From: Thermodesulfobacteriota bacterium
GTDB taxonomy: Bacteria; Desulfobacterota_D; UBA1144; Nemesobacterales; UBA2774
Direction: 5' to 3'
DNA: 64,000 bases
NCBI GenBank assembly: GCA_965216785.1
Contig: OZ244197.1
Location: forward strand, 25,120-89,119
In this document: positions 1 through 64,000 of the stretch, in pieces
How the letters are laid out: each line of letters starts with the position of its first letter
How positions within the stretch are numbered: the first letter of the stretch is position 1
Program-made: the position numbers and the translations under genes
Notes under the pieces: generated by a model
What the model was told of the DNA's origin: nothing
What the model saw: only the letters and a program-made list of their open reading frames with translations
Databases searched by the model: none

Positions 1-1192
1 CAAGGTTGATTGCATCAGGAATAGTCTCCCCAAGCGCCGTAACACCTAGCACCCGTCCGCCGTCTGTGACTATTTTACCATCTTCTTCCGCAGTACCCGC
101 GTGAAACACCACGACATCGCCCAAAGCCTCGGCTTCATCTATACCCTCTATTTGAAGCCCCTTTTTATAGTCCCCCGGGTAACCGCGGGACGACATCACC
201 ACGCACACACTAGCTTCGTCTCTCCACTCTATCTCCTCATCGGAGAGCCCTTTATCCGCAATAGCATACAGAATCGGCACAATATCCGAGCGCATTCTCA
301 TAAGTAACGGCTGAGCCTCAGGGTCCCCGAATCTGCAGTTAAACTCGAGTACCTTAAAATCACTTCCTTCTATCATAAGCCCTGCATACAATATACCTTT
401 GTACGGCCTGCCCTCGCGCGCAAGAGCCCTTACTGTAGGTACCATAACGCGCTCCATTACGATCTTTGAGAGCTCGGGCGTGATCACCGGTGCGGGAGAA
501 TAAGCACCCATCCCCCCTGTATTCGGCCCCTTATCTTCGTCTAATAGCGCTTTATGGTCCTGAGAAGATACGAGCGGAATCACCTTTTCACCATCTGTAA
601 AAGCAAAAAATGAGGCCTCCTCCCCTTGCAGAAACTCTTCAACCACAACGCTGTCTCCTGAGTCCCCGAAAATTTTCCTTTGCATTATATCATCTAGAAC
701 TTCAATTACTTCCTTTTCGCTCTGGCAGATTACCACACCTTTACCTGCGGCAAGACCGTCCGCTTTAACTACTAGAGGCGCTTTTACTTCCTTTACCCAG
801 CTGACAGCGTCTTCATAGTTTGTAAACGTAGAATAAAACGCCGTCGGGATATTGTACTTTTTCATAAGGTTTTTTGAGTAAACTTTACTGCTCTCAAGCT
901 CTGCCGCCGCTTGTGTGGGGCCGAAAATGTTTAGATTCTCTTCGTTAAATCGGTCGACAATTCCAAGCGCCAGCGGCTGCTCGGGTCCAACGACAGTCAG
1001 GTCAATTTCCTCTGCCCTTGCGAACCTTAGCAGTCCCTCAATGTCCGACACCTTAATATCCACACACTTGGCGTACTTTCGTATTCCCGGGTTTCCGGGC
1101 GCGCAGTAAAGTGATGTAACGAGCGGGCTCTTGCTTATCTTCCAGCAAAACGCGTGCTCGCGTCCGCCGCTTCCGACAACCAGTACTTTCAT
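1..1192 (-). CDS. purD: Phosphoribosylamine--glycine ligase (partial; C-terminus runs off the window start)
   Basis: Reverse strand translation from the ATG at 1192-1190 gives MKVLVVGSGGREHAFCWK..., a canonical PurD N-terminus. The frame stays open to position 1 with ATP-grasp-like content. It is absent from the ORF track because it is truncated by the window edge. Confidence 0.85.
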   Translation of the reverse strand, partial: MKVLVVGSGGREHAFCWKISKSPLVTSLYCAPGNPGIRKYAKCVDIKVSDIEGLLRFARAEEIDLTVVGPEQPLALGIVDRFNEENLNIFGPTQAAAELESSKVYSKNLMKKYNIPTAFYSTFTNYEDAVSWVKEVKAPLVVKADGLAAGKGVVICQSEKEVIEVLDDIMQRKIFGDSGDSVVVEEFLQGEEASFFAFTDGEKVIPLVSSQDHKALLDEDKGPNTGGMGAYSPAPVITPELSKIVMERVMVPTVRALAREGRPYKGILYAGLMIEGSDFKVLEFNCRFGDPEAQPLLMRMRSDIVPILYAIADKGLSDEEIEWRDEASVCVVMSSRGYPGDYKKGLQIEGIDEAEALGDVVVFHAGTAEEDGKIVTDGGRVLGVTALGETIPDAINL

Positions 1193-1334
1193 AAAGTCAT
1201 AACCTTCTTCTAATATTGTATGAAAATCTAAAGAGAGCGTTAATGTACCAGATTCTAACTATTTTAAAAGACCACAGAGAAGAGTTCTTGATATAACAAA
1301 AATATCCCGGGTATCGGCAAGCTTTAAGATTTGC

Positions 1335-3167
1335 TTATTCCACAGTAACTACCTTTGCTAGATTACGTGGCTGGTCGACATCCGTACCTTTATACGTGGC
1401 TATATAATAGGCCAGCAACTGGAGAGGCACTACCGATAGAATGGGGCTAAGGAGATAGCCGCACTCGGGAATTTCTATTACGTTATCTACTTTCCCCTGG
1501 AGCTCCTGGGTGAGTATGTCGGAAGTCAAAAATATGACTTTACCCTTACGCGCCCTCACTTCCTGAAGGTTCCCAAGGATCTTCTTATAGGTAATACCGT
1601 CTCTGGGTGCTATAAGAACAACAGGCATTTCCTCATCAATAAGCGCTATCGGACCGTGCTTCATTTCGCCCGCCGCATAACCTTCCGCATGAATGTATGA
1701 GATCTCTTTAAGCTTAAGAGCACCCTCAAAGGCAATGGGGTGATTGATGCCTCTTCCGAGGTAGAGGAAATTTTTGTACTGAAAATACTCCTTGGCAAGC
1801 CCCTCCATATCTTTATCAAGCTTAAGGGTCTGCTGGATCAGGCTCGGTATCTTAACTACGTCCCTTATAAGCTCGACCGCATGTTTTTTATTGAGCTTCT
1901 TTTTGACTCTGCCCAAATATAACGCGAACAGATAAAACACTATTAGCTGCGTGGTAAAAGCCTTTGTGGAGGCAACGCCAATCTCGGGTCCGGCGTGCGT
2001 ATAGATAACAGCGTCTGAGTCCCGTGCGATCTTGCTCATCAGGACATTAGTAACAGCAAGCGTTTTAGCCCCGTTAGTCTTTGCTTCATTCAGGGCTTCC
2101 GAAGTATCGGCTGTTTCGCCCGACTGAGAGACTCCGATGACAAGAGTGTTTTTATCTATAATCGGCTTTCTGTAGCGGTACTCAGAGGCTATATCCACTT
2201 CCACAGGCACCTTAGCGACTTTCTCAATCATATATTTACCGATTAGACACGCGTGGTAAGAGGTACCGCACGCAAGCGCAACTATTCTGTTTATATTTTT
2301 AAAATGTGCTTGGTCGAGCCCCTCAAGATATATATCGCCGGATTCCTCAGAGAACCTCCCTCGAATCGTATCAAGCACTGCATGGGGCTGTTCGTGGATT
2401 TCCTTAATCATAAAATGCCGGTAACCGGCTTTCTCAACGGAAACGGGATCCCAGTCTACTTTTTTTATGCTCCTCTTTACCTTGTTTCCGTTGGAGTCGG
2501 TTATGGAAACACGCTTTCTTTCAAGCACGGCAATATCACCGTCTTCAAGATAAATCACGTTTCTGCAAAACGGCAAAATGGCCGGCACGTCCGAGGCCAG
2601 GTAATTCCCGTCATCTCCGATTGCTACAATAAGAGGTGAGAACTTCCTAGTTGCTATTACTTTCTCCGGGTCTCTGTCGGATATAACCGCAGCCGCGTAA
2701 GAGCCTTCGACTTTATTGAACGCGGCCCTCACAGCATCTTCAAAATCCATACCGCTGTTTGAAAAGTCTTCGATCAGATGGGCAAGTACCTCGGTATCGG
2801 TATCCGAGCTAAATGTAAATCCCTTTTTTTTAAGCTCGTTCTTTAGCTCTGTGTAGTTTTCTATAATTCCGTTATGTACTACGGAAGTTCCGCTGGAAGA
2901 TTGGGGATGGGCGTTTTTTTCTGTCGCCCCACCGTGCGTTGCCCAGCGTGTATGGCCTATACCCAAAGAACCCTTTGGCGAATTTTTATCCACCTTTTTT
3001 TTCAGCTTCGCTAGCTTGCCCGTGCTTTTAATAACGGACGGACGCCCTTTCTGCATCACGGCAATGCCGGAGGAATCATAACCCCTGTATTCAAGACGCT
3101 CGAGACCTTCGAGCAAGACAGAAACGGTTTTTTCACGCTCCCCTACGTAACCCACTATTCCGCACAT
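1335..3167 (-). CDS. glmS: Glutamine--fructose-6-phosphate aminotransferase (isomerising)
   Basis: 610 aa with N-terminal MCGIVGYVG (Ntn amidotransferase catalytic Cys2) and two SIS domains. Length and order match GlmS. Confidence 0.95.
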   Translation of the reverse strand: MCGIVGYVGEREKTVSVLLEGLERLEYRGYDSSGIAVMQKGRPSVIKSTGKLAKLKKKVDKNSPKGSLGIGHTRWATHGGATEKNAHPQSSSGTSVVHNGIIENYTELKNELKKKGFTFSSDTDTEVLAHLIEDFSNSGMDFEDAVRAAFNKVEGSYAAAVISDRDPEKVIATRKFSPLIVAIGDDGNYLASDVPAILPFCRNVIYLEDGDIAVLERKRVSITDSNGNKVKRSIKKVDWDPVSVEKAGYRHFMIKEIHEQPHAVLDTIRGRFSEESGDIYLEGLDQAHFKNINRIVALACGTSYHACLIGKYMIEKVAKVPVEVDIASEYRYRKPIIDKNTLVIGVSQSGETADTSEALNEAKTNGAKTLAVTNVLMSKIARDSDAVIYTHAGPEIGVASTKAFTTQLIVFYLFALYLGRVKKKLNKKHAVELIRDVVKIPSLIQQTLKLDKDMEGLAKEYFQYKNFLYLGRGINHPIAFEGALKLKEISYIHAEGYAAGEMKHGPIALIDEEMPVVLIAPRDGITYKKILGNLQEVRARKGKVIFLTSDILTQELQGKVDNVIEIPECGYLLSPILSVVPLQLLAYYIATYKGTDVDQPRNLAKVVTVE

Positions 3168-4631
3168 TTATTTCTTTCCTCTCGCGCTAGTAGCACCGGT
3201 TTTTTTATTTTTGGTAGAAGATTTTTGTTTGCCCCTTACCGTACTCTTCTTTTTAGAGGCCTTCTCTCTTTTCTTTTTTTCCCAGTCTTCAATGACAGTT
3301 TGTCTCGCTCTGCCGATTGCGAGAGCGCCCTCGGGTACGTCCTGGGTAATCGTCGAGCCCGCTCCGGTTACAGCGCCCTTGCCTACTTTAACGGGCGCTA
3401 CAAGCATTGTGTCGCTCCCGATGAAGACACCGTCCGAGATCTCGGTTTTATGCTTATTAATCCCGTCGTAGTTGCAGGTAATAGTGCCAGCTCCAATATT
3501 CACTTCTTTCCCAAGCGTAGCGTCCCCTACGTAGGATAGGTGCGACACTTTTGAGCCCTGACCGACAGTGGACTTTTTAATCTCTACAAAATTCCCTATC
3601 TTGGCGCCTTTCAGGATTCGGGCCTCAGGGCGCAGGTGAGCGAACGGGCCCACACTGACCCCCTCACCTATCGATGCCCCGGTTATGTAGCATGAGGACT
3701 TCACAGTAACACCGTTTCCAATGACTGAATATTCAATCCATACATGGGGACCGATAATAGATTCGCTGCCGATTTTGGTTTTTCCGTAAATATGAGTGCC
3801 GGGATAAATAACGGTATCTCGTCCAATGACCACCTCAGGAGAGATGTAGGTCGAGCCAGGCTCTATTAGCGTTACGCCCGAGTTCATTATCCTTTCGTTA
3901 ACCCTCTCTCTCATTATAGACTCTATTTGAGAGAGCTCTAATCTATCGTTTATTCCCAAGACCTCAGTTGAGTCAGAGACCCTAACCGCCGAGACCCCGA
4001 GATTACGTTTACGAGCGATTTCAATTATGTCCGTAAGATAATATTCCTTCTGTTTGTTCTCAGGTTTAATGCCTCTTAATAGCGGCCATAAAACATCGCT
4101 ACTGACTATATATGTTCCGGAATTGATCTCTTTTATTTTTCTTTGCTCTGCCGTGGCGTCTTTTTCTTCTACAATACGCTCGAGTTCACGGGCCTTGTTT
4201 ATAACTACTCGACCGTATCCCTTCGGGTCGTCCACAGTTGCCGTGAGAACGGAAATTTTAGAGCCGCTTTTTTCATGAGCGCCCAGAAATCTTTTAAGAG
4301 ACTTTGAAGTAATAAGCGGGAAATCGCCGTTTAATATCAGAACATTGCCCCTGAATTTTGAAAGCTCGTTGCGGGCGCAGGCCGCCGCATGGCCAGTGCC
4401 GAGCCGCTGCTTTTGATGGGCGTATTTTATGCCATCCGATCCAAACTCGTCTTTTACTTCCTTAGCCCCGTATCCTACCACCATAACTGTTTGCGCCGGT
4501 GCGAGTGCACTCACGGCATCCAGTACGTATCTCAGAATCGGACGGCCCAGCACGGGGTGGAGCACCTTAGGCTTTGAGGATTTCATCCTCTTTCCAAAAC
4601 CTGCCGCAAGCACTACGACTGCAAGCTTCAT
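3168..4631 (-). CDS. glmU: Bifunctional UDP-GlcNAc pyrophosphorylase / GlcN-1-P N-acetyltransferase, with unusual Lys-rich C-terminal tail
   Basis: N-terminus MKLAVVVLAAGFGKRMKS...KVLH (nucleotidyltransferase G-rich loop). C-terminal left-handed beta-helix hexapeptide repeats. It abuts glmS (stop/start adjacent). The last ~40 aa are KKKREKASKKKSTVRGKQKSSTKNKKTGATSARGKK. Confidence 0.9.
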   Translation of the reverse strand: MKLAVVVLAAGFGKRMKSSKPKVLHPVLGRPILRYVLDAVSALAPAQTVMVVGYGAKEVKDEFGSDGIKYAHQKQRLGTGHAAACARNELSKFRGNVLILNGDFPLITSKSLKRFLGAHEKSGSKISVLTATVDDPKGYGRVVINKARELERIVEEKDATAEQRKIKEINSGTYIVSSDVLWPLLRGIKPENKQKEYYLTDIIEIARKRNLGVSAVRVSDSTEVLGINDRLELSQIESIMRERVNERIMNSGVTLIEPGSTYISPEVVIGRDTVIYPGTHIYGKTKIGSESIIGPHVWIEYSVIGNGVTVKSSCYITGASIGEGVSVGPFAHLRPEARILKGAKIGNFVEIKKSTVGQGSKVSHLSYVGDATLGKEVNIGAGTITCNYDGINKHKTEISDGVFIGSDTMLVAPVKVGKGAVTGAGSTITQDVPEGALAIGRARQTVIEDWEKKKREKASKKKSTVRGKQKSSTKNKKTGATSARGKK

Positions 4632-4636
4632 ATTAT

Positions 4637-4999
4637 TTACTCTACCCTCCCGTATCTGTCCTCAAGCCTTACCACATCGTCAACTTCGGGCGTCGAAGCC
4701 TCTAGCACATCACAATCGGAAATTGCCGTGAAGCGGTGTTTTGTGTAGGGCTTTATTCTAATAGACTCCCCGGGCTCCATATTAAATTCCTTTTTATCCT
4801 CACCTTCTATTTCAATCTCAATGAACATCTTACCACTGAGTAAATATATGGTTTCGTCCTTTTGTACATGATACTGGTAGCTTAGGCACTCTCCCTTGTT
4901 TACGTGCAGTATCTTGCCCACGTATTTATCCGTGTAAGCCCACCAAATCTCATATCCCCAAGGCTTTTCAACTCTTTTTATATTGTCTGTATAAGTCAA
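4637..4999 (-). CDS. Cupin-domain protein (small, mannose-6-phosphate-isomerase-type II-like barrel)
   Basis: 120 aa with EKPWGYE...H..K.E..Y...G cupin motifs. Only 5 nt downstream of glmU. Confidence 0.6.
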   Translation of the reverse strand: MTYTDNIKRVEKPWGYEIWWAYTDKYVGKILHVNKGECLSYQYHVQKDETIYLLSGKMFIEIEIEGEDKKEFNMEPGESIRIKPYTKHRFTAISDCDVLEASTPEVDDVVRLEDRYGRVE

Positions 5000-5076
5000 T
5001 TTTTCTCCAGATAGAATGAATTAAAATGAGTTGACCGTACCGGTGGGTCTATGAATATATTTACTAAAGGATAACA

Positions 5077-5508
5077 CTAAAAAGGTATGTCGTCGTCGGT
5101 TTTAAAAGAATCATCGTCAATTTCAAAGTCGCCTTCGGAGCTCGAGCTGTCTCTGGACGGCGATTCCGATCTGCTTCCCGCAGAGCTCAGCATCTCCATA
5201 CTTCTTGCAACGACTTCGGTAGTCCATCTGGTATTCCCTTCTTTATCTTCCCAGGATCTGGTCCGGAGCTGACCCTCGATATAGACCATCCGCCCCTTAG
5301 TCAGGTACTCACCGCATATCTCGGCCAGCCTGCCCCATGCGACTATTCTATGCCATTCGGTGTTTTCCTGTTTTTCCCCGTCCTTGTTCGTATAGCTGTC
5401 GGAAGTAGCGATCGTAAAGTTCGCAACCGCCTGCCCCCCGGTTGTATATCTGATCTCCGGATCCTTGCCCAGATTACCTATTAAAATTACTTTGTTTACG
5501 CCTCTCAT
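5077..5508 (-). CDS. ssb: Single-stranded DNA-binding protein
   Basis: OB-fold start [22 protein letters not shown], a Ser/Asp-rich linker and the acidic C-terminal tail DDDIPF characteristic of SSB. Confidence 0.9.
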
Positions 5509-5576
5509 TGATATTCCCCCGGTCTAATTTGGCTACTGCAGAAATTCTATCATCTGAGCACATTAAAATCCAGAAA

Positions 5577-6170
5577 TCAGAAAATATGTCTTGTAAGCGA
5601 AATAAACTGACGTAGGATTCTTCCCGTCATGCCCCAGATAATATATTGTTCATAAACGTATGCATAGTCTTCCCTGGGTATTCCATCCCTTTCTCTTAGC
5701 CTGAGCTTAAAGTTCTTCTCATCCATAAGGTGCGTTACCGGCACCCATAGGACCTGTTCAACCTCTCGCGCGCAGGGAGTGAATGAAACCTCCTCATTAA
5801 GTACGGATAGATAGGGAGTTACAATATAAGTCCTCGCGCGGGGGTTATTGGGATTTACATCATCGAGTTCGCCGAGAACTCGTCCGCTTTGAACAATATC
5901 GACCCCAATCTCCTCACGTGTTTCACGCACAGCGGTCTCGAGCTTGTCCGTATCCTCACCCTTCATCTTGCCGCCCGGAAACGCAACATGTCCCGAGAAC
6001 GGGTCGCTGTCGCTATCGGGTCTCTTTATAAAGAGCATGGAAGTCCCGGCAGGCTCTTCCTGTAATATCATCATCACGGCAGCGTGAACGAAGTCCCCTT
6101 CAATCGTTAGTTTATGGGGATCTCTTGCTGCCAGGAGTTTTTGTAATTTTTCGCTAGTTCCCTGAGACAT
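5577..6170 (-). CDS. NUDIX hydrolase (CoA pyrophosphatase-like)
   Basis: Nudix box GGKMKGEDTDKLETAVRETREEIGV (GX5EX7REUXEEXGU). Size is typical of NudL-type enzymes. Confidence 0.7.
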   Translation of the reverse strand: MSQGTSEKLQKLLAARDPHKLTIEGDFVHAAVMMILQEEPAGTSMLFIKRPDSDSDPFSGHVAFPGGKMKGEDTDKLETAVRETREEIGVDIVQSGRVLGELDDVNPNNPRARTYIVTPYLSVLNEEVSFTPCAREVEQVLWVPVTHLMDEKNFKLRLRERDGIPREDYAYVYEQYIIWGMTGRILRQFISLTRHIF

Positions 6171-6210
6171 TTTATTTCAGCTGCTATAGCTGGTTTTAAG
6201 CAGAGTATTA

Positions 6211-6741
6211 TTATTTGTTTATCAACTTCTTTTCAAAAGCATCTTTGAAAATCCGATAAGCACTGTCGTCAAAAAGTACAAAGTAGATTTTCTCGAGCGA
6301 TACTCCCTCATTATTAATATACCAAGAAGTTATATCTATCATAATCTCCGCACATTGTTCGAGCTGGAATCCCCCGACTCCTGTCCCTATAGCGGGGAAG
6401 GCAATAGTTTTAACATTGTTCTCCAGAGCCCTGAGAAGTGCGTTTCTTGTCGCGCTCTCAAGCGACTCCCTACTGACCAGAGCTCCCGGGTGCATGGCTG
6501 CAGCATGTATAACGTATTTGGCCGCAAGGTTTCCGGCTCCGGTGACAGCCGCCTCTCCGAGCTCAATAGGTCCGATCTCGTCACATTCAGTCTGAATGGA
6601 CGCTCCTCCGTTTTTTCTAATGGCTCCGGCCACGCCGCTTCCTAAGATAAGCTCGGTATTAGCGGCGTTCACTATAGCTTCGGCGGGGCACTTCGTTATG
6701 TCGCCCTTTAAAACTTCGATTTTATCCACTAAACTGATCAT
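6211..6741 (-). CDS. Macro-domain protein (ADP-ribose/O-acetyl-ADP-ribose processing)
   Basis: Macro-domain motifs GDIT...AIVNAAN...GGVAGAI and IAFPAIGTGVGG. The track ORF begins at 6786, but the macro domain starts at MISLVDKIEV (ATG 6741). The start is uncertain. Confidence 0.7.
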   Translation of the reverse strand: MISLVDKIEVLKGDITKCPAEAIVNAANTELILGSGVAGAIRKNGGASIQTECDEIGPIELGEAAVTGAGNLAAKYVIHAAAMHPGALVSRESLESATRNALLRALENNVKTIAFPAIGTGVGGFQLEQCAEIMIDITSWYINNEGVSLEKIYFVLFDDSAYRIFKDAFEKKLINK

Positions 6742-6848
6742 AATTTTACTCACATGATATCGGGCAAAAAGTAGCAAGTTGCGCACTTGACAAACAGCGC
6801 AGTAAAACTACTAATTTAATCTATAACTCCACAATCTACAACGACACT

Positions 6849-7754
6849 ATGGACACTAGATATTACATTTTAGAGGCTCTTTACAAGCTCTTCCCATTTA
6901 AGCTCACAGGCGATGCGGAGCTTGGTCCAGAAGATTGCTCAGTAACAGCTTCGTGCGTAATCAATTTTTACGGCAGGGCCTATTTACTCAGAAATATTCT
7001 TACATGCCTTAGCCAGCAGAGATTTGCAAAAGAGAGCTTCGAGGTGATTTTAGCCGAGGACAGGGGCGGCACAGAAGAAGGGAAACAGATAGTCCGGGAG
7101 TTTGAGAAAGAACTGAATATAAAATACTTTACTCTCAACGAGAATTTCGGCGTAATGGGCTACGCAAGAAACTTTGCCCTTTCAAAAACCACGGGAAATT
7201 ACGTGCTGTTTTTGGACGATGATACCGTGATTTTAGAGCGCGATTTCCTGAAAGTGCTAGTAAGAGAATTTGAGGAAACCGCAGCAGACGCCGTAATGCC
7301 ATACGGCAGCGCGAGCTTTTCAGTAATTAAAGACAAATACGATTACCATGACCCCTACTTTCCGACCAACAGGTGTATGGCATACAGACGTGAAGCGCTC
7401 AAAGAGCTTTCAGGATTCGTATCTGAAATCATTGGTCAGGAAGACGTGGAATTTACCGTTAGACTAATTGCATCTCAGAAAAAGATCTATCGCTCAAATA
7501 TGCTTTCATACATGCACCCGCCTCTTATTTACAAGGATACGAATAAAGCCGCGGCAGTCGGCTACTCGTTTACCAGACTGAGGAGCAGATATCCCCTTAT
7601 TATCTGGCTATTACTTCTGTTAAACGGGCTTAGATACCTTCCGCTTTATCTTCTTCCCTTCAGCACCAAATACAGAATGCAGGCTAAATTCAGCCTCGGC
7701 TTCGCAAAAGGAATCTGGTATTCGATAACAGGCAGAAAAATCGAGTACAGTTAA
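6849..7754 (+). CDS. Glycosyltransferase family 2
   Basis: GT-A fold features: early acidic AED, DDD (LFLDDDTV) and a membrane-associated C-terminus. First gene of the glycan locus. Confidence 0.7.
   Translation: MDTRYYILEALYKLFPFKLTGDAELGPEDCSVTASCVINFYGRAYLLRNILTCLSQQRFAKESFEVILAEDRGGTEEGKQIVREFEKELNIKYFTLNENFGVMGYARNFALSKTTGNYVLFLDDDTVILERDFLKVLVREFEETAADAVMPYGSASFSVIKDKYDYHDPYFPTNRCMAYRREALKELSGFVSEIIGQEDVEFTVRLIASQKKIYRSNMLSYMHPPLIYKDTNKAAAVGYSFTRLRSRYPLIIWLLLLLNGLRYLPLYLLPFSTKYRMQAKFSLGFAKGIWYSITGRKIEYS
7671..7750. repeat. Direct repeat copy 1 (3' end of the GT2 gene), paired with 12986-13065
   Basis: tacagaatgcag..cagcctcgg.....gcagaaaaatc.agta is shared at ~70% identity with 12986-13065. 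There it is a non-coding remnant that translates YRMQFKLSLG...* against the native YRMQAKFSLGFAKG. Confidence 0.6.
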
Positions 7755-7908
7755 GGTTCTAATATATAGCAAGCTCTGTTAATCTATAATTTAATCTATT
7801 ACATGTCTGAACACATACTAGGTGTTAAACTATTTACATTAATTAAATCGAGAACAGCATTGTATCCAAACTTTACATAATTGGCTTAATAGAGTTAGGT
7901 AAGCACAA

Positions 7909-8715
7909 ATGTTTGATTTAGAAAAAGATAGATCACTAAGAGACCTTATCGAAACACAAAACAATAATGTTATAGACAAATGGGAAGGATATTTCAGTGT
8001 TTATGACGATGAAACAGAATACTTAAGAAACAAACCAATAAATCTATTGGAAATTGGTGTTCAAAATGGCGGCTCATTAGAGGTATGGTGTAAATATTTC
8101 AGCAAAGCTAAGAATGTAATTGGAGTTGATATTGATCCCAACTGCAGTGGTATCTCATTTGATGATAAGAGAATAAAGGTAATTATCGGCGACAGCAATT
8201 CCACATCACTAAAAGATGAATTACAAAATGTATGTCCTTATTTCGACGTAATTATAGATGATGGATCTCACAAATCCTACGATATAATTAAGACGTTCAC
8301 AGATCTTATACCGTTATTGAATTCTAATGGGGTATATATAATCGAAGACCTTCATTGTAGTTACTGGCAAAATTTCCAAGGCGGAGTTGAAAGACCGGAC
8401 TCATCATTAAGCTTTTTTAAAAAAATAGTGGACGTAATTAACATTGAACACTGGCGGAATGGAAAAGATCTTAACTGGTTATTTAGAGATGTGGGTCTTG
8501 TAAATATCAACAGTGAATCCATCGAAGCGTTAAGCAGAATAAAAAGCATCTCATTCTATAATTCAATGTGCATTGTTAAAATGTCAGACGGTAAATATCA
8601 AACAATCGGTAAGAGATATGTAAGGGGAAGCGTCGGGACAATAGAAAAGAACGAATCTGATGGCACAGATATATCAGACGTAGATGAGCAGCAAGACTTA
8701 AACCCGTATAGTTAA
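7909..8715 (+). CDS. Class I SAM-dependent methyltransferase (CmcI/TylF-like O-methyltransferase family)
   Basis: LLEIGVQNGGSLEVW motif I, VIGVDID, and IIDDGSH acidic post-II. Typical of sugar O-methyltransferases in glycan loci. Confidence 0.6.
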   Translation: MFDLEKDRSLRDLIETQNNNVIDKWEGYFSVYDDETEYLRNKPINLLEIGVQNGGSLEVWCKYFSKAKNVIGVDIDPNCSGISFDDKRIKVIIGDSNSTSLKDELQNVCPYFDVIIDDGSHKSYDIIKTFTDLIPLLNSNGVYIIEDLHCSYWQNFQGGVERPDSSLSFFKKIVDVINIEHWRNGKDLNWLFRDVGLVNINSESIEALSRIKSISFYNSMCIVKMSDGKYQTIGKRYVRGSVGTIEKNESDGTDISDVDEQQDLNPYS

Positions 8716-8730
8716 TGTAAAAGCATTATA

Positions 8731-11700
8731 TCACTTTCTGTGATTTATTAAATCTGCATACCTGGAATTAAACAGTCTTAATGCTTTTTGATATAACTCA
8801 AAATCTAAAGAATTCAACTCTGTAATCAAATTCATTAAATTAAGATCCAGATTTTGTACTTTCTCTATGTAGTTCTTCCCTACATTCCGGACTAGGTATG
8901 GAATATCGAGCCCGAAATTAGCATTGAGTAAATGTAGCGATTTCTTATACTGCTCTGTTATACCGATAAAACCTATGTCTTCAGGTATAAGACCATTAAT
9001 AAATTCAAACTGTCTATTTTGAAATTTTTCCGTATGCACAAACTCCAACAAAGTCCCCTTATATCCGTGATGATTTACAAAATGATTATAGTCAGACAAT
9101 ACTCGTTGGACAGGCTCTCTGAAAAATACGATACAACGTTCTGGATTAACTATGCCCCGGTACCTTATAATCGGATAATGACCTATTATAAAAATTTTGC
9201 CCTCTGAGACAAGCCTATTCCTCAGAGATTTCAGGTCATTGCTTTCGTACACAAATTGTCTTATGCAGGGCGATGTCAGGGATTCATCTATTCCATAGTC
9301 ATACGCTATATATTCCTCACCATAAGTTTCTTCTATGCCATTCCTTAAGCTTGTACCCGCGGTTTTTGGAATATGTACGAAAAAGATTGGATCTTTAAAG
9401 CTAATATCGAAAGTGTCTTCTCTTCTAGCGCCGGGTTGAAATGTTTTTAAAGTATTAACGGACGTTGCAGAATTGTCATTTATATATTCAGAAACTGCAG
9501 ATTCCAGCCATGGTTTATATACTTTTGTAGATTGCGCAATCTCAAACGATGAAGAATATAGAGAAAGATTGGGATTATAAAATGGATCATTATCCAATGT
9601 ATATCCCCATTTTGTTCTCATATAAGATATTTCTTTCTTAAATCTGTTTAGTTTCTCTGGCTCAGAATCATATCCTCGAGACTTGCTTTCTAAATGGTAA
9701 AGCTCTGCATGAGGTGTCCATATAATCTTGTAACCGGCCTGCCGAATACGGATACAGAAATCCACATCATTAAATGCCACTGCCAGGTCTTTTTCATTTA
9801 GCCCTCCGATTTCATCAAACACTTCTCGTCTTACTGCCATACAGGCAGCAGTTACACAAGACAAACTATGAGTTAACATGAGCCTACAGAAATACCCAGG
9901 AAACTCTCGATCAGCATAGCGGTGTACATGGCTAGCAACACCTTCGATACCCAGAATAACTCCACCATGCTGTAGTGTATTATCGGAATAGTAGAGTTTG
10001 GCACCGACAGCGCCGACCTCGGCCCGAATTACATGGCTTACCATTTCGTCAAGCCAGCCTGGATTTATGATCTTGGTATCATTATTCAACAAAACACATA
10101 CTTCTCCAGACGAACCGGCAATTCCATTGTTGACAAGTCGTGAAAAATTAAATGGACCTGGATCTTTTACTACCCTAACATTATTGTTTGATTGGACATT
10201 CTCAAGAAACTCGAGAGCATCCTGCTCACTACTCCCGTTATCAACAATAATTATTTCAATTGGCTCATAATCAGTGCGGTTAAAAAGCCCGTCAATACAG
10301 GTCATGAGAAGCCCACTCTGATCTTTTGTAGGAATAATTACTGAAACGTGAGGACACTTTAAAGGTAATTCACGTTTTATGGATTGAAAACTTGAGTGGC
10401 CTTCGGAATTGGCTCTAGCACTCTGATTTGTCCGTTCGAAGTGTTCGTTTACTAACCTCTGTGCGGCATCGCGCGCTAGTTCTGATGAGCTGTTTGAAAA
10501 AGACGCATCAATTTCTCTCCAGTGATAAAGAATAAAAGGAATATGATATATCTCTGATTCCCTTATTATTTCCACTACCCTGAGAGCAAAATCCCAGTCC
10601 TGAGACCCCTCGAATCCTTCGCGGAATCCTCTCACTTTTTGGGCTAGGTCAGCTCTGTAAGCACCGAGATGACTGATCAAATTCTGACCCAGGAAAAGAT
10701 CATAGTCCCAGTCGGGTTTAAAATAAGGGGCAGAGCGCCTCCCTTCTGAATCTATCCGGTCTTCATCAGAATAAATTATTGCCGCATTAGGATTTTCATT
10801 TATTACATCTGTGACCAGATATAGTGCGTGCTCGGATAGTAAATCATCATGATCCAGAAGAACAATCCAGTCTCCGCTTGCCATTTCAAGAGCTGTGTTT
10901 GTACAGGCTGAAATGCCCCCGTTTTCCTGACGAAATGAGGGTCTTATTCGGGAGTCTTTCTCCTCATATTCCCTTAGAATATTGTGTACTTCCATCGAGG
11001 TCGAGGAATCATCAACTATGCAAAGCTCCCAGTTTTCATATAGTTGTCCTAAAACAGAATCGATGGCTTGTCTTAGATACTCGCCTTTCGTATTATATAC
11101 AGGCATAAGTACCGAGAACTTTGGATTGCTATCAAAAGACTTGATATGATTCCGTATCAGAGAGCGGTCTTTATCACTTAAGGTGTCATTTCCCTGTATC
11201 CATTTATAGTAATCGATATTATTTGAAGCATTCTTTTTGTTGAAGTATCTGGAGGTTCGTGGAATCTCATGCGGGAGCCGCTTTCCCCTCAGGTACCAGT
11301 ATAACCTACCGGAGAATGTCTCTATTCCTTCATTTTTAAGCAGCTCTATCCCCAGCCCGGCATCTTCATACAAAAACGCTACCTTGTTTTTGAGTAAAAC
11401 GAACAGGTCAGCAATGCCCCTTAAAGGATGTGTAATCCGCCATGACCAAGTTACAAGTATGTTGGCTATTGTTTCCTGCTGTTCTCGAACCTGTTTTGAT
11501 AATTCTAGATTCTTCCTATCTGATTCACTCAGCTTTGACTTTAGGCTATAAATTTTACTCTTATAGATTTCTTTTTCTTGTTGCAATATCTTGAAGCGTT
11601 CATCTGAGGACAAAAGCACCTCTTGCTCACCACTTAGTTCTTCAAGACGCTTTAGCAAGAGGTTTGTCTTTGCGAATGGATTCGATGTCGAAGAAGAACA

Positions 11701-12801
11701 AGATGGGCGATGCTGCCTACAGATATCCGCTATGTAGTCCCAGTGCTTTTCAAGCTTGCCCTGTGCTGCTTTCGTAAATGAACAAATACGAGGTGTTCCT
11801 GATTGTACCGCCCGCGCAAACTTTGCAATCGCACCTGAGTCCTGCGGCGAGGCATAGTAAACATTGTCTGATGCTTGCAACAGTGTGTATTTGCCACCTT
11901 TGGCTTCGGCAGGCCGGAGCACAGGCAAGCCATATGCTAGCGCCGAAATCGAGAGATGCAGGCTCTGGGCAATGACACCGGCGCTATGCGCTACGAGCCC
12001 GGCAATTTCAATGGGTGATGGCCACTCCGGCAGATGCTTCGCCTTTGGGAGGACTTTTAGAAAAGGCGAGACATCGTCACCGAGAGCGGGTCCGATCGGC
12101 AGCACGAGGACATCGAGATCGGAAGGCACATCAGGATGGTAGAGTAGAGCTTCTATAATTGCTACCATTGATGGGTACGCCTGAACAACGATGTATCTAT
12201 CTCTTAATTTAAGACGAGAGAGAAGGTTCTTCACCCGACTGCGTAAATCCTTTCGGGGAAAGTGGCGCGAGATTGCAAAGACGGTATCAGGAACAACACT
12301 GCACGTGCCGTCGAAACCGGCCCTGCGGAGCGCATCGACACTAGAACGATCTCGTAGAGCAACATAGTCGCTATTTTCGAGTACTAAAGGTAGGAGTTTT
12401 TCAGACCATTCTGGAAATGCATCCGACGCACTTGGCGCATTCCAAATTACCGGCAGACCTGAACCAATACCTGCAAGAGCCGGTGCGAGCCAGTATCCTG
12501 TTGGATGAGGAATCTCCGGGATCGGCGGTGCGTAGCCAGGTGCCACAGCTTTATCAAAGCGGATGAGGTGGCCCCCTCCGATCAGGATACAATCAAGCCT
12601 CTGTTGACCAGGCGGCTCCGTGTTCAAACTGGTGAGACTCTTAACGTCATAACACCATGACGGAGACCTCTTTTCATGATATGAATATCGAACAAGTTCA
12701 AAATCTTCGAGCCGTTCATTAAGCTCCCGCTCCGCGATCATTGGAAACAGCAGATCGCCGTAATTCTCGACATCAAAAGTTCCGAAGATACCAATGCGCA
12801 T
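8731..12801 (-). CDS. Four-domain glycan-modification fusion protein: polysaccharide pyruvyl transferase + coiled coil + GT2 + GT2 + sulfotransferase
   Basis: 1356 aa. N-terminus MRIGIFGTFDVENYGDLLFPMI (PS_pyruv_trans/CsaB-WcaK-like). A heptad-rich linker follows at ~aa 380-470. GT2 number 1 has FSVLMPVYN...CIVDDSS...LLDHDD. GT2 number 2 has VSVIIPTKD...IIVDNGS...LLNNDT. The C-terminus carries FFVHIPKTAGTSL (PAPS 5'-phosphosulfate-binding loop) and FFREPVQRVLSDYNH (3'-phosphate-binding motif) of a sulfotransferase. Confidence 0.75.
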   Translation of the reverse strand: MRIGIFGTFDVENYGDLLFPMIAERELNERLEDFELVRYSYHEKRSPSWCYDVKSLTSLNTEPPGQQRLDCILIGGGHLIRFDKAVAPGYAPPIPEIPHPTGYWLAPALAGIGSGLPVIWNAPSASDAFPEWSEKLLPLVLENSDYVALRDRSSVDALRRAGFDGTCSVVPDTVFAISRHFPRKDLRSRVKNLLSRLKLRDRYIVVQAYPSMVAIIEALLYHPDVPSDLDVLVLPIGPALGDDVSPFLKVLPKAKHLPEWPSPIEIAGLVAHSAGVIAQSLHLSISALAYGLPVLRPAEAKGGKYTLLQASDNVYYASPQDSGAIAKFARAVQSGTPRICSFTKAAQGKLEKHWDYIADICRQHRPSCSSSTSNPFAKTNLLLKRLEELSGEQEVLLSSDERFKILQQEKEIYKSKIYSLKSKLSESDRKNLELSKQVREQQETIANILVTWSWRITHPLRGIADLFVLLKNKVAFLYEDAGLGIELLKNEGIETFSGRLYWYLRGKRLPHEIPRTSRYFNKKNASNNIDYYKWIQGNDTLSDKDRSLIRNHIKSFDSNPKFSVLMPVYNTKGEYLRQAIDSVLGQLYENWELCIVDDSSTSMEVHNILREYEEKDSRIRPSFRQENGGISACTNTALEMASGDWIVLLDHDDLLSEHALYLVTDVINENPNAAIIYSDEDRIDSEGRRSAPYFKPDWDYDLFLGQNLISHLGAYRADLAQKVRGFREGFEGSQDWDFALRVVEIIRESEIYHIPFILYHWREIDASFSNSSSELARDAAQRLVNEHFERTNQSARANSEGHSSFQSIKRELPLKCPHVSVIIPTKDQSGLLMTCIDGLFNRTDYEPIEIIIVDNGSSEQDALEFLENVQSNNNVRVVKDPGPFNFSRLVNNGIAGSSGEVCVLLNNDTKIINPGWLDEMVSHVIRAEVGAVGAKLYYSDNTLQHGGVILGIEGVASHVHRYADREFPGYFCRLMLTHSLSCVTAACMAVRREVFDEIGGLNEKDLAVAFNDVDFCIRIRQAGYKIIWTPHAELYHLESKSRGYDSEPEKLNRFKKEISYMRTKWGYTLDNDPFYNPNLSLYSSSFEIAQSTKVYKPWLESAVSEYINDNSATSVNTLKTFQPGARREDTFDISFKDPIFFVHIPKTAGTSLRNGIEETYGEEYIAYDYGIDESLTSPCIRQFVYESNDLKSLRNRLVSEGKIFIIGHYPIIRYRGIVNPERCIVFFREPVQRVLSDYNHFVNHHGYKGTLLEFVHTEKFQNRQFEFINGLIPEDIGFIGITEQYKKSLHLLNANFGLDIPYLVRNVGKNYIEKVQNLDLNLMNLITELNSLDFELYQKALRLFNSRYADLINHRK

Positions 12802-12985
12802 ATGTGTCTCACAAAGTTACTTCAGAGGAATTTGTAAAAATTTGAGTTTTAAATTCATGCTTCTCTTATTTTTATCCTTTTGCACTAAATTAGTCTGTCT
12901 GTTTTAAAAAAGAAATACAATACTCATTATTTCCTGAACATTACGAACAAAACGGTTCGGAAACTATTTCCCCCTCATAATGAGT

Positions 12986-13065
12986 ACAGAATGCAGTTTA
13001 AACTCAGCCTCGGTGTTGTACCCATAATCTGTTATTAGTGACCTGCAGAAAAATCAAGTATAATG
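12986..13065. repeat. Direct repeat copy 2 (non-coding remnant of the GT2 3' end)
   Basis: See 7671-7750. Together the two copies bracket the ~5.2 kb segment carrying the methyltransferase and the 1356-aa fusion gene. Confidence 0.6.
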
Positions 13066-13102
13066 AATTCGCATTCTCACCCCTAACAGGCACATATTAT
13101 CA

Positions 13103-13876
13103 ATGATTAAAAGAGTAATACCCTATAAAGACCTCTTCATAGTCTACGTATGGAGAGAATATAATATAAGATACCGCCATTCCATCATGGGATTCCTGTG
13201 GGCTATTATTCAGCCCTTGAGCATGATGCTTCTCTTTACATTCGTTTTCACATACATATTGAAGATACAGACATCGGACTACCCGATAGCAATATTCTTT
13301 TACGCGGGACTCTTGCCTTGGACCTTTTTTTCTTCTTCAGTGAATTATTCTGTTTCAAGCCTTTCTGACAACTTTGATATAATTACAAAGATTTATTTCC
13401 CCAGGGAAATACTTCCACTCTCTGGAATATCCGTGGCTTTTGTCGATTACCTCATAGCCTCGCTCATATTTATACCTATGCTTGTAATATATAAAATCCA
13501 AATCACATTAAATGTGCTCTGGATCATCCCTCTTTTCATTCTCCTATTTATATTTACAATATCGATGTCTCTTTTGCTATCGAGCTTAAATGTGTATTAC
13601 AGAGACGTAAAACTTGCAATTGGGTTTTTGATACAACTTTTATTCTTTGCTTCTCCGATTCTTTATTCAATTGATGACCTGAGCATCAAGCTTAAATTGA
13701 TACTATTGCTCAACCCTCTTACATTTATTATTGAAAATATGAGAAGATGCTTGATTGAGGGGCGAGGAGTGGTGTTGTGGCAGTTTTTAATAGCTGCATT
13801 ATTGGTATTAGCATTCTTTTATCTAGCACATAAATTTTTCATAAAAACAGAAAGGGATTTTGCAGATGTCATCTAA
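13103..13876 (+). CDS. wzm: ABC-2 type polysaccharide/O-antigen exporter permease
   Basis: 257 aa with six predicted TM segments and the ABC-2 signature region. Its end overlaps the following ATPase gene by 17 nt. Confidence 0.8.
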   Translation: MIKRVIPYKDLFIVYVWREYNIRYRHSIMGFLWAIIQPLSMMLLFTFVFTYILKIQTSDYPIAIFFYAGLLPWTFFSSSVNYSVSSLSDNFDIITKIYFPREILPLSGISVAFVDYLIASLIFIPMLVIYKIQITLNVLWIIPLFILLFIFTISMSLLLSSLNVYYRDVKLAIGFLIQLLFFASPILYSIDDLSIKLKLILLLNPLTFIIENMRRCLIEGRGVVLWQFLIAALLVLAFFYLAHKFFIKTERDFADVI

Positions 13877-14597
13877 CACAGTCATAGAGTTTCAAGACGT
13901 GTGGAAGAAATACTCCACACAGGACATTTTCCATAAATCCATAAGGGATGAGATCGCCAATATATTTTCCAAGACCGACAGAGAAAACCTCGGGCACGGA
14001 GAGTTTTGGGCTTTAAAGGGGATTAGTATGTCGATAAAAAGGGGTGAGTGCATAGGATTATACGGACCCAATGGTTCTGGAAAATCTACGATTTTAAAAC
14101 TGATAGCATCAGTCACTTTTCCAAACAGAGGAGAGGTTAAAGTGGGAGGCAGAATAGCCCCGTTAATATCTGTAGGTGCTGGCTTTCATCCTGATCTTAC
14201 AGGAAGAGAGAATATTTACACCAATGGAACTATAATTGGAATGACTATCAAAGAAGTAAGAGATAAAATAGAGGATATCGTTCAATTCTCGGATATCGAT
14301 GAGAAGTTTATTGATATGCCAGTTAAGAAATATTCAACCGGTATGAATGCGCGGCTTGGCTTTTCTATTGCAATTCACAGTAGTGCGGAGATAATATTAA
14401 TCGACGAAATACTCGCTGTTGGAGATGAAGCTTTTCAGAAAAAATGTCTAACTAAGATCGAAGAGCTAATTGAGAAAAAAAGAACCATAATTATCGTGTC
14501 TCATAATAAAGACAGGCTCCGAGAATTGACTCACAGAATATTATTTATTCAAACAGGTGAAATAATTGATTCAGAATACCAAGAAAAGGTACTATAA
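13860..14597 (+). CDS. wzt: ABC exporter ATP-binding protein (short Wzt lacking the C-terminal glycan-binding domain)
   Basis: Walker A GPNGSGKST, signature YSTGMNARLGF, Walker B IILIDEILAVGD. At 245 aa it has no carbohydrate-binding extension. Confidence 0.85.
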   Translation: MQMSSNTVIEFQDVWKKYSTQDIFHKSIRDEIANIFSKTDRENLGHGEFWALKGISMSIKRGECIGLYGPNGSGKSTILKLIASVTFPNRGEVKVGGRIAPLISVGAGFHPDLTGRENIYTNGTIIGMTIKEVRDKIEDIVQFSDIDEKFIDMPVKKYSTGMNARLGFSIAIHSSAEIILIDEILAVGDEAFQKKCLTKIEELIEKKRTIIIVSHNKDRLRELTHRILFIQTGEIIDSEYQEKVL

Positions 14598-14626
14598 TTT
14601 ATGTCATCACATTATTCAAAGAGGAT

Positions 14627-16054
14627 ATGATGGGATATAACCCAAAAGTAGCAATCGTAATAGTTACATGGAACAAAAAGAAGTATGTAGTAGATCTACT
14701 GAACTCACTAAAAGACATTAACTATAAAAACTATGAAATATTTGTAGTAGATAATGCGTCTACAGACGATACTTGCAAAGTAATAAAAGAAAAGTATCCA
14801 TATGTGGATTTAATAGAGAATGAGGAAAATCTTGGGGGAACCGGCGGATTTAACACTGGGATGAAGTACGTTCTTGAGAAGGGCGGCTATAAGTATATAT
14901 GGCTCTTGGATAACGATGCAGTGGTAGAGAAAGATACACTAATCGAGCTTGTTAAAGTTATGGAAAACGACAACGGCGTAGGTATTACAGGTTCTATAAT
15001 AATGGAACCTGACAAGGAAATGATAGTTGAGCTCGGAGCATATGTATCATGGTCTATTGGAACATGGAAGCCAAATATGCGGAATAACAGAATAAGCAAA
15101 ATGGAGCATCTCGAGAATGCAGAGGTCGATTATGTAGCTGCGTGCTCGTCTCTAGTACGTACTGAAGTTCTTGAAGAAATCGGAGTAATGGATGAAAGAT
15201 ATTTTATACATTGGGATGATATTGACCTCTCTCTGAGAGCCAAGGCTGCCGGTTATAAGGTAATGGCATCACCAAAGTCTAAAGCTTATCACGGGATCGA
15301 GGACAAACCCATTAACCCTCTAATGTCATATTATGACATTAGAAACGGGCTACTTACAATCACAAAACATCAAGACGGTTTAAGCAGGTTTATATATATA
15401 ATGAACATGCTGAGGGGAACGAGTAAGGGTATCGTATACTCTATGTTAAGCGGACTTCACAATACTTCTAAGCTCCTGATTCGTGGGCCTATAGATTTCA
15501 TAAGGGGCAAATTTTATAAAACTAATATTCAGGTGATCAAAAGTGAATATGATGACCCGAAAGTTAGAAAATATAAAATAGAAGATTTACCGCTCAATAA
15601 TAATTCTAAAGTGATAATTCAACCTAATGCAAGCTACGCAGTCATTAAAAATATGGTACAAGAACTAAGAGAACTATATCCCGACTGCCATATTAGCTTA
15701 CTGATACAGCAAGACAGACAAGAGCTTTTTAAAGGCCTTAAGATTGACCGTTTTATTACTTTTGAAGGATACAGACAATCAACTATACAAACTATTTCGG
15801 TACTCAACAAGATACTACAATCGAATTATGATATTTGCATCAGCCCAAGCCGTTCACTTCTTCCGTTCTCACATGCTGTAAAAAAATACTTCTTGTATGA
15901 TCATCAAAATGACTATTTTGTAAAGAGTAATGAAAATTTATTTGCATCCTGGAAGCTCTTCGTATCATTCTTTGCGGGGGAGTTACTAGCATTTATTCTT
16001 TTACCCTTCGTATATCTTAAGAGCTTTCAATATGAGACAGTAAAGAGCTCTTAA
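14627..16054 (+). CDS. Glycosyltransferase family 2 (rhamnosyltransferase-like) with ~230-aa C-terminal domain of unknown function
   Basis: N-terminal GT-A motifs: VIVTWNKK, FVVDNASTDDT, LLDNDAVV. The C-terminal half has no recognisable motif. Confidence 0.7.
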   Translation: MMGYNPKVAIVIVTWNKKKYVVDLLNSLKDINYKNYEIFVVDNASTDDTCKVIKEKYPYVDLIENEENLGGTGGFNTGMKYVLEKGGYKYIWLLDNDAVVEKDTLIELVKVMENDNGVGITGSIIMEPDKEMIVELGAYVSWSIGTWKPNMRNNRISKMEHLENAEVDYVAACSSLVRTEVLEEIGVMDERYFIHWDDIDLSLRAKAAGYKVMASPKSKAYHGIEDKPINPLMSYYDIRNGLLTITKHQDGLSRFIYIMNMLRGTSKGIVYSMLSGLHNTSKLLIRGPIDFIRGKFYKTNIQVIKSEYDDPKVRKYKIEDLPLNNNSKVIIQPNASYAVIKNMVQELRELYPDCHISLLIQQDRQELFKGLKIDRFITFEGYRQSTIQTISVLNKILQSNYDICISPSRSLLPFSHAVKKYFLYDHQNDYFVKSNENLFASWKLFVSFFAGELLAFILLPFVYLKSFQYETVKSS

Positions 16055-16108
16055 CTTACATCCACAAAATTATTTGAGAGAAACAAATTGATTTAGAGAT
16101 AACAGGCT

Positions 16109-17020
16109 ATGTACTCTAAATTACCAAACTTTTTCATAGTAGGTGCTGCAAAATCAGGCACAACATCAATTTTTGCATATCTGTCTCAACACCCAGAAAT
16201 TTTTTTTAGCCCTCTTAAAGAGCCTAAGTTCTTTTCTGTCTCAGCAAACACATTTCCTCATAAAGGACCTGGTGATAGTGAAGTTGACAATACTATAATT
16301 AAAGATAAGCACGATTACCTTAATCTGTTTAAAGGTGCTAAAGATGAAAAAGTCATTGGGGAAGCTTCAGCTGATTATTTATATTTCTATAAGATTGCAG
16401 CACCTTTGATATACGAATGCAACCCTAATGCAAAGATACTTATAATTCTGAGAAACCCGGCTGAAAGAGCCTTTTCCGCTTATCGACACATGCTGAAAGA
16501 CAAAAGAGAAAGCCTCTCATTTGAAAACGCCATTGAAGCTGAAGAAAGTAGGATGGACAATAATTATGAGTTCATATGGTTTTACAAAGACGTTGGTCAT
16601 TACTATCACCAAGTCCTGGAATATTTAAAGACTTTCAATAAAGGTTCAGTAAAAATTTGCCTTTTCGAGGATTTAACAAAGAATTCAAGCGAAGTTACAA
16701 GGGAAATTTTAAAGTTCCTTGAAGTTGATGAGTGCTTCTCACCGGATATAAGCGAAAAACATAATGTATCGGAGATAAAACTTAACGAGTCGTTAGACCA
16801 ATTCCTAAGCAGGTATAATCATCCTGTTAAAAATTTGCTTCGCCCCTTATTCCTCAACACTTTAGGTAAAGATAATACAGAAAGATTAGTGAATTATTTC
16901 AAAGGTAAGAATGTTCTTAGAATGAGATCAAAAACGAGGAAATCCCTGATTAATTTATACAGGGATGATATTATAAAACTCCAAGATTTAATAAAGCGTG
17001 ATCTATCGTCTTGGCTTTAA
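16109..17020 (+). CDS. Sulfotransferase (PAPS-dependent, carbohydrate sulfotransferase-like)
   Basis: 5'-PSB loop FIVGAAKSGTTS and 3'-PB motif ILRNPAERAFSAY. 303 aa. Confidence 0.8.
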   Translation: MYSKLPNFFIVGAAKSGTTSIFAYLSQHPEIFFSPLKEPKFFSVSANTFPHKGPGDSEVDNTIIKDKHDYLNLFKGAKDEKVIGEASADYLYFYKIAAPLIYECNPNAKILIILRNPAERAFSAYRHMLKDKRESLSFENAIEAEESRMDNNYEFIWFYKDVGHYYHQVLEYLKTFNKGSVKICLFEDLTKNSSEVTREILKFLEVDECFSPDISEKHNVSEIKLNESLDQFLSRYNHPVKNLLRPLFLNTLGKDNTERLVNYFKGKNVLRMRSKTRKSLINLYRDDIIKLQDLIKRDLSSWL

Positions 17021-17090
17021 TTACTAGCATAATAACTTAGTAATGAAGGCTCTGAAATACAATTCCAGTTCTTGACCTCACGTACGAATT

Positions 17091-18401
17091 CTATCTCCCA
17101 AACGCCCCACCTATGAAAAACCCGTCCTTTATGGACTCGGCAATGCCTTGGAACACCCACCTGCCATAGCGGCCTATCTGATAGACTCCTTTTTTCTCAA
17201 GCTCTTTTATGGCATCTTCGCGCCAGCTGGAACCCGGCATAGACCAAGTGTAAGCAACGTCTATCCACGTAGGGTCTACAGTCTCGGCTTTGGTAATAAA
17301 TCCCCAGGATTTAAGCTCTTTTACTACGGAGTCTGAGTATTTTTTGATCTCTTTTGCGCTTGGCTTTTTACCGTTTTGGTAGGCTTTTTCAACATATATG
17401 CTCACTCGGTTATTGGCTTTCCTTGAACTTTTGGGCATAAAAGAAACATCTACATTTGTATAGAACCCAACCCTGTGAAACTTGGAATCGCTATCTGGGA
17501 TGTAGAGCCAGTGATCCTCGGGACATTTTCTGCCTTTAGTAGCGCCGATATTGAGTACCAGAACCGAAGTGTAATTGGATGGCTCCTGATCGATTTTTAC
17601 TCCCGCCATCTCCATAGCTTTATTTAGCGGCAGGGTAGATATAAGGCTTTTATAATGCGATCCCGAGCCGTCTGAAAAAATTACTTCCTTCTTCTTTGTA
17701 TTTATTTCAGCTACTTGTTTGTCATAGTTTACTTTGCAGTCTGCAGCCATTTTCTGGGCCATGGTGTTAAGACCTTGCTTTGGATATAGATACGTAACGT
17801 TGTATCCGACAGCGGGTGGAGCTTTGTCCATTGCCCCCTGCACTGCCACTTTAAGATCCACAGGGGATTTATAGGCGTCCTGAGGGGCAATATCAGTCCA
17901 TAGTCCTGCCGTATAGAGTTCGTGAAACGGGGCGAAGAAAAGCTCCATTAGCGTTTTTCCAAAACTCTTCTCGAGCCAGTCCCCCATTGTCCGGGGGGTA
18001 CCTTCCGGAGCGTTTATAATCTCGCTGATAGCTAGTGACGCTGTCTTTTTCCCTAGGTAGCTCAAATGGTTTTGTATTGGATATGGAACATAAAGGTCTT
18101 GTTTACTAAAATAGACTGCCGATTTTCTCTTGTACGATTTAACCGGAGTAAGTGATTTAATATAACGCAGTATCGCGGGGTCGCCGCCGAAAATCCAGTG
18201 TCCCCCGCCTATCTCGAACCTGTAGGCTTCCTCATCTTCAGGCGCTTTAAAGAGCTTCTTATTGCTCCCTGGTTTTAAATAATACGAAGAGCAGATTCCA
18301 CCCGGCACGTCCTGTGCTTCAAATACCGGCAGACCGGAAACAAGTCCCGCGGCAAGACCCGTAATCCCGCCGCCTAAAATTAGATTGTTAGAGTTTTTCA
18401 C
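17091..18401 (-). CDS. FAD/NAD(P)-binding oxidoreductase (amine-oxidase / UDP-galactopyranose-mutase superfamily)
   Basis: N-terminal dinucleotide-binding motif ILGGGITGLAAG...FEAQDVPGG. 436 aa. Confidence 0.6.
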   Translation of the reverse strand: MKNSNNLILGGGITGLAAGLVSGLPVFEAQDVPGGICSSYYLKPGSNKKLFKAPEDEEAYRFEIGGGHWIFGGDPAILRYIKSLTPVKSYKRKSAVYFSKQDLYVPYPIQNHLSYLGKKTASLAISEIINAPEGTPRTMGDWLEKSFGKTLMELFFAPFHELYTAGLWTDIAPQDAYKSPVDLKVAVQGAMDKAPPAVGYNVTYLYPKQGLNTMAQKMAADCKVNYDKQVAEINTKKKEVIFSDGSGSHYKSLISTLPLNKAMEMAGVKIDQEPSNYTSVLVLNIGATKGRKCPEDHWLYIPDSDSKFHRVGFYTNVDVSFMPKSSRKANNRVSIYVEKAYQNGKKPSAKEIKKYSDSVVKELKSWGFITKAETVDPTWIDVAYTWSMPGSSWREDAIKELEKKGVYQIGRYGRWVFQGIAESIKDGFFIGGAFGR

Positions 18402-18517
18402 TTTAATTTTTTCCGTCCTCCATAAAAGTTAGATCAATATATAACATGTTTAAGCCAAAGATTACAAATTTCGCACGTACACAAAATTTGGCAGAGCGGC
18501 CAGCAGTACTTTCAGAG

Positions 18518-20509
18518 CTAGATTACCGCTGTAATATTTCCCCACTTATCTACTTCACATTTATATTCAGGTGTAATAAATAGGGTCGAGGTTTTCTCTA
18601 GTACAATTGCAGGACCTCTGAATTTAAATCCCGGGTAAAACTCCTCCCTCCTATATATCTTAGCGTTTATTTCTTTGCCGCTTAAAATAAGAGTGCTTTT
18701 GATAAAGCTCGCTTTTCTCTTTGTTGCTATAAGCTCGGGCTGTGCGAGTTTCTTTTTCTTGCTGACTGCTCTTAAACGGAGTGTGACGACCTCGGTTTCA
18801 CTTTCGGTCTTCATATATCCAAATAGCTTTTTGTGCTTTTTATGGAATGCTCTTATGAAATTCTTACCGAAGGGTATTGTAATTTCATGGGCCTGCCTCT
18901 TATATCTCATATCGAGAAAGCGCTCGAATTTTAACTTGCCGCCCCCTATATCATCTTGAGCTTTACGCTCTAATTGTTTGAAACTCCCTTGAATTTTAGA
19001 GAGCGTTGCCTGTTTCTCAGTTAAGAATCTAGTTAAACTGTAGTCCCTGAACGTATCCGCCATAAGCATACCCATAGCGGACAAAACTCCCGGGTCTTTT
19101 GGAAATATCACGGTGTTAATCTCCATATCCCGGGCAAGCTCGCACGAGTGAAGACCTCCAGCTCCGCCAAAAGATACAAGGGCAAAATCCCTTGGATCGT
19201 AACCCCTGCCAATCGAGATAACCCGAAGCGCCCTTTCCATGTTTGCGTTTGCTACCTTGATAACACCTTCGGACACTTCACGAATAGTCATTTTCAGATC
19301 TCTGGCGAGCTTACCTAGCGCAGTTTTAGACTTAGATAGATAAATCCTCATCTGCCCTCCGAGAAACCATTTCGGATCAATCCTGCCAAGAACGACATTT
19401 GCATCCGTTACAGTCGGGAAAGAACCCTTACCATAACAGGCCGGTCCGGGATCGGCGCCCGCGCTTTCGGGACCTACTTTAAGCACTCCCCCAGAATCAA
19501 CATAGGCAATTGAGCCTCCTCCCGCCCCAATTGTCGTGACATCAATCATAGGGACTTTGATGGCAACTCCGTCAATGTGCATCTCTGTAGTAAACCCTGG
19601 AGCGTTGTCACAGAGGGAAACGTCTGTTGACGTTCCTCCCATATCGTAACCAATAACCTTGCTATAACCCATTTCCCTAGCGACTCCGAAGCTCCCTACT
19701 ACGCCCCCCGCGGGACCTGAAAGAAGTATCCTCACGGGTTCATCCGCCGCTTGATCGGGTGTTATGACACCACCGCTTGACTGCATAATAGATACCTGGT
19801 TCTTATTTTGGCCATTCCCAAGCTTTTTATCCAGGTTATTGTTTTTGTTGATGTTTTCTGAGAGAGCAGTCATATAAGACCTTACTTTTGGAAGGAGATA
19901 AGAGTTTGCGACAACAGTTGAGGTCCTCTCATATTCCCTGAACTCAGGCAGTATCTCCGATGAAACTGAGACCGGTATATTGAGGCTTCTCAAATACTCC
20001 GCTACTCTCTTTTCATTTTCGGGATTCGCGTAGGAATGTAGAAATGATAGCGCAATACCTTCTACTCGGAGCTCCTTAAGTTTAATAAGAAGCTTTTTTA
20101 AATCAGCCGCTTTAACCTCTAATTCGACTCTACCCTCAAAAGTGGTTCTTTCCTTTATTCCCAACCTGCAGTTTTTGTCCACTAGCGGCTTTGGAGCTTC
20201 CCAGAAAATATCGTAGAGCTCACCCCTGTTCTGTCTTCCGATTTCGATTACGTCTTCGAATCCCTCAGTTGTAATGAGCGCAAGACGCGCGCCTTTTCTC
20301 TCAAGAAGGGCATTTGTTGCAACAGTGCTTCCGTGGACAATGTTTAGCCCTACTCCTCGGGTATCGCCCTCAGTAATGTGTGCGAGCCCCGACAAGATAG
20401 CCTTTGAGGGATCTTCAGGGGTTGATGGTACTTTATAAGTTCGGAGCTCCGAGCCGTCATATACAACGAAGTCTGTAAATGTCCCTCCGGTATCTATGCC
20501 GATAAGCAT
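18518..20509 (-). CDS. Hydantoinase/oxoprolinase A-family protein
   Basis: N-terminal [15 protein letters not shown] (the HyuA/oxoprolinase acetate-sugar-kinase-like motif). 663 aa. No hyuB partner is adjacent. Confidence 0.75.
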
Positions 20510-20644
20510 TTAGGTATATAGACTCCTCTTATTCAGATTCTAGTAAGGAGAATCTCTGTATTACAAGTATTATTAGAAGTATTAAATCGAAATTTAGTAG
20601 GGAACAGATCAGAAAGTACATTCCTTAATCAGTTCGAAGGAAAT

Positions 20645-20854
20645 CTAATATTCGTCCTGACCTACAGGGTATACAACTTTAACTTTATCCTCTGCAATCT
20701 CTCTTAAAGCTGTAACAACGTCCTTATTGTCAGTTTCTTCAGAAAGAGGAACAGCACCTTTAACCAGGAGTCTCGCTCTTTTCATCGCCGCTACAGATAG
20801 TGCGAATCTGTTAACAACCTTCTCTAAACAATCTTCAATGGTTACTCTTGCCAT
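20645..20854 (-). CDS. rpoZ: DNA-directed RNA polymerase subunit omega
   Basis: 69 aa. [30 protein letters not shown] matches the RpoZ consensus. Confidence 0.85.
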
Positions 20855-20986
20855 TTGTATTCCTCTCAGTAGGGGGTTTTTATTACTACTAAAATATAAG
20901 TGAATACAGCAGATATGTAAAGAGACTGGGCCGTGGTCTCGGAATTAGCCCATTATTTAGTTAATATTACATCCGGAGGTAATAAA

Positions 20987-21652
20987 ATGGATTTAGATGA
21001 TATCAAGTTTGACGATAAAGGCCTGGTTCCCGTAATAGTACAGGACGCCGGTAACGGACAGGTGCTAATGTTTGCCTACGCGAACAAAGAATCACTTCAA
21101 AAAACAGTAGAGACCGGAAATACTCATTTCTGGAGCCGCTCCCGGGAAAAGCTCTGGATGAAGGGGGAAGAATCGGGAAACACGCAAACTGTAAAAGCCA
21201 TGTATATAGACTGCGATAACGACACAGTACTGGTAGAGGTGGAGCAAAAAGGGGTTGCATGCCACACGGGACAACGCACATGTTTTTACCGATCAGCTAA
21301 AAAGGTAGAAGAAAGTGCTCCTAGCTTTGTAGAAGACTCAGCAGGAAAAACCCTCCGGGATGTATACAACGTCATAGACGATAGAAAGCGCAACCCTAAA
21401 GAAGGCTCGTACGTGAGCGGACTCTTTGAGAAGGGGCTTGATAAAATACTAAAGAAAGTAGGCGAAGAAGCGGCAGAAGTTATAATCGCTTCAAAGAACA
21501 GTGATAAAAAAGAGATTATTTACGAGACCGCGGACCTATGGTTTCACTCCTTGATTACGCTCTCATATGCCGAAATCTCTCCCGAGGATATATATGGGGA
21601 GCTAGGCAGAAGGTTCGGAAAGCCCAAGGAAGCCTACAGAGAAGAATCTTGA
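20987..21652 (+). CDS. hisIE: Bifunctional phosphoribosyl-AMP cyclohydrolase / phosphoribosyl-ATP pyrophosphatase
   Basis: HisI core LVPVIVQD...WSRSR.KLW.KGE.SGN...DCD.D..L..V...G.ACHTG..CF is followed by a HisE MazG-like C-terminal half. Start chosen at the ATG 7 nt after GGAGG (20975-20979). Confidence 0.85.
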
Positions 21653-21659
21653 TAGTATT

Positions 21660-23429
21660 CTACTGCTCAGGATATAGACTAGGCAGCCTTTCCGATCTAT
21701 AAACTGTCCATCCGTTCATATTCTCGGGATTATCATCCTCTATAGATAGGTCAAAAACCTTCTCAGCCGGTGTTGTATGAGTTACTTCGATTATGCGTGG
21801 TGTGGTTATTGCTGTTGCAATATTATCTGTAGGAACACCTTCAGCATCCTTAGCAACACCTCCGTGAGTGATCAGCACATTACCAGTTACAGGCATATAG
21901 TCCGCATCGCCAATGAAAGGAGCGTAAAGTATTTCATCCGCAAATTCCCCGAATTCCCAAACCTGCTCTATCTCCATGTTGTCCAGATCAAGTGAGTATT
22001 CCACAGCTCTACTGAAGTTTTCTGACGCGGGGACAGTCTCATCAAAAGGACTTGCTTTCAAATTACCGTTATCGTATATCAATATATTTCCGTTAGGCAA
22101 TACCATAGGTGCATGCTGGTGAAATTGCCAAAGGAAATTCAGTCCGATAGGGTCAAAAAGTAAGTCACCAAAAATATCTGTATCCCAGTTAGCATGGGTA
22201 CCTATTATCCAAGACAGGTCTCCAGTTGCTCTGTCGAATTTGATTACAGCGTCTTGGTGTCTCAAGGAGACAATAATAGAATCATCGGATGGATCATATA
22301 TAACGGCATTTCCATGGCTCCAATCCTTGGTTCCTTGCTCGAATTCAGGAAAGGTCGCATTCCAAAAACCTAAAAGGGAATTATATCCTATTCTGAAAGG
22401 GTCCAGCATTTCCAGAATAGACCATTCATTTACAATAGTCCCATCTGTTGAGAGCTCTAAAACAGTATCCCCCGCAACAAAAGCACTCTCAGTCGGGGCT
22501 AACGGATCGGTATCACTAGCAGGAAAATTGTCTATTAAAATTACTTCAACGCCTAGTGTAAGTAAATTGCCATTTGGCATCTCGAACACTTCATGGTGAA
22601 ACACATCAGTATTTACGACAATACTGTCAGGACCTGCCGTACTACTTAACAGTGTATGCCATTGTCTTACAATATCTCCCAACATATTAATTTCAGTAAT
22701 AGTACTATTACTTTCAATAAATAGAATGTTTCCATTTGATATTCGGGTAACATCACCGTAAGCAACATCATCAAACCTTTTGTACCAAACGACATCACCT
22801 TGTGCATTTACAGCTACTAAAAAAGAGCCTAATTCCGTGTTAGCCACACGTGGTCTCAGAGGAAATATCGTAACACCAGGCTCCATCATCTCAGGATTAC
22901 TTGTTACCTCGATCGGGGGGAAACCCTCCGGCAATGGATCGGTGTCTACTAAGATTGGCTGATCAAACTGAGTTTGGTTTCCGAATGCGTCGCTTACAGT
23001 GATCTGAAGCATAAAACTGCCGTCCGGAGTAAAACCTAAAATCGGAAGTGAGTGCTCAATAGCCCGATCATCAAACTCAATTGTCAATGACTCGAATGCG
23101 CCTCTATTTAGAGTTGTAGTAGTTGTTGTAGCTTCGGTGATTGTAACGCTCACAGATGTAGGCTCATCTGTTCCAAGCTCGAGCAGTCCCGCAAGCGGGG
23201 TGTCCGGGTTGGGCGCCAAAGTGAATATAGGCTGGGACGTGAAAACAGGAGCGGTGTTATCATTTTCTATATTAGAAGAGTCACCGGATGCGGCATCTCC
23301 TTCAAACCCATTGAAATTATCGTCACAGCCTGCAGCCAACAGGATTAATGCAAGAACTGGCACTAATACAATGTAACGATTAGATAACCTCAGAATATTA
23401 AAAAAGTGTAATACTCCGTATTGACCCAT
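21660..23429 (-). CDS. Secreted lipoprotein, arylsulfotransferase (ASST)-like beta-propeller
   Basis: Signal peptide plus lipobox LLAAGC. Motifs FHHEVFEMPNGN and DWSHGNAVIYDPSDDSIIVSLRHQDAVIKFD resemble PAPS-independent aryl-sulfate sulfotransferase propellers. Assignment is from remembered motifs only. Confidence 0.45.
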   Translation of the reverse strand: MGQYGVLHFFNILRLSNRYIVLVPVLALILLAAGCDDNFNGFEGDAASGDSSNIENDNTAPVFTSQPIFTLAPNPDTPLAGLLELGTDEPTSVSVTITEATTTTTTLNRGAFESLTIEFDDRAIEHSLPILGFTPDGSFMLQITVSDAFGNQTQFDQPILVDTDPLPEGFPPIEVTSNPEMMEPGVTIFPLRPRVANTELGSFLVAVNAQGDVVWYKRFDDVAYGDVTRISNGNILFIESNSTITEINMLGDIVRQWHTLLSSTAGPDSIVVNTDVFHHEVFEMPNGNLLTLGVEVILIDNFPASDTDPLAPTESAFVAGDTVLELSTDGTIVNEWSILEMLDPFRIGYNSLLGFWNATFPEFEQGTKDWSHGNAVIYDPSDDSIIVSLRHQDAVIKFDRATGDLSWIIGTHANWDTDIFGDLLFDPIGLNFLWQFHQHAPMVLPNGNILIYDNGNLKASPFDETVPASENFSRAVEYSLDLDNMEIEQVWEFGEFADEILYAPFIGDADYMPVTGNVLITHGGVAKDAEGVPTDNIATAITTPRIIEVTHTTPAEKVFDLSIEDDNPENMNGWTVYRSERLPSLYPEQ

Positions 23430-23496
23430 TTATCCTTCCTCCTTTATCAATCAATAATACCTTATTTCGGAAATTCTACTCAGCTATTTTTTATTC

Positions 23497-23982
23497 TTAT
23501 CTATTTTTCTTAGGCCTGTCCTTCTCTTCTATATACTCACCTATCTTAGTATTTCTTCTGACCGAGGGGGGAAGGTTGGAAAGGTCCGGTTTTGGCATAT
23601 TAGTTGAAAGATCGCTCGTAAAAGCAAAACTAGAGACGACCTTCTCAACTTTCTTAGTGTCGCAAAACGGGCACCTGACTTTATTCTCGTCCTTATCTTC
23701 ATAGATAAGCTCGGAAAAACGATAGTTCTTCCCTAGATTGAAAAACACCAGAGTCGTTCCTTCATTAAGATAAAAATCCAAATCGACAGCGTCTTTATCA
23801 CGCTTACCGTGTTCACCCAAGATTGTTTCTTTCTCCGTATCATAAACTACTACATGATTTATATTGTCATACTTCTTAACCAGCTCGGATACGGTTTTTT
23901 TATTCGCTTTATTAGCAATTGACTTCAAAGAATCATCTACGTTTTTCCTGCATACCGTGCATTCATATTCAAATAGCGGCAT
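23497..23982 (-). CDS. FmdB-like zinc-ribbon protein with ~90-aa insertion (paralog A)
   Basis: MPLFEYECTVC (FmdB-type N-terminal CxxC). The second CPFC pair is ~95 aa later. Lys-rich. Confidence 0.55.
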   Translation of the reverse strand: MPLFEYECTVCRKNVDDSLKSIANKANKKTVSELVKKYDNINHVVVYDTEKETILGEHGKRDKDAVDLDFYLNEGTTLVFFNLGKNYRFSELIYEDKDENKVRCPFCDTKKVEKVVSSFAFTSDLSTNMPKPDLSNLPPSVRRNTKIGEYIEEKDRPKKNR

Positions 23983-24000
23983 CTCACTCCTCCGGATCTA

Positions 24001-24504
24001 TTATCTATTGAAATATTGATTCAGATGGTCCTGACCTACCCAATCGTTTCGCTGCTCTTCATCTTTTTGCTGCTTATACTCTAAATGCCATTGGAGCTCG
24101 TCCCCTGGACCGGGCGCCCTTTTACTTTTATCCTCGAATATGGCTTTAAACGTCGAGAACACTCTCTGAAGACCCTTGCCGTCACATATCGGGCACCTGA
24201 GCTTTTTTTCATCCTTCTTGTCGTAAATTAGCTCGCTGAATCTAAAATTCTTGAGCTCAAGATAAAGGACCTTTTTGTTTTCAAGAGTATATTTAAATCT
24301 TCTTAGCGTCCTGCTATCACTTTTTTCGCCCAAGGCGAAAAGGGGCTTTTTCTTCTTCCCTTCTGTTACTTCTATATAAGTGAACCCATCGTTACTTTTC
24401 TTAATCCTGGACGCATTGGTCTTGTTGAGTTTCTCTACAAGGGTGTCAATGTCTCTGTTATACCTCTCTATGCACTCTTCGCATTCATATTCAAATAGCG
24501 GCAT
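24001..24504 (-). CDS. FmdB-like zinc-ribbon protein with insertion (paralog B)
   Basis: MPLFEYECEEC...RFSELIYDKKDEKKLRCPICD. It shares the block RFSELIY[ED]K.DE.K.RCP.CD with paralog A. The two are tandem, 18 nt apart. Confidence 0.55.
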   Translation of the reverse strand: MPLFEYECEECIERYNRDIDTLVEKLNKTNASRIKKSNDGFTYIEVTEGKKKKPLFALGEKSDSRTLRRFKYTLENKKVLYLELKNFRFSELIYDKKDEKKLRCPICDGKGLQRVFSTFKAIFEDKSKRAPGPGDELQWHLEYKQQKDEEQRNDWVGQDHLNQYFNR

Positions 24505-24657
24505 TATGTCACTCTCCTAATTCGGTAGAGAAATAATAATAACTCAAATTTTAGGTTTGCTCTAGTTATACGTAACCCGGACGCAGTGGATTTGACAAAA
24601 TATCCCCTGCTCAGATACTAATCCAATAACCCCTTATTAAGTATATCGGAAAAAATT

Positions 24658-25449
24658 ATGTCTGTTACAGATGAGCTGATAGTTGAAGAAAAAGGCGCCA
24701 TATGCACGCTCAGATTTAATAGAGCAGAGAAGAGGAATTTGCTCACCCCCCAAATGCTGCTTGAGCTTAAGAGCACTTTTGAGAGACTGGCAGAAGAGAA
24801 CAGGGTTAGATGTGTCGTTATTACCGGGACGGGGGATAAAGCGTTTTCCTCTGGCTATGATATATCTGCAATTGGGGAAGACGATATGATCAGAAACCAT
24901 GAGGGAGAAAACCCTCTTCCTTTGGCGGCAAGAGCTATTGAAAATTTCCCATACCCAGTGATCGCCATGATGAACGGGCACGCATTCGGAGCCGGTCTTG
25001 AGATAGCCGTAACGAGCGACATTAGGGTCCTAGCACAAGGCTCTCTATTGGGCATGCCCCCGGCAAAGCTCGGTGTTGTTTATTCGTACAGAGGTGTAAA
25101 AAAATTCCTGAACCTAATCGGACCCGGATACACAAAAGAGCTCTTTCTTATCGGTAAAGCAATCAACGCAGAGAGAGCTGAAGCTATGGGGCTTGTGAAC
25201 TATTTGGTACCAGCAACCGAGTTAGAAAAATTTACTTACAGCCTGGCTGAGGAGATTTCGGAAAACGCTCCTCTATCGCTTAAGGCTCTTAAGGAAATGA
25301 CAAAAGTCTGGGAAAGAAAAAAGATTGTGAGTCCGACTGATGAGTCGCTTTTAAGAGAGATGATATTAGATGTACAGAACAGCGCCGACTATAAAGAGGG
25401 GCAGAGGTCATTCTCCGAGAAGAGAAAGCCAAAATTTAAGGGGGAGTAG
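24658..25449 (+). CDS. Enoyl-CoA hydratase/isomerase (crotonase family)
   Basis: LRFNRAEKRNLL..., VVITGTGDKAFSSGYDI (oxyanion hole) and GHAFGAGLEIA. Confidence 0.85.
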   Translation: MSVTDELIVEEKGAICTLRFNRAEKRNLLTPQMLLELKSTFERLAEENRVRCVVITGTGDKAFSSGYDISAIGEDDMIRNHEGENPLPLAARAIENFPYPVIAMMNGHAFGAGLEIAVTSDIRVLAQGSLLGMPPAKLGVVYSYRGVKKFLNLIGPGYTKELFLIGKAINAERAEAMGLVNYLVPATELEKFTYSLAEEISENAPLSLKALKEMTKVWERKKIVSPTDESLLREMILDVQNSADYKEGQRSFSEKRKPKFKGE

Positions 25450-25521
25450 ATAGATTGCGAAGCCAGCCATTTCTAAGACTAATAATTAACCCATTTAACA
25501 ACTCTTAATAATATATAATTC

Positions 25522-26418
25522 TCATTTGCCGTAGCCGAATTCACTAATAATACTATCTCTTTCAGTCCACTTATCGCTTACTTTAACCCAGAGCTCGAGG
25601 AAAACTTTTGTGCCGAGTATGCGCTCAATGTCAGCTCTTGCTAGGCTGCCGATTTCCTTAAGCATCTCACCGTTTTTACCGATGATTATACCTTTATGGT
25701 TTTTCCTCTCTACATAAACCACGGCGGATATTCGTACCAGATTCTGATCAGGCACGTCCGTAAATTCTTCGATCTGGACCGCAGCCGAATAAGGTATTTC
25801 CTTATGCGTAAGCTGGAAGATCTTTTCCCGTATGAGCTCCGCCGCAAGGAACCTCTCGGGCTGATCCGTGTACATATCCCCGGGGAAATATTTAGGCCCC
25901 TCGGGCAAATGCTCTTCGATCACACGTACAAGCTCCAAAGTGCCGTCAGAGTTCTTCGCCGAGATGGGAATAATGTCCGAGAATTTCCCTTCGAATTCAC
26001 GAGAGAGCTCGAGGATGGTGAGGATATCTTTTTTCTTAATCTTATCTATTTTATTTATAACCAGTATTGCGGGCTTGGGCAGCCTCTCTATGATAAACCT
26101 GTCACCCTTTCCGAAGGGGTTATCTACTTCTACCATCATTAGTATAACGTCCGCTTCCTGAGAGGCCGCAACCGCAGTCTGTACCATCGCTTTGCCGAGC
26201 CTGCCTCTGGCTTTGTGAATACCGGGAGTGTCAAGAAATATCATCTGTGACGTGGGAGTGGTTCTGATCCCGAGAATCTTGTTGCGTGTCGTGTTGGGTT
26301 TGTCGGAGACGGCGGCGATCTTCTCCCCTACAAGTGCGTTTATAAGCGTAGACTTGCCTACGTTCGGTCTTCCGATTACTGAGATAAACCCTGAATGAAA
26401 TTTCTCTTTATCGCTCAT
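25522..26418 (-). CDS. era: GTPase Era
   Basis: G1 GRPNVGKST, G2/G3 and a C-terminal KH domain. 298 aa. Confidence 0.9.
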   Translation of the reverse strand: MSDKEKFHSGFISVIGRPNVGKSTLINALVGEKIAAVSDKPNTTRNKILGIRTTPTSQMIFLDTPGIHKARGRLGKAMVQTAVAASQEADVILMMVEVDNPFGKGDRFIIERLPKPAILVINKIDKIKKKDILTILELSREFEGKFSDIIPISAKNSDGTLELVRVIEEHLPEGPKYFPGDMYTDQPERFLAAELIREKIFQLTHKEIPYSAAVQIEEFTDVPDQNLVRISAVVYVERKNHKGIIIGKNGEMLKEIGSLARADIERILGTKVFLELWVKVSDKWTERDSIISEFGYGK

Positions 26419-26439
26419 ATGATTAATCCTGCCATGACT

Positions 26440-27918
26440 CTATTCCTTTTCATATAAATATAAATTAAGCTTGCTAAAACTCCTCACAGGTTTTAAATTA
26501 TAGCCCTTTAGCACATCATTTTTAACTGATTCTTCATCGATCTTTGCGAATAGACCTATAACAACCCAAAATCTATCCGGAAGTTCACTTAATGCCTCAG
26601 AAGTAAGAGGTATGAAGTGTAAATCCTCCCTACCCTGGTAATATGCCGCCGTACTTACATCGAAAGACGGATAGACGAATACACTGTCGTTTTCCCGGGC
26701 TTTCTTTTCCACGTAGGTGACGGTCTCTCTCCATTGATGTTTTTGCGCATCGACATAGTAGATTCTGAGAGGCCATATGGATAGTACTAGTATAACTGCA
26801 GGGATAACGACTGTGAGTCTCTTATTGTGCAAGTTGCTGATACCTTTTGCTATGAGTAGAAAAAACGCAAGAGACGAGCCAATGATGTATCGTGTGTGAA
26901 GTATAGGAGTTGAAATATTAGATAATACAAAGGGAATAAGAATCGGCACTAGTAGCCATAGAAGAAGTAAATACATGCTGTATACATTTGAGAGGAAGGA
27001 ATTTGGAGCAGGAGCGCCTTTAATATCTAGAATATCTCGTATATGCTTCATATTGTTTATAGCTTTGTAATTGATAAACGAAAAAGCCGAAAGTACAAGA
27101 AACAAAATGAAGAGAACGTAGTCACGGCCGGAGAAATGGTAGAAGTACCTCGCAATATCAACCACTGTGGGCTCTGAAAGCCAGAAACCGCGCTGTATAG
27201 CGAGGGTGTTTTTGTACCATATTAAGAGTCCGGGGATAAATAGCAGGCCTATTATAACTTGAAGCGCTATCCACTTGGATAGTCTCAAACTGAAAACATC
27301 TCTGTTAACGAAATAGCGGGTAAAACAAAATATATTCTGCACAACCAGTATAAACACACCGTAAAAATGAGAGTACATGAGCAGCACGCTCGTTATGACA
27401 TAGCCTATAATATAGAGCGGATTCGAGCCGCTTAGGGTCTTTAAAAAGAAATAAAAAGAACATAGGGTGAGGAAAGCCAAGAGACTGTATGATCTGGCTT
27501 CCTGGGAGTACTCGATATGGAAAACCGAAACCGCTAAAATTAGTGAAGCTATTAATGCCGTAGTTTTGTTAAAAACCAGTCTCCCAACTGCGTATAACAC
27601 AAGAATCGAGCCTGTTCCTACGATTGCCGAGGGAAGTCTAAGCGAGAACTCCGAATGCCCGAAGAGGGAAACCCAGAAATGCATCAGCATATAGTAAAGG
27701 GGAGGATTGTTGTCGTTCTGACTAATCATCCAAGCGATGATTTCGCTAATCTTTAGCTCCGCGACCTGAGAAGTGACGACTTCATCAACCCATATGCTCT
27801 CCCCACTAAGATCATAGATCCTTAAGACGGCGCCCAGGAGTAGAATCAGTAAAAGGAGATAATTTTCTTCTATATATTTTAGTGAATGGTGGTTTTGCAA
27901 GTCGGTTTTCTCTATCAA
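26440..27918 (-). CDS. GT-C family glycosyltransferase (ArnT/PMT-like, GT39/83 fold), paralog 1
   Basis: Polytopic membrane N-terminus with RIYDL..ESIW.DE and NNPPLYYMLMHFW motifs. TTG start. Confidence 0.7.
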   Translation of the reverse strand: MIEKTDLQNHHSLKYIEENYLLLLILLLGAVLRIYDLSGESIWVDEVVTSQVAELKISEIIAWMISQNDNNPPLYYMLMHFWVSLFGHSEFSLRLPSAIVGTGSILVLYAVGRLVFNKTTALIASLILAVSVFHIEYSQEARSYSLLAFLTLCSFYFFLKTLSGSNPLYIIGYVITSVLLMYSHFYGVFILVVQNIFCFTRYFVNRDVFSLRLSKWIALQVIIGLLFIPGLLIWYKNTLAIQRGFWLSEPTVVDIARYFYHFSGRDYVLFILFLVLSAFSFINYKAINNMKHIRDILDIKGAPAPNSFLSNVYSMYLLLLWLLVPILIPFVLSNISTPILHTRYIIGSSLAFFLLIAKGISNLHNKRLTVVIPAVILVLSIWPLRIYYVDAQKHQWRETVTYVEKKARENDSVFVYPSFDVSTAAYYQGREDLHFIPLTSEALSELPDRFWVVIGLFAKIDEESVKNDVLKGYNLKPVRSFSKLNLYLYEKE

Positions 27919-27926
27919 TCTTTACC

Positions 27927-27975
27927 ACTAGTATTTATTTATTTGGGTGAGAGGTCAATTTCAGGATTAAATCAG
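27927..27975. repeat. Duplicated 5'-region segment (copy 1), paired with 29501-29548
   Basis: actagtatttatttatttgGgtgagaggtcaatt is near-identical to the segment upstream of paralog 2. The reverse complement contains TTGACC, a -35-like hexamer. Confidence 0.6.
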
Positions 27976-27996
27976 AAACTAAGATATTCTTAAAAC

Positions 27997-29472
27997 TCAT
28001 CTTCTGTAATGATAAAGTTTTAACTTGTGAAATTCCTTAAAGGACTCCACATTATAGTCTTCAAGGAGCTCCTGTGTAAGAGATTCTTTTCCCGCAGATC
28101 CGTGCCAGCTCATTACTACCCAGAAGTTATAGTTATCTTCATCGAGCTCTGAGAGTGACTCGCCGCTAAACTCTATCATCTCTAAATCATCTCTCTTCAA
28201 ATGATAAAGTCCGGTTCTTAATTCATAGTCGGGAGAAACCATTATAAGCTCTCCCGCATCCGCAGCTGATTCAAGGTAGGCAACGGTTTCCCGCCACTGG
28301 TGCTTATGGATTTTAAGGTAATATTCCCTAATATTTAAAAAGGAAAAGATTAGAACGATTCCCGTTAGAACTGCTAAAATTCTTTTATTCCCAAAACTCT
28401 CAATTCCCTTGGCAACTATAATGAAAAATGCAGCTGCCCCGCAAACTGCATAACGCACCTGGTACATCGGGGTAATCATTACTGATATCAAAAACGGGAT
28501 TATTATAGGTATAGATATCCATAGGACTAGTAAATATATTTTTTGTATGTAGGGAAGCTCCGTTTCACCCGATTTATCGTATTGGGATCTGATATAGCCG
28601 TTTAAGCTTTTTAGTCGGAATACGGATATTAGATTAAAAACCGCGAATACTGAGAAGATGGAGAACAAGACGAATAATGGCCAAGACCCGGAGTATGCTA
28701 ACACCGCTCCCGGTATCTCTTTAAGACTCGGAGCACTAAGCCAGAGTCCTTCCTTAGTGGCTCCTGCCTGCGCTATTAAATACAGGTGCGGCAAGTATAA
28801 AACAAACAAAATAAGCTGGAGCAATACCCATCGCCCTAAGCTTAATGACTTATATTCTCTGCTTAAAAGGAAGTTAGTGAAGATAAAAATATTTTGAGCT
28901 ATCAGTACAAATACGGCGTAGTAATGTGAAGATAGCAGGAGTAATGAGCTGATAATATATAAGGCACAAATCCAAAAGCTCTGTTGTTTAAGGAGCTTTG
29001 TAAAAAAATAGAAAGAAAGGATAGATAGTAACGCAAATAAGCTGTAGCTCCTGGCTTCCTGAGAAAGCTCTATTAACATTACTGAAGTTGCTAGAATGAG
29101 AGCTGAAAGAAGAGCGGTGTTTTTATTAAATAGGAGTTTTGCCATTTTATAAACGGCTATGATAGAGAGCACCCCGAATATAACCGAAGGAAATCGCACA
29201 GAAAAAGCGGAATCGCCAAAGAGCTTTATCCAATAATGCATAATCGAATAGTACAAAGGAGGGTGATTTTCGTTGTCCCTTAAGATTTCCTTTATAATTT
29301 CGACCGGACCATGTTTTGATATCTCTATCGTATAGGCTTCGTCAAGCCAGATACTCTCGCTACCGAGATCATAGATCCTTAAGATTGCGCCTAGGAGAAT
29401 GATTAGTAAGAGAAGATAGTTCTCTTCTATGAATTTTAGTGAATGGTAATTTGGCAAGGCAGCGATCCTCAC
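27997..29472 (-). CDS. GT-C family glycosyltransferase (ArnT/PMT-like), paralog 2
   Basis: Same motifs as paralog 1 (RIYDLGSESIWLDE, HPPLYYSIMHYW). GTG start. Confidence 0.7.
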   Translation of the reverse strand: MRIAALPNYHSLKFIEENYLLLLIILLGAILRIYDLGSESIWLDEAYTIEISKHGPVEIIKEILRDNENHPPLYYSIMHYWIKLFGDSAFSVRFPSVIFGVLSIIAVYKMAKLLFNKNTALLSALILATSVMLIELSQEARSYSLFALLSILSFYFFTKLLKQQSFWICALYIISSLLLLSSHYYAVFVLIAQNIFIFTNFLLSREYKSLSLGRWVLLQLILFVLYLPHLYLIAQAGATKEGLWLSAPSLKEIPGAVLAYSGSWPLFVLFSIFSVFAVFNLISVFRLKSLNGYIRSQYDKSGETELPYIQKIYLLVLWISIPIIIPFLISVMITPMYQVRYAVCGAAAFFIIVAKGIESFGNKRILAVLTGIVLIFSFLNIREYYLKIHKHQWRETVAYLESAADAGELIMVSPDYELRTGLYHLKRDDLEMIEFSGESLSELDEDNYNFWVVMSWHGSAGKESLTQELLEDYNVESFKEFHKLKLYHYRR

Positions 29473-29500
29473 TATTTATTAATACCAGTGCTTTATTATT

Positions 29501-29548
29501 ACTAGTATTTATTTATTTGAGTGAGAGGTCAATTGGAATTAGGATGAG
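29501..29548. repeat. Duplicated 5'-region segment (copy 2)
   Basis: See 27927-27975. Confidence 0.6.
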
Positions 29549-29716
29549 TGATAGAGGATTTTACCCCCAACCTACAATCTTCCCCTGCATTGGGGAGGGG
29601 AGATAAAATAGGCGAAAGCTAAAGGTAAGCGCACCTGATGCCGGCCCCTTGCGAATTTTATCTAAGAGGTTATGATTCCCTGTTTTTATAGACATATATA
29701 TGAATAAGGAGTTTTA

Positions 29717-31519
29717 GTGATGCTTGAACTGATGGGAGACTGGCAAAGGACTGATCGCTGCGGAGCACTAAGCGCATCTGACGTGGATAGGGATGTGCTG
29801 CTAATGGGGTGGATTCAGTCGCATAGAGACCACGGAGGGGTGATATTTATCGACCTCAGAGACCGTGAGGGACTGGTACAGATCGTATTTAACCCCGAGA
29901 TAAGTAAAGATGTGCATGAGATAGGAGAAACCTTAAGAGACGAGTGGGTAATAGCCGTTAAAGGCAAAGTGAAGAACCGCTCCGCCGAGACCATAAACCC
30001 CAACCTTCCAACAGGCGAGATCGAAGTGTTCGCAGACGAAGTAAGGGTGCTTAACACATCTAAAGTTATCCCGTTCCTAATTGAAGACGACATTAATGTA
30101 GACGAGCTATTAAGACTCAAGTACAGATATCTGGACCTCAGGCGCACAGCGATGAAGGACAACATAATTACGAGACATAAAACCGTCACCGCAACCAGGA
30201 ATTATTTAAACTCTGTGTCCTTTCTGGAAATAGAAACTCCTTACCTTACAAAATCTACCCCTGAGGGCGCGAGGGATTTCCTGGTGCCGAGCAGGCTTAA
30301 CCTGGGGCAGTTTTACGCCCTCCCACAGTCGCCCCAGATACTGAAGCAGACCCTTATGATCTCCGGGTTTGACCGCTACTACCAGATAGTACGCTGCTTC
30401 AGGGATGAGGACTTAAGAGCGGACCGTCAGCCAGAATTCACTCAGATTGACCTTGAGATGTCTTTTGTAAACGAGTCGGACATCAGGGATACAGTTGAGG
30501 GAATGCTGAAAGCTATATTCAAAGAAGCCGCAGGTAAAGAGATTGTAGCACCGTTCAAACGAATGAAATATGAAGAAGCTATGCTCCGCTACGGTACGGA
30601 CAAGCCCGACACCAGATTCGGGCTCGAGCTCGAGGATATAAGCGATGTTTTCAGGGAGTCTGAATTTAAAGTATTCAGCGGCGCGCTCGGGAAAGGCGGA
30701 ATTATTAAAGCTCTTAACCTGAAGGGGAAAGCGGGCGAGCTTTCGAGAAAAGAGATTGACGATCTGACTGAGGACGCCAAGACGCTCGGCGCAAAGGGGC
30801 TTGCCTGGATAAGGGTTTCAGGGGATGAGTGGCAGTCTCCTATAATCAAGTTTTTCAGTGATGAGGAAAAAGAGAACCTTCAAAAAACCCTGAACTTGGA
30901 AGTCGGCGATATAGTTTTCTTCGGAGCCGATTCGAGCCATATAGTAAACCTGGTGCTGTCGAATCTAAGACTGAAGCTGGGCGAGAAGTTCGGGATGATC
31001 GACCACGGCAAGTTTGAGTTTCTATGGGTAGAAGAGTTTCCGCTGCTCGATTATGACGAGAACGAGAACCGCTATACCGCCATGCACCACCCGTTTACCT
31101 CGCCCTTTGAAGAGGATATAGAGCTTCTTGAAACCGACCCCGGGAAGGTGAGATCGAGAGCGTATGATATAGTGCTGAACGGAGTCGAGATCGGGGGAGG
31201 CAGCATAAGGATTTATAGAAAGGATATTCAGGAAAAGCTATTCAGTGCAATCGGGCTGAGCAGCGAGGAAGCGGAGAGCAAATTCGGATTCCTACTCGAG
31301 GCTCTTGAGTATGGAGCACCCCCACACGGTGGTATTGCTCTTGGGCTGGACAGAATAGTAATGCTAATAGCAGGGGCAAGCTCGATAAGAGACGTAATCG
31401 CTTTTCCTAAAACGCAAAAGGGCGCGTGCCCGCTCACTGAGGCCCCGTCGGAAGTGGATATCGCACAACTGCTTGAGCTGGGTATAAAGCTCGATATAAA
31501 AGAAGAAGACAAGCAATAA
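29717..31519 (+). CDS. aspS: Aspartate--tRNA ligase
   Basis: 600 aa. N-terminal OB anticodon-binding domain, class II motifs FRDEDLRADRQPEFTQID and GGGSIR. Confidence 0.95.
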   Translation: MMLELMGDWQRTDRCGALSASDVDRDVLLMGWIQSHRDHGGVIFIDLRDREGLVQIVFNPEISKDVHEIGETLRDEWVIAVKGKVKNRSAETINPNLPTGEIEVFADEVRVLNTSKVIPFLIEDDINVDELLRLKYRYLDLRRTAMKDNIITRHKTVTATRNYLNSVSFLEIETPYLTKSTPEGARDFLVPSRLNLGQFYALPQSPQILKQTLMISGFDRYYQIVRCFRDEDLRADRQPEFTQIDLEMSFVNESDIRDTVEGMLKAIFKEAAGKEIVAPFKRMKYEEAMLRYGTDKPDTRFGLELEDISDVFRESEFKVFSGALGKGGIIKALNLKGKAGELSRKEIDDLTEDAKTLGAKGLAWIRVSGDEWQSPIIKFFSDEEKENLQKTLNLEVGDIVFFGADSSHIVNLVLSNLRLKLGEKFGMIDHGKFEFLWVEEFPLLDYDENENRYTAMHHPFTSPFEEDIELLETDPGKVRSRAYDIVLNGVEIGGGSIRIYRKDIQEKLFSAIGLSSEEAESKFGFLLEALEYGAPPHGGIALGLDRIVMLIAGASSIRDVIAFPKTQKGACPLTEAPSEVDIAQLLELGIKLDIKEEDKQ

Positions 31520-31546
31520 CCGGCAAGCTTTTAATAGGCCGAATAT

Positions 31547-31768
31547 TTATTTGACAACTTCGGGGGACTTACAGTTCTTCATAGCACTCTCAAGCCAATG
31601 ATCGGCTTCCTCTTTAGTCTCAAACTTCTCTGACCATAAGGTGTCGTTCCTGTACTCAAATTCCCACACCCAGCCGTCTGTGGGACGGCCTAAGCGGATC
31701 ACGAGCACCTGTTTCAGGTTTATCCAGCAAAGCTCCCCGACCTTGGATTTAATCTGAATAAACATCAC
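31547..31768 (-). CDS. Hypothetical small protein
   Basis: 73-aa ORF with no recognised motif. Confidence 0.3.
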   Translation of the reverse strand: MMFIQIKSKVGELCWINLKQVLVIRLGRPTDGWVWEFEYRNDTLWSEKFETKEEADHWLESAMKNCKSPEVVK

Positions 31769-31858
31769 ATCCTCCTATGTTACAGTGCTAATAAACTCGG
31801 TGAATAAAATTATCAATGCTATTATTCTTTCTTTTCTTGTTAGATTAATCAAGCCTTT

Positions 31859-32812
31859 TCAATTTTGTGAAAGACTCAGTGTCAGATCATCGACATTTTT
31901 AGGGAGCTTCTTAAAGTTTTCCTTTGAGGTCGAGTATATGGTGTCCTGAGAGTCAAACTTAATATAGTACTCGTCTTCGTCTTTGCGTTTGCCGAAGAAT
32001 AGTTTATGCGAGGCGCCGTTTTGGAATATCTCAATTTCAGCAGTCGGCAGATCTAATCCGAAGCTCTTTAAACTTTCGGGCTCACGGCTCACAACTCCGT
32101 TAATTTCCAGATCCGAAAGAGTCATCAGAAGCTGATCCGCCTTTTCCTGATCGAGCTTCACGTCTTCTGTAAGCGGCTCAGCAATCCATAGACCGTCTTC
32201 TCTTTCAAACTGAATGTAAAAATTCCCTACTCTTAGAACAATCCGGTTAACCAGATCGGGGATCAGAGCAATCACCCTTTTATCCCTGAAATCCTTACCG
32301 GAGTTATCTATTAATCTTGAGGCCGCAGCGTTATCAATGATGAGCACTCTGTCTTTATCAACGTCATAAACGTATGTGCCGGTCTCGCTCGGATTCTGAT
32401 TGCCGATTAGTAAGTAGTATTCGGCCCTGTCAGATATGACCATAAATTCCGAAGGGGGCTCGTGCAGACCGAATTGGTCCAGCTCAAGACCCTTTGAGGA
32501 AACAGTCTCTATAAGCTCCATAGACTTAATATCGTTGACTAAATCCTGAACATCCGCGCTGTCGGCCTTTGACCTGCGCTCCGAATCCGATACGAACCAT
32601 TGTCCGTCTTCATTGTCAAGATTGATTTCAGAGCCCGGTGATTTTAGCATTACAGAGAGAATTTCTTCTTTTTCGAGAGAAGGGAAAACCATTTTTTTAT
32701 CATCGGCTTCATCTTCCCCGTTAAATAGAAAGATCCCGCCCAGCAGTATGAGGAAGATCACTGCCGCTGCTAAGGTGCCTGAAAATTTTTTCAGATAAGG
32801 GCTTATTCCCAT
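31859..32812 (-). CDS. DUF4340-like membrane-anchored protein (GldG-associated)
   Basis: N-terminal TM anchor. Sits directly downstream of the GldG-like gene, as DUF4340 typically does. Confidence 0.5.
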   Translation of the reverse strand: MGISPYLKKFSGTLAAAVIFLILLGGIFLFNGEDEADDKKMVFPSLEKEEILSVMLKSPGSEINLDNEDGQWFVSDSERRSKADSADVQDLVNDIKSMELIETVSSKGLELDQFGLHEPPSEFMVISDRAEYYLLIGNQNPSETGTYVYDVDKDRVLIIDNAAASRLIDNSGKDFRDKRVIALIPDLVNRIVLRVGNFYIQFEREDGLWIAEPLTEDVKLDQEKADQLLMTLSDLEINGVVSREPESLKSFGLDLPTAEIEIFQNGASHKLFFGKRKDEDEYYIKFDSQDTIYSTSKENFKKLPKNVDDLTLSLSQN

Positions 32813-32881
32813 CTATTAAGAGTATTAGTTCAGAGTTTTATAATTACAATTTTATATGTGTCTGTATTGTCTCTTAGAATA

Positions 32882-34249
32882 TTACATCTTTCTTCTTTTC
32901 CACCATATTGCAACCCCAGAGAATAGAACCACAGCCGGTATGAGTATGACAGTAAAGAAAAAGATAATATTTGTCTGCTGATTAGTAATGGTGAGCTTTC
33001 CCTGCTCGGCGCTCTTGGGTCTGATGGAAATAAGGTTTTCATCACCCGAGACCCAGTTTACCGTATTCAAAAAAAGGTCTCGGTTCCCTGAGAAGTCAAA
33101 GAATATGTTCGACACGAAATCTACGCTACCGAAAACCGCTATCCTGCCCCTGGAGCCGTTCTCAGATACCGCGAGTACGCCTAAAGGGCCCGTCTTGTCA
33201 CTCTCTTCCTGCTGAGCCACACCCTGATCGAAATTCTCAAAATCAGTTTCCGACCAGCTGTACTGCCCAGTATGGGCCAGGACGACTGCATTCATGCCAT
33301 CGACATCGTGGGTATCTATACTCCGGGAGTAGGGAAATATGGTCGCGTAGCGAAAATCATCTGTGATTTCATGGGGGGTGTACTCGCCTACTATTGGGGC
33401 TATATCGCCCCCGCCTTCAAGCTTTGAGCTGGGGTCGACAATGATATCCTCTGAGAGCATTATTCCGTAAGATTTAAGGACAGATACTATCTCGCCGCCC
33501 GTACGGGGCTCGATCATAAAGACCGCCTTCCCTCCCTTTGAGAGGTATTCCTTTATATCCCCTATCTCCTTTAGAGTGAAGGCCTGTTTGGGCGCCGCAA
33601 GCACAATTACGGAGTTTTCAGCAGGAAGCGCCTGCCCTTTTGGTAAAAGTATTTCTCTTACGTTATAACCTTCGTCGATGAGCGCGTTCTTGAGCACGCC
33701 TAACCCTTCGGGCTCGACATCGTCCCCTATGTCCCTTTCGCCGTGACCGGTTATAAAATAAACTGTCTTATTAATATTTCTCGACAGTTTCAGAATAGCG
33801 TTTGTGATCTCCTCTTCGGAGTTATTTATTATGCCGCCTGAAAGCGGATCACCCAGTCTGAGCTTTATCGTTTCGTCCCCGTACGCCACAACAACAGAGC
33901 CGTATTCTTTAATTTCGTATTTCTTGGCAAGACCTGGTTCTTTGTCGGGGTTTATTACGCTTACACTTAAATTATCGGCGCGTCTGGTATAGTCCTTTAT
34001 CAAGTCTTGAAACTCACTCCTGTCAGCGCCGGTGTCTTTGAAGAAGGCGATAATTTCTATGGGGCTATCGAGCTCGTTTAACACCTCTACAGTATTATCC
34101 GAGACCGTGTAGAGCTTTGTGTCTGTGAGGTCGAATCTGAAATCGCTCTTCGAAGCCAGAAAGTTCAGGATAATGAGTATTCCGACTGTGCTTATTATGG
34201 ATATGAGCGCATTGGTACCGTATATGAGCCTTCTGTTCTTCATCTCCAC
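32882..34249 (-). CDS. ABC-type uncharacterised transport system auxiliary component (GldG-like)
   Basis: 455 aa. N-terminal TM, a large periplasmic domain, a C-terminal TM and a basic tail WWKRRKM. Confidence 0.6.
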   Translation of the reverse strand: MEMKNRRLIYGTNALISIISTVGILIILNFLASKSDFRFDLTDTKLYTVSDNTVEVLNELDSPIEIIAFFKDTGADRSEFQDLIKDYTRRADNLSVSVINPDKEPGLAKKYEIKEYGSVVVAYGDETIKLRLGDPLSGGIINNSEEEITNAILKLSRNINKTVYFITGHGERDIGDDVEPEGLGVLKNALIDEGYNVREILLPKGQALPAENSVIVLAAPKQAFTLKEIGDIKEYLSKGGKAVFMIEPRTGGEIVSVLKSYGIMLSEDIIVDPSSKLEGGGDIAPIVGEYTPHEITDDFRYATIFPYSRSIDTHDVDGMNAVVLAHTGQYSWSETDFENFDQGVAQQEESDKTGPLGVLAVSENGSRGRIAVFGSVDFVSNIFFDFSGNRDLFLNTVNWVSGDENLISIRPKSAEQGKLTITNQQTNIIFFFTVILIPAVVLFSGVAIWWKRRKM

Positions 34250-34992
34250 CTCTCTGATTCTAGCGCGGTGTGAGCGAGAAAGAGCCCGAGGTATACAAGC
34301 GATCCATAGTATACTAGATCTTTAATTCCGATAATACCTTTACCGAAAGGCTCGAAGTGGTTAATGACGGATATATAGCCGAGGATACTGCCGTCCACAG
34401 GTGACATAGCGCCCACCAGCCAGAGCACGAGGAGAACGCCGAAAGAGATTACGGCCGCTATTAGCTGGTTATCTGTGAGAGAGGAAGCAAAAAGACCGAT
34501 TGCGAGAAAAGAAGCTCCAAGCAGAAAGAGCCCGATGTAACCTGATGTGACGGCGCCGATATCGGGGTTACCGTGCACCATTAAAACAAATACATTTATC
34601 GAGGAAAGCGCAAGCATAATAACGAGAAGGATTAAGGCCGCAAGGTATTTACCGAGTATTATGGTTCTAAGCTTAATAGGGGAAGTGAACAGAAGCTCCG
34701 CGGTGTAGCTCTTTCTTTCATCCGCCAACTGTCTCATGGTTATAAGCGGTATTATGATGAGCAGCACCAGAGTGATGGTACCGAAGTAGGGAGCTAAAAC
34801 CAGGTTGTTTAGGTTAAGCTCACCCCTTTGGAGCTGAAAACCGGGATCTAGCTGTATGTGCAAAAAACCTTTTAAATATAGGAAAAAGAACCAGGCAGAT
34901 ATCGCCTGAAAGACTACGATGATGATATAGGCGAGCGGGGAAGCAAAATAGGATTTAAGCTCTCTTTTTAAAATAGGTGATATCGAATTCAT
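34240..34992 (-). CDS. ABC-2 family permease (GldF-like)
   Basis: 250 aa, six TM segments. Overlaps the GldG-like gene by 10 nt. Confidence 0.65.
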   Translation of the reverse strand: MNSISPILKRELKSYFASPLAYIIIVVFQAISAWFFFLYLKGFLHIQLDPGFQLQRGELNLNNLVLAPYFGTITLVLLIIIPLITMRQLADERKSYTAELLFTSPIKLRTIILGKYLAALILLVIMLALSSINVFVLMVHGNPDIGAVTSGYIGLFLLGASFLAIGLFASSLTDNQLIAAVISFGVLLVLWLVGAMSPVDGSILGYISVINHFEPFGKGIIGIKDLVYYGSLVYLGLFLAHTALESERWR

Positions 34993-34995
34993 TTC

Positions 34996-35919
34996 TCAGC
35001 CTTCGGATGAAATAACCTTTAGAAATATTTCCTCTAACGTATGCGTGAGGGGTCTTAGCTCAAGGAGGCCCCAGTCGTTTTGTACGGCCGTCTTTGCAAG
35101 CTCATCCCTTACATCGCTGCCGTTTGAAGGAACAATGACATACTCGCCCGGAGCGCTCATATTTACCTTTGATATGTTTTCTATGGACTCAATTTTTTCT
35201 TTTACGTTATCACCGTCATGCCTTAGCTTTAAGTAGAGACTCTCAGAGCTCTTAAGGTTCAAAGAGAGCGACTCAAGGGATTCTTCCAGCGCAATCCTGC
35301 CCTCGTTAATTATTATCACACGGCTGCATATCATAGTGACCTCGGGAAGTATGTGCGTGCTAAGTATTATGGTACGCTCACCGGCGAGGCTTTTGATGAG
35401 CTCGCGTATCTCGATAATCTGCACCGGGTCAAGCCCGTTTGTAGGCTCGTCGAGTACGAGTACCGAGGGGTTATTAATGAGCGCTTGGGCTATACCGACG
35501 CGCTGTTTGTAGCCCTTTGACAGATGGGCTATGATCCGCTTGCTTACCGATGTGATACCGCACTTGTCCATTACGTAGAGGATCCTGCCCTTTTTTTCCT
35601 TTGAGGGTACTTTTTTGATGTCGGCTACAAAATCAAGGTAGTCCTCAACATCCATGTCATTATAAAGAGGCGGGTTTTCGGGCAGATATCCGATCTGTTT
35701 TTTCGCCTGTAGCGGGTGGTCAAATATGTCGACGTCCTCAATGCGTACAGAGCCTTTTGTAGGAGGCATATAGCCCGTAATGATGCGCATGGTCGTAGTT
35801 TTACCCGCTCCGTTGGGACCTAAAAACCCAAGCACATCGCCCTTCTCGAGCTCAAAAGAAATGTTTTCAACGGCACGAAGGCTGCCGTAGTTTTTAGTGA
35901 GATTATGAACGCGTATCAA
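34996..35919 (-). CDS. ABC transporter ATP-binding protein (GldA-like)
   Basis: Walker A GPNGAGKTT, signature LSKGYKQRV, Walker B VLVLDEPTNGLD. Confidence 0.85.
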   Translation of the reverse strand: MIRVHNLTKNYGSLRAVENISFELEKGDVLGFLGPNGAGKTTTMRIITGYMPPTKGSVRIEDVDIFDHPLQAKKQIGYLPENPPLYNDMDVEDYLDFVADIKKVPSKEKKGRILYVMDKCGITSVSKRIIAHLSKGYKQRVGIAQALINNPSVLVLDEPTNGLDPVQIIEIRELIKSLAGERTIILSTHILPEVTMICSRVIIINEGRIALEESLESLSLNLKSSESLYLKLRHDGDNVKEKIESIENISKVNMSAPGEYVIVPSNGSDVRDELAKTAVQNDWGLLELRPLTHTLEEIFLKVISSEG

Positions 35920-36306
35920 ATAAGTATGTACTCCCGATGCCTATTACCCAATACCCTAAACCCACTCCGTATATATTTGAGGACTGCAAATAGAATAACC
36001 GTACCTTAATTCTATTCCAAACTGATTATTAATGATAGTTTTAATTCTCTGAGATTTGGGTAGAATTTACGGTTAGCCAAAGAAAATTGACTAAGCGTTA
36101 TAACTATGATATTAAACTGGATGTATTATTAAATAAGGGTGGCAATTTAGAGATATACCGATATTAAGAAAACGGATATTTAATCATATTTACGAACACC
36201 ATAGCATCGAAAATACATCATATACAATACAGGACTTGGAAGGCCTATTATTAAAAGCCTAAAAGCCGTGTTCTGTAAGTGATAAGACTACCGAAGAAGG
36301 GAGTTT

Positions 36307-37590
36307 TTGATGAGTAAAGAAGAGCTTAGTAACGACGACAAACTAGTGCTTGCGGTCAAAAAAAGGTACCACGATATGCTCGCTGAGGGTGTTGACCCCT
36401 ATGAGTGGGCTTATGCGTGGCGCTCTGAGATTAACCGAGGCGGTTTTAAAGCGGTTGATTTCCTTATGGACGAAATAGTGGATACTGGTAAGTGCGTCGG
36501 GTGCGCAGCCTGTGTGACAATTTGCCCGACCGATGTATTTGACTATAAGGACGAGCACCCTGTGGATACGAGAAAGGACGCATGCGTGCTGTGCGAGCTT
36601 TGCGCAGACGTTTGCCCGGTTCTCAGACCCCTGGATAAGGATCTGCACACACTTTTGGGCTTTAAGCAGCCGGTAATTGACGAGGGGTTCGGCCCTTACA
36701 ACTACGCCGTAATAGCACGGGCAAAGAATAAGGAGTTTTTGGAGAAGGGACAGGACGGAGGAGTAACGAGCGCGCTTTTGGTGCATCTGCTGGAGCAGGG
36801 CGCCATAAACGGTGCGGTGCTCGGAGACGTGCTTCCGGAAAACCCTCAGGTAGGCGTGCAGAAACTCGCCACCACTTCAGAGGAAATAGTTCAGTGCAGC
36901 GGCTCGCGATACACATATTCGCCCAACACTGTGGCATTGACCGAGGCTATGAGACAGGACGTGCGTCCTCTGGCAGTAGTTGGCGTGCCTTGTCAGGTGG
37001 ACGGAGTTCGTCAGCAGCAGTATAGCAGCATACGACTTGAAGTGGCCAAATGGTATCAGAAAAACGTAAGCCTGGTAATCGGGCTGTATTGCTCTGAGAG
37101 CTTTACTCACGAGCACATTACATATATAGCGAAAGAGCTTGATGTTGAGCCAAAAGATATTGTTAGAGTGAACGTAAAGGGCAAGGTAATAATCGAGCTC
37201 CGCGACGGCAGGGAAATAATTATGAAGCTCAAGGACTTTCATCCTTTCGCGCGGCCCGCATGCCTTTATTGTCTTGACTATTCCGCTGAGCACGCTGATA
37301 TCGGAGTGGGAGGTATAGGGCTTGACGGATGGACATTTGTAGCTGTCCGCACAGAAGCGGGGCACAAGGCGTGGCAGGCGGGAGTGGATGCGGATCTTTT
37401 TGAAATCATGGAAGTAGATGAAGTACCAAAGGCAAAGAGCCTGCTCATAAGGCTCTCTGAAATGAAAAGAAATAAACCCCTCCCTGCACTTATGCCTACG
37501 CTGCAGGAGAGGATTGAAATGGGCAACACAAACCCTAAGACTTTCTATAAAGATTACAATCCAAGCGATGGAGGAAAAAACGGTAAATGA
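36307..37590 (+). CDS. Ferredoxin-domain + coenzyme F420 hydrogenase/dehydrogenase beta-subunit-like (FrhB/FdhB family) flavoprotein
   Basis: Two 4Fe-4S motifs, CVGCAACVTICP and CVLCELCADVCP, followed by the FrhB-type N and C domains. Its stop overlaps the start of the next gene (ATGA). Confidence 0.65.
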   Translation: MMSKEELSNDDKLVLAVKKRYHDMLAEGVDPYEWAYAWRSEINRGGFKAVDFLMDEIVDTGKCVGCAACVTICPTDVFDYKDEHPVDTRKDACVLCELCADVCPVLRPLDKDLHTLLGFKQPVIDEGFGPYNYAVIARAKNKEFLEKGQDGGVTSALLVHLLEQGAINGAVLGDVLPENPQVGVQKLATTSEEIVQCSGSRYTYSPNTVALTEAMRQDVRPLAVVGVPCQVDGVRQQQYSSIRLEVAKWYQKNVSLVIGLYCSESFTHEHITYIAKELDVEPKDIVRVNVKGKVIIELRDGREIIMKLKDFHPFARPACLYCLDYSAEHADIGVGGIGLDGWTFVAVRTEAGHKAWQAGVDADLFEIMEVDEVPKAKSLLIRLSEMKRNKPLPALMPTLQERIEMGNTNPKTFYKDYNPSDGGKNGK

Positions 37591-39392
37591 GCTCCAATAA
37601 CGGCCAACCCGTACTCGAAGATATAAGCGTGATCGTAGCCGGACAGGGAGGTGACGGTTCACTTACAGTTATTACAATGCTTGCAGACCTGTTCCGGAAC
37701 AGCGGGCTTAACGTATACACGGAAAGAGACGTGCTCTCGCGTATCCGCGGCGGACACGCGGCGGCAACGATGAGAGCGTTTACCGGCCACCGCTACTGCA
37801 TAGGGAGCAAGATCACTCTCCTAGTGGCGCTTGACGAAGAAGCGGTAACGAAAAATGCGCGTCATCTGGACTCTGACAGTGTGATAGTGTTCGATGACTC
37901 AAGCGGCCCTCTACCCGACGGATTATTACCCAAGGGCGCCAAGCTCTATGCGGCCCCTTTCAATAGAATCGCTATGCGTACGATGAGACGCGAGTTATAC
38001 AAAAACAGTATCGCTTTCGGAATGGTGGGGCGTCTGCTAGGACTTGAAGACGAGCACATGCGCGAGACTTTCGTAAAGCGCTTTGAAAGACGTGGGCAGG
38101 TAATTTTAGACTATAACTTAGAAGCACTCGGCCTTGGACTGCACATGGCGGACGAGCTGGATATTAAGGAAGGACACGGACTTTATAGAATAGAGCGCAC
38201 GGACCCTGAGGAGCACCTCTTAATAATGGGGAACGAATCCGTGGCTTTCGGATTCATGGCCGCAGGCGGAAGATTCTTCACCGGCTATCCGATAACGCCC
38301 TCTACAGAGGTGCTTGAGACGCTGCAGAAATGGCTGCCAAAGTGCGGGGGAGTGGTAAGACAGACTGAGGATGAGCTTGCTGGCATAAATATGGCCATAG
38401 GCGCTGCGCTCACAGGCGCAAGGACTATGACCGCCACATCAGGACCCGGGTTTTCACTCATGCAGGAAGGAGTGGGACATGCCGGCTCTGCTGAAGTACC
38501 TATTGTCGTTGTGGACTGTCAGCGCTCGGGACCGAGCACCGGAATGCCTACAAGACCGGAGCAGAGCGATCTGAACCTTATGATTTTTGGAGGTCACGGT
38601 GATTTCCCGAGATTCGTTCTAGCCCCGGGACACCCGGAGGACTGTTTTTATCTCACTGTAGACGCTACAAACCTGGCAGATAAATATCAGCTGCCCGTGT
38701 TCATAGCAATGGACCAGGCGCTTTCACAGAACATTGCAACCGTAAAGCCCTTCGACCTGGACGAAATAACTGTTACACTAGGGAAGAGACTTAGCGCGGA
38801 GGATGTTGCAAAACTGGATACTTATAAACGCTACAGTTTCTCTGAGGACAATATCTCGGCGTTCGCCGCACCGGGAACACCGGGTGGAATGTCGCTTGTG
38901 ACCGGAAACGAGCACGATGAGTTCGGCCTCGTATCAACAGACCCCGATAACCGTTTGCGTATGATGGATAAACGAATGAATAAGATGGAAGACGCCAAAA
39001 AAGACCTTCCCAAAGGAAGGCTTTACGGGGATCAGGAATCTAAAATCGGGTTTATAGGCATAGGAATGATGTACGGCGTCATTTTAGAAGCCATGGAGAG
39101 GCTCGAACAAGAAGGAATCCACACAAAATATTTACAGCCAAGAACAATATGGCCTATGCTGGATGAGACAATAGATTTTATAAACGACTGTGACCGCGTA
39201 TATGTAATCGACTTAAACGCCGGGGCTCAGCTGGCGCGTCTATTTATGCACCAGGGAGCTGAGAAGAATAAGATAATAAGCATTACCAGATACGACGGGC
39301 TGCCTTACAGACCTGGTATACTGGTTAAACAGATACTTGAAGAAGAAGCTAAACTCTTAAACGGCCAAGGTAAGGAGGCAAAGCTGTTATGA
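37587..39392 (+). CDS. korA: 2-oxoacid:ferredoxin oxidoreductase alpha(/gamma-fused) subunit
   Basis: 601 aa. N-terminal gamma-like domain IVAGQGGDGS..., then POR/KOR alpha domains I-III. Confidence 0.8.
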   Translation: MSSNNGQPVLEDISVIVAGQGGDGSLTVITMLADLFRNSGLNVYTERDVLSRIRGGHAAATMRAFTGHRYCIGSKITLLVALDEEAVTKNARHLDSDSVIVFDDSSGPLPDGLLPKGAKLYAAPFNRIAMRTMRRELYKNSIAFGMVGRLLGLEDEHMRETFVKRFERRGQVILDYNLEALGLGLHMADELDIKEGHGLYRIERTDPEEHLLIMGNESVAFGFMAAGGRFFTGYPITPSTEVLETLQKWLPKCGGVVRQTEDELAGINMAIGAALTGARTMTATSGPGFSLMQEGVGHAGSAEVPIVVVDCQRSGPSTGMPTRPEQSDLNLMIFGGHGDFPRFVLAPGHPEDCFYLTVDATNLADKYQLPVFIAMDQALSQNIATVKPFDLDEITVTLGKRLSAEDVAKLDTYKRYSFSEDNISAFAAPGTPGGMSLVTGNEHDEFGLVSTDPDNRLRMMDKRMNKMEDAKKDLPKGRLYGDQESKIGFIGIGMMYGVILEAMERLEQEGIHTKYLQPRTIWPMLDETIDFINDCDRVYVIDLNAGAQLARLFMHQGAEKNKIISITRYDGLPYRPGILVKQILEEEAKLLNGQGKEAKLL

Positions 39393-40267
39393 CCACAGAG
39401 CCCAAGACTAAAACCTTTACACCCGCAAGACCTATATGGTGCGCTGGATGCGGAGACTTCGCTGTACAGGGAGTGCTTGAGAAATCACTCAAGAACATGG
39501 GTATACCGCCTCATAAATTTATGTTCCTGGCCGGTATAGGCTGTTCAGGCACTATCCAGAATAACGTTAAGTGCTACGGCTACCACGCGCTCCACGGAAG
39601 GGTATTGCCCGCTTCGATCGGAGCAAAGCTCGCAAACCCAGATTTAACCGTTGTTGCCGCGGGCGGGGACGGAGACGGATTCGCGATAGGCGCAGGCCAC
39701 CTGGTTCATACGTTTAAGAGTAACCCCAGCATTACATATATAGTGATGAATAACAGCAATTACGGCCTCACAAAGGGCCAGGCTTCACCTACAAGCCCCA
39801 CAGGGTACAGAGACAACCCGGAAACGGGACTGGACTCGATACTTCTGGGTCTAAGTTTTCCCTCAACGACATTTTTAGCGCGCGGTTTCAGCGGCAACGC
39901 CGCTCAGCTGGAGAGCCTTATGATGGCGGCGCTCGAGCACACGGAGGCGGGAAGAGGGTTTGCTTTCCTCGAAGTGCTCTCCCCATGCGTCACCTATTAC
40001 GACACGCACAGGGAATGGCGCGCCAAGGTATATAACATAAACGAGGAAGAGGGATTTGACACTTCGGACAGGGCCAATGCTTTCAAGAGAGTTCTGGAGC
40101 TTAAAGAGGAAAAACGCATCCCTATAGGTCTTATTTACAAAGGCGAGAACACTTCGCTAGAGAAGCTTATAGTGAACGAAAATGAAACCTACCCGGCTTT
40201 GCAGGAGATCGGCCACACGGATCATAGAGCCGAGTATGATAAGTTCATAAAGGCTTATCTGGGATAA
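39389..40267 (+). CDS. korB: 2-oxoacid:ferredoxin oxidoreductase beta (TPP-binding) subunit
   Basis: WCAGCGDF, then GIGCSG and the TPP/Mg site AAGGDGDGFAIG. Overlaps korA by 4 nt. Confidence 0.85.
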   Translation: MTTEPKTKTFTPARPIWCAGCGDFAVQGVLEKSLKNMGIPPHKFMFLAGIGCSGTIQNNVKCYGYHALHGRVLPASIGAKLANPDLTVVAAGGDGDGFAIGAGHLVHTFKSNPSITYIVMNNSNYGLTKGQASPTSPTGYRDNPETGLDSILLGLSFPSTTFLARGFSGNAAQLESLMMAALEHTEAGRGFAFLEVLSPCVTYYDTHREWRAKVYNINEEEGFDTSDRANAFKRVLELKEEKRIPIGLIYKGENTSLEKLIVNENETYPALQEIGHTDHRAEYDKFIKAYLG

Positions 40268-40586
40268 CTAATCGGCTACACTGCCCTTTATTCAATTTTT
40301 AGGAAATCCCAGGGTGTTTTTGTACCTAATTCACTCTTTTCCTAGACAAAATCCTAGTTGAATCTATAATGTCTAGTACCGTATCGGAAATGTGTATTTC
40401 AGCGTGAAATCCATAACGTTCGATTCGTCCAAAGATTTTGTTATTACAATAGGAAATATGGGGATTTTACGGGCCGTTTGAGATTGCGGGTCATATATTC
40501 TTATGCTAAAATTATAAGCGAAAATTGATGGATAAATATATCTCTCCCCAAAAAGCAACTCATAGTAATTCAACAGGATTAAAAAT

Positions 40587-43400
40587 ATGAATATTACCGA
40601 TATGTTTCACGGACCTAACTCGGGCTATATACTCGAGCTTTACGACCGTTATCTGGAAGACCCAAGCTCCGTAGACTCGGAAACAAGAGCGATTTTCGAT
40701 AACTGGAAGCCCGAATCCGAAGACGGAGCGCACGTAGAAGCCCGTCCGCAGGACATGGAGAAAATTGTGGGCGCGGCTAACCTTGCCCTGGCAATCAGGG
40801 CATTTGGTCATCTGGACGCTAAAATCAATCCTCTGGGAATCAAATGCTCAGGAGACCCCTCGCTTGACCCCGCGACACACAAAATAACGGAAGAGGACCT
40901 TTTTCAGCTGCCTTCAAGCCTGATCGGAGGCCCGATAGCAGAAACCACGACCAACGCTGCGGAGGCGATAGATAAGCTCCGCTCTGTATACTCGTCATCA
41001 GTGGGCTATGACTATTACCACCTGCACTCTATTGAAGAAAGAAGGTGGTTAAGACATGCGGCGGAATCTGGGACATTCAGACCCCCTAATGATCCTATTA
41101 ATGAGAAGAGACTCCTCGAGAGCCTTACTCAGACAGAGGTACTTGAGAGGTTCCTTCATAGAATATTCCCCGGAAAATTCCGTTTTTCCATAGAAGGCGT
41201 GGACACTCTGATCCCTATGTTTAACGAGATCGTGGGTCTGGCCGCAGAGTCTGACATCTATCATATTCTTATAGGGATGGCTCACCGCGGACGCCTGAAC
41301 GTCATGCACCACGTCATGAACAAACCCTACAAGGGGACACTGATTAAGTTCAAAGACCCTGTGCTTCAGAGAGACTTCAGGGACTATATGGGCTGGACAG
41401 GTGACGTAAAGTACCACGAAGGAGCGAGGCACGCTATTAAAAAAGGCAGGCCGATCGACATGGAAATCACGCTTGCCCCGAACCCCAGCCATCTTGAGTC
41501 GGTAAACCCGGTAGTAGAAGGTATGACGCGCGCGGCGGGAACGAAAGCGGATAGGCCCGGGGCGCCTGAGTTTGACCGCACTGTCTCGATGCCAATAATC
41601 GTTCACGGCGACGCTGCGTTCCCGGGGCAGGGAATAGTGTCGGAGACACTTAATCTGTCTCGTCTTCCGGGATACAGCACTGGCGGGACAATACATATAA
41701 TTACCAATAATCAGCTCGGTTATACCACACTGCCAAGGGACAGCAGAAGCACTCTTTACGCAAGCGATCTGGCAAAGGGGTTTGAGATACCGATAGTGCA
41801 CGTAAACGCGGATGACCCTGAGGCATGCATCGAATCCTCGAGGCTCGCCTTCGCGTATGTAGAGGAATTTCACAAAGACTTTCTGATTGATCTGGTCGGC
41901 TACAGGCGGCACGGCCACAACGAGGCCGATGAGCCAGCTTTCACACAGCCAAAATTATACGAGATTGTAGATAAGCATCCTACGGTTAGAGAGATCTGGT
42001 CAAACACCCTAATTGAAAGGGGCATTATAGATAGTGAAGAATCTGAAGAAATATTAAACAAATACAATGAGCAGATGCATAAAGACTTTGAATCGCTCGC
42101 GCCTGAAGACATACCAGAGGAGTCTCAGTCTGAGAGGCCGCCTGCGGGCGCGGCACAAAAGGTGAAGACATCTGTATCGGCAGGGGCGCTCAGGGAACTG
42201 AACCAATCGCTGCTTAAAGTACCGCCGGATTTTAAAATAAACCCCAAATTAAAGCGCGCAAGAGAACGCTGGGCGAATGCACTCGAAGGCACAGATAGCA
42301 AGACAGTGGATTGGGCGATGGCAGAGCAGCTCGCGTTTGCCTCTATACTGGCTGACGGCACTCCGATACGGCTGACGGGGCAGGATTGCGAGCGCGGCAC
42401 ATTCAGTCACCGCCACGCTGTGCTTCATGACTTTATGAGCGGAGAGTCTTATAACCCTCTCCAAAATATCCCTCAGGCGAAAGCGGCTTTTGAAATCTAC
42501 AACAGCCCGCTCACAGAGAACGCGTGCATCGGCTTTGAGTACGGCTACAACATACATAAGCCCGAATCACTCGTAATCTGGGAAGCTCAGTACGGTGATT
42601 TTATAAACGGCGCGCAGACTATCCTTGACGAATACCTGGTATCGGCAAGAGCCAAATGGGGCCAGACGCCTTCTCTTGTACTACTTTTACCGCACGCATA
42701 CGAGGGACAGGGCCCTGATCACTCATCAGGCAGAATGGGTAGGTTCTTAGATTCGGCTGCTGAAATAAATATGCGCGTTGCCAACTGCACGACTTCGGCT
42801 CAATACTTTCATTTACTTAGACGTCAGGCCGGAGTGCTGGATATAGACCCGCTTCCGCTGATTATTCTGACTCCCAAGAGCCTGCTTAGAAACTCATTAA
42901 TATTCTCATCCTTGAAAGAGCTGACGCAAGGAACTTGGCAGCCGGTTATCGATGACGATATGGATGATAAACAGGCTAAAAAGGCCAAGCGTCTGATACT
43001 GTGTAGCGGAAAGGTATACTGGGACCTGGTATCGAGTGAATACTATGAGAAAAACAAGGGGGATATCGCGATTACCAGGGTGGAGCAACTCTATCCCATA
43101 CCGACGGTCATGATTCGTAAGGTGTTTAGCAGATATCATAATCTTAAAGAAGTCGTATGGCTTCAGGAAGAGCCTGAAACGATGGGGGCCTGGATGTTTA
43201 TGTTCCCGTTCTTCAGAAAACTGATCGACGGCAGGTTTCCGCTGCACTACATGGGCAGGAAGCGTAACTCGAGCCCCGCTGAAGGGTCGCTGTCGATGCA
43301 CAGAGTAAATCAGCAGGCTCTGGTCCAGCAAGCATTCATGCTGGACAAAGAACTGCCCAATCTGGATGAACTTGGTATTACGTGGGTAAAAAATGTATAA
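40587..43400 (+). CDS. sucA: 2-oxoglutarate dehydrogenase E1 component
   Basis: 937 aa. N-terminus [30 protein letters not shown], with TPP and transketolase-like domains. Confidence 0.9.
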
Positions 43401-43417
43401 ATTATCGGAGAGAAAAC

Positions 43418-44686
43418 ATGTCGATTGATATTAAAGTTCCTGAGCTTGGAGAATCCGTAGTCGAGGCGACCGTAATCAGATGGTTCAAGTCCGTAGGAGA
43501 CCCCGTTAAAATAGGTGAGGCTCTCGTCGAGCTTGAAACCGAGAAGGCCAATTTTGAGGTTGCCGCTGAGAGACAGGGAGTACTGACTGATATTGTTAAA
43601 GGGGATGATGAGGACGTTGAGGTCGGAGACGTAATCGGGGTGATGGAGGAAGGCGCCGCAGCACAAAGCGGTGCGGAAGCAAAGGCAGAAGCTCATGAAG
43701 CCGAGGAAGTTAAAATTGAGGTGAATGAGGAAATAGAAGAAGTTACCGAAAGCGAGAAAGTGACGCCGGTTGCAAGACGTATAGCGGAAGAGCACGGAAT
43801 CGATATAAACCTGGTAGCCGGAACCGGGCATGGAAACCGCGTGACTAAGGAAGATGTTGAAAACTTTATCGCAAATCAAGGGAAAGGGGAACCTCGGGCA
43901 GAGGAAGTGTCAAACGCCGAGCCGATACGTAAAGATGTAGCACCGATTCCGGCAGAGCAGGCCCCGCAGATCACATTAGGAAGAGACGTAAGGGAAGAGC
44001 GCATCAAGATGTCCCGCAGGCGCAGAACCATTGCGCGCCGCATGCTAGAGGCCAAGCAGACGACAGCCATGCTTACGACGTTTAACGAGATAGACATGGG
44101 CGCTGTGATGGAGCTGAGGAAGCGAAGAAAAGAAATATTTAAGGAAAAATACGGTGTTGGCCTCGGGCTTAATTCGTTTTTTGTTAAAGCCGCCATCGGA
44201 GCGCTGAAAGAGTTCCCTCAGATAAACGCAGAGATCGACGGCGACGACATGATTATTAAGCATTATTATGACATCGGGATAGCGATCGGAGCCTCTGAAG
44301 GGCTTGTCGTACCTGTGCTCAGAAACGCTGACAGTATGACGTTTGCCGCAATAGAAAAAGCTATTAAAGAGTTCGCTCAAAAATCTGAAGACAACACGCT
44401 GTCGCTGGAGGACATAATGGGCGGCACGTTTACCATCACTAACGGAGGCGTATTCGGCTCAATGATGAGCACGCCCATATTAAACCCTCCGCAGGTCGGG
44501 ATATTGGGGCTCCATAAGATAGAGCCAAGACCGGTTGTAATTAACGGACAAATTGAAATTAGATCGATGATGTACGTTGCCCTCAGCTATGACCACAGGA
44601 TAGTGGACGGACGAGAGGCGGTGCAGTTCCTGGTGAGGTTAAAGGAGCTTATCGAGGATCCGGAGTCGCTGCTTCTAGAAGGGTAA
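43418..44686 (+). CDS. sucB: Dihydrolipoyllysine-residue succinyltransferase (E2)
   Basis: Lipoyl domain [10 protein letters not shown]...ETEKA, an Ala/Glu linker, an E3-binding domain and the catalytic [11 protein letters not shown]. Start set at MSIDIK, 6 nt after GGAGAG. Confidence 0.9.
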
Positions 44687-44705
44687 AACACTCTCGGACG
44701 CGGCT

Positions 44706-45440
44706 CTAGTTTTTAAAACCTACTTTGTTTTCTTCCCAATAGGGATCCGCGTACTTTTGAACCCCTAAACCAAGTAGATCGAGGAACCATATCTTAATAT
44801 CGCTTGCTAGAACCCGGTAGATGCCGCCTTTGTTAAAACGTCTTGGCGAGGTTTTTACGGCTCTGCTCAAAAGCTCTAACTTCCCTTTATTCCTTAATAT
44901 TCTGCAGAAGTGGGCTGACTCTAAAAGAGGTATACCGGGGTAACCCCCTACCCTGTTAAATACCTCAGCGCGTACGAATATACCCTGGTCTCCGTAGTAG
45001 CGCTGCCTGACTCTGTAGCGCACGCGGTTTACAAGTTCGACCACGCGGAGTCCGAATTCAGAGCCGCTCAAAGAGAATTCAAACGCTCCGCCTATGGTAG
45101 CCGCATCGCTAAGAGATTTCTCGATCAGGAGATCATACGCGGGAGGAAGGATGGTGTCGGCGTCCAGAAACAAATACACATCTCCGCTAGCAATGGAAGC
45201 GCCTTTATTCAGTACATGTGACTTTCCCGAGTTATTATCATCACATTTGACGAGCTTTGCTCCTAAACTCTTTGCAATCTCGGGCGTCCCGTCCCAAGAA
45301 CCTGAGTCCACGACTATGAGCTCATAAATATTTTTTGAGTATGCGTTTTCTTTTGCCTTGAGAATGGTGTCGGGTAGGTAATCGGCTTCATTAAGAGTTG
45401 GGATTATTATGCTCAGCTTCATGGTCGTATCTGGAATCAA
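44706..45440 (-). CDS. Glycosyltransferase family 2 (small, TIGR04283-type)
   Basis: LSIIIPTLNE...VVDSGSWDGT...LFLDADT. Confidence 0.7.
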   Translation of the reverse strand: MIPDTTMKLSIIIPTLNEADYLPDTILKAKENAYSKNIYELIVVDSGSWDGTPEIAKSLGAKLVKCDDNNSGKSHVLNKGASIASGDVYLFLDADTILPPAYDLLIEKSLSDAATIGGAFEFSLSGSEFGLRVVELVNRVRYRVRQRYYGDQGIFVRAEVFNRVGGYPGIPLLESAHFCRILRNKGKLELLSRAVKTSPRRFNKGGIYRVLASDIKIWFLDLLGLGVQKYADPYWEENKVGFKN

Positions 45441-45537
45441 TTGGGTTATCTAAAGTATAGATAAGTATTAGATGAGAAAGTAGGGATTTGTATTCAAAAA
45501 GCAAGAATTTCTCAGATACTAGCTAACAATTTGATAG

Positions 45538-48066
45538 TCATGAAATGGCCGGAAGATCGGCTACAGAACTGAATTTTCTGAGAACCTCTTCTAATAGGCC
45601 CGGGTATTCAGAGAGCTCGGGGTCGGCCCTGACAAGATCGAACGCTTCTTCTCTGGCCTCGCTTAAGATCCTAACATCTCTCAAGAGATTCGCGAACATG
45701 AACTGAGGTAGACCGGACTGCTTTGTGCCGAGGAAATCACCAGGGCCGCGTATTTGTAAATCGGCCTCAGCTATCTTAAACCCGTCTGAGGTCTGCTCCA
45801 TAATTGTAAGCCTCTTGTCGGCGTCCTCTGAGCGCTTGAAACCTGAAAGCAGAATACATATAGAATCGTGCTCTCCCCTTCCGATCCTGCCCCTTAGCTG
45901 ATGGAGCTGGGTGAGACCGAAGCGCTCTGCGTTTTCTATAACCATTACGGCGGCGTTCGGAACATCGACCCCTACCTCAATGACCGTTGTCGAGACAAGA
46001 ATCTGTAAGTGGTTTGAGATGAATCTCTTCATTACGGCTTCTTTTTCCTCGGTCTTCATCCTGCCGTGGAGGAGCCCTACTTTGTACTCGGGGAAGACGT
46101 CATTACTTAACTCCTCCGCCATTTGAGTTGCGTATTTCAAATCTTTGAAATCAGGATTCTCGGACTCTTCAATCATTGGATACACAACGTAGGCCTGTCT
46201 TCCTTTCTGAATCTCCTTCCTTACGGTTTCATATGCTTTTTCACGCGAGCCTTTGTGATCATAGTAGAGTTTTGTTTTAATTTTCTTTCGTCCCGGTGGG
46301 AGCTCGTCCAGGACCGAGACGTCGAGGTCGCCGTAAACCGTAAGGGCAAGTGTGCGCGGTATGGGTGTTGCCGTCATGACCAGCACATCGGGGTTTGTGC
46401 CCTTACTCATAAGCTCGGCCCTTTGCATTACACCAAAACGGTGCTGCTCGTCTATGACAACGAGCCCGAGGTTCTTGAAGTCCACTTTTTCCTGAAGGAG
46501 CGCGTGAGTGCCGACTGCTATCTGCGCTTCGCCCGACTGAAGAGCTTTGTAGTAGGTATTTTTCTCGCTCTTTCCGAGGCCGCTTTTGAGAAATACGACG
46601 CGCATACCCATAGCTTTTACATAGCTCAACACTGAGGCTAGATGCTGCTCCGCCAGGATTTCCGTCGGGGCCATGAACACTGCCTGGTAGCCGCACTCTA
46701 CTGCCTTTAGTATAGATAGCACGGCAACTATTGTTTTACCGCTGCCGACATCGCCCTGAAGGAGCCTGTTCATTGGTGTCTCAGAGCGCATGTCGTTTTC
46801 TATCTCGGAAACTGCTCTTTTCTGAGCCTCCGTGAGATCGAATGTGAGGCGGGTGAGGAGTTTTGATGTAAGCTTTCCCGTGGGTGAAAAGGTTATCCCG
46901 GGAAGCCTTGCGACGTCACGTTTCTTGAGCGCAAGGCCAAGCTCCGTTAAAAAGAACTCGGAGTAGGCAAGCGTCTTATGCGGCTGCGAAAGATAAACGG
47001 AGTCCGCATCTGCTAGGTCCACTACACGATCGCCCCGGGCCGGGAAATGGACCCTTTCAAGCGCGTTATCAAAAGGGAGAAGCGCTCTATTTTTGTTAAC
47101 GTATTCGGGGAGACTGGATTTTAGCGCCGGGCTGTACGTGTCGACGACAAACTTCATGATACTTCTCATCCGTCTCTGCCCTATACCTTCGGTTAAAGGA
47201 TATATGGGAACAATGCGGTTAAAATGGACGTTGTCGTGGTCTATATCCTCCCCTTTATCAATTACCTCTATATCCTCAGGTCTCGGGTGAACCACCTGAA
47301 GCGCGTCCCTGTATCCGAACGAGACCTCGCCGGTGAGTATTACGGAAGCCTCTTTCTTGTAGGCCGCCCTTAGATATTTCTCACTGAATTTAAACCATAC
47401 GAGGGTAACCATCCCCGTACCGTCAGATACGACGACCTGATACATGGAGCCTCTTCTGGTGCGCACCCTGCCGGAGAGCATTATCTCACCCATAAAAGTC
47501 TCACGCTCTCCGGCTACTAGCTTTGAGATGCTCTTTACAGTAGTTCTGTCCTCGTACTTTCTGGGGAAATAGTAGAGCGCGTTTTCGATATTCTCTATAC
47601 CCTTTTTCTTTAGAAGCGATGCTATTCTGGGCCCTACCCCCTTTACGTACTGTATGGAGATTTCAGACAAATCATCACCCTTTGACACAGTTTCATTGCT
47701 AATACGCTCTGGGGTTTTAGAATTACGAGAAGGTTCTTTTTTCTCCGTGGGTTTTGGCGTTCCTGCCTCTTTGGCCACATCTTGCGCCGCCTCGCGCATC
47801 ATTGCCCGCACATCGTGAAGAGCTCTTTTAATTAGCTCTTTTTTATCAGGCTCTGAAAGCCCGTCATAACCTGAAAATGAATCTTTAAGGGACTGGAGGA
47901 CTGATATGGTCTTTTGGGATAACGGAAGTGAGAGCGCTTTTAGTGTGAGATCGTCTACGAGCCCCGACAGCGACTTTACTTTATCTATATTTGAATAATT
48001 GTTCTTTGAGATAAATGTAAGCGGTTTCTCTAGCGTAGTTAATATTGCTCTTAGCTCATCTGACAT
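45538..48066 (-). CDS. recG: ATP-dependent DNA helicase RecG (with ~140-aa N-terminal extension)
   Basis: Wedge/OB domain and SF2 helicase motifs (GDVGSGKT, DEQHRFG, C-terminal TRG-like). 842 aa. Confidence 0.9.
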   Translation of the reverse strand: MSDELRAILTTLEKPLTFISKNNYSNIDKVKSLSGLVDDLTLKALSLPLSQKTISVLQSLKDSFSGYDGLSEPDKKELIKRALHDVRAMMREAAQDVAKEAGTPKPTEKKEPSRNSKTPERISNETVSKGDDLSEISIQYVKGVGPRIASLLKKKGIENIENALYYFPRKYEDRTTVKSISKLVAGERETFMGEIMLSGRVRTRRGSMYQVVVSDGTGMVTLVWFKFSEKYLRAAYKKEASVILTGEVSFGYRDALQVVHPRPEDIEVIDKGEDIDHDNVHFNRIVPIYPLTEGIGQRRMRSIMKFVVDTYSPALKSSLPEYVNKNRALLPFDNALERVHFPARGDRVVDLADADSVYLSQPHKTLAYSEFFLTELGLALKKRDVARLPGITFSPTGKLTSKLLTRLTFDLTEAQKRAVSEIENDMRSETPMNRLLQGDVGSGKTIVAVLSILKAVECGYQAVFMAPTEILAEQHLASVLSYVKAMGMRVVFLKSGLGKSEKNTYYKALQSGEAQIAVGTHALLQEKVDFKNLGLVVIDEQHRFGVMQRAELMSKGTNPDVLVMTATPIPRTLALTVYGDLDVSVLDELPPGRKKIKTKLYYDHKGSREKAYETVRKEIQKGRQAYVVYPMIEESENPDFKDLKYATQMAEELSNDVFPEYKVGLLHGRMKTEEKEAVMKRFISNHLQILVSTTVIEVGVDVPNAAVMVIENAERFGLTQLHQLRGRIGRGEHDSICILLSGFKRSEDADKRLTIMEQTSDGFKIAEADLQIRGPGDFLGTKQSGLPQFMFANLLRDVRILSEAREEAFDLVRADPELSEYPGLLEEVLRKFSSVADLPAIS

Positions 48067-48258
48067 TGATAAGATTTTACAGTGACTTATGAATCTATTT
48101 CAAGTTTTGGAGCAGGGAAGTCTTAATCTATTGCTATGAAAAGATACACGAGTAGCTGTGTAATATTGCACAACTCTTGAGCTTTGGAGTCTCCTTTGTG
48201 CAAACACTGATTATCTAAGCTGCTGTGATTACAACAAATATTGAAATTTCATATAAGT

Positions 48259-48274
48259 GGCATATATATTGCAA
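48259..48274 (+). promoter_or_regulatory. Sigma-54 (-24/-12) promoter motif TGGCAT-N5-TTGCA
   Basis: gTGGCATatataTTGCAaat has correct GG-N10-GC spacing. It is intergenic, ~115 nt upstream of and co-oriented with the sigma-factor gene. Confidence 0.55.
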
Positions 48275-48387
48275 ATTTTAAGATAAAAACCGGATTAGGT
48301 AGGATGGCGGAGGATATTTACAGACTTAATAATTGTCCGCTCGGGGTTTATTCACACCAATTTATATCTAAATAAAGGAGAGTGACA

Positions 48388-49530
48388 ATGAAATATCAAG
48401 AAGCTCAGACAGCTCAGAACGAAAGCCCTTCCTTTAGTGATACATATGATAAATCCGCGGACAGTGTGGGCAATGAGAGGGAGCAGTTCTTCAATGTCCA
48501 AAATAGCGAAAGCGATTCGATAAAAGAAAACCACTCTGTACTGCGCCCACAGGAAAATAGAGCCCATACGGACGACCAATTCAGAATAATGAACGATTAC
48601 TTTAGTGATATAGCCAATGAACCCTTACTTACCCTGAGAGAAGAAATAGAGCTTCCGACAAAGATTAAAAAATGCGAATCTAAAGCAAAACAGATAGAGT
48701 CGTGGCTCGAATCAGAGGAGCAAAGCAAACAAAATGAGAGGGGCTGTCAATGCTTAATAAAAAACACTCAGAGATTACAAGCCTCACATAGAGCGTACAC
48801 AGAAAGATCCAAACAGCTTAAGAAGAGATTTGCTAACGCTAACCTGAGGCTGGTCATAAGTATAGCGAAGCGATACGTGAATCATGGCCTTCCTTTTCTA
48901 GACCTCATACAGGAAGGAAATATAGGGCTTATGAGGGCTATAGACCGATTTGATCATACAAAGGGATACAGATTCTCGACCTATGCTTCCTGGTGGATAT
49001 ACCAGTCTATTACAAGGGCGATATTGGTGCATAGAGGAGCAGTTAGGGTCCCCGTATACCTGCTTGAGGTAACGAACAGAGTCTACAGAACGAGATCAAT
49101 CCTACTTAAAGAAACCGGAAAGAACCCCACTTCTGAAGAGATAGCGGAGCAGTCCGGTGTGCCGATTAAGTATGTTAAGCGAATACTTAAAATTACAAAT
49201 GAATCAGTTAGCCTGGACTCGCCTATTGACGGTGAAAAGAGAACGCTCTACGATTTCATAGAGAACAGCGATTCGATTTCCCCTGACTATATTATCGTTG
49301 AGGATGAGCTCAAAAAAAGCATACGTCATTCCCTGTCGCTACTGAGCCCTAAAGAAGAAGAGGTACTTAGAATGCGGTTCGGAATAGACAGGAAAGATAC
49401 CGTGACACTGGATGACATAGGCAAAAAATTTCAACTTACGCGAGAACGAATCAGGCAGATTGAGAAAAAGGCTCTAAGGAAACTATCTGTTTGCAAGATG
49501 AGGGAAGCTCTTAAAAACTTCCGCACATAG
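48388..49530 (+). CDS. RNA polymerase sigma factor, sigma-70 family (group 2/RpoS-like size)
   Basis: Region 2 motifs [19 protein letters not shown] and [11 protein letters not shown], plus region 4 [30 protein letters not shown]. Start set at the ATG 7 nt after AAGGAGAG; the track uses an upstream GTG. Confidence 0.85.
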
Positions 49531-49706
49531 AGCTATTTGATAAGAAATCTGGAAATAATAGCAACTTTGTTTAATTTGCTACTGCTTTAAATAACACTAC
49601 TTCACTTGTGTGATTTGACACATTTGAGTGAATCTTATATAATGTTTTTTCACAATACCTGCACTAAGCAATTGATATTATTATATATTGCAAAATAACA
49701 GTGTCT

Positions 49707-49722
49707 TGGTACGGAAATTGCT
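49707..49722 (+). promoter_or_regulatory. Weak sigma-54-like motif TGGTAC-N5-TTGCT
   Basis: cTGGTACggaaaTTGCTc has correct spacing, but C to T at -24 position 4. ~57 nt upstream of the small secreted protein gene. Confidence 0.3.
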
Positions 49723-49778
49723 CTAATCAATAATGCCGGCCATAGGTGGCAGGCAAATCAATCCAGGAGGGTTACATT

Positions 49779-50006
49779 ATGAGATTACTCACCTATTTGT
49801 TCGCGCTCATGCTGGTAATGGGCGTTTCATTCGGCGGGGCTTCAATTATCACGAGCCAGCCAGTTATGGCAGAAGAAGGCGAAACTGCAGGCGGCGAAAT
49901 GACAGATGAGGCCGCAGGCGATGACGAAGGCGCGGAAGCAGCTACAGATGAAACCGCTGAAGGCGAAATAGAAGGCGGCGAAATGGCTGATGATGCCGAG
50001 AAATAA
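49779..50006 (+). CDS. Small secreted acidic Glu/Gly/Ala-repeat protein
   Basis: Signal peptide MRLLTYLFALMLVMGVSFGGASI. The mature part is ~45 aa with repeated GGEM[TA]D[ED]A. AGGAGG lies 8 nt upstream. A GC hairpin terminator follows. Confidence 0.5.
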   Translation: MRLLTYLFALMLVMGVSFGGASIITSQPVMAEEGETAGGEMTDEAAGDDEGAEAATDETAEGEIEGGEMADDAEK

Positions 50007-50030
50007 GATTTTGAGTTTTTGACTATAATC

Positions 50031-50059
50031 GGGGGGAGTACCATGCTCCCCCTTGATTG
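50031..50059 (+). terminator. Rho-independent terminator hairpin
   Basis: ggggggag-taccatg-ctccccc followed by ttgattg. Confidence 0.5.
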
Positions 50060-50107
50060 CCTCCAACCTATCTATAAAGTAATAAAATCCTATGATATCT
50101 TTTAGGT

Positions 50108-50320
50108 ATGTCTTTTCTTACGGCGGTATTGGTTGTATCGAATTTTTATCTGGCGCAAATGGGATCTGAATCTATCCAGATACAAAACCATCCGAAACTA
50201 TATTGCGACAGGGCGTATGAGATATGCCTGACAAAGATATGCATGAGCCAGGACCCGGTGGAGAAACAAAAATGCATGGACCGCTGTTACCAAGATTTAC
50301 TGGAATGTGAGAAGAGGTAG
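50108..50320 (+). CDS. Small cysteine-rich (6 Cys) protein with hydrophobic N-terminus
   Basis: Cys pattern C-x5-C-x4-C-x10-C-x3-C-x6-C. No strong RBS. Confidence 0.3.
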   Translation: MSFLTAVLVVSNFYLAQMGSESIQIQNHPKLYCDRAYEICLTKICMSQDPVEKQKCMDRCYQDLLECEKR

Positions 50321-50399
50321 TTGAAGGGACTCGGTATTCACCTTACGATTGTAAATTCTAATAGTTTTAGCCCTCCGGATATTTAATCGAAGATCAGCA

Positions 50400-50711
50400 C
50401 TATGTATTATCAGTATCGTTAGAATTATTGGTATCGTCGTCAGCCCGTCTGGAAAAAAGCCCTTTTATCTCTTTTCCGAGAATAGACCAGAAATCTTTAA
50501 GATTGGTATATTTATGGTCGATTTCTTCCAAATAATCGTCTAGATTGTCGATGGCTTCGTGCTGCTCCTCTTCCTTCTCTTTATTTAACTGCTGCTTTAG
50601 ATTTGTCAGAGAGTCTTCAAGATCGGTTATTTTACTCTCAAGCTCTTTTTTGCGGTCATTTGTCAATTTCATATTCATCACCTTACGCTCTCCTGGCTTC
50701 AATCTACTCAC
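50400..50711 (-). CDS. Coiled-coil protein coupled to the Na/Pi cotransporter (possible PhoU-like partner)
   Basis: Start overlaps the nptA stop (ATGA). The protein is heptad-rich. Confidence 0.4.
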   Translation of the reverse strand: MSRLKPGERKVMNMKLTNDRKKELESKITDLEDSLTNLKQQLNKEKEEEQHEAIDNLDDYLEEIDHKYTNLKDFWSILGKEIKGLFSRRADDDTNNSNDTDNT

Positions 50712-51913
50712 CAGCCAAGTATTTGGCTTACAAAGATAAATATCAAAGGCACTATGAAAAATACTGAAAAAATATACGCAACAACATAAAGCTTATTCTT
50801 TACGGCAGCGTAAGCAAGCTTTTGTGCCGCGATTAGCGGTATTGTTCGCAAAAACGGAATACCGAATATCACTACGACACCAAGCACATTATAGACCAGA
50901 TGGATTAATGCTATCTCTAACGCAAAAATAGCATTTGACCCGGTAATCGCGGTTGCGGCAAGAAGCGCCGTTATACATGTACCTATATTAGCTCCCAACG
51001 TAAACGGATACACTTTTTTCAGACTAAAGACACCGCTCCCCGCAAGCGGAACGATGAGGCTCGTTGTCGTAGATGATGATTGTACAAGAACAGTAATAAG
51101 CGCTCCCGCGGTAATCCCTGAGAGGGGACCGCGTCCCACGGCGCTGTGCAGTATTTCCTTTGCGCGCCCGACCATTAAAATCCTGAGCAATTTGCCTATG
51201 AACGTGATTACCAGAAATATCAGCGCTATGCCGATCACTATCATCGCTATCCCCGCTATAATTTCGGGAAGCCATCCTAGTACGGTTTCATGCAAAAAGT
51301 TAACCGGAGGGTTAATTATAGGCTTCATAAAATTCAGCCCTTTCATGGACATTGGGTTACCGCCAACCAGGATCTTGGCCAGAAACGCGCCTATTTTGTC
51401 CAAAATACCAAAAGCTATTTCCAGAGGCAGGAATATCAGAACATTCATAATATTAAAAGAATCGTGGACTGTAGCTGCCGCAAACGCTCTTTTGAATTCA
51501 TTACGTTCTTTTACATGCCCTAAGCTGACAATGGTATTCGTTATCGTCGTGCCAATATTCGCGCCCATCACCATCGGAATGGCTGTGGTTACGGGAAGTC
51601 CACCCGCTACAAGACCAACTATAATTGAAGTGACGGTGCTCGAGGATTGAACAAGCGCAGTGGCAAAGGTGGCGATGAGAAGCGCGGTTATGGGGTTACT
51701 TGCAAAGGCAAAAAGCTGTTTTGCCTGATCGCCTGCGGCCAGTTTAAAGCCACTCCCGATTAAAGCTACTGCAACCAATAACAAATAAATGAGACCAATT
51801 ATGAAAAGCCACTGTACCCATTTGGATTGAGTAGAAATTCCGGATAAACCTTCCGACTTATCGGCATGTCCAGTAACTGTTGAGGGTATGGTTTTACCTC
51901 TTGTGATATCCAT
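50708..51913 (-). CDS. Na+/phosphate cotransporter family protein (NptA-like)
   Basis: Two Na_Pi_cotrans repeat units with QSSSTVTSI / QSSSTTTSL motifs. Confidence 0.85.
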   Translation of the reverse strand: MDITRGKTIPSTVTGHADKSEGLSGISTQSKWVQWLFIIGLIYLLLVAVALIGSGFKLAAGDQAKQLFAFASNPITALLIATFATALVQSSSTVTSIIVGLVAGGLPVTTAIPMVMGANIGTTITNTIVSLGHVKERNEFKRAFAAATVHDSFNIMNVLIFLPLEIAFGILDKIGAFLAKILVGGNPMSMKGLNFMKPIINPPVNFLHETVLGWLPEIIAGIAMIVIGIALIFLVITFIGKLLRILMVGRAKEILHSAVGRGPLSGITAGALITVLVQSSSTTTSLIVPLAGSGVFSLKKVYPFTLGANIGTCITALLAATAITGSNAIFALEIALIHLVYNVLGVVVIFGIPFLRTIPLIAAQKLAYAAVKNKLYVVAYIFSVFFIVPLIFIFVSQILGW

Positions 51914-52040
51914 TTATAATCTCAGCAATAACTTTAACCAAATACGCTTTATGTGCAAAAGGTAAGCTACAACATAAATCCAGGGTTATATCGTTTTGAC
52001 AACCGGATAATTAAATGTATTAGGGAGTTCCAAGAGGAAA

Positions 52041-52085
52041 TGGTCGGGGTGGCCGGACTTGAACCGGCGGCCTCTGCGTCCCGAA
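52041..52085 (-). other. Orphan tRNA 3'-end fragment (T-arm + acceptor strand + encoded CCA), candidate integrative-element att remnant
   Basis: The reverse strand reads ...GCAGAGGCCGCCGGTTCAAGTCCGGCCACCCCGACCA, with a canonical T-stem/loop GCCGG-TTCAAGT-CCGGC. No matching 5' acceptor strand (CGGGGTG), D-arm or canonical anticodon arm lies upstream. Confidence 0.6.
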
Positions 52086-52361
52086 CGCGTAGGGACAAAA
52101 AGTCCTAAACGTTTGATATAACTATAAGTTCCTGAATATATTCGAATAAAAGAGATTAACCACAATTCTAATATATCGATTGTTTAGAATGTTTTGATTT
52201 AGTATAGACACCTATTTGGACACCTAATCGACTGAATATGCAGAGTGGGTCAAACCTCACCAAACATAGCGCCGACAACTATTATTGATTGGTATATCTT
52301 TGGTTCAATGTTTATGCTTGGCATCTTTGCATTTATACATGCTTAATTTTATCTCAATCGA

Positions 52362-53318
52362 CTATTTCTTATTTACCTGTAGAAACCCGATATTTTGGTG
52401 CTTATCAAAAGACATAATGATATTATCAATATCATATTTGGGAATATCGCTCGTACAATCTAACAATTCAAACTGATCACGACCAATGAGTTCCCAATCC
52501 ATAAAGCTTTCCATATAACCTATTTCTCTCATTTCTGGTAGAACATTTGTAATTAATAGCACACCTTGCGGCGATAGTTTCTGAAATAGTTTGTGAGTAA
52601 GCTTTTGTGCTGTTCTTTGTTTCAAATAATCATATAACCCTGAAGCATAAATTAAGTCATATCCTGAATGCTTGAAATTGTTTCTCAAAATATCGACAAC
52701 AGAGACAGCACTAGCCTGGACACTACTACCAGAGTAATTTCTGTTCACGTAGTTAACACTTTCTATGTCCTGGTCTATTGCAGTGTATTCTTCTATTTCA
52801 TCATTTCTAAAAGATTCAGATAGTTCAATCTCTCTTAGATGACCGCACCCTATCGACAGAACTTTTGTCTTATCGGTAGCACGGGCAACGCTGTCTATGA
52901 CTCTAGCAATATATTGCCTCCGAAGGCGTACGGAATCACATGCAGTCGTATTGAAAGTGTATTCTCGGATTTCGTTACCGAGTTCGTTAACACCATCAAA
53001 ATTCACACTTGGATGTCCATATATCATATCCAATAGGTATGCATCTCCAGCATATCCCCTGGGCTTATTGTAAGCCCTCTCTGTTATAGGGTCTTGATAT
53101 ATAAATTCTTTTATAGGATGGTCCATTAGATAATTCCCTACGATATATTTCCACTCACCTACAGAGCAATTTAGCTTTAGATGTCTTAACCCGGCGTAAA
53201 AATTATCTAGCGCCTCAGTAATTTTACTATTATTTATTTGATTGTATGCTTCCTCTAGTAGACAAGACGTAAAGTCATCACTATATATTTTCCGGGCTAA
53301 ATTATTTTGTGTCATCAT
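52362..53318 (-). CDS. Class I SAM-dependent methyltransferase with ~130-aa N-terminal extension
   Basis: Motif I VLSIGCGHLRE, acidic DQD, and post-I LIYASGLYDYL. Confidence 0.6.
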   Translation of the reverse strand: MMTQNNLARKIYSDDFTSCLLEEAYNQINNSKITEALDNFYAGLRHLKLNCSVGEWKYIVGNYLMDHPIKEFIYQDPITERAYNKPRGYAGDAYLLDMIYGHPSVNFDGVNELGNEIREYTFNTTACDSVRLRRQYIARVIDSVARATDKTKVLSIGCGHLREIELSESFRNDEIEEYTAIDQDIESVNYVNRNYSGSSVQASAVSVVDILRNNFKHSGYDLIYASGLYDYLKQRTAQKLTHKLFQKLSPQGVLLITNVLPEMREIGYMESFMDWELIGRDQFELLDCTSDIPKYDIDNIIMSFDKHQNIGFLQVNKK

Positions 53319-53350
53319 TCTCTCCTTTTAGATTATGGTTTCAAGTAGCT

Positions 53351-53533
53351 TTATGAGATTTCAATATTTCCAACTACATCCTTTAACTGTGATCCGTCCT
53401 CATGGGTGTATAAAATGTAAAGGGATACTTCTTTCACCCTCTCCTCTTCGGACTCTTCTGAACTTGCGGCATTAGCCGTCTTCTCCAGAAATGCTTTCAC
53501 AACTGCTAAATCTGATTGCTCTATTATCATCAT
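53351..53533 (-). CDS. Small acidic hypothetical protein (first gene of the sigma-54-driven leftward unit)
   Basis: AGGAGG lies 8 nt before the ATGATG at 53533. The track ORF begins 21 nt earlier at 53554. A sigma-54 motif lies just upstream. The methyltransferase gene starts 33 nt downstream. Confidence 0.45.
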   Translation of the reverse strand: MMIIEQSDLAVVKAFLEKTANAASSEESEEERVKEVSLYILYTHEDGSQLKDVVGNIEIS

Positions 53534-53570
53534 GACTAAGACCTCCTTTTTCATTATGTGACTTTATAAA

Positions 53571-53586
53571 TGCAACCGGTATGCCA
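53571..53586 (-). promoter_or_regulatory. Sigma-54 promoter motif TGGCAT-N5-TTGCA (reads leftward)
   Basis: The reverse complement of aaTGCAAccggtATGCCAaat is atTTGGCATaccggTTGCAtt. Confidence 0.55.
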
Positions 53587-53639
53587 AATATATAACTCTC
53601 CTTCATCATTAAGTTTTCTAAATTTCAATCTTGTCGGCA

Positions 53640-53656
53640 TGTAAACTACGTTTACA
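53640..53656. promoter_or_regulatory. Perfect inverted repeat TGTAAAC-tac-GTTTACA between divergent sigma-54 promoters (candidate enhancer/UAS)
   Basis: 7-bp arms. A further GTAAAC half-site lies 20 nt downstream (53661-53666). Confidence 0.45.
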
Positions 53657-53730
53657 TATCGTAAACTCCGTATACATATCAGTGATTCACACACACTAAC
53701 TTATTTAATGATTAAAGAGGCTTACGTTTT

Positions 53731-53746
53731 TGGCATTCTGATTGCT
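53731..53746 (+). promoter_or_regulatory. Sigma-54 promoter motif TGGCAT-N5-TTGCT (reads rightward)
   Basis: ttTGGCATtctgaTTGCTc. Predicted TSS ~25 nt before the AAGGAGG RBS of the collagen-like gene. Confidence 0.55.
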
Positions 53747-53781
53747 CTTTAAGGATATAGAACTTTAAGGAGGTAGTTAAA

Positions 53782-54576
53782 ATGAGGATATTGATATTTC
53801 TGAGTGTTTTATTTAGCGGTTTATACTTTTCACAGGATGTAACTGCCGAGGGTATAGTATTCTGCCAGAGTAAAATCTTTAAAGTCGTAAGATACAGGGG
53901 CGGCGAGCCCGGAAGCTGTAAACGATTTGAAAATGAGATTGTTATAACTACCGAAATCGGTGAGGCTGGACCTCCCGGGCCTCAGGGACTAGCTGGACCT
54001 GCAGGACCTCAAGGTGATCCTGGACCGGATGGACCAGCCGGACCTGAGGGGCCACAAGGACCGGCAGGACCTATGGGAGATGTCGGACCGGAGGGCCCAC
54101 CAGGTGATATAGACCAAGGTCTTTTGGATGATCTTCAGGAACAAATTGATATTCTAGCAAGTAAGGCATGTGGAGATGGAGAATTAGATATAATTTTTGG
54201 TGAAGAGTGTGATGATGGAAACGAATTAGACCAAGACAGTTGTTCATCTGATTGCTTAATCACAGGCCCAAGTGGTCCTTTTTGCGGTAATAGAACAATT
54301 GAAGATCCTGAAGTATGTGATGCCGATATAATTCTGACTAGTTGTATAGACTTGGGATTTGTAACAGGAGACCTAAGATGTTCGGACGACTGCCTATCTT
54401 TTGATACATCAGGTTGTCTTGACTCAGTATGCGGCAATAACAACCAGGAAAGTGGTGAAGTTTGTGATGGAACAGATTTGGTTGGTATAGATTGTACTGA
54501 CTTTGGATTCACAGGAGGTTCCTTAGCATGCGGTTTTGACTGTGTTAGTTTTAATACATCTAATTGTTCTAATTGA
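53782..54576 (+). CDS. Secreted collagen-like (G-X-Y) / Myxococcus-type cysteine-rich repeat protein
   Basis: Signal peptide. About 17 uninterrupted GXY triplets ([50 protein letters not shown]). Four cysteine-rich repeats of the CG[DN]G..E.GE.CDDGN / C.D.GF..G.L.C..DC.SF.TS.C type. Confidence 0.75.
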
Positions 54577-54664
54577 ATAAAGATGTCTCTGACGAATTAG
54601 GTTGTTTTATCTTGAATCTTTATAATTTATTGTCAATACTAGGTTAATTATGATTTCATAGATT

Positions 54665-57600
54665 TTGAAAGGAGTATGTTCTTTGGAGTGTTCAGCTTGT
54701 AAATCTGCAATCACATCAGGTGAAAAATTCTGCGGCAATTGCGGAAAGAAAGTAGGGGTTGAGTGTCAGAGCTGCGGCAATGAAAATCCCCTTAAGAACA
54801 AGTTCTGCTCAGAATGCGGCAGCAAACTGAGTAACGGAACTGTATCTAAACCTGAGAGCTTCTCAAAAGATATTCCTGTACAGCTTGCCAGAAAGGTGAT
54901 AGAAGAAAAAGCACATCTTGAAGGCGAGCGTAAACAGATAACGGTCCTATTTGCGGACATATCAAATTTTACAGCATTATCCGAGAAGCTCGATCCGGAG
55001 GACGTAAAGAACCTAGTGGACGGATGCGCCAAGCTTATCATTCAGGATATTTACCACTATGAGGGTACGGTAGACAAATTTACAGGCGATGGTGTTATAG
55101 CCCTATTCGGCGCTCCAATTTCACTAGAAGATCATGCAGCCCGTGCATTGAGCTCAGCGATTAAAATCCAGGAATCTGTGAAGGAATACAGCCGTAAAAT
55201 AAAGAGCGAATTTGGGTATGAATTAGAAATGAGGATCGGGATAAATACAGGGCTCGTTGTGGTGGGGAGTATAGGGAACGACCTTAGCATGGATTATACG
55301 GCTATGGGCGATACGATTAACCTCACTTCGAGACTCGAATCGTTTGCTGAACCCGGCACAATTCTGGTCAGCGAAAATACTCAAAGGTTAGTGAGTGACA
55401 GATTCAGTTTCGGTCCGGGCGAAGAATACCGAGTAAAAGGAAAAAAATCGGCCGTAACAGCTTACAAGGTATTAGATACGAAAGAGGATGTAACGCTTCG
55501 CGACTTTCAGACTGAAGGTAGACTGACCAGATTCGTCGGGAGAAAAAGAGAGATAAATACCCTCACTGATAGAATCGACCTGGCAAAGGAAAGCCAGGGG
55601 CAGATTATCTCCGTTATAGGGGAGGCTGGACTTGGGAAAACCCGCCTTATCCATGAGCTTAGAGACTTATTAGGAAATGAAGACCTTAGATGGGTAGAAG
55701 GCAAGAGCCTGTCTTATGGCAAGTCGATACCATATTTCCCTATCATTAACCTGCTGAAAAGTTTTTTTAGGATCGAGTCTGATTATAGCGAGCGGGTAAC
55801 TAAAAATAAAATCGAGAAGGAAATCAGAGAGATTGACTCAGATTTATTGTGGACTCTTCCATTCTTATACAGCCTGTTATCAATCGGCCCCTCCGATAAG
55901 AGTATTGAGCAAATGCACGAACGGGAGATAAGGAGGAAGAGCTACGAGGCTGTTAATTCCATCTTCCAGAGACAGAGCAGAAAGCAGCCGCTACTTTTAG
56001 TAGTCGAAAACCTCCACTGGGTGGACAGCGCTTCAGAGGAGCTTATAAATCACATTGTGCACAATATCGCCAGAAGCAGAATTATAATACTGGTCTCAAC
56101 CCGTCCGGGACATTTACATCTGTTTTCCGATAAATCCTACTATACTCAGATAATTCTAAGCCCCCTTTCAGACGCCGATTGCGAATCTATGATCAAGCAG
56201 ATCCTGAAAACTCAAGACGTGTCGCGGGACTTACAGGATTTAATTTTGAACAAATGCGAAGGAAACCCATTGTATCTGGAAGAGGTCGTTAAGGATCTAT
56301 TAGAGCAGGGCGCTATAAAGGTATCCATGGGAAAAAGCTCTCTCAGTAAAAAGGGCCATGAACTGGCAGTCCCGGGGACGATACTTAGTATTATAATGAG
56401 CCGGGTGGACAGATTAGATGAGAACCTTAAAAATACGCTCCAGTGCGCCTCCGTGATAGGGAGAGAGTTTTCGTTCCCTCTACTGAACGGCATTACAGGC
56501 GGCGGCATAGAATTACATGAAGACCTTGAAAAACTGAAAGAACTTGAGCTGATATACGACAAAGGACCCTCACCTGAGCCTGAATACTTGTTTAAGCACG
56601 CGCTCACTCAGGAAGCCACCTACAACAGCCTTCTCTTCGGTAGAAGAAAAGACCTTCACCTATCAATCGGGAAGCTACTCGAGAACACACATAAAAACAG
56701 GCTCGAAGAATATTATGAGACCCTGGCTTACCACTTCTATCACGGTGAAGACGTAGAGAAGTCTTTAGAATATATGACTCTAGCTGGAGACAAGGCTTTC
56801 AGGCTCCACTCTACTAGAGAGGCCATGGAGTTCTACCAAAAAGCTATTGAGCTCATTATTAAGCAGCCTGAAACCGAGGAAAATAAATCAAAAAGAGCAA
56901 ACCTTACCATAAAGCTGACAAGGGTGCTCAGATTTTTCGAATCCCCTAAAAATATACTAGAAATGCTCAAAAGCATTGAGGATATTGCTGATACACTCGA
57001 AGACTATAATCTAAGGTCCAGAATAATGTCTCTGATCGGTTTATTTACTGTGCTATTGGCTAAGAATCAGGAAGCCGGAATCCCCTATTGTGAGAAGAGT
57101 ATCGAGATCGCGAGCACTTTGAAAGATGAAAAAATCACATCACTGGCGTTCTATAGCCTCACAATGGCCTACTATTTTACAAGAGGAAAAAACGAAGGAG
57201 CCGACCTTTTCAAAAAAGCTTACAAAATTTCAAATAATGCCGGAGATTATTTTGAGGCGAGTCATATTCTGCTGCTCCATGGTATTTCACTTTGGCATTG
57301 GGGAGACTATGAGAAAGCCCAACAATACATAAAGAATTCTCGGGACTACGCTGAAAAAAGAAAAGCTCCTACAATGGCTGCACACAGTTATTGCGCACAT
57401 GGGGGTTACGGGGTGTTTTATGGAAACTTCACACAAAACTACGTCGACGACTGTAAAAAAGCGATGCAAATGTTTAAAGAATTAGACGACGTGTACTACT
57501 ATCTTATAGTTTCAGGCTGTTACTGGTACGGAGTTTACAAAACGACAGGGAATAAAGAAGCGGTTAAAAATCTCGAGGAGACAATAAAGAAAAAAGAAGA

Positions 57601-58036
57601 AAATGATATGTGGATATGGCAGCCGATGCTTTATTCATATTTAGCTGAAGCATACTGTGATTTAGGTATTGAAAGGGAAGCGCTCGCATCATGTAAAAAA
57701 TCGATAGAAATAGCAGAGGGAGCCGGGAACAAATTAGAAGCAGGCAGAGGCAGGATCGCCTTAGGAAAATATTATATAGATAAACAAAATCGAGACTTGA
57801 AAAAGGCGGAAGTGAGTTTTAAAGAAAGTGTTGAAAACTTTGATGTTATTGAAGCAAATTCGGGCCTTTGTATGAGTTATTTCAATCTCGGTGCACTTTA
57901 TAAAGAACAGAAAAACTATAAAGAAGCAAAAGCTTATCTTTCTAAAACTATACCGATGGCTAAAAAAGCGGGGTTATGGTGGTATTTACGGAGCTCAGAA
58001 CTCCTCTTAAACGATATAAAGGAAAGCACATCATAA
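54665..58036 (+). CDS. Double zinc-ribbon + class III adenylate/guanylate cyclase + STAND (AAA_16) NTPase + TPR signal-transduction protein
   Basis: N-terminal CxxC x4. Cyclase core ITVLFADISNFT...FTGDGVIALFGAP. P-loop VIGEAGLGKTRL, Walker B LLLVVENLHWVD and the GNPLYLEE motif, then multiple TPR-like helices. The start may instead be the TTG at 54683 (SD AAGGAG 8 nt upstream). Confidence 0.8.
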   Translation: MKGVCSLECSACKSAITSGEKFCGNCGKKVGVECQSCGNENPLKNKFCSECGSKLSNGTVSKPESFSKDIPVQLARKVIEEKAHLEGERKQITVLFADISNFTALSEKLDPEDVKNLVDGCAKLIIQDIYHYEGTVDKFTGDGVIALFGAPISLEDHAARALSSAIKIQESVKEYSRKIKSEFGYELEMRIGINTGLVVVGSIGNDLSMDYTAMGDTINLTSRLESFAEPGTILVSENTQRLVSDRFSFGPGEEYRVKGKKSAVTAYKVLDTKEDVTLRDFQTEGRLTRFVGRKREINTLTDRIDLAKESQGQIISVIGEAGLGKTRLIHELRDLLGNEDLRWVEGKSLSYGKSIPYFPIINLLKSFFRIESDYSERVTKNKIEKEIREIDSDLLWTLPFLYSLLSIGPSDKSIEQMHEREIRRKSYEAVNSIFQRQSRKQPLLLVVENLHWVDSASEELINHIVHNIARSRIIILVSTRPGHLHLFSDKSYYTQIILSPLSDADCESMIKQILKTQDVSRDLQDLILNKCEGNPLYLEEVVKDLLEQGAIKVSMGKSSLSKKGHELAVPGTILSIIMSRVDRLDENLKNTLQCASVIGREFSFPLLNGITGGGIELHEDLEKLKELELIYDKGPSPEPEYLFKHALTQEATYNSLLFGRRKDLHLSIGKLLENTHKNRLEEYYETLAYHFYHGEDVEKSLEYMTLAGDKAFRLHSTREAMEFYQKAIELIIKQPETEENKSKRANLTIKLTRVLRFFESPKNILEMLKSIEDIADTLEDYNLRSRIMSLIGLFTVLLAKNQEAGIPYCEKSIEIASTLKDEKITSLAFYSLTMAYYFTRGKNEGADLFKKAYKISNNAGDYFEASHILLLHGISLWHWGDYEKAQQYIKNSRDYAEKRKAPTMAAHSYCAHGGYGVFYGNFTQNYVDDCKKAMQMFKELDDVYYYLIVSGCYWYGVYKTTGNKEAVKNLEETIKKKEENDMWIWQPMLYSYLAEAYCDLGIEREALASCKKSIEIAEGAGNKLEAGRGRIALGKYYIDKQNRDLKKAEVSFKESVENFDVIEANSGLCMSYFNLGALYKEQKNYKEAKAYLSKTIPMAKKAGLWWYLRSSELLLNDIKESTS

Positions 58037-58068
58037 TTGACAATTTACTCATGGATAGAAGGTGAACT

Positions 58069-58818
58069 ATGGCATTTGAAGAAATAGAGAATAAAGTTGT
58101 TCTAATAACAGGGGGCTCGGAAGGTATAGGATTTGGGATTGCAAGAACTTTCGTCAATGCCGGTGCTAGAGTAGCTATCACAGGACGAAATATAAATAAA
58201 TTGGACAAAGCCAAAGAGCTTCTTGGAAATGATGTATTTTCGATTAATGCAGATGTTGCTCAAACCGAAAATTCCGCTGCCACTATTGAGAGAGTTGTCA
58301 GCGAATTTGGGAGATTGGACATACTAATTAACAACGCCGGAGAGGGGAATCAAAAACCGTTATCTAAATGCGATATTAACGACTATGACTTTGTTTTTAA
58401 TACGAACGTAAGGGGGTTATTCGCTCTGACTCAGGCCGCAACCCCTGAGCTTAAAAAAACAAGTGGGAATATCATAATAATAGCTTCGTCACTCGGTTTA
58501 AGACCGGCGCCCATGTACGGGGTCTATTCGGCTTCCAAAGCAGCTGTTATCATGTTCGCTCAGATGTGGGCTAAGGAACTTGCTCCGGACGTAAGAGTCA
58601 ATTCGATAAGCCCCGGCGGTGTAGATACACCGTTATGGGACAAGCTGGTTGGTAAGGAAAAAAAGGAAGATGTTCTCAGCTTTGTCAAAGAACGTCATCT
58701 GGTAAAAAAGCTCGGCAGCCCGGATGAGATCGGAGGAGCGGCTCTTTACCTTGCTACTGAAGACTGGGTAACCGGAAGTAATTTGGTGATAGACGGCGGT
58801 CTTTTCTATTCGATATGA
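58069..58818 (+). CDS. Short-chain dehydrogenase/reductase
   Basis: TGGSEGIGFGIA Rossmann motif, NNAG, and catalytic S...YSASKAAV. Confidence 0.85.
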   Translation: MAFEEIENKVVLITGGSEGIGFGIARTFVNAGARVAITGRNINKLDKAKELLGNDVFSINADVAQTENSAATIERVVSEFGRLDILINNAGEGNQKPLSKCDINDYDFVFNTNVRGLFALTQAATPELKKTSGNIIIIASSLGLRPAPMYGVYSASKAAVIMFAQMWAKELAPDVRVNSISPGGVDTPLWDKLVGKEKKEDVLSFVKERHLVKKLGSPDEIGGAALYLATEDWVTGSNLVIDGGLFYSI

Positions 58819-58867
58819 CTCTAAAATTCACGAATTAGAATCCCAAATTAGCTTCACTTTTCTTCAA

Positions 58868-58886
58868 CTGTAAACATCCATTACAG
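58868..58886. promoter_or_regulatory. Inverted repeat CTGTAAAC-N5-TTACAG (shares the TGTAAAC half-site with 53640-53656)
   Basis: ~150 nt upstream of the sigma-54 motif at 59036. Confidence 0.35.
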
Positions 58887-59035
58887 TTAAAATAACTATT
58901 TTCTGTTGTTAAGTTCCTTAAATCTCCCAAATTTTAAGTATATATTCAAATTCCAAGATTCACCCTCCTGGCAATCTCTGTAAGCAGGGTTGACACTTCT
59001 GTCAAATTATTCAATGTTTTCAGATGTTTAGAATT

Positions 59036-59051
59036 TGGCACACTGCTTGCA
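59036..59051 (+). promoter_or_regulatory. Sigma-54 promoter, perfect consensus TGGCAC-N5-TTGCA
   Basis: tTGGCACactgcTTGCAaaa. The GGAGG RBS and the ATG of the YdhR-like gene follow within 55 nt. Confidence 0.65.
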
Positions 59052-59088
59052 AAAATATTAAATCAAAAATCACTTGGAGGTGATCGAT

Positions 59089-59430
59089 ATGATAGTAGTT
59101 CAGATTATTAACTTTAACTTAAGCGGTATGAGTGAGACGGAGTATGAGCAGACCTGTGATAATTTAGCCGGCTCATTCGCTGAGGTTCCAGGACTTCTGG
59201 CCAAATACTGGCTATCTGACCGGGCCAATAACAGTTACGGCGGGGTGTATTTATGGGAAGACCGTACGTCGCTTGAGCGTTTTACCCGCTCAGAGCTTTT
59301 TAATAGTGTTGCCACTCATCCCAATCTGGTAAACATCTCTTCACAGGTATTCGATGTGCTGGAGGGCCCTACCCGAGTTACAAGGGGCTTTGACGCTGTA
59401 AGCGCAATTGAAAAAGCCCGTGCGGTTTAA
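59089..59430 (+). CDS. YdhR-like putative monooxygenase (Dabb/ABM fold)
   Basis: VVQIINFNLSGMSETEYEQ...GLLAKYWLSD..NNSYGGVYLWEDRTSLERF..S.LF resembles YdhR (PF08803). Based on recall only. Confidence 0.5.
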   Translation: MIVVQIINFNLSGMSETEYEQTCDNLAGSFAEVPGLLAKYWLSDRANNSYGGVYLWEDRTSLERFTRSELFNSVATHPNLVNISSQVFDVLEGPTRVTRGFDAVSAIEKARAV

Positions 59431-59457
59431 GTACAAAAAACTCAAGGAGGTGTACAA

Positions 59458-59733
59458 ATGAAATTTATAGCGGTCCATCCACTAAATAGTCCTATAAGAG
59501 AGGACCAGATTACCGACGCAGCCAGAGCGTGCAGGGCGGAGAACAGTAACAACGCCTGCTGGATAGACAGCTGGACCCAGCTTAACGACGAAGGAGAGAT
59601 CACAGTTATCTATTGTCAGTACGACGCAAAGGACGCAGAATCCGTAGCAGATCTTCTTAAAAAGGGAGCACCAGACCTTCCGGTCGAGGGTATATACCTT
59701 ATGGGTAAGCTCGAAGCAGAAAATTACAGGTAA
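59458..59733 (+). CDS. DUF4242 (SCO4226-like, putative nickel-binding) protein, copy 1
   Basis: MKFIAVHPLN...CWIDSW..DEGEITVIYCQYDAKDAESV...EGIYLM. Confidence 0.6.
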   Translation: MKFIAVHPLNSPIREDQITDAARACRAENSNNACWIDSWTQLNDEGEITVIYCQYDAKDAESVADLLKKGAPDLPVEGIYLMGKLEAENYR

Positions 59734-59742
59734 AAACAGTTC

Positions 59743-59779
59743 GGGCGTTAGGTACGTATTGTATCCAACGCCCTTATAC
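59743..59779 (+). terminator. Possible terminator hairpin
   Basis: gggcgtt-N17-aacgccc followed by ttatacc. Confidence 0.35.
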
Positions 59780-59796
59780 CTGGGCGAGAAAGTGTC

Positions 59797-59826
59797 TTGA
59801 ATTAAGAAAATCTAAAGTGATATAAT
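59797..59826 (+). promoter_or_regulatory. Sigma-70-like promoter TTGAAT-N18-TATAAT
   Basis: About 19 nt before the GGGGAGG RBS of the EBP-STAND gene. Confidence 0.45.
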
Positions 59827-59844
59827 GTCTTAGGGGAGGTTGAC

Positions 59845-62505
59845 ATGCAGCGTTCCGCGGTAGAAAAAAATAAGATCATCGGCTCAAGCGCAAAGCTTTC
59901 TGAGGTCGTGGACTTAATTTTGAAAATCGCCGATACACCGACCAACATACTTATCACTGGTGAAAGCGGCACAGGAAAGGAGCTTGCCGCAAGTCTACTG
60001 CATGAAAAGAGCAGCCGCTCAGATAAACCTTTTATGGACATCAATTGTGCGGCTATACCCGAGACGCTTCTGGAGAGTGAGCTCTTCGGTATTGAAAAAG
60101 GGGTCGCGACGGGGGTTGAGAGAAGAGAGGGTAAAATCGAGCTATCCGCAGGGGGGAGCCTTTTCCTTGACGAAATAGGCGACATGAGCCTCGGCGCTCA
60201 GGCAAAGCTGCTCAGGGTCCTTCAGGAAAGGAGCCTTAAAAGAGTAGGCGGCAAAAGCGACATCGCCGTTGACCTGAGGATAATCGCAGCCACGAACAAA
60301 GACCTTCTTTCGGAGATAAAAAAGGGGAAATTCAGAGAGGATCTTTATTACAGGATCAACGAAGTACATATTAAGATGCCTTCCCTGAGGGAAATACGTG
60401 AGGATATACCCAGTTTGTCCGAGCATTTTCTTCATTCACTCTGTCATGAGCTCAATATGAATACACTCCGGTTTAGTGATTCAGTCCTGGACCGACTATC
60501 GAGCTACAGCTGGCCCGGAAACATCAGAGAGCTTAAAAACGAGGTTAAAAGGGCAGCGCTCCTGGCCGATGGCCATATAATAGAAGAAAGAGATTTATCT
60601 CCAGATATTTTGAATTTCTTTAAAAACAAGGATGCCAGTCAAGGTCTTGTAAGTGAAGCAACTTCGCTACCTCGAGCAGTAGAAGAGCTCGAAATCCAGA
60701 TGATAAAGCAAGCCCTAAAATCATGTCAGGGAAACAGGGTAAAGGCCTCTCAGATGCTTGGAATATCAAGGCAGGGACTAATAAAAAAGATAAGCAGATA
60801 CAGGATAGATCAGGGTAGCTCTCAGAAAAAGAAAATTTCAGACCGATTGCTCAAGTCAAGCAAAAGATCGTTTGTCGGAAGAGCAAATGAGATTAAAGAA
60901 ATAAAGGATCTAATCAAGTCCAAGAAGTCTACTTACTATGTCTTATTTATTCACGGCATAGGAGGGATTGGGAAGACAAGTATGGTTAAGGAACTTTTAA
61001 ATTCCTTGGACGCTAAGGTTAGTACAATTTACCTTGATTGTAGAGACATAGAGCCGACGGAGAACGGTTTTCTAACATCGCTGGGTAATGAACTTAATCT
61101 CAAGAGCACCAGAATTACAGTAGAGCGTGTTTTAAAGAGTTTGGAGAAGAGAAAGGAAAGAACACTACTGGTACTCGACACCTATGAGACTTTCGGACTT
61201 ATGGATACCTGGCTCAGAAAGACTTTTATACCATCTCTACCTGAGAATTTTCTTACAATAATCATCGGAAGACACCCGCCAAATAATTCATGGTTTACAA
61301 GCTCAGGCCTTGGGACTCTTATTAAGAGTATTGAGCTTGAGGAGCTTTCTTATGAGGACGCGATCAACTTCTTAATACTCCGTGGGCTTACGTCAGAAGA
61401 AGCAGAAAAGACCTATTCATTCGCCCGGGGGCACCCGATGGCTCTTGAGCTAGCAGCAAATTCGGTATCATCAAAACCCACTCGAGACATTTCATACAAA
61501 TCATTCCCTAACATTATTCATCAGCTGACGCAGGATTTCCTGCTGGGTCTAGATAAGAAGACCAGAAAGACGCTCGAGAGCCTCTCTTTAGTGAGGCGCT
61601 ATGACGACACCCTACTGAAACACTTACTAAACGAAGACTACGAAGAAGGTATCTTTGACAATCTCTTAGAGCTCCCATTCGTCAGCCTAACAGGAGAAGG
61701 ATGCTTGATACACGATATAGTAAGGGAAACTATAGCTCGTGAGCTATCACTCCGTGATCCGAAGAGGTATAAGGATTCGAAAAAAGCCGCATGGGTATAT
61801 CTGAATGAACAATCGCTTGCGAAGCACGGTGAATCACTCTGGCAAGCTACTGCCGATTTGCTATACACTATAGAAAACCCGGTTGTAAGGGATGCTTTCT
61901 TTCCTAAAGGTGCAATGGGTTATGTCGTCGAGCCACTATCTCATGAGGATAAAGAGCATGTAATTGATATTGTGCGTGAGTCCGAATCGGGTGAACCTGC
62001 CGATATAATTGAGAACTGGCTCACATATTATCCGGGCAGTTTCAGTGTTGTTAAAGATATAACCGGTGAAGTTGAGGCGTTCTTTATTTTATGCGAGCCT
62101 AATGAGATCGATAGGAGCCCTTTATCTGAGGATAAAATACTCGACGTTTGGTTTAAGCACTTGGAATCTAATCCTCTAGATTCCACAGACAAAGCGCTAT
62201 TTCTAAGGAGGTGGCTCAGTAGAGGACATGGTGAAGGTCTTTGTCCTGCACAAGGAGCTTCATGGCTCGACGTTAAGAGAAACTACATGGAGCTTAGACC
62301 TAAATTAAAAAGGCTTTATACAACACTGACTGATTTAGAAAACTATAAGCCTGTCGTATTACCGTTAGGTTTTTCTCTTTTAGATAGTTCAGAGATTGAG
62401 CTCGAAGAAACAACTTACTATTCCGCCATTATTGATTTCGGACCGGACAGCGTCGACGGATGGCTCAGAAAACTTATCGGTCTTGAGCTTGGTATTGGTC
62501 AGTAA
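59845..62505 (+). CDS. Fusion: sigma-54 enhancer-binding AAA+ core + Fis-type HTH + NB-ARC/STAND NTPase + C-terminal domain of unknown function
   Basis: aa 10-245 are an EBP AAA+ core (GESGTGKE, ESELFGIEKG-GVATGV, GGSLFLDEIGDMS, SWPGNIRELKN). HTH at ~aa 285-315. P-loop FVGRANEIKEI...IHGIGGIGKTSM, Walker B LLVLDTYE and GHPMAL at aa 330-560. It has no N-terminal receiver, GAF or PAS domain. Confidence 0.8.
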   Translation: MQRSAVEKNKIIGSSAKLSEVVDLILKIADTPTNILITGESGTGKELAASLLHEKSSRSDKPFMDINCAAIPETLLESELFGIEKGVATGVERREGKIELSAGGSLFLDEIGDMSLGAQAKLLRVLQERSLKRVGGKSDIAVDLRIIAATNKDLLSEIKKGKFREDLYYRINEVHIKMPSLREIREDIPSLSEHFLHSLCHELNMNTLRFSDSVLDRLSSYSWPGNIRELKNEVKRAALLADGHIIEERDLSPDILNFFKNKDASQGLVSEATSLPRAVEELEIQMIKQALKSCQGNRVKASQMLGISRQGLIKKISRYRIDQGSSQKKKISDRLLKSSKRSFVGRANEIKEIKDLIKSKKSTYYVLFIHGIGGIGKTSMVKELLNSLDAKVSTIYLDCRDIEPTENGFLTSLGNELNLKSTRITVERVLKSLEKRKERTLLVLDTYETFGLMDTWLRKTFIPSLPENFLTIIIGRHPPNNSWFTSSGLGTLIKSIELEELSYEDAINFLILRGLTSEEAEKTYSFARGHPMALELAANSVSSKPTRDISYKSFPNIIHQLTQDFLLGLDKKTRKTLESLSLVRRYDDTLLKHLLNEDYEEGIFDNLLELPFVSLTGEGCLIHDIVRETIARELSLRDPKRYKDSKKAAWVYLNEQSLAKHGESLWQATADLLYTIENPVVRDAFFPKGAMGYVVEPLSHEDKEHVIDIVRESESGEPADIIENWLTYYPGSFSVVKDITGEVEAFFILCEPNEIDRSPLSEDKILDVWFKHLESNPLDSTDKALFLRRWLSRGHGEGLCPAQGASWLDVKRNYMELRPKLKRLYTTLTDLENYKPVVLPLGFSLLDSSEIELEETTYYSAIIDFGPDSVDGWLRKLIGLELGIGQ

Positions 62506-62536
62506 AATTAATCTAATTTATTATTGGATTAAGCAA

Positions 62537-62576
62537 TTAGGGTATAGCGTGTAATTCTCAGCACGCAATACCCTAA
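62537..62576. terminator. Bidirectional terminator (15-bp near-perfect hairpin between convergent genes)
   Basis: ttagggtatagcgtg-taattctcag-cacgcaataccctaa, with T-runs on both flanks. Confidence 0.5.
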
Positions 62577-62587
62577 TTGTTAAATTA

Positions 62588-62869
62588 CTACCTGTAATCT
62601 TCACCATATACCTCGGCTATCTGAAAGATACCATCAGATGGCGGCAGCTCTGGTACGGATGATGAGAGGGTCGCGTGAATGGAATTAACATCTTTACTGT
62701 CCCACTCACAAAAAACTCTCGACACTTTTCCGTCATCAGTCAACTGAAGCCAGCTCCTGACCCAGTAAGCATCAGTGCTGAGGTTGGCCTTGCACTTTTG
62801 TGCAATCGGCACAACGTCCTCGCCGTTTACTGGTGGGTTAACCGGGTGAATAGCTATATATCTAGGCAT
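62588..62869 (-). CDS. DUF4242 (SCO4226-like) protein, copy 2
   Basis: MPRYIAIHPVN...YWVRSW..DDGKVSRVFCEWDSKDVNSI...DGIFQIAEV. Paralogous to 59458-59733. Confidence 0.6.
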   Translation of the reverse strand: MPRYIAIHPVNPPVNGEDVVPIAQKCKANLSTDAYWVRSWLQLTDDGKVSRVFCEWDSKDVNSIHATLSSSVPELPPSDGIFQIAEVYGEDYR

Positions 62870-62911
62870 ATACTTATACCTCCTATTAGGATTTAATAAT
62901 TTAGATTTCGA

Positions 62912-63967
62912 TCAATACCGAGACATAATATTCTCATGAAAACTATTCATAGCTTTTATAGGATCAGGCACAGGGGCTATCATTATCTGATTTATACCCT
63001 GTGACTCCATCCTTTTAATCGTGTCGATGATCTCGCTGCTGGTTCCAACGAGAACTGATGCTTCTATCATCTCCGGCGTGAGCACATCGTTAAATTCCTC
63101 GTTCCAGAAAAAATAGTTACTGTAGTAGGCAAGGTGTCTTCTTTCGGGGTTGTCCAGGTCTGAAGGATACGCGTTTGTGAATTTCATGACCCCGTCCCTT
63201 AAGCTCTCAGGAAGCGGCTCGCCCGGAGTTGTACCTGTGTTTTTCCCGTGGTTTTCAAGTGACTTCGCGAGTATATTCAGACATACAGAGACCATAGGTC
63301 CCAGCTGATGTCTGACTGATTCAGTTTCAAGAGATTCGCCTTCATCCAGAATATAAAAAGCGCTAAGAACCATGGTATATATGTCCTCAGGGTTTCTTCC
63401 TGATTTCTTCGCGCCCTTTCTGATTCGCTCCATACAATAATCTATGTACTCCTCGTCTATCGCCCCAAGAAGCATTACACCGTCCGCAAGCTCTCCGGCA
63501 AGCTCAAGAGTCTTTGGTCCGCTTCCGGCCATAAATATTGGTATTTCGTCTTTGGTATTTATAAAGCCCATATCTGGACTCAGGAATTTAACAGGTCTCT
63601 TCCTCTCCTGAGATAAATACTTATCCGGGCCTTCACTGTATTCCGCCTCTTCACCCTTGAGCATTTTTCTATATATGCCAACGTCATTCCGAAGCTCATC
63701 AAGCTTAGCTATCGGCATACCCCAGGCCCGTCTCGCGGTGTTACCGGTACCGATCCCGAGAACACACCTGCCGGGCGCAAGCTCGTTTAGAGTAGCCATG
63801 GCTCTTGCGGTAACTGGAGTCATCCTGGCGCGCGGGCATGTGACGCCAGGGCCAAGCTTTATTTTTTTTGTATTGGTGGCGCAAAGGGTTAACGTTTCAA
63901 AAACATCGCTCCCTATGCTGTCATACGGCATAAAATGTGTGAACCCCTTATCTTCGCCATGGGCCAC
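62912..63967 (-). CDS. Luciferase-like monooxygenase (LLM-class flavin/F420-dependent oxidoreductase)
   Basis: TIM-barrel LLM family with an LGIGTGN loop. 351 aa. Confidence 0.75.
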   Translation of the reverse strand: MAHGEDKGFTHFMPYDSIGSDVFETLTLCATNTKKIKLGPGVTCPRARMTPVTARAMATLNELAPGRCVLGIGTGNTARRAWGMPIAKLDELRNDVGIYRKMLKGEEAEYSEGPDKYLSQERKRPVKFLSPDMGFINTKDEIPIFMAGSGPKTLELAGELADGVMLLGAIDEEYIDYCMERIRKGAKKSGRNPEDIYTMVLSAFYILDEGESLETESVRHQLGPMVSVCLNILAKSLENHGKNTGTTPGEPLPESLRDGVMKFTNAYPSDLDNPERRHLAYYSNYFFWNEEFNDVLTPEMIEASVLVGTSSEIIDTIKRMESQGINQIMIAPVPDPIKAMNSFHENIMSRY

Positions 63968-64000
63968 CCATTGCCATGAATGTATATGTGAGGGAAAATG

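Follow-up and report, generated by a model that had tools for sequence, protein, structure and literature searches.

Several bacterial collagen-like proteins, including Lcl of Legionella pneumophila, Scl1/Scl2, and BclA, are exported and consist of an N-terminal module, a collagen stalk with a variable number of triplets, and a C-terminal head that trimerizes and binds ligands. Lcl carries a DUF1566 head and BclA a C1q-like head, while Scl has an N-terminal V domain and an LPXTG motif. Under the electron microscope Lcl appears as a "lollipop," providing a bacterial precedent for trimers in which a collagen stalk bears a head for binding. In vertebrate ColQ, the synaptic collagen tail of asymmetric acetylcholinesterase, the C-terminal domain has been described as comprising one region that forms the triple helix and another, rich in Cys, for anchoring; the Cys-rich domain anchors the trimer to the partners MuSK and LRP4. 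Collectins and the multiplexin collagens XV and XVIII, which the protein described here resembles in architecture only, have Cys residues in an N-terminal region, followed by a collagen stalk, a neck of alpha-helix, and a globular head at the C-terminus. A further group of proteins is defined by Cys-rich repeats matching TIGR02232 or DUF4215 (the "Myxococcus cysteine-rich (acidic) repeat"); among the members listed, the typical ones are large, with 4 to 40 matched stretches and up to 3,905 amino acids, and lack collagen.

We analyzed a 64,000-nucleotide stretch of bacterial DNA (the window) that contains a gene combining a collagen stalk with Cys-rich repeats of the myxo_disulf_rpt superfamily. 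Our preferred reading, to which we assign a probability of about 0.6, is that this gene encodes a small, Sec-exported, trimeric "lollipop" binding protein under the control of sigma-54 and an enhancer-binding protein (EBP). That bacterial collagen-like proteins are modular stalk-plus-head binders is already known; what is new is the type of head, which is undescribed for these proteins in the literature searched.

Gene, host, and domain architecture

The features of the locus are collected in Table 1. The collagen-like ORF starts with an ATG that is preceded 8 nt upstream by an AAGGAGG ribosome-binding site, and intact orthologues were identified in five independent assemblies (loci L001–L005). 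The original prediction had considered that the ORF might be disrupted in other reads, which is not the case, as it is intact in all other assemblies. The orthologous proteins include P0001 (89% identical), P0002, and P0011, and the dN/dS ratio of the gene is 0.27 against L001 and 0.14 against L002. The gene is thus real, conserved, and under purifying selection. The RecG protein encoded in the window is 86% identical to that of the metagenome-assembled genome (MAG) SZUA-126 (Candidatus Dadabacteria), indicating that the host is an uncultured marine relative of Candidatus Dadabacteria and not a myxobacterium. One sample also yielded contigs used in a study of Asgard viruses. A scenario in which the protein is a "eukaryote-like protein" of a sponge symbiont found no support here. 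A profile of the N-terminal module plus the neck retrieved no relatives from 185,579 GTDB representative genomes and only the already known contig from JGI metagenomes, and the window as a whole has no Rfam match. Recent transfer of the head was considered in light of its low dS against L001 (0.02, compared with 0.60 for the N-terminus) and rejected: in a sliding-window comparison with L001 the flanks of the head are also 97–100% identical, and it is therefore the N-terminal 150 nt that have diverged locally.

Table 1. Positions of the features discussed in the text, numbered from the first nucleotide of the window.
Feature	Position	Strand	Basis or remarks
Collagen-like protein gene	53782..54576	+	264 codons plus stop; ORF list and sequence
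Predicted signal peptide, residues 1–22	53782..53847	+	SPase-I type, without lipobox Cys
N-terminal 2-Cys module, residues 23–59 (C28 and C46)	53848..53958	+	
Collagen-like region, residues 60–110	53959..54111	+	17 uninterrupted GXY triplets
Predicted alpha-helical neck, residues 111–129; candidate trimerization coiled coil	54112..54168	+	AF2
Short 4-Cys acidic repeat (repeat 1), residues 130–158	54169..54255	+	TIGR02232
Long 6-Cys repeat 1 (repeat 2 overall), residues 168–212	54283..54417	+	Local profile, 46.1 bits; AF2 block pLDDT about 73–89
Long 6-Cys repeat 2 (repeat 3 overall), residues 217–262	54430..54567	+	Local profile, 53.1 bits; AF2 block pLDDT about 86–97
Small divergent gene, 60 amino acids from MMIIEQ start	53351..53533	-	67 amino acids starting at 53554 in ORF list
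Putative sigma-54 promoter of divergent small gene, mirror image	53571..53586	-	
Two tandem palindromes, TGTAAACTACGTTTACA and CGTAAACTCCGTATACA, 20 bp apart	53640..53676	.	Candidate EBP binding sites (UAS)
Putative sigma-54 -24/-12 promoter of collagen-like gene, TGGCATTCTGATTGCT	53731..53746	+	TGGCAT-N5-TTGCT, 36 nt before ATG
Downstream gene: double zinc ribbon, class III nucleotidyl cyclase, AAA_16 (STAND), TPR; cytoplasmic	54665..58036	+	Pfam
Second palindrome pair (58869–58885, 58979–58995) and putative sigma-54 promoter (59036–59051)	58869..59051	+	
Sigma-54 EBP: Sigma54_activat, HTH_8, C-terminal STAND NTPase	59845..62505	+	Pfam

The protein begins with Arg2, a 14-residue hydrophobic core, and small residues at -3/-1 (V-T-A), where the orthologues have S-M-A, S-F-A, or T-M-A; AF2 models a helix over residues 3–17. 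From inspection by eye and this conservation, we infer export by Sec and SPase-I with cleavage approximately between A22 and E23, which would leave a mature protein composed of the 2-Cys N-terminal module, stalk, neck, and head. The N-terminal module is nearly invariant among the four family members, and in 16 of the 95 collagen-bearing matches a similar motif, h-x-C...C..E, stands immediately before the collagen run. Both this module and the collagen segment were modeled at low confidence (pLDDT below 50 in a monomer model).

The count of 17 contiguous GXY triplets given in the original prediction is exact, and the region scores above the cut-off of the Pfam Collagen model PF01391 (35.1 bits vs 27.2). 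It is Pro-rich at X (12 of 17 triplets), as had been claimed, but not at Y (3 of 17), and contains no Lys or Arg. The GXY runs of the orthologues span approximately 13–19 triplets. Among natural bacterial collagen regions, 17 triplets lacking hydroxyproline and K/R-D/E pairs count with the shorter ones, so that the stability of the stalk would depend on its flanking domains. Directly after the stalk, AF2 places a helix at residues 112–128 (block pLDDT about 86 and 72), and an a/d pattern of L115/L118/I122/L125 can be read from the sequence. The neck is identical in P0001 at all 19 positions, has the same helix pattern in P0002, and is replaced at the same place by a different amphipathic sequence in P0011. 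The protein is probably a homotrimer. The amphipathic helix of 17–19 residues would trimerize the chains and bring the triple helix into register, the Pro-rich stalk would extend for about 15 nm, and three heads would be presented as a multivalent binding or anchoring module.

The Cys-rich head and its relatives

Judged by Cys pattern, the head contains three repeats and not the four of the type CGNG..E.GE.CDDGN that had been described: one canonical repeat with four Cys and two longer variants with six. The search with TIGR02232 that had been proposed as a check recognizes repeat 1 in a single stretch (residues 128–159; 26.1 bits vs a cut-off of 20.8) and neither of the long repeats; with one repeat matched, the refuting case of repeats that fail the Cys-repeat profile does not apply. 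Pfam DUF4215 remains below threshold on repeat 1 (20.1 vs 27), and residues 168–264, comprising both long repeats, have no NCBIfam match at E ≤ 0.1. A local profile of the long repeat was built from 100 repeats of 25 other, unrelated bacterial proteins, and both long repeats of the window protein match its positions 1–46 with scores (Table 1) far above the best of 4,000 composition-matched shuffles (14.3 bits). Short repeats align only to positions 1–24 of this profile, reflecting a common first half, CGxGxxExxExCD. The long 46-residue, 6-Cys repeat is a related but distinct unit that is largely missed by current Pfam and NCBIfam models; the variant goes undetected by TIGR02232 and by Pfam in 56 of the 66 proteins in which it is abundant. 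Its partner domains in other proteins (P_proprotein, PPC, FGE-sulfatase, and LTD) are extracytoplasmic.

The window protein has an even number of Cys residues (2+4+6+6), 16 of them in the head, where they may form disulfides, and the mature protein is acidic (pI about 4). A Foldseek search of the head against the PDB returned 0 matches and a PDB sequence search gave only spurious matches to SETD2; with no solved structure resembling the head, structure offers no basis for proposing a ligand. The repeat had been described as reported mainly from Myxococcota, a distribution that is too narrow, as 7,324 representative clusters match the head and the repeat is also present in vertebrate ColQ and in diatoms. 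The 6-Cys repeat is of interest as a distinct unit that occurs in thousands of protein clusters as well as in human ColQ. The window protein shares with the TIGR02232/DUF4215 proteins a repeat above the TIGR02232 cut-off and, in its long repeats, the common first half; among the other 148 top representatives of the head matches, none has a GXY run above 6 triplets.

A parallel to the whole arrangement is offered by ColQ, in which a collagen triple helix is likewise followed by a region needed for triple-helix formation and then by a Cys-rich terminal domain that comprises one short 4-Cys myxo_disulf_rpt repeat and one long 6-Cys repeat. Two vertebrate fragments, P0121 and P0122, which we take to be ColQ from agreement in numbering and Cys pattern, score 36 bits with TIGR02232 over the short repeat and 31.8 and 32.8 bits over the full length of the long-repeat profile. 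Their Cys residues map to positions 375–451, where a 10-Cys domain has been reported in human ColQ; R410, C427, and Y430 coincide with published ColQ mutation sites, whereas two further listed mutations, Y440D and I447M, do not fit the numbering. The Cys spacing is nearly identical, at 12,10,13,4,7 in the ColQ-like sequences and 11,10,12,4,8 in repeat 3 of the window protein. Unlike ColQ, the window protein lacks a PRAD and heparin-binding K/R clusters (K+R = 0 in its collagen), its N-terminal module (EGIVFCQSK...) is of a different kind with no Pro-rich stretch before the collagen, and its 17 triplets are far fewer than those of ColQ, whose collagen covers residues 96–269. It also carries two long repeats where ColQ has one, a very acidic head, and sigma-54 control, and it is bacterial. 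From these comparisons we conclude that the window protein and ColQ share a domain cassette in which both repeat types are statistically homologous, and that they are not orthologues.

The likeness to adhesins and spore fibers that had been proposed did not hold up. Neither Pfam nor the sequence reveals an LPXTG motif, a DUF1566 domain, or a C1q/TNF-like domain in the window protein, and the NCBIfam models NF046116, NF038329, and NF038330 (Lcl/Scl1/Scl2) match the collagen run only, with 33.9, 34.4, and 25.2 bits vs cut-offs of 500, 325, and 400, respectively. An exosporium fiber of the BclA type would call for a spore-forming host, and Dadabacteria are not known to sporulate.

In orthologous loci the stalk, the position of the neck, and the promoter are kept while the head is replaced by an endostatin-like DUF1554 domain (P0011). 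The only PDB sequence matches of this domain are the endostatin domains of collagens XVIII and XV, and the similarity is weak (E 0.014–0.39; Pfam Endostatin 19.3 vs 29.4; AF2 model pLDDT 34). The window protein itself, unlike collectins and multiplexins, has no lectin or endostatin-like domain. Such exchanges of heads on one conserved stalk and promoter provide a natural series for asking what the head binds. A broader proposal, which we consider distinctly unlikely, is that Dadabacteria possess a small family of sigma-54/EBP-controlled trimeric collagen lollipops with a conserved stalk and interchangeable heads, these heads being non-collagenous C-terminal domains of animal type (ColQ-type repeats and endostatin-like DUF1554). 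[quoted passage not shown] Should the parallels to ColQ and endostatin reflect common descent of whole cassettes, they would bear on the origin of metazoan non-collagenous domains.

Alternative readings of the gene

The same architecture could belong to a component of the periplasm or cell envelope, such as an inter-membrane spacer, a scaffold, or a periplasmic binding partner, which we regard as possible but on balance unlikely. The signal peptide is of the SPase-I type, a search of the protein for anchors found no LPXTG, lipobox, PEP-CTERM, or transmembrane helix, and we found neither an outer-membrane targeting signal in the protein nor a linked secretion system near the gene, whose conserved neighbors encode cytoplasmic signaling proteins and enzymes and not envelope machinery. 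Disulfide-rich domains fold in the periplasm, and that compartment is about as wide as a 15-nm stalk is long, so that both the periplasm and the surface would be compatible with it. Pointing outward, however, are the relatives that carry the long repeat, mostly very large multi-repeat proteins with typical extracellular domains, and the example of Legionella Lcl, which likewise has only a Sec signal yet relies on a distant type II system for its export. Of the secretion originally predicted, what stands is the Sec-type signal peptide, which does not by itself demonstrate export beyond the inner membrane, and the trimeric lollipop may reside in the periplasm or on the surface. The developmental or stress-induced surface structure originally suggested is speculative. 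It is also conceivable, if quite improbable, that the protein is a monomer with Cys repeats in which the GXY segment forms no triple helix and acts simply as a flexible linker rich in Gly and Pro. With 51 residues the segment is short; it has no stabilizing charge pairs and is given no structure by AF2, and many PHROG and Pfam matches to runs of this kind are due to composition alone. An exact G-X-Y register would be unnecessary in a linker, however, and in the window protein the glycines recur without a break through all 17 triplets, a periodicity that is kept in comparison with L002 at a dS of about 1.6 (dN/dS of 0.08 for the collagen segment). The difference in length between the window protein and P0001 is a 9-residue gap of three whole triplets, so that the register is preserved there, and a potential trimer-nucleating helix comes right after the run in every family member.

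Another reading, in which the gene is a remnant or cargo of a phage or other mobile element and encodes a collagen-containing tail-fiber or receptor-binding protein instead of being a cellular gene, appears extremely improbable. PHROG tail-fiber families do match the protein, its gene has a GC3 of 0.27, well under the 0.40–0.54 of its neighbors, and in L002 and L003 the cassette has an integrase upstream of it. Nevertheless, every PHROG match takes in the collagen run and most do not extend beyond it, with the widest reaching residue 167, whereas a tblastn search of 50,697 phage records gave nothing for neck and head and BFVD gives no fold match. The gene also lies in a chromosomal housekeeping neighborhood that is syntenic in four lineages, and it has a conserved sigma-54/EBP control region of its own. 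A phage origin was rejected on the grounds of the tblastn result and of the PHROG matches being centered on the collagen run.

Sigma-54 control region and neighboring genes

The window was searched for sigma-54 promoters as GG-N10-GC elements matching TGGCAC-N5-TTGCW, resulting in 4 matches where 0.10 would be expected. In addition to the site upstream of the collagen-like gene and its mirror image in front of the small divergent gene, matches are located upstream of a sigma-70-family gene (48258) and of the EBP operon (59036), in agreement with the prediction that sigma-54 sites are common to the neighboring sigma-factor and EBP genes. The GG and GC of the -24/-12 elements do not vary among the five orthologous intergenic regions; in L005, 21 kb of sequence contain no sigma-54 match besides the divergent pair, and no sigma-70-like site was found in 53555–53781 of the window. 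The intergenic region has twofold symmetry, with inverted arms of 41 nt (53572–53612 and 53705–53745) that are 76% complementary and two tandem palindromes at its center, which are conserved in L002 and L005. The palindrome has 4 matches with at most 2 mismatches in the window vs 0.16 expected, all of them upstream of sigma-54 sites. With the promoter conserved in all five loci and accompanied by conserved palindromes, the sigma-54 promoter originally predicted is well founded. Transcription would then start from one half of a mirror-symmetric divergent sigma-54 pair arranged around the two tandem palindromes, and, the promoter being of the sigma-54 type, expression would need an enhancer-binding protein.

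The best candidate for this regulator is the EBP encoded nearby, which has an RtcR/PspF-like AAA-HTH match in PADLOC and is tentatively linked to the collagen-like gene through the shared palindromes. In the proposed mechanism, this EBP-HTH-STAND protein, produced from its own operon with the same palindromes, would activate the collagen-like promoter; the absence of the EBP operon at the corresponding position in L001 and L005 counts against this link. Between the control region and the EBP lies the cyclase-STAND gene, which directly follows the collagen-like gene in L001–L005 and likely starts at TTG 54683, after an AAAGGAG site. The 88-nt gap between the two genes contains no terminator-like site, and the genes may be co-transcribed. 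A STAND sensor common to the cyclase and EBP proteins by paralogy was rejected (BLASTP E > 0.8), as was a role in defense, since the collagen-like protein has no match in PADLOC and its neighbors show no more than generic similarities to cyclases and EBPs there. The small divergent gene, with an AAGGAGG site 7 nt before its second ATG, has a mean column identity of 71% in a protein alignment from 4 loci and matches no NCBIfam or PADLOC model and no Pfam family at cut-off (best E 0.016).

A mirror-symmetric divergent sigma-54 region with candidate EBP sites is of interest in its own right in a phylum without known cultured members. The second palindrome pair of the window heads the operon of ydhR-like, SCO4226-like, and EBP genes (Pfam for 59074–59430 and 59458–59733), and the same arrangement of palindromes and promoter is present in L002, at 8581, 8691, and 8748.

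The collagen-like gene and its conservation

The ORF at 53782..54576 (+) is a real gene. It begins with an ATG, 8 nt downstream of an AAGGAGG, and encodes a 264-aa product; its possible disruption elsewhere had been raised with the original prediction, and orthologues were found intact in five independent assemblies (P0001, 89% identical to the window protein, and the more distant P0002 and P0011). The dN/dS ratio of the gene (Nei-Gojobori) is 0.27 against locus L001 and 0.14 against locus L002, and that of the collagen segment against L002 is 0.08 at a dS of about 1.6. GXY runs of the orthologues span about 13–19 triplets, and the difference in length between the window protein and P0001 is a gap of three whole triplets.

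Features of the window around the collagen-like gene (nucleotide positions of the window; residues of the 264-aa product)
Feature	Position	Strand	Remarks
Conserved small gene	53351-53554	-	Behind the mirrored sigma-54 promoter; called lengths 47-67 aa, likely 60 aa from ATG 53533
Cyclase neighbour	54665-58036		Double zinc ribbon, class III cyclase, AAA_16, TPR; cytoplasmic
Signal peptide	residues 1-22		Direct reading and script
N-module	after signal peptide		37 residues, two Cys (C28, C46); direct reading and script
Collagen-like run	residues 60-110		17 GXY triplets without interruption; direct reading and script
Neck	directly after GXY run		Short non-collagen segment (19 residues); direct reading and script
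Very acidic region (head)	C-terminal to neck		16 Cys as 4+6+6; direct reading and script
Sigma-54-type site	53731	+	Upstream of collagen-like gene
Sigma-54-type site, mirrored	53571	-	Upstream of conserved small gene
Sigma-54-type site	48258		Upstream of sigma-70-family gene
Sigma-54-type site	59036		Upstream of ydhR-like / SCO4226-like / EBP operon

The 17 contiguous GXY triplets originally predicted are present, and the Pfam Collagen model scores 35.1 bits against a threshold of 27.2. The predicted richness in Pro holds at X (12 of 17 triplets) but not at Y (only 3), and the run contains no Lys or Arg. AF2 with a 32-sequence alignment gave confident long repeats in the head (block pLDDT about 73–97) and a neck helix at 112–128 (blocks of about 86 and 72), with no usable model of the N-module or collagen run. 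GC3 is 0.27 for the collagen-like gene (53782-54573) and 0.21 for its head, versus 0.40–0.54 for the adjacent genes, which could reflect foreign origin or another codon regime. When the window and L001 were compared as two close strains, divergence islands were seen at 53801-53950 (83% nucleotide identity) and 58151-58450 (about 80%), between flanks of 97–100%; the former spans the N-module and the last part of the signal peptide, and the three-triplet indel lies just downstream. In 16 of 95 bacterial matches that carry collagen (P0019, P0031, P0035, P0054 and others), the collagen run starts right after a recurrent, unnamed motif of the N-terminus, h-x-C-x12-22-C-x2-5-E...WN, which may cap bacterial collagen-like proteins in general.

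Head repeats, head exchange and comparison with ColQ

Four Cys repeats of a canonical type had been predicted; three were counted, one short (4 Cys) and two long (6 Cys), and only the short one is canonical. TIGR02232 matches a single stretch, residues 128–159 (26.1 bits against a threshold of 20.8), residues 168–264 with the long repeats had no NCBIfam match at E ≤ 0.1, and DUF4215 stayed below threshold on the window protein (20.1 against 27). A profile with a 46-residue consensus, built from 100 long 6-Cys repeats of 25 other bacterial proteins, matches repeats 2 and 3 over its full length, with 46.1 and 53.1 bits; among 4,000 composition-matched shuffles the top score is 14.3 bits. Alignment of the short repeat is confined to the profile's first half, so both types share a CGxGxxExxExCD start. 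The family is large, though its long repeats are unrecognized by NCBIfam and mostly missed by Pfam DUF4215: of 66 proteins rich in them, DUF4215 finds only 10. When 1.84 billion representatives were scanned in full by HMMER with the head as query, 7,324 clusters reached E ≤ 1e-3 and 343 of these E ≤ 1e-30, many being giant multi-repeat proteins, and the partner domains of long-repeat proteins, where present, are of extracytoplasmic types (P_proprotein, PPC, FGE-sulfatase and LTD). A GXY run of more than six triplets is absent from the other 148 top head matches. Foldseek found no PDB relative, and a PDB sequence search with the head gave spurious matches only.

The signal peptide, N-module and collagen stalk are common to four family members (the window protein, P0001, P0002 and P0011). 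The neck sequence is shared by the first three; in P0011 another amphipathic segment takes its place. After the neck, the window protein and P0001 carry the short repeat and two long repeats, P0002 (L002 3231-4214) has a short Cys repeat and then a DUF1554-like domain, and P0011 (L005 10001-10969) has a DUF1554 domain of the same kind (32.1 against 27.5 bits). The DUF1554 head of P0011 also matches Pfam Endostatin weakly, and four PDB sequence matches were obtained, every one to an endostatin domain of collagen XVIII or XV (E 0.014–0.39); AF2 modelled P0011 at a pLDDT of 34. Judged by sequence, the P0011-type orthologue would be, in bacteria, a protein of the type "collagen + coil + endostatin-like", and the family pattern would fit a conserved presentation device with an exchangeable binding head.

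Human ColQ was reached through literature on the repeat name. A query with an approximate ColQ C-terminus retrieved from the protein database vertebrate fragments (P0121, and P0122 from Colinus virginianus) at 83–88% identity, which are probably ColQ, judged by numbering and Cys pattern. On a 455-residue numbering their Cys residues fall at 375, 386, 397, 400, 405, 417, 427, 440, 444 and 451. R410, C427 and Y430 of the mapped fragments fall on mutation sites given for ColQ in PMC10559664, and Y440D and I447M, also listed there, do not fit that numbering. In both fragments a single short repeat (TIGR02232, 36 bits) is followed by a single long repeat, which matches the bacterial profile over its full length (31.8 and 32.8 bits), and BLASTP aligned the window head directly to P0122 at E=2e-4. 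ColQ, a homotrimeric collagen, has the same order of parts as the window protein (collagen, neck, short repeat, long repeat), except that the latter has one extra long repeat. The PRAD and heparin-binding sites of ColQ are lacking in the window protein; the two thus have a cassette in common without being orthologues. The head of the window protein is ColQ-type and of evolutionary interest.

Sigma-54 control region and neighbouring genes

Sigma-54 regulation, shared with the neighbouring sigma-factor and EBP genes, had been predicted, and TGGCAY-N5-TTGCW has four occurrences in the window where 0.10 would be expected. Five orthologous intergenic regions were aligned: the two divergent -24/-12 elements do not vary among them, although the sequence around these elements drifts, and in L005 no further match is present in 21 kb; no sigma-70-like promoter was found in the intergenic region. 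This region (53540-53790) has two-fold symmetry: its inverted arms, 41 nt each (53572-53612 and 53705-53745), hold one sigma-54 promoter apiece, and at the centre are two 20-bp tandem repeats (53641-53660 and 53661-53680), each with the palindrome TGTAAAC-N3-GTTTACA. The sigma-54 control region is well defined. With up to two mismatches, the palindrome occurs four times in the window (0.16 expected), the other two copies lying 167 and 57 bp upstream of the promoter that heads the ydhR-like / SCO4226-like / EBP operon (58869-59051 and 59074-62505). Exactly this layout is found in L002 (8581-12237); L001 and L005 lack the whole operon at this place, which makes it an indel. Since the palindromes are common to both promoter regions and the layout recurs in L002, we infer that the EBP-HTH-STAND protein (59845-62505) is the best candidate activator of the collagen-like promoter. 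The domain order of this protein is unusual (Sigma54_activat, HTH_8, AAA_16) in that its STAND NTPase comes after the HTH. A sigma cascade is suggested by another sigma-54-type promoter, which lies some 110 nt ahead of the gene for a 382-aa sigma-70-family factor (48258-49530; regions 1.2, 2, 3 and 4).

The order small gene, collagen-like gene, cyclase-AAA16-TPR gene and SDR gene is kept in all loci. The gap that separates the collagen-like gene from the cyclase gene downstream showed no terminator-like site, and the true start of the cyclase gene is likely TTG 54683, after an AAAGGAG site. The cyclase neighbour matches a TOMM kinase/cyclase model partially (313 bits against a cut-off of 706) and also Pycsar cyclase models, in both cases through the cyclase domain only. 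The small gene gave no Pfam family at cut-off and no NCBIfam or PADLOC match; next after it in most loci is a SAM-methyltransferase-like gene (318 aa, 52362-53318) with a likewise low GC3 of 0.31.

Proposed display, bacterial analogues and chromosomal setting

In the mechanism that we propose, Sec would export the collagen-like protein and disulfides would form outside the cytoplasm; the neck would nucleate trimerization, possibly with help from the N-module Cys residues, after which the chains would zip into a triple helix about 15 nm long. The result would be trivalent display, in the periplasm or outside, of an acidic, disulfide-knotted head binding a partner; the protein would be produced only once an EBP activates the sigma-54 promoter. 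The closest experimentally characterized bacterial analogue is Legionella Lcl, a lollipop-shaped trimer that binds ligands through its C-terminal domain and varies in triplet number. The comparison with adhesins or exosporium fibres first drawn did not hold, as membership in the Lcl, Scl or BclA families fails on every specific feature. The window protein belongs with the modular bacterial collagen-like proteins, a known kind, from which its ColQ-type head sets it apart as a variant.

No phage-like genes surround the collagen-like gene in the window, a tblastn search of 50,697 phage records with neck plus head gave no match, and PHROG tail-fibre matches all take in the GXY run, most being confined to it. 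The remaining window genes are those of an ordinary chromosome (GlmS, GlmU, AspRS, RecG, 2-oxoglutarate dehydrogenase, POR and polysaccharide glycosyltransferases). The window RecG shares 86% identity with its counterpart in the Candidatus Dadabacteria MAG SZUA-126 (next best about 48%), and the Myxococcota flavour given to the protein needs correction; the original prediction is broadly right in outline, and its repeat description and functional guesses also need revision. Elsewhere in the window, a glycosyltransferase gene cluster (8731-12801 (-) and 13103-17020) includes a 1,356-aa fusion of a polysaccharide pyruvyl transferase with two GT2 domains, and an arylsulfotransferase-like gene (21660-23429) and two PMT_2-type glycosyltransferases (26440-29472) are also present.

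Follow-up and report, generated by a model that had tools for sequence, protein, structure and literature searches.

Sigma-54 activators of the EBP type are the textbook case of control by an N-terminal input domain, and STAND proteins are the textbook case of signaling by induced proximity. EBPs without an N-terminal regulatory domain, PspF and HrpR/HrpS, respond to regulators that act in trans, PspA or HrpV. Among STAND proteins that regulate transcription, MalT activates the maltose regulon of E. coli, and AfsR combines an OmpR-type winged HTH and BTAD output with one ATPase only and a TPR sensor, and relies on the housekeeping sigma factor. Still other STAND proteins, the class of mycobacterial Rv0386, carry a cyclase ahead of AAA_16 and TPR domains. 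Here we describe a gene, found in a 64-kb window (the whole stretch of DNA analyzed), that joins an EBP to a STAND module. Our literature search, which covered EBP architectures and combinations of EBP with STAND, of a sigma-54 domain with AAA_16, NB-ARC, or NACHT, and of STAND with GNAT, found no paper on this architecture.

An EBP core and a complete STAND module in one chain

The gene and the parts of its product that correspond to a sigma-54 activator are as follows.

59845..62505, + strand: EBP-STAND fusion gene, a single ORF of 886 aa (exact protein P0001)
59875..60618, + strand: sigma-54 activator AAA+ core and lid, aa 11-258 (PF00158, 4.8e-67; PF25601, 1e-22)
60100..60117, + strand: L1 loop GVATGV, aa 86-91, in place of canonical GAFTGA
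60679..60801, + strand: Fis-type HTH_8 DNA-binding domain, aa 279-319 (PF02954, 2e-12, 47 bits)

The initial annotation proposed that an EBP AAA+ core lacking any input domain, together with a Fis-type HTH, is fused in a single chain to a complete STAND module, and Pfam profiles, sequence motifs, and the continuous ORF all support this. The ORF begins with an ATG that has GGGGAGG 5' of it, and an N-terminal extension is excluded. From the N terminus, the protein consists of the EBP AAA+ core (aa 11-258), the Fis-type HTH (279-319), the STAND NOD (approximately 343-622), a helical arm, and lastly a domain with a GNAT fold. The proposed HMM check of this order recovered Sigma54_activat (aa 11-176; 225 bits against a cut-off of 20.2), AAA_lid_14 (182-258), HTH_8, AAA_16 (343-403; 50 bits against a cut-off of 32.6), and AAA_22 (363-448), the last two within the NOD. 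As had been claimed, the chain opens directly with the EBP domain, with no receiver, GAF, or PAS domain detected by Pfam, and places its HTH mid-protein.

The same architecture forms 17 clusters at 90% identity (P0001 and 16 homologue clusters), so the fusion is not a singleton, and its nearest named relatives are from Thermodesulfobacteriota and Ca. Dadabacteria MAGs. A continuous frame is kept in 13/13 full-length homologues of 47-82% identity, which come from independent metagenomes (JGI, ENA, Logan, and NCBI assemblies). The core motifs Walker A GESGTGKE (39-46), Walker B DE (109-110), R-finger region FREDLYYR (163-170), and sensor II GNIREL (225-230) are invariant in all 13, and both ATPase sites of the fusion are intact. 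All 16 fusion homologues with sequence at this position have the identical L1 loop GVATGV, which dozens of related GAF-EBPs share; relative to GAFTGA it retains the Thr and both Gly and has lost the Phe, and it is strictly conserved within the clade. Activation of sigma-54 by a fusion with this loop is predicted from promoter co-occurrence. The same variant is carried by DVUA0100, a predicted activator of sigma-54 promoters (PMC4641369).

The STAND NOD and its putative GNAT-fold sensor

C-terminal to the HTH are three further features.

60871..61710, + strand: STAND NOD, tripartite, aa ~343-622
61714..61899, + strand: helical arm, aa 624-685, with a nearly invariant LWQxTADLLY motif (AF2 secondary structure, invariant columns)
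61912..62490, + strand: GNAT-fold putative sensor domain, aa 690-882

The NOD is divided into a nucleotide-binding domain (343-499), a helical domain with GxP (503-544), and a winged helix with H623-D624 (554-622), and its Walker A and B, sensor-I Arg, GxP, and winged-helix His are conserved in 52-59 of 59 cassette homologues, as is characteristic of STAND. The P-loop, Walker B, and GHP motifs named in the initial annotation are all present and conserved across this set: Walker A GIGGIGKT (371-378) keeps its G/G/G/K in 59/59, Walker B LVLD445-T-Y-E448 its D in 55/59 and its E in 58/59, and GHP (529-531) its G and P in 59/59. Sensor-I Arg476 is found in 58/59, the MHD-like His H623 in 52/59, and D624 in 57/59. 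Of the combined label “NB-ARC/STAND,” the STAND part stands on the complete NOD and the NB-ARC part falls: NB-ARC (PF00931) reaches 21.7 bits, short of the 23.5 cut-off, and covers the P-loop alone (aa 352-390), so by Pfam this MalT/AAA_16-like NOD is STAND and not NB-ARC. A PDB profile search returned matches only to the cyclase domain of relatives, along with weak P-loop matches to PH0952 and Cdc6.

The last ~300 aa, previously left unassigned, can now be divided into winged helix, helical arm, and GNAT-fold domain. Residues 690-882 have the GNAT fold and give no Pfam match at E<=10. Compared with the GNAT acyl-CoA loop consensus Q/R-x-x-G-x-G/A, the beta4-alpha3 loop reads R/K793-x-x-G796-E797; G796 and E797 are present in 59/59, 43/59 have R or K at 793, and the final G/A position varies. 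We considered redox sensing by a conserved Cys of this domain and rejected it, since the Cys at aa 806 is Ser here (46 C and 13 S in the family). A globular GNAT fold, constant across the family, occupies the sensor position C-terminal to the NOD, which is atypical relative to the repeat arrays of STAND proteins.

A mobile cassette with interchangeable outputs

The NOD and GNAT-fold domain form a widespread 560-aa cassette, present in GTDB species genomes at 577 loci, for which there is no Pfam or NCBIfam model. This cassette is a mobile signaling unit with interchangeable output: at least nine different outputs, including cyclase, OmpR, LuxR, LytTR, kinase, SARP, and, rarely, EBP, are attached at either end. 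C-terminal partners are cyclase, GerE, OmpR, LytTR, and kinase, and N-terminal partners are kinase, SARP (P0353 and P0363), OmpR, and DUF4062. The idea that the EBP serves as effector module is reasonable in this setting, with the difference that the effector is C-terminal to the cassette in most relatives and N-terminal here.

None of the best 80 of the 577 GTDB cassette loci, a scanned set that does not include the source genome, has an EBP fusion. The EBP-fused cassettes are monophyletic in a neighbor-joining tree without support values, and Dadabacteria loci L007 and L011 have a GAF-EBP gene immediately 5' of a cassette-cyclase gene; the fusion probably had a single origin, in the joining of two neighboring genes, one for a cassette-cyclase and one for an EBP. 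EBP-STAND fusions of another, independent type have the order EBP-HTH-cyclase-AAA_16-TPR (P0043, P0048). The statement that no family with this arrangement had been described is right insofar as we found no paper and no Pfam or NCBIfam model; the 17 clusters and the second type show that the fusion is no singleton. The EBP-cassette fusion is conserved and rare, and it seems to be undescribed.

The ydhR operon and its promoter

Upstream of the fusion gene lie the elements of the inferred target operon.

58869..58885, no strand assigned: candidate distal UAS palindrome TGTAAACATCCATTACA, centered 160 bp upstream of the -24 GG
58979..58995, no strand assigned: candidate proximal UAS palindrome TGTAAGCAGGGTTGACA, centered 50 bp upstream of the -24 GG
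59036..59051, + strand: sigma-54 promoter TGGCACactgcTTGCA upstream of ydhR, a perfect match to the consensus TGGCAC-N5-TTGCA
59089..59430, + strand: ydhR-family gene, an ABM-like putative monooxygenase and inferred target (PF08803, 2e-20)
59458..59733, + strand: SCO4226-like small gene, placed second in the inferred target operon (PF14026)
59797..59826, + strand: sigma-70-like promoter TTGAAT-18-TATAAT with TG extension, the candidate own promoter of the regulator (consensus scan, 10/12)

The initial annotation noted several sigma-54 promoters around the gene, and the window does contain five promoter-like sites at <=1 mismatch against 1.67 expected (2/100 shuffles reach five), the perfect one being that at 59036. 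Equivalent -24/-12 promoters stand beside the regulator in the other eight independent loci, with TTGA for TTGC at -12 in L006. In 9/9 EBP-form loci, the gene adjacent to the regulator has, along with this promoter, two TGTAAAC-N3/4-GTTTACA palindromes whose geometry is conserved, at approximately -160 and -50/-60 from the -24 GG; the distal one lies 159-160 bp away in L001, L002, and L089, and 154-169 bp away in L004, L005, L006, L087, and L088. Palindrome matches at <=2 mismatches number four in the window, where 0.16 are expected and 0/100 shuffles reach four. The sigma-70-like scan gave 10 sites against 6.8 expected, and the site at 59797..59826 is not significant alone. Rfam gave no match in the window.

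Palindromes of the same type are found in the GAF-EBP paralogue clade (L002, 14084-14270; L007, 9718/9738), and because of this the UAS alone cannot assign the ydhR promoter to the fusion protein. The other UAS-bearing sigma-54 region of the window, at 53.6 kb with a palindrome pair at 53640/53660, has its ortholog in L007, a locus with a GAF-EBP but without an EBP-STAND; we considered its divergent promoters as targets of the fusion and set them aside as unproven, the orthologous locus holding the GAF-EBP paralogue only. The ydhR gene adjoins the regulator in 8/9 EBP-form loci and in 20/58 loci with a DNA-binding output (13 OmpR, 7 GerE, and 0/2 LytTR), and it adjoins 0/12 cyclase-form and 0/9 kinase-form cassettes. 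OmpR-form loci have it 29-60 bp upstream on the same strand, in an operon-like arrangement, and the SCO4226-like gene is conserved in L001, L002, L003, and L089. Across phyla, the cassette keeps its link to ydhR and to small genes for redox or detoxification functions. Among the papers listed by our literature search on YdhR, none was a functional study. The window itself is core chromosome (GlmS, AspRS, RecG, OGDH) and the conserved target is the adjacent ydhR operon only; the proposed role as master regulator of a local island is not supported.

Proposed mechanism and alternatives

We consider it probable that the fusion is a one-component sigma-54 regulator whose EBP ring is allowed to form at the ydhR promoter once the STAND module oligomerizes, and the neighboring ydhR operon is most likely what it switches on. 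The regulatory module would be a C-terminal STAND switch, instead of an N-terminal receiver, GAF, or PAS domain. HTH_8 dimers would occupy the two palindromes upstream of ydhR, and the GNAT-fold domain would bind a small molecule, for which the neighboring genes suggest a redox-, electrophile-, or acyl-thioester-related compound. Ligand binding would open the ADP-locked NOD, allow ATP to be exchanged in, and lead the NOD to oligomerize, which, by analogy with other STAND proteins, would gather the N-terminal effector domains. These could then form the EBP AAA+ ring, whose own ATP hydrolysis would open the sigma-54 promoter of ydhR and the SCO4226-like gene. Counted against this reading is the variation in STAND oligomer stoichiometries, as compared with the EBP hexamer. 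No rpoN gene was seen within the 64-kb window.

A more far-reaching version is possible, and we offer it tentatively. In a new class of sigma-54 regulator, two oligomerizing ATPase switches would act in series: a GNAT-fold metabolite sensor would license a MalT-like NOD, whose oligomerization would in turn seed the EBP hexamer. Taken as a Rosetta stone, the fusion would point to a relay of two proteins in relatives, a cassette-cyclase that makes a cyclic nucleotide and a neighboring EBP of the GVATGV clade whose GAF domain reads it. All 577 loci would sense one conserved signal tied to YdhR chemistry.

It is somewhat doubtful, if reasonable, that control is instead negative, with a competent EBP core held off, sterically or as a monomer, by the ADP-bound STAND module until ligand releases it, so that oligomerization of the NOD would be unneeded. 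Every catalytic motif is present in the EBP core of the fusion, and intrinsically competent cores such as PspF and GAF-deleted or receiver-deleted EBPs provide a precedent. The AF2 model, however, has no confident inter-module interface: the chain consists of three well-folded bodies (the EBP AAA+ core, HTH_8, and a unit of NOD, arm, and GNAT-fold domain) with two flexible, low-pLDDT linkers of ~10 aa each flanking HTH_8 (aa 264-273 and 324-334). Because these linkers coincide with a pTM of 0.58 for the full-length model, compared with 0.85 for the cassette alone, the modules are better seen as tethered without a confident fixed interface. The full set of nucleotide-switch motifs is also conserved in the NOD, which argues that nucleotide cycling and oligomerization matter. 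Intramolecular repression is nonetheless common in EBPs, as by the GAF domain of PexR (PMC12754779).

An unlikely alternative is that YdhR is a partner of the cassette and not, or not only, its target, either by producing or removing the ligand enzymatically or by binding to the GNAT-fold domain as a co-sensor or anti-activator, much as MalY, MalK, and Aes act on MalT, or PspA on PspF. Such a role would account for the linkage of ydhR to the cassette whichever DNA-binding output is present and for the operon-like arrangement in OmpR-form loci. Against it, EBP loci have a sigma-54 promoter and UAS elements upstream of ydhR, and the cyclase and kinase forms never adjoin this gene (0/21), so that a target relationship fits better than an obligate partner.

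It is very unlikely that the EBP-like domain has ceased to work with sigma-54 and turned into a sigma-70-type activator or repressor, or a non-transcriptional ATPase. The Phe of GAFTGA is absent, and the EBP relatives TyrR and HupR, which have no GAFTGA, act without sigma-54. But GVATGV is strictly conserved rather than decayed, and canonical -24/-12 promoters stand beside 9/9 EBP-form loci, the GAF-EBP paralogue, and the second fusion type, all of which have the same loop. DVUA0100, moreover, has a predicted sigma-54 regulon (PMC4641369).

More improbable still is an anti-phage or conflict STAND protein (Avs- or NLR-like) with the EBP as effector, which is suggested by weak PADLOC and NCBIfam matches to Avs4, PDC-S27, and a DS8 anti-phage protein. 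These cover the P-loop region only and, at 14-22 bits, fall far below threshold (Avs4 scores 14.7 bits in PADLOC and 21.7 bits against a cut-off of 1500 in NCBIfam); no nuclease, TIR, pore, or other toxic effector domain was found in the fusion protein; and the locus is in core chromosome with a ydhR and redox-gene linkage stable across phyla. We therefore rejected the defense reading. Finally, the possibility that two genes were joined by an assembly error or a frameshift, which the initial annotation raised and which nothing beyond the unusual architecture favors, is refuted because the 13 full-length homologues, from four independent data sources, keep one continuous frame and the same junction, where both flanks are conserved and ~8-10 residues are the sole variable stretch.

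Comparison with known systems

With regulation of the ydhR operon through the STAND switch as the preferred reading, this natural EBP-STAND chain would indicate that the effector of a STAND protein can be a ring-forming AAA+ transcription motor. The chain offers a tractable system, with sigma-54, one promoter, and one protein, for studying how one oligomeric ATPase gates another. It also reveals a large unannotated STAND family with a GNAT-fold sensor instead of a repeat array and a stable link to ydhR, and finding the cassette ligand would therefore provide a function for both. Promoter evidence from at least 10 loci suggests that the GVATGV variant of GAFTGA is compatible with sigma-54 promoters.

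The likeness to MalT is structural and limited to the NOD. MalT has a SUPR/TPR superhelix as sensor where the fusion has its GNAT-fold domain, and a C-terminal LuxR HTH working with sigma-70 where the fusion has an N-terminal EBP AAA+ core and Fis HTH presumably working with sigma-54; accordingly, the MalT equivalog (NCBIfam PRK04841) scores 26.7 bits against a cut-off of 537, and TPR and GerE are absent from the fusion protein. AfsR and the large SARP regulators (SARP-NOD-TPR) share with it an effector and DNA-binding module N-terminal to a MalT-like NOD, but have no second ATPase and a TPR rather than a GNAT sensor. The cyclase-AAA_16-TPR STAND proteins, one of which is encoded in the window (ORF 54665-58036), likewise join a MalT-type AAA_16 NOD to a signaling output, although their NOD is of a different subfamily, their sensor is TPR, and the cyclase is kept as output; the same EBP clade is also fused to this type, as P0043 and P0048 attest.

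On the EBP side, DVUA0100 of Desulfovibrio vulgaris and the GAF-EBPs of the GVATGV clade have an identical L1 loop and a similar UAS type, and the EBP core of the fusion is 55-64% identical to clade members (P0019 and others); unlike the fusion, these proteins receive input through an N-terminal GAF domain in the classical way and have no domain beyond the HTH. We also considered PexR as a relative; this GAF-EBP, a peroxide sensor, has a GAFTGA loop and the UAS CACCG-N6-CGGTG, and its loop and different UAS make it an analogue only (PMC12754779). PspF and HrpR/HrpS, like the fusion, open with the sigma-54 AAA+ core followed by a Fis-type HTH, and differ in that the fusion carries its 560-aa regulatory cassette in cis, after the HTH.

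The EBP-STAND gene and its reading frame

Pfam searches of the 886-aa regulator, which occupies a single ORF in the window with GGGGAGG 5' of its ATG and no further upstream in-frame start, found no N-terminal input domain and gave the following order of modules:

59845-62505, + strand, EBP-STAND fusion ORF, 886 aa
aa 11-176, Sigma54_activat (4.8e-67)
aa 182-258, AAA_lid_14
aa 279-319, HTH_8
aa 343-403, AAA_16 (50 bits, cut-off 32.6)
aa 363-448, AAA_22

The P-loop GIGGIGKT, Walker B LVLDTYE and GHPMAL motifs read by the initial annotation are all present; its NB-ARC label fails, as the match covers only the P-loop and, at 21.7 bits, falls short of the 23.5-bit cut-off. NCBIfam matches are restricted to equivalogs of sigma-54 enhancer-binding activators (EBPs) at aa 3-325, each far under its cut-off, and thus the EBP part belongs to no named type.

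Across 5.8 billion proteins, the same architecture was recovered in the exact protein and 16 further clusters, so other assemblies do carry the fusion, a point that the initial annotation had left to a domain-architecture search. Full-length homologues number thirteen (848-916 aa, 47-82% identity) and come from assemblies at JGI, ENA, Logan and NCBI; their continuous frame bears out the proposal that an EBP, a Fis-type HTH and a STAND module share one chain. The alignment is unbroken across the EBP/STAND junction, with invariant residues on either side (…LGISRQGLIKKI… and …FVGR…HGIGGIGKT) and a variable linker of only ~8-10 residues, which excludes an undetected frameshift near aa 320-330.

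A mobile STAND cassette with a GNAT-fold domain

The STAND nucleotide-binding oligomerisation module (NOD) comprises a classical NBD, a helical domain and a winged helix. Its switch residues are strongly conserved over 59 members of the cassette family: the Walker A G/G/G/K and GxP (G529/P531) residues in all 59, Walker B D445 in 55 and E448 in 58, sensor-I R476 in 58, and the MHD-like H623 and D624 in 52 and 57, respectively. With aa 325-886 alone as query, the whole 560-aa cassette was found to recur on other outputs at 40-48% identity and 99% coverage. Outputs attached C-terminally to the cassette are class III cyclase (the most frequent among the closest relatives), GerE/LuxR, OmpR-type wHTH, LytTR, Ser/Thr kinase, and hydrolase plus cyclase; those attached N-terminally are Ser/Thr kinase, SARP (wHTH + BTAD), wHTH alone and DUF4062, with EBP plus HTH_8 in the fusion protein. 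This variety marks the cassette as a signalling unit that moves between outputs. Its GNAT-fold domain, used alone as query, matched 555 representative clusters (50% identity clustering), nearly always in proteins of ~650 aa, at residues ~335-557 and immediately C-terminal of the NOD. A scan of GTDB species genomes returned 577 cassette loci in many phyla, including the cultured genera Pseudonocardia, Phycicoccus, Marinobacter and Vreelandella; the EBP form was absent from the best 80 of these 577.

A conserved, probable ydhR-family target

Upstream of the regulator lie:

59036-59051, perfect sigma-54 promoter TGGCACactgcTTGCA, 38 bp upstream of the ydhR-family gene
59089-59430, ydhR-family gene
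59458-59733, + strand, SCO4226-like gene, between ydhR and the regulator

Nine independent fusion loci were compared (the window, L001, L002/L003, L089, L004, L005, L006, L088 and L087). In eight of them ydhR is the immediate neighbor of the fusion gene, 5' of it among the closer homologues and 3' of it in the group at ~50% identity. At some loci of this latter group, genes for a peroxiredoxin, a thioredoxin-reductase-like protein and an MBL-rhodanese come after ydhR; at L087 an alpha/beta hydrolase takes the place of ydhR. All nine have a -24/-12 promoter before the neighbor gene (the -12 element of L006 is TTGA, not TTGC) and two TGTAAAC-N3/4-GTTTACA-like palindromes, although in L005 only the distal one came within the limit of 2 mismatches. 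Measured from the -24 GG, the palindrome centers fall at 154-169 bp (distal) and 50-62 bp (proximal). The pattern occurs four times in the window at ≤2 mismatches, versus 0.16 expected.

Beyond the fusions, ydhR lies beside 20 of 58 GTDB cassette loci with a DNA-binding output (13 OmpR, 7 GerE, none of two LytTR), and beside none of 12 cassette-cyclase and none of nine cassette-kinase loci. Other recurrent neighbors of the DNA-binding forms are small redox/detoxification folds (CMD/AhpD, ABM, SnoaL, tautomerase, DinB and DJ-1). Because the ydhR link extends across OmpR and GerE forms, it predates the EBP fusion, which represents the sigma-54 form of a conserved partnership between sensor and ydhR.

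A second SCO4226-like (DUF4242-type) paralogue (62588-62869, -), without a Pfam match and 36% identical to the L002 ortholog of the 59458-59733 gene, brackets the regulator on its other side; a SCO4226-like gene is also found in L090 (7205-7471). An inverted repeat without a T-tract, GGGCGTT-N17-AACGCCC (59743-59773), separates the first SCO4226-like gene from the regulator and may partly insulate the latter from the sigma-54 transcript.

Putative sigma-54 competence and a possible mechanism

Walker A, Walker B, the R-finger region and sensor II of the EBP core are invariant among homologues. The L1 sigma-54 contact loop (60100-60117, aa 86-91) reads GVATGV, not GAFTGA, as it does in every fusion homologue covering the loop and in a large clade of EBPs with an N-terminal GAF input (GAF-EBPs). 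This clade (clusters P0019-P0120) takes in GAF-EBPs labeled "Nif-specific regulatory protein" by JGI as well as both types of STAND fusion. The same variant occurs in DVUA0100 of D. vulgaris, which is predicted to be functional (PMC4641369). Canonical sigma-54 promoters adjoin all fusion members examined, the GAF-EBP paralogue in L002 and a second-type fusion in L090, which supports, short of proof, a GVATGV loop compatible with sigma-54.

In a full-length AF2 model all modules are folded (pLDDT 83.9), with a pTM of only 0.58 and low-confidence linkers at aa 264-273 and aa 324-334; the model thus describes three bodies joined by tethers, and predicts no fixed interface between them with confidence. 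In STAND proteins, a ligand at the sensor triggers ADP/ATP exchange and NOD oligomerisation, and proximity then switches on the effectors. The AAA+ cores of EBPs, for their part, act only once assembled into rings. From these two behaviors, the most economical model would have NOD oligomerisation seed an EBP ring at the paired palindromes, from where the ring would open the ydhR promoter. Its main rival is release of inhibition instead of promotion of assembly. The neighboring genes loosely point to a ligand linked to redox, electrophile or acyl-thioester chemistry.

Origin of the fusion

EBP-fused members form one clade in a neighbor-joining tree of the cassette (built without support values), consistent with a single EBP-cassette fusion event. 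In L007 (4111-8205) and L011 (470-4170) a GAF-EBP gene is immediately followed by a cassette-cyclase gene of the same orientation. L010 (1030-3572) has a 111-aa EBP fragment (78% identity to residues 10-101 of the fusion) right against the start of another such gene for a cassette-cyclase (P0134), apparently the remnant of an EBP fusion that has decayed or been rearranged. Together, these loci suggest that the fusion arose from neighboring genes. In the unfused systems, the cyclase may signal through cNMP to the GAF-EBP, a relay that fusion would short-circuit.

A second, unrelated EBP-STAND type (EBP, HTH_8, cyclase, AAA_16 and TPR; 1430-1540 aa) shares its EBP clade with the cassette type. 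The window itself carries a second STAND protein 1.8 kb upstream of the regulator (54665-58036, +, 1123 aa; double zinc ribbon, class III cyclase, AAA_16 and TPR), whose architecture, with EBP-HTH replacing the zinc ribbon, is that of the second type (P0043, P0048). The SCO4226-like gene of L090 lies 3' of P0048, and at 2300-2583 of that locus three CGTAAAG-N4/5-CTTTACG palindromes adjoin a divergent, minus-strand sigma-54 promoter, TGGCATGGCTTTTGCC. Small genes apparently driven from it include two DUF1059 and one DUF1326, a domain also fused to some cassette-cyclases (P0154).

Scope of regulation in the window

The initial annotation regarded the protein as a candidate master regulator of a local island. 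The window is ordinary chromosome (GlmS, AspRS, RecG, OGDH, POR) and contains no compositional island. Only one other sigma-54 region in it bears upstream activator palindromes, at 53640 (perfect, TGTAAACTACGTTTACA) and 53660, 20 bp apart and flanked by divergent promoters at 53571(-) and 53731(+) (53571-53746). An exact counterpart exists in Dadabacteria L007 (9619-/9808+, palindromes 9718 and 9738), which encodes a GAF-EBP and lacks an EBP-STAND; judged by this shared layout, the region is probably the regulon of the GAF-EBP paralogue. In L002 that paralogue, with the same palindrome type, lies just past a luciferase-like gene, and its equivalent here would fall past 64000. The window scan found no palindromes near the sigma-54-like sites at 48258 and 49707. 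These points favor a local role for the fusion protein, in control of ydhR and the SCO4226-like gene, over that of a master regulator.

The minus-strand genes from 53571 are a small ORF and a methyltransferase-like gene; those from 53731 encode a collagen-repeat protein, the cyclase-STAND and an SDR. The first of the latter (53782-54576, +, 264 aa) has collagen triple-helix repeats and a weak DUF4215 match, and is conserved in L002 (1664-2647). The site at 48258-48273, TGGCATatataTTGCA, precedes a sigma-70-family sigma factor gene (48382-49530, +) with regions 1.2, 2, 3 and 4. The other, TGGTACggaaaTTGCT (49707-49722, +), has no same-strand ORF of at least 90 aa downstream and no Rfam match, and may be spurious or drive a small gene or RNA.

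Comparison with known systems

Overall, the architecture described by the initial annotation is confirmed, and its interpretation is supported in part. Searches turned up no publication that describes the fusion and no model for it in Pfam or NCBIfam. The protein combines two known kinds, the EBP and the MalT-like STAND, and beside the fusion itself our analysis adds a newly recognized family of putative GNAT-fold sensors and a probable target that is conserved.

Follow-up and report, generated by a model that had tools for sequence, protein, structure and literature searches.

EBP-like proteins with altered L1 loops

Seven proteins that carry GVATGV where EBPs have GAFTGA were listed by Francke et al. 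2011 as 'not probable' sigma-54 activators. DVUA0100 (DVU_RS16390, on plasmid pDV1 of Nitratidesulfovibrio vulgaris Hildenborough), which belongs to a type III secretion operon for which sigma-54 promoters and binding sites have been predicted, was argued to be active in a 2015 genome survey of D. vulgaris (PMC4641369), and we have confirmed the sequence FGIERGVATGV in the pDV1 copy of the gene. A full-text search for the motif gave genome surveys only, and we found in it no study that tests a GVATGV EBP biochemically or genetically. We also note that a tblastn search of plasmids recovered mostly rhizobial NifA matches.

TyrR, DhaR, HupR, VpsR and the NtrC of R. capsulatus have an EBP-type AAA+ domain that lacks the GAFTGA phenylalanine or the whole motif (PMC3162934); in these proteins the loop is either deleted or idiosyncratic, and they act at sigma-70 targets. 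In canonical EBPs such as ZraR, NifA, NtrC1 and PspF (AAA+ clade 6) the loop reads H/Y-x-x-G-A-F-T-G-A and the sensor is N-terminal, and in PspF the phenylalanine is replaceable by tyrosine only (Zhang 2009, as cited in PMC2941729), a piece of background that the first-pass annotation of this DNA had right. PexR of M. xanthus is a GAF-type EBP that is sigma-54-dependent by experiment (PMC12754779). We considered PexR as a member of the group described below and set it aside: peroxiredoxin and catalase neighbours are absent from the sampled loci of that group except for one (L123), and M. xanthus is missing from the altered-loop list of Francke et al.; PexR is presumably canonical.

Position and register of GVATGV

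The window analysed here, a 64-kb stretch of DNA, contains an 886-codon ORF (Table 1) whose product belongs to the EBP family: Pfam Sigma54_activat (PF00158) matches residues 11-176 with 225.3 bits (cut-off 20.2), and phmmer gives E = 4e-79 to ZraR. Residues 86-91 of this candidate activator are GVATGV, and the codons GGG GTC GCG ACG GGG GTT confirm the first-pass reading. The phmmer alignments to the solved EBPs ZraR (1ojl), NifA (9qq6), NtrC4 (4l4u) and NtrC1 (1ny6) are gap-free from ESELFG through the motif (ESELFGIEKGVATG in the query, ESELFGHEKGAFTG in the solved EBPs), which places GVATGV on GAFTGA as had been proposed, with Ala88 opposite the phenylalanine and the threonine and glycine identical. 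Register ambiguity is limited to a one-residue deletion immediately C-terminal to the motif, such that the final valine pairs either with the last alanine of GAFTGA or with the next residue. A shift restoring an aromatic residue at the L1 tip was looked for and occurs in none of the alignments; alanine stands in the place of Phe or Tyr in every one.

Unlike the canonical loop, L1 here reads I-x-x-G-V-A-T-G-V with one residue fewer, and the spacing to GGSLFLDE is 11 residues as against 12, so that the arm is one residue shorter. The clade-specific residues are I83, V87, A88 and V91, together with a one-residue deletion after V91. The AF2 model is uninformative at the loop (residues 84-92), where pLDDT is below 50. 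Elsewhere the AAA+ domain resembles those of canonical EBPs (45-50% identical, TM about 0.9), with which it has in common the Walker A and B motifs, sensors, arginine fingers, L2 insertion and HTH_8 domain. The ATPase motifs GESGTGKE, LFLDE, AATN, FREDLYYR and GNIREL are all intact and aligned.

Table 1. Positions of the candidate activator, its domains and motifs, and the associated promoters and palindromes in the window.
Feature	Position	Strand	Remarks
Sigma-54-like promoter TGGCATaccggTTGC	53572..53586	-	Faces 67-aa ORF 53351-53554(-) and methyltransferase gene 52362-53318(-)
Third palindrome TGTAAactacgtTTACA	53640..53677	.	Perfect; a degenerate tandem copy follows
Sigma-54-like promoter TGGCATtctgaTTGC	53731..53745	+	36 bp upstream of collagen-repeat gene 53782
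Distal upstream activating palindrome, putative, TGTAAacatccaTTACA	58869..58885	.	Perfect
Proximal upstream activating palindrome, putative, TGTAAgcagggtTGACA	58979..58995	.	1 mismatch
Sigma-54 -24/-12 promoter, predicted, TGGCACactgcTTGCA	59036..59051	+	38 bp upstream of ydhR-like start codon
ydhR-like gene, predicted target 1	59089..59430	+	YdhR/ABM-type small monooxygenase-like; Pfam ydhR 72.7 bits
SCO4226-like small protein gene, predicted target 2	59458..59733	+	Pfam PF14026, 30.4 bits
Sigma-70-like promoter TTGAAT-18-TATAAT, TG-extended	59797..59826	+	Just 5′ of EBP start codon; consensus match only
Candidate activator gene, 886 aa	59845..62505	+	EBP AAA+, AAA lid, HTH_8, STAND NTPase and helical arm, GNAT-fold
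Walker A GESGTGKE	59959..59982	+	EBP type, acidic residue after Lys; aligned with canonical EBPs
L1 loop signature FGIEKGVATGV	60085..60117	+	Holds GVATGV, 60100-60117
Walker B LFLDE	60160..60174	+	Aligned with canonical EBPs
Arginine-finger region FREDLYYR	60331..60354	+	Aligned with canonical EBPs
Sensor II GNIREL	60517-60534	+	Aligned
Fis-type HTH_8 DNA-binding domain	60679..60801	+	Residues 279-319; Pfam PF02954, 47 bits (cut-off 22)
STAND-type NTPase and helical arm	60871..61899	+	Pfam AAA_16, 50 bits (cut-off 32.6)
STAND P-loop GIGGIGKT	60955-60978	+	
STAND Walker B LVLDT	61168-61182	+	
C-terminal GNAT-fold domain	61900..62502	+	

Conservation of the loop

The motif had been labelled degenerate, a description that does not survive comparison with its homologues. 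Exact GVATGV is present in 116 of the best 120 homologues in a database search and is invariant in 16/16 orthologues, which are 47-83% identical. A scan of reference contigs, one genome per species, with back-translated F-G-x-E-x-G-V-A-T-G-V gave at least 119 loci; all 119 of those listed encode true EBP AAA+ domains followed by Walker B (117 with DE and two with DD), and their hosts belong to the Acidobacteriota, Desulfobacterota, Myxococcota, Nitrospirota, Bacteroidota and Pseudomonadota, all of them phyla in which sigma-54 is generally present. Of the 150 best representatives at a clustering level of 50%, about half have the looser form x[VTAI]ATGV, and the pattern F-G-[IV]-E-x-G-[VTAI]-A-T-G-V is present here as FGIEKGVATGV, as in the DVUA0100-like proteins. 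On the sequences compared, a large and little-studied EBP branch, which we refer to as the ATGV clade, has GVATGV as its strictly conserved signature. The departure from GAFTGA could in itself be read as a recent private decay, or as a sequencing or assembly error; the recurrence of the identical motif across independent assemblies and hundreds of homologues, including those counted above, and a frame that is open over all 886 codons refute this reading, which we regard as extremely improbable.

A column comparison of 70 ATGV and 35 FTGA AAA+ domains finds strong discrimination only at positions 80, 84, 85 and 88 (PspF numbering) and in the deletion of 89, each of which is 90-100% fixed in the clade. 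The changes are H/Y80 to I/V, A84 to V, F85 to A and A88 to V, with one residue deleted, and this cassette suggests that the clade has a single origin; a neighbor-joining tree with the L1 columns masked makes the split only in part, with 63 of 71 ATGV sequences and 9 canonical ones sharing a bipartition. It is likely, judging from these columns, that a shorter aliphatic hairpin with I/V80, V84, A85, V88 and one residue deleted replaced the aromatic-tipped GAFTGA hairpin as a unit.

Promoters and palindromes beside the gene

The predicted promoter at 59036 is the sole exact match to TGGCAC-N5-TTGC in the window, and it forms an invariant block in the aligned upstream regions of orthologous loci. 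The proximal palindrome is centered some 50 bp upstream of the -24 GG, and the distal palindrome is kept in both sequence and position in three of the orthologous loci (L120, L121 and L125); an enhancer of the form TGT-N11-ACA upstream of a -24/-12 promoter is also the arrangement of NifA and FhlA. The ATG of the ydhR-like gene at 59089 is preceded by GGAGG (the mechanical ORF begins at TTG 59074), and this gene adjoins the EBP gene in 6/8 orthologous loci; the SCO4226-like gene is syntenic in L120, L121 and L122. A sigma-70-like promoter upstream of the ydhR-like gene was sought and not found, the sigma-54 motif being the only one there. No ORF with an RpoN box was found within the 64-kb window and the sigma-54 of the host is assumed; nor does the window contain any rRNA, tRNA or Rfam match.

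The association extends beyond this genome. In all eight orthologous loci compared (the window, L120, L121/L122, L123, L125, L126, L127 and L128) a -24/-12 motif of the TGGCAY-N5-TTGC type stands beside the gene, with the -12 variant TTGA in L126, and TGTAA-N7/8-TTACA palindromes adjoin it; promoter and palindromes thus occur together in 8/8, and they persist at loci with another gene order or another target gene. Across the 119 clade loci listed, TGGCAC-N5-TTGC occurs 18 times against 1.4 expected from shuffles, the density of strict -24/-12 matches is about 10-fold higher at distances up to 800 bp from the EBP gene than farther away (15 versus 5, p = 1.4e-6), and a relaxed score places a nearby site in 41/119 (p = 1e-11). 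Typically the sites are either 20-300 bp downstream and co-oriented with the gene, or upstream and divergent. A recognizable nearby site is present in only about one third of the sampled loci, many of which end at contig or block ends.

These observations bear directly on the reading preferred in the first-pass annotation, that the protein binds the local palindromes without activating sigma-54, much as TyrR, HupR and R. capsulatus NtrC do. Such a protein would keep DNA binding and ATPase function and act as a sigma-70-type activator or repressor (as would also fit comparison with DhaR and VpsR), or simply occupy the palindromes. The L1 tip without an aromatic residue, the tyrosine-only tolerance of PspF, the classification of GVATGV proteins as probably inactive by Francke et al. 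and the altered-loop proteins that work without sigma-54 (PMC3162934) all agree with it. However, the loops of those sigma-70-dependent relatives are deleted or unconserved, whereas GVATGV is invariant across phyla; the ATPase motifs are intact, -24/-12 promoters accompany the gene in 8/8 orthologous loci and in significant excess in the clade, and the target has a conserved -24/-12 element and no sigma-70-like promoter that we could find. Similarity to TyrR and DhaR also falls short of the equivalog level, with NCBIfam scores of 240 bits against a cut-off of 576 and 215 against 551, respectively. We consider a sigma-54-independent role unlikely, and the fallback that had been offered beside it, non-canonical engagement of sigma-54, is the one that the comparative genomics favours. 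The best NCBIfam match of the protein is PrdR, a lead that was dropped, the Clostridiales regulon paper having no ATGV motif in its supplement.

Co-localization with sigma-54 promoters does not in itself make this EBP their activator. The protein could act at these promoters without being a self-sufficient activator: it might function solely as the partner of a canonical GAFTGA EBP in mixed rings, by comparison with HrpR/HrpS, or it might regulate negatively, occupying the enhancer or poisoning rings before a signal arrives. Either role would square the promoter association with the mutational data on the phenylalanine. Obligate EBP pairs do exist (PMC3105312), and genomes bearing GVATGV are rich in canonical EBPs, with 36 others in D. 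vulgaris. Nevertheless, no canonical EBP gene is encoded within the 64-kb window, and the sole neighboring EBP found in the orthologous loci, a GAF-type protein in L121, itself has GVATGV and is flanked by different promoters without the TGTAA palindrome; the strict conservation of one specific loop is also more in keeping with direct contact than with a passive subunit. A partnered or negative role seems to us improbable.

Because the loop is strictly conserved in a branch that adjoins sigma-54 promoters, a variant that works is most likely, and not a broken loop. We think it probable that GVATGV is the functional L1 loop of a distinct and widespread EBP subfamily, and that the protein encoded here activates the sigma-54 promoter at 59036.

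Domain organization and proposed mechanism

The C-terminal part of the protein sets it apart from DVUA0100 and from canonical EBPs. The EBP AAA+ domain of DVUA0100 shares the L1 signature and has a loop shortened in the same way, but DVUA0100 is a 575-aa protein with a long N-terminal region and without a C-terminal STAND or GNAT module, and it is assigned to a type III secretion regulon with another binding motif, its activity being predicted only. The STAND region here, identified from its AAA_16 score, GIGGIGKT and LVLDT motifs and helical arm, is also matched by NACHT, NB-ARC and nSTAND models at scores below their cut-offs. MalT, AfsR/SARP-STAND and LuxR-STAND proteins likewise combine a DNA-binding output and a sensor at the C-terminus with a P-loop STAND NTPase that has a helical arm; unlike in these, the output here is an N-terminal EBP AAA+ ring with HTH_8, and unlike in STAND regulators with TPR or WD repeats, the putative sensor is a GNAT-fold domain. 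This last domain has the GNAT fold but no Pfam match; by eye, a loop SRGHGEG follows strand 4 in the expected place of the pyrophosphate-binding motif. It is probably a ligand-binding or sensor module, and the putative sensor of the activator is probably the C-terminal STAND-GNAT module as a whole, placed after the DNA-binding domain whereas canonical EBPs have an N-terminal sensor.

A further perfect palindrome at 53640..53677 sits between two divergent sigma-54-like promoters, of which the rightward one precedes the collagen-repeat gene 53782, followed by a cyclase-STAND-TPR gene and then an SDR gene.

In the mechanism that we infer, the activator would be expressed from its own sigma-70-like promoter and its HTH_8 domain would bind the TGTAA-N7-TTACA palindromes. 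On a signal sensed through the C-terminal module of STAND NTPase and GNAT-fold domain, the N-terminal AAA+ ring would assemble, and ATP hydrolysis together with productive contact by the GVATGV loops would remodel the sigma-54 holoenzyme at TGGCAC-N5-TTGC (59036). The ydhR-like and SCO4226-like genes would thereby be turned on, and probably the divergent 53.6 kb promoters too.

Implications

The GAFTGA phenylalanine is treated as the defining and essential sigma-54 contact, and genome surveys filter on it; GVATGV proteins were left out of one survey as inactive. More tentatively than for the single protein described here, the whole wide EBP clade may activate sigma-54 with an aromatic-free and shorter L1 tip, Val-Ala-Thr-Gly-Val, an aliphatic base residue in place of His/Tyr and an L2 that is often basic. 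If this is true, the essentiality of the phenylalanine depends on context, sigma-54 region I and perhaps the -12 DNA would be gripped with a geometry unlike that of PspF and NtrC1, and the five-change cassette should transplant as a unit.

For this locus, the gene would be re-annotated as encoding a probable sigma-54 activator that has an unusual STAND-GNAT sensor at its C-terminus and controls the small ydhR-like and SCO4226-like genes. An active ATGV clade would represent a second natural solution for gripping sigma-54 region I that can be compared with the PspF/NtrC1 cryo-EM models, and its coordinated cassette (I80, V84, A85, V88, deletion of 89) would offer a clean swap; filters on the phenylalanine would then undercount the sigma-54 regulons of Acidobacteriota, Desulfobacterota and their relatives.

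The L1 loop and its register

The first-pass annotation had placed the GVATGV of the EBP-STAND protein where GAFTGA should be, with Ala replacing the Phe, and both statements are confirmed by phmmer alignments to solved EBPs (ZraR, NifA, NtrC4 and NtrC1): the stretch from ESELFG to the motif is ungapped, Ala88 lies opposite the GAFTGA Phe, and the Thr and Gly are identical. The sole uncertainty of register is the placement of a one-residue deletion directly following the motif, and a shift giving an aromatic loop tip was looked for and found in no register of these alignments. The ATPase motifs are canonical: Walker A (GESGTGKE), Walker B (LFLDE), sensor I, the arginine fingers (FREDLYYR) and sensor II.

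Features of the EBP gene and its surroundings in the window
Feature	Position	Strand	Remark
Sigma-54-like motif TGGCATatataTTGC	48258-48272	+	110 bp upstream of a sigma-70-family sigma factor gene (48382-49530)
67-aa ORF	53351-53554	-	
Sigma-54-like promoter	53586-53572	-	divergent from the next
Sigma-54-like promoter	53731	+	
TGTAA-N7-TTACA, perfect, plus degenerate tandem copy	53640		between the divergent promoters
1123-aa protein	54665-58036	+	zinc ribbon, class III cyclase, AAA_16 STAND, TPR
TGTAA-N7-TTACA, two copies	58869, 58979		upstream of the 59036 motif
TGGCAC-N5-TTGC promoter motif	59036-59050	+	sole exact match in the window; 38 bp upstream of ydhR-like gene, then SCO4226-like gene, then EBP gene
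Sigma-70-like TTGAAT, 18-nt spacer, TG-extended TATAAT	59797-59826	+	directly upstream of EBP start codon
EBP gene	59845-62505	+	886 aa
GVATGV (GGG GTC GCG ACG GGG GTT)	60100-60117	+	residues 86-91
EBP AAA+ domain	N-terminal third of EBP		Pfam Sigma54_activat, 225 bits
AAA_lid_14	in EBP		Pfam match
HTH_8	EBP residues 279-319		Pfam
STAND-type P-loop NTPase with helical arm	EBP residues 343 to about 685		after HTH_8

A conserved variant

That the loop is degenerate, as the same annotation held, is not supported by its distribution. Exact GVATGV occurs in 116 of the 120 best database homologues, with GAFTGA in only two, and is unchanged in all 16 aligned orthologues (47-83% identity). Represented among the 116 are some 17 full-length orthologues, numerous GAF-AAA+-HTH proteins (about 515 aa each) and fusions of the cyclase-STAND-TPR type (1431-1543 aa). 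A scan of one genome per species with the back-translated pattern F-G-x-E-x-G-V-A-T-G-V gave at least 119 loci, and all 119 listed encode an EBP AAA+ domain followed by Walker B (DE in 117, DD in two). According to their titles they belong to Acidobacteriota (Thermoanaerobaculia, Terriglobia, Holophagae), Desulfobacterota/Thermodesulfobacteriota (Mailhella, Desulfobulbus, Geobacteraceae), Myxococcota, Silvanigrellaceae, Nitrospira, Ignavibacteria, Cytophagia and some Pseudomonadota. The idea that GVATGV arose by private decay or as a sequencing error is refuted.

Run without filters against 1.84 billion representatives, HMMER returned 77,673 EBP-like proteins at E <= 1e-30, and about half of the best 150 carry x[VTAI]ATGV (GVATGV in 46, GTATGV in eight, also K/R/S/N-VATGV, GAATGV and others). 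Many top-scoring representatives (P0121-P0133 and others) have two or three tandem EBP AAA+ domains per polypeptide, mostly with canonical GAFTGA-type loops.

When 70 ATGV and 35 FTGA domains were aligned in PspF numbering (landmarks K42, N64, F85 and E108 of the PspF reference are at their expected positions), the strongly discriminating columns were confined to L1: H/Y/F80 to I/V (99% of the clade), A84 to V (90%), and F85 to A, A88 to V and deletion of residue 89 (100% each). Less marked is a preference for a basic residue at S135 of the L2 loop (78%). As judged from these alignments, the hairpin has been replaced in a coordinated way rather than eroded. A neighbour-joining tree built after masking the L1 columns separates the two groups only partly, so that the clade may have a single origin.

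Earlier records of the motif

Two genome surveys mention the variant and come to opposite conclusions. Francke et al. 2011 place seven GVATGV proteins under "inactivated EBPs by small changes, not probable" (PMC3162934 supplement); their sources are three strains of D. vulgaris, D. magneticus, Geobacter lovleyi, Lawsonia intracellularis and Solibacter usitatus. Behind this view is PspF mutagenesis, where Tyr alone can stand in for the Phe (Zhang 2009, cited in PMC2941729). Bulky substitutions anywhere from A84 to A88 abolish sigma-54 binding, and G83 variants keep partial binding and lose open-complex formation (PMC3467059). In D. vulgaris DVUA0100 the motif was pointed out by Kazakov et al. 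2015, who argued from regulon reconstruction that it is no bar to activating the type III secretion operons at their sigma-54 promoters (PMC4641369); we verified FGIERGVATGV in the pDV1 sequence. A full-text motif search gave one relevant paper, and no biochemical or genetic test of any GVATGV protein was found. How widely the clade extends, its five-change cassette, its statistical association with sigma-54 promoters and the EBP-STAND-GNAT architecture all appear to be undescribed.

Sigma-54 promoters beside the EBP genes

In all eight orthologous loci compared (the window, L120, L121/L122, L123, L125, L126, L127 and L128), a -24/-12 motif and one or two TGTAA-type palindromes lie beside the EBP gene. 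Gene order varies: in L123 and L125-L128 the EBP gene precedes the promoter; the adjacent gene in L125 encodes an alpha/beta hydrolase, and the -12 element in L126 is TTGA. Across four aligned upstream regions, TTGGCAY-N5-TTGC is an invariant block amid diverged AT-rich DNA. The 119 listed clade loci hold 18 copies of TGGCAC-N5-TTGC, where dinucleotide shuffles predict 1.4; strict matches reach a density about 10-fold higher in the 800 bp nearest the EBP gene than in the farther flanks (15 versus 5, p = 1.4e-6), and a relaxed score finds a nearby site in 41 of the 119 (p = 1e-11). The sites lie 20-300 bp downstream in the same orientation, or upstream and divergent, as expected for EBP targets.

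These comparisons bear on the favoured proposal of the first-pass annotation, a regulator acting independently of sigma-54, which is made unlikely by the invariance of the loop and the conservation of the -24/-12 context. We consider it equally improbable that the protein is a subunit dependent on a canonical partner or has a negative role at sigma-54 promoters. The comparative evidence favours that annotation's second suggestion, non-canonical engagement of sigma-54, although contact of GVATGV with sigma-54 is itself something we infer. We thus consider it quite probable that GVATGV works as an L1 loop without an aromatic residue, and that the EBP, bound at the TGTAA-N7-TTACA enhancers, would activate the 59036 promoter under control of its STAND-GNAT module.

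The divergent promoters near 53.6 kb are probably also activated by the EBP. On one side they face the 67-aa ORF and a gene for a methyltransferase, on the other side genes for a collagen-repeat protein, the cyclase-STAND-TPR protein and an SDR, an order also found in L121. A sigma-70-like promoter was looked for upstream of the ydhR-like gene and not found; the one before the EBP gene suggests expression independent of the sigma-54 target operon.

Other loci offer further observations. In L121, the closest orthologous locus (10254-12216; window 62588-63967, minus strand), a luciferase-like monooxygenase gene is followed by a second GVATGV EBP (P0058, GAF type), flanked by two sigma-54 motifs without a TGTAA palindrome; the window stops at 64000, a little short of where its counterpart would be expected. 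A Holophagae/Thermoanaerobaculia subgroup of GVATGV EBPs (L014, L033, L053, L057, L075, L077, L096) has a -24/-12 motif 80-185 bp downstream, and an RsbW/SpoIIAB-like anti-sigma kinase gene (137-141 aa) comes next in all four readable loci (L033, L053, L077, L096). Among the more distant orthologous loci, the ydhR-like gene precedes genes for a 1-Cys peroxiredoxin, a thioredoxin-reductase-like flavoprotein and a metallo-beta-lactamase-rhodanese protein in L123 (4194-7946), and for a Pyr_redox_2 flavoprotein in L127 (3347-5424), which hints at a redox or sulfur-stress regulon.

Architecture and implications

An AF2 model from the orthologue alignment (mean pLDDT 74.7, L1 loop not resolved) has an AAA+ domain resembling those of ZraR, LuxO and FlrC (TM about 0.9). 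Because the STAND NTPase follows HTH_8, the sensory module lies on the C-terminal side of the DNA-binding domain, an unusual arrangement for an EBP. The cyclase-STAND-TPR architecture of the neighbouring 1123-aa protein is fused behind a GVATGV EBP-HTH module in the 1431-1543-aa relatives (P0042, P0043, P0048, P0050, P0053, P0057), so the clade repeatedly bears STAND sensors in this position.

On evidence that is comparative throughout, the GVATGV clade challenges the textbook rule on the GAFTGA Phe, and its L1 cassette suggests a clean swap experiment.
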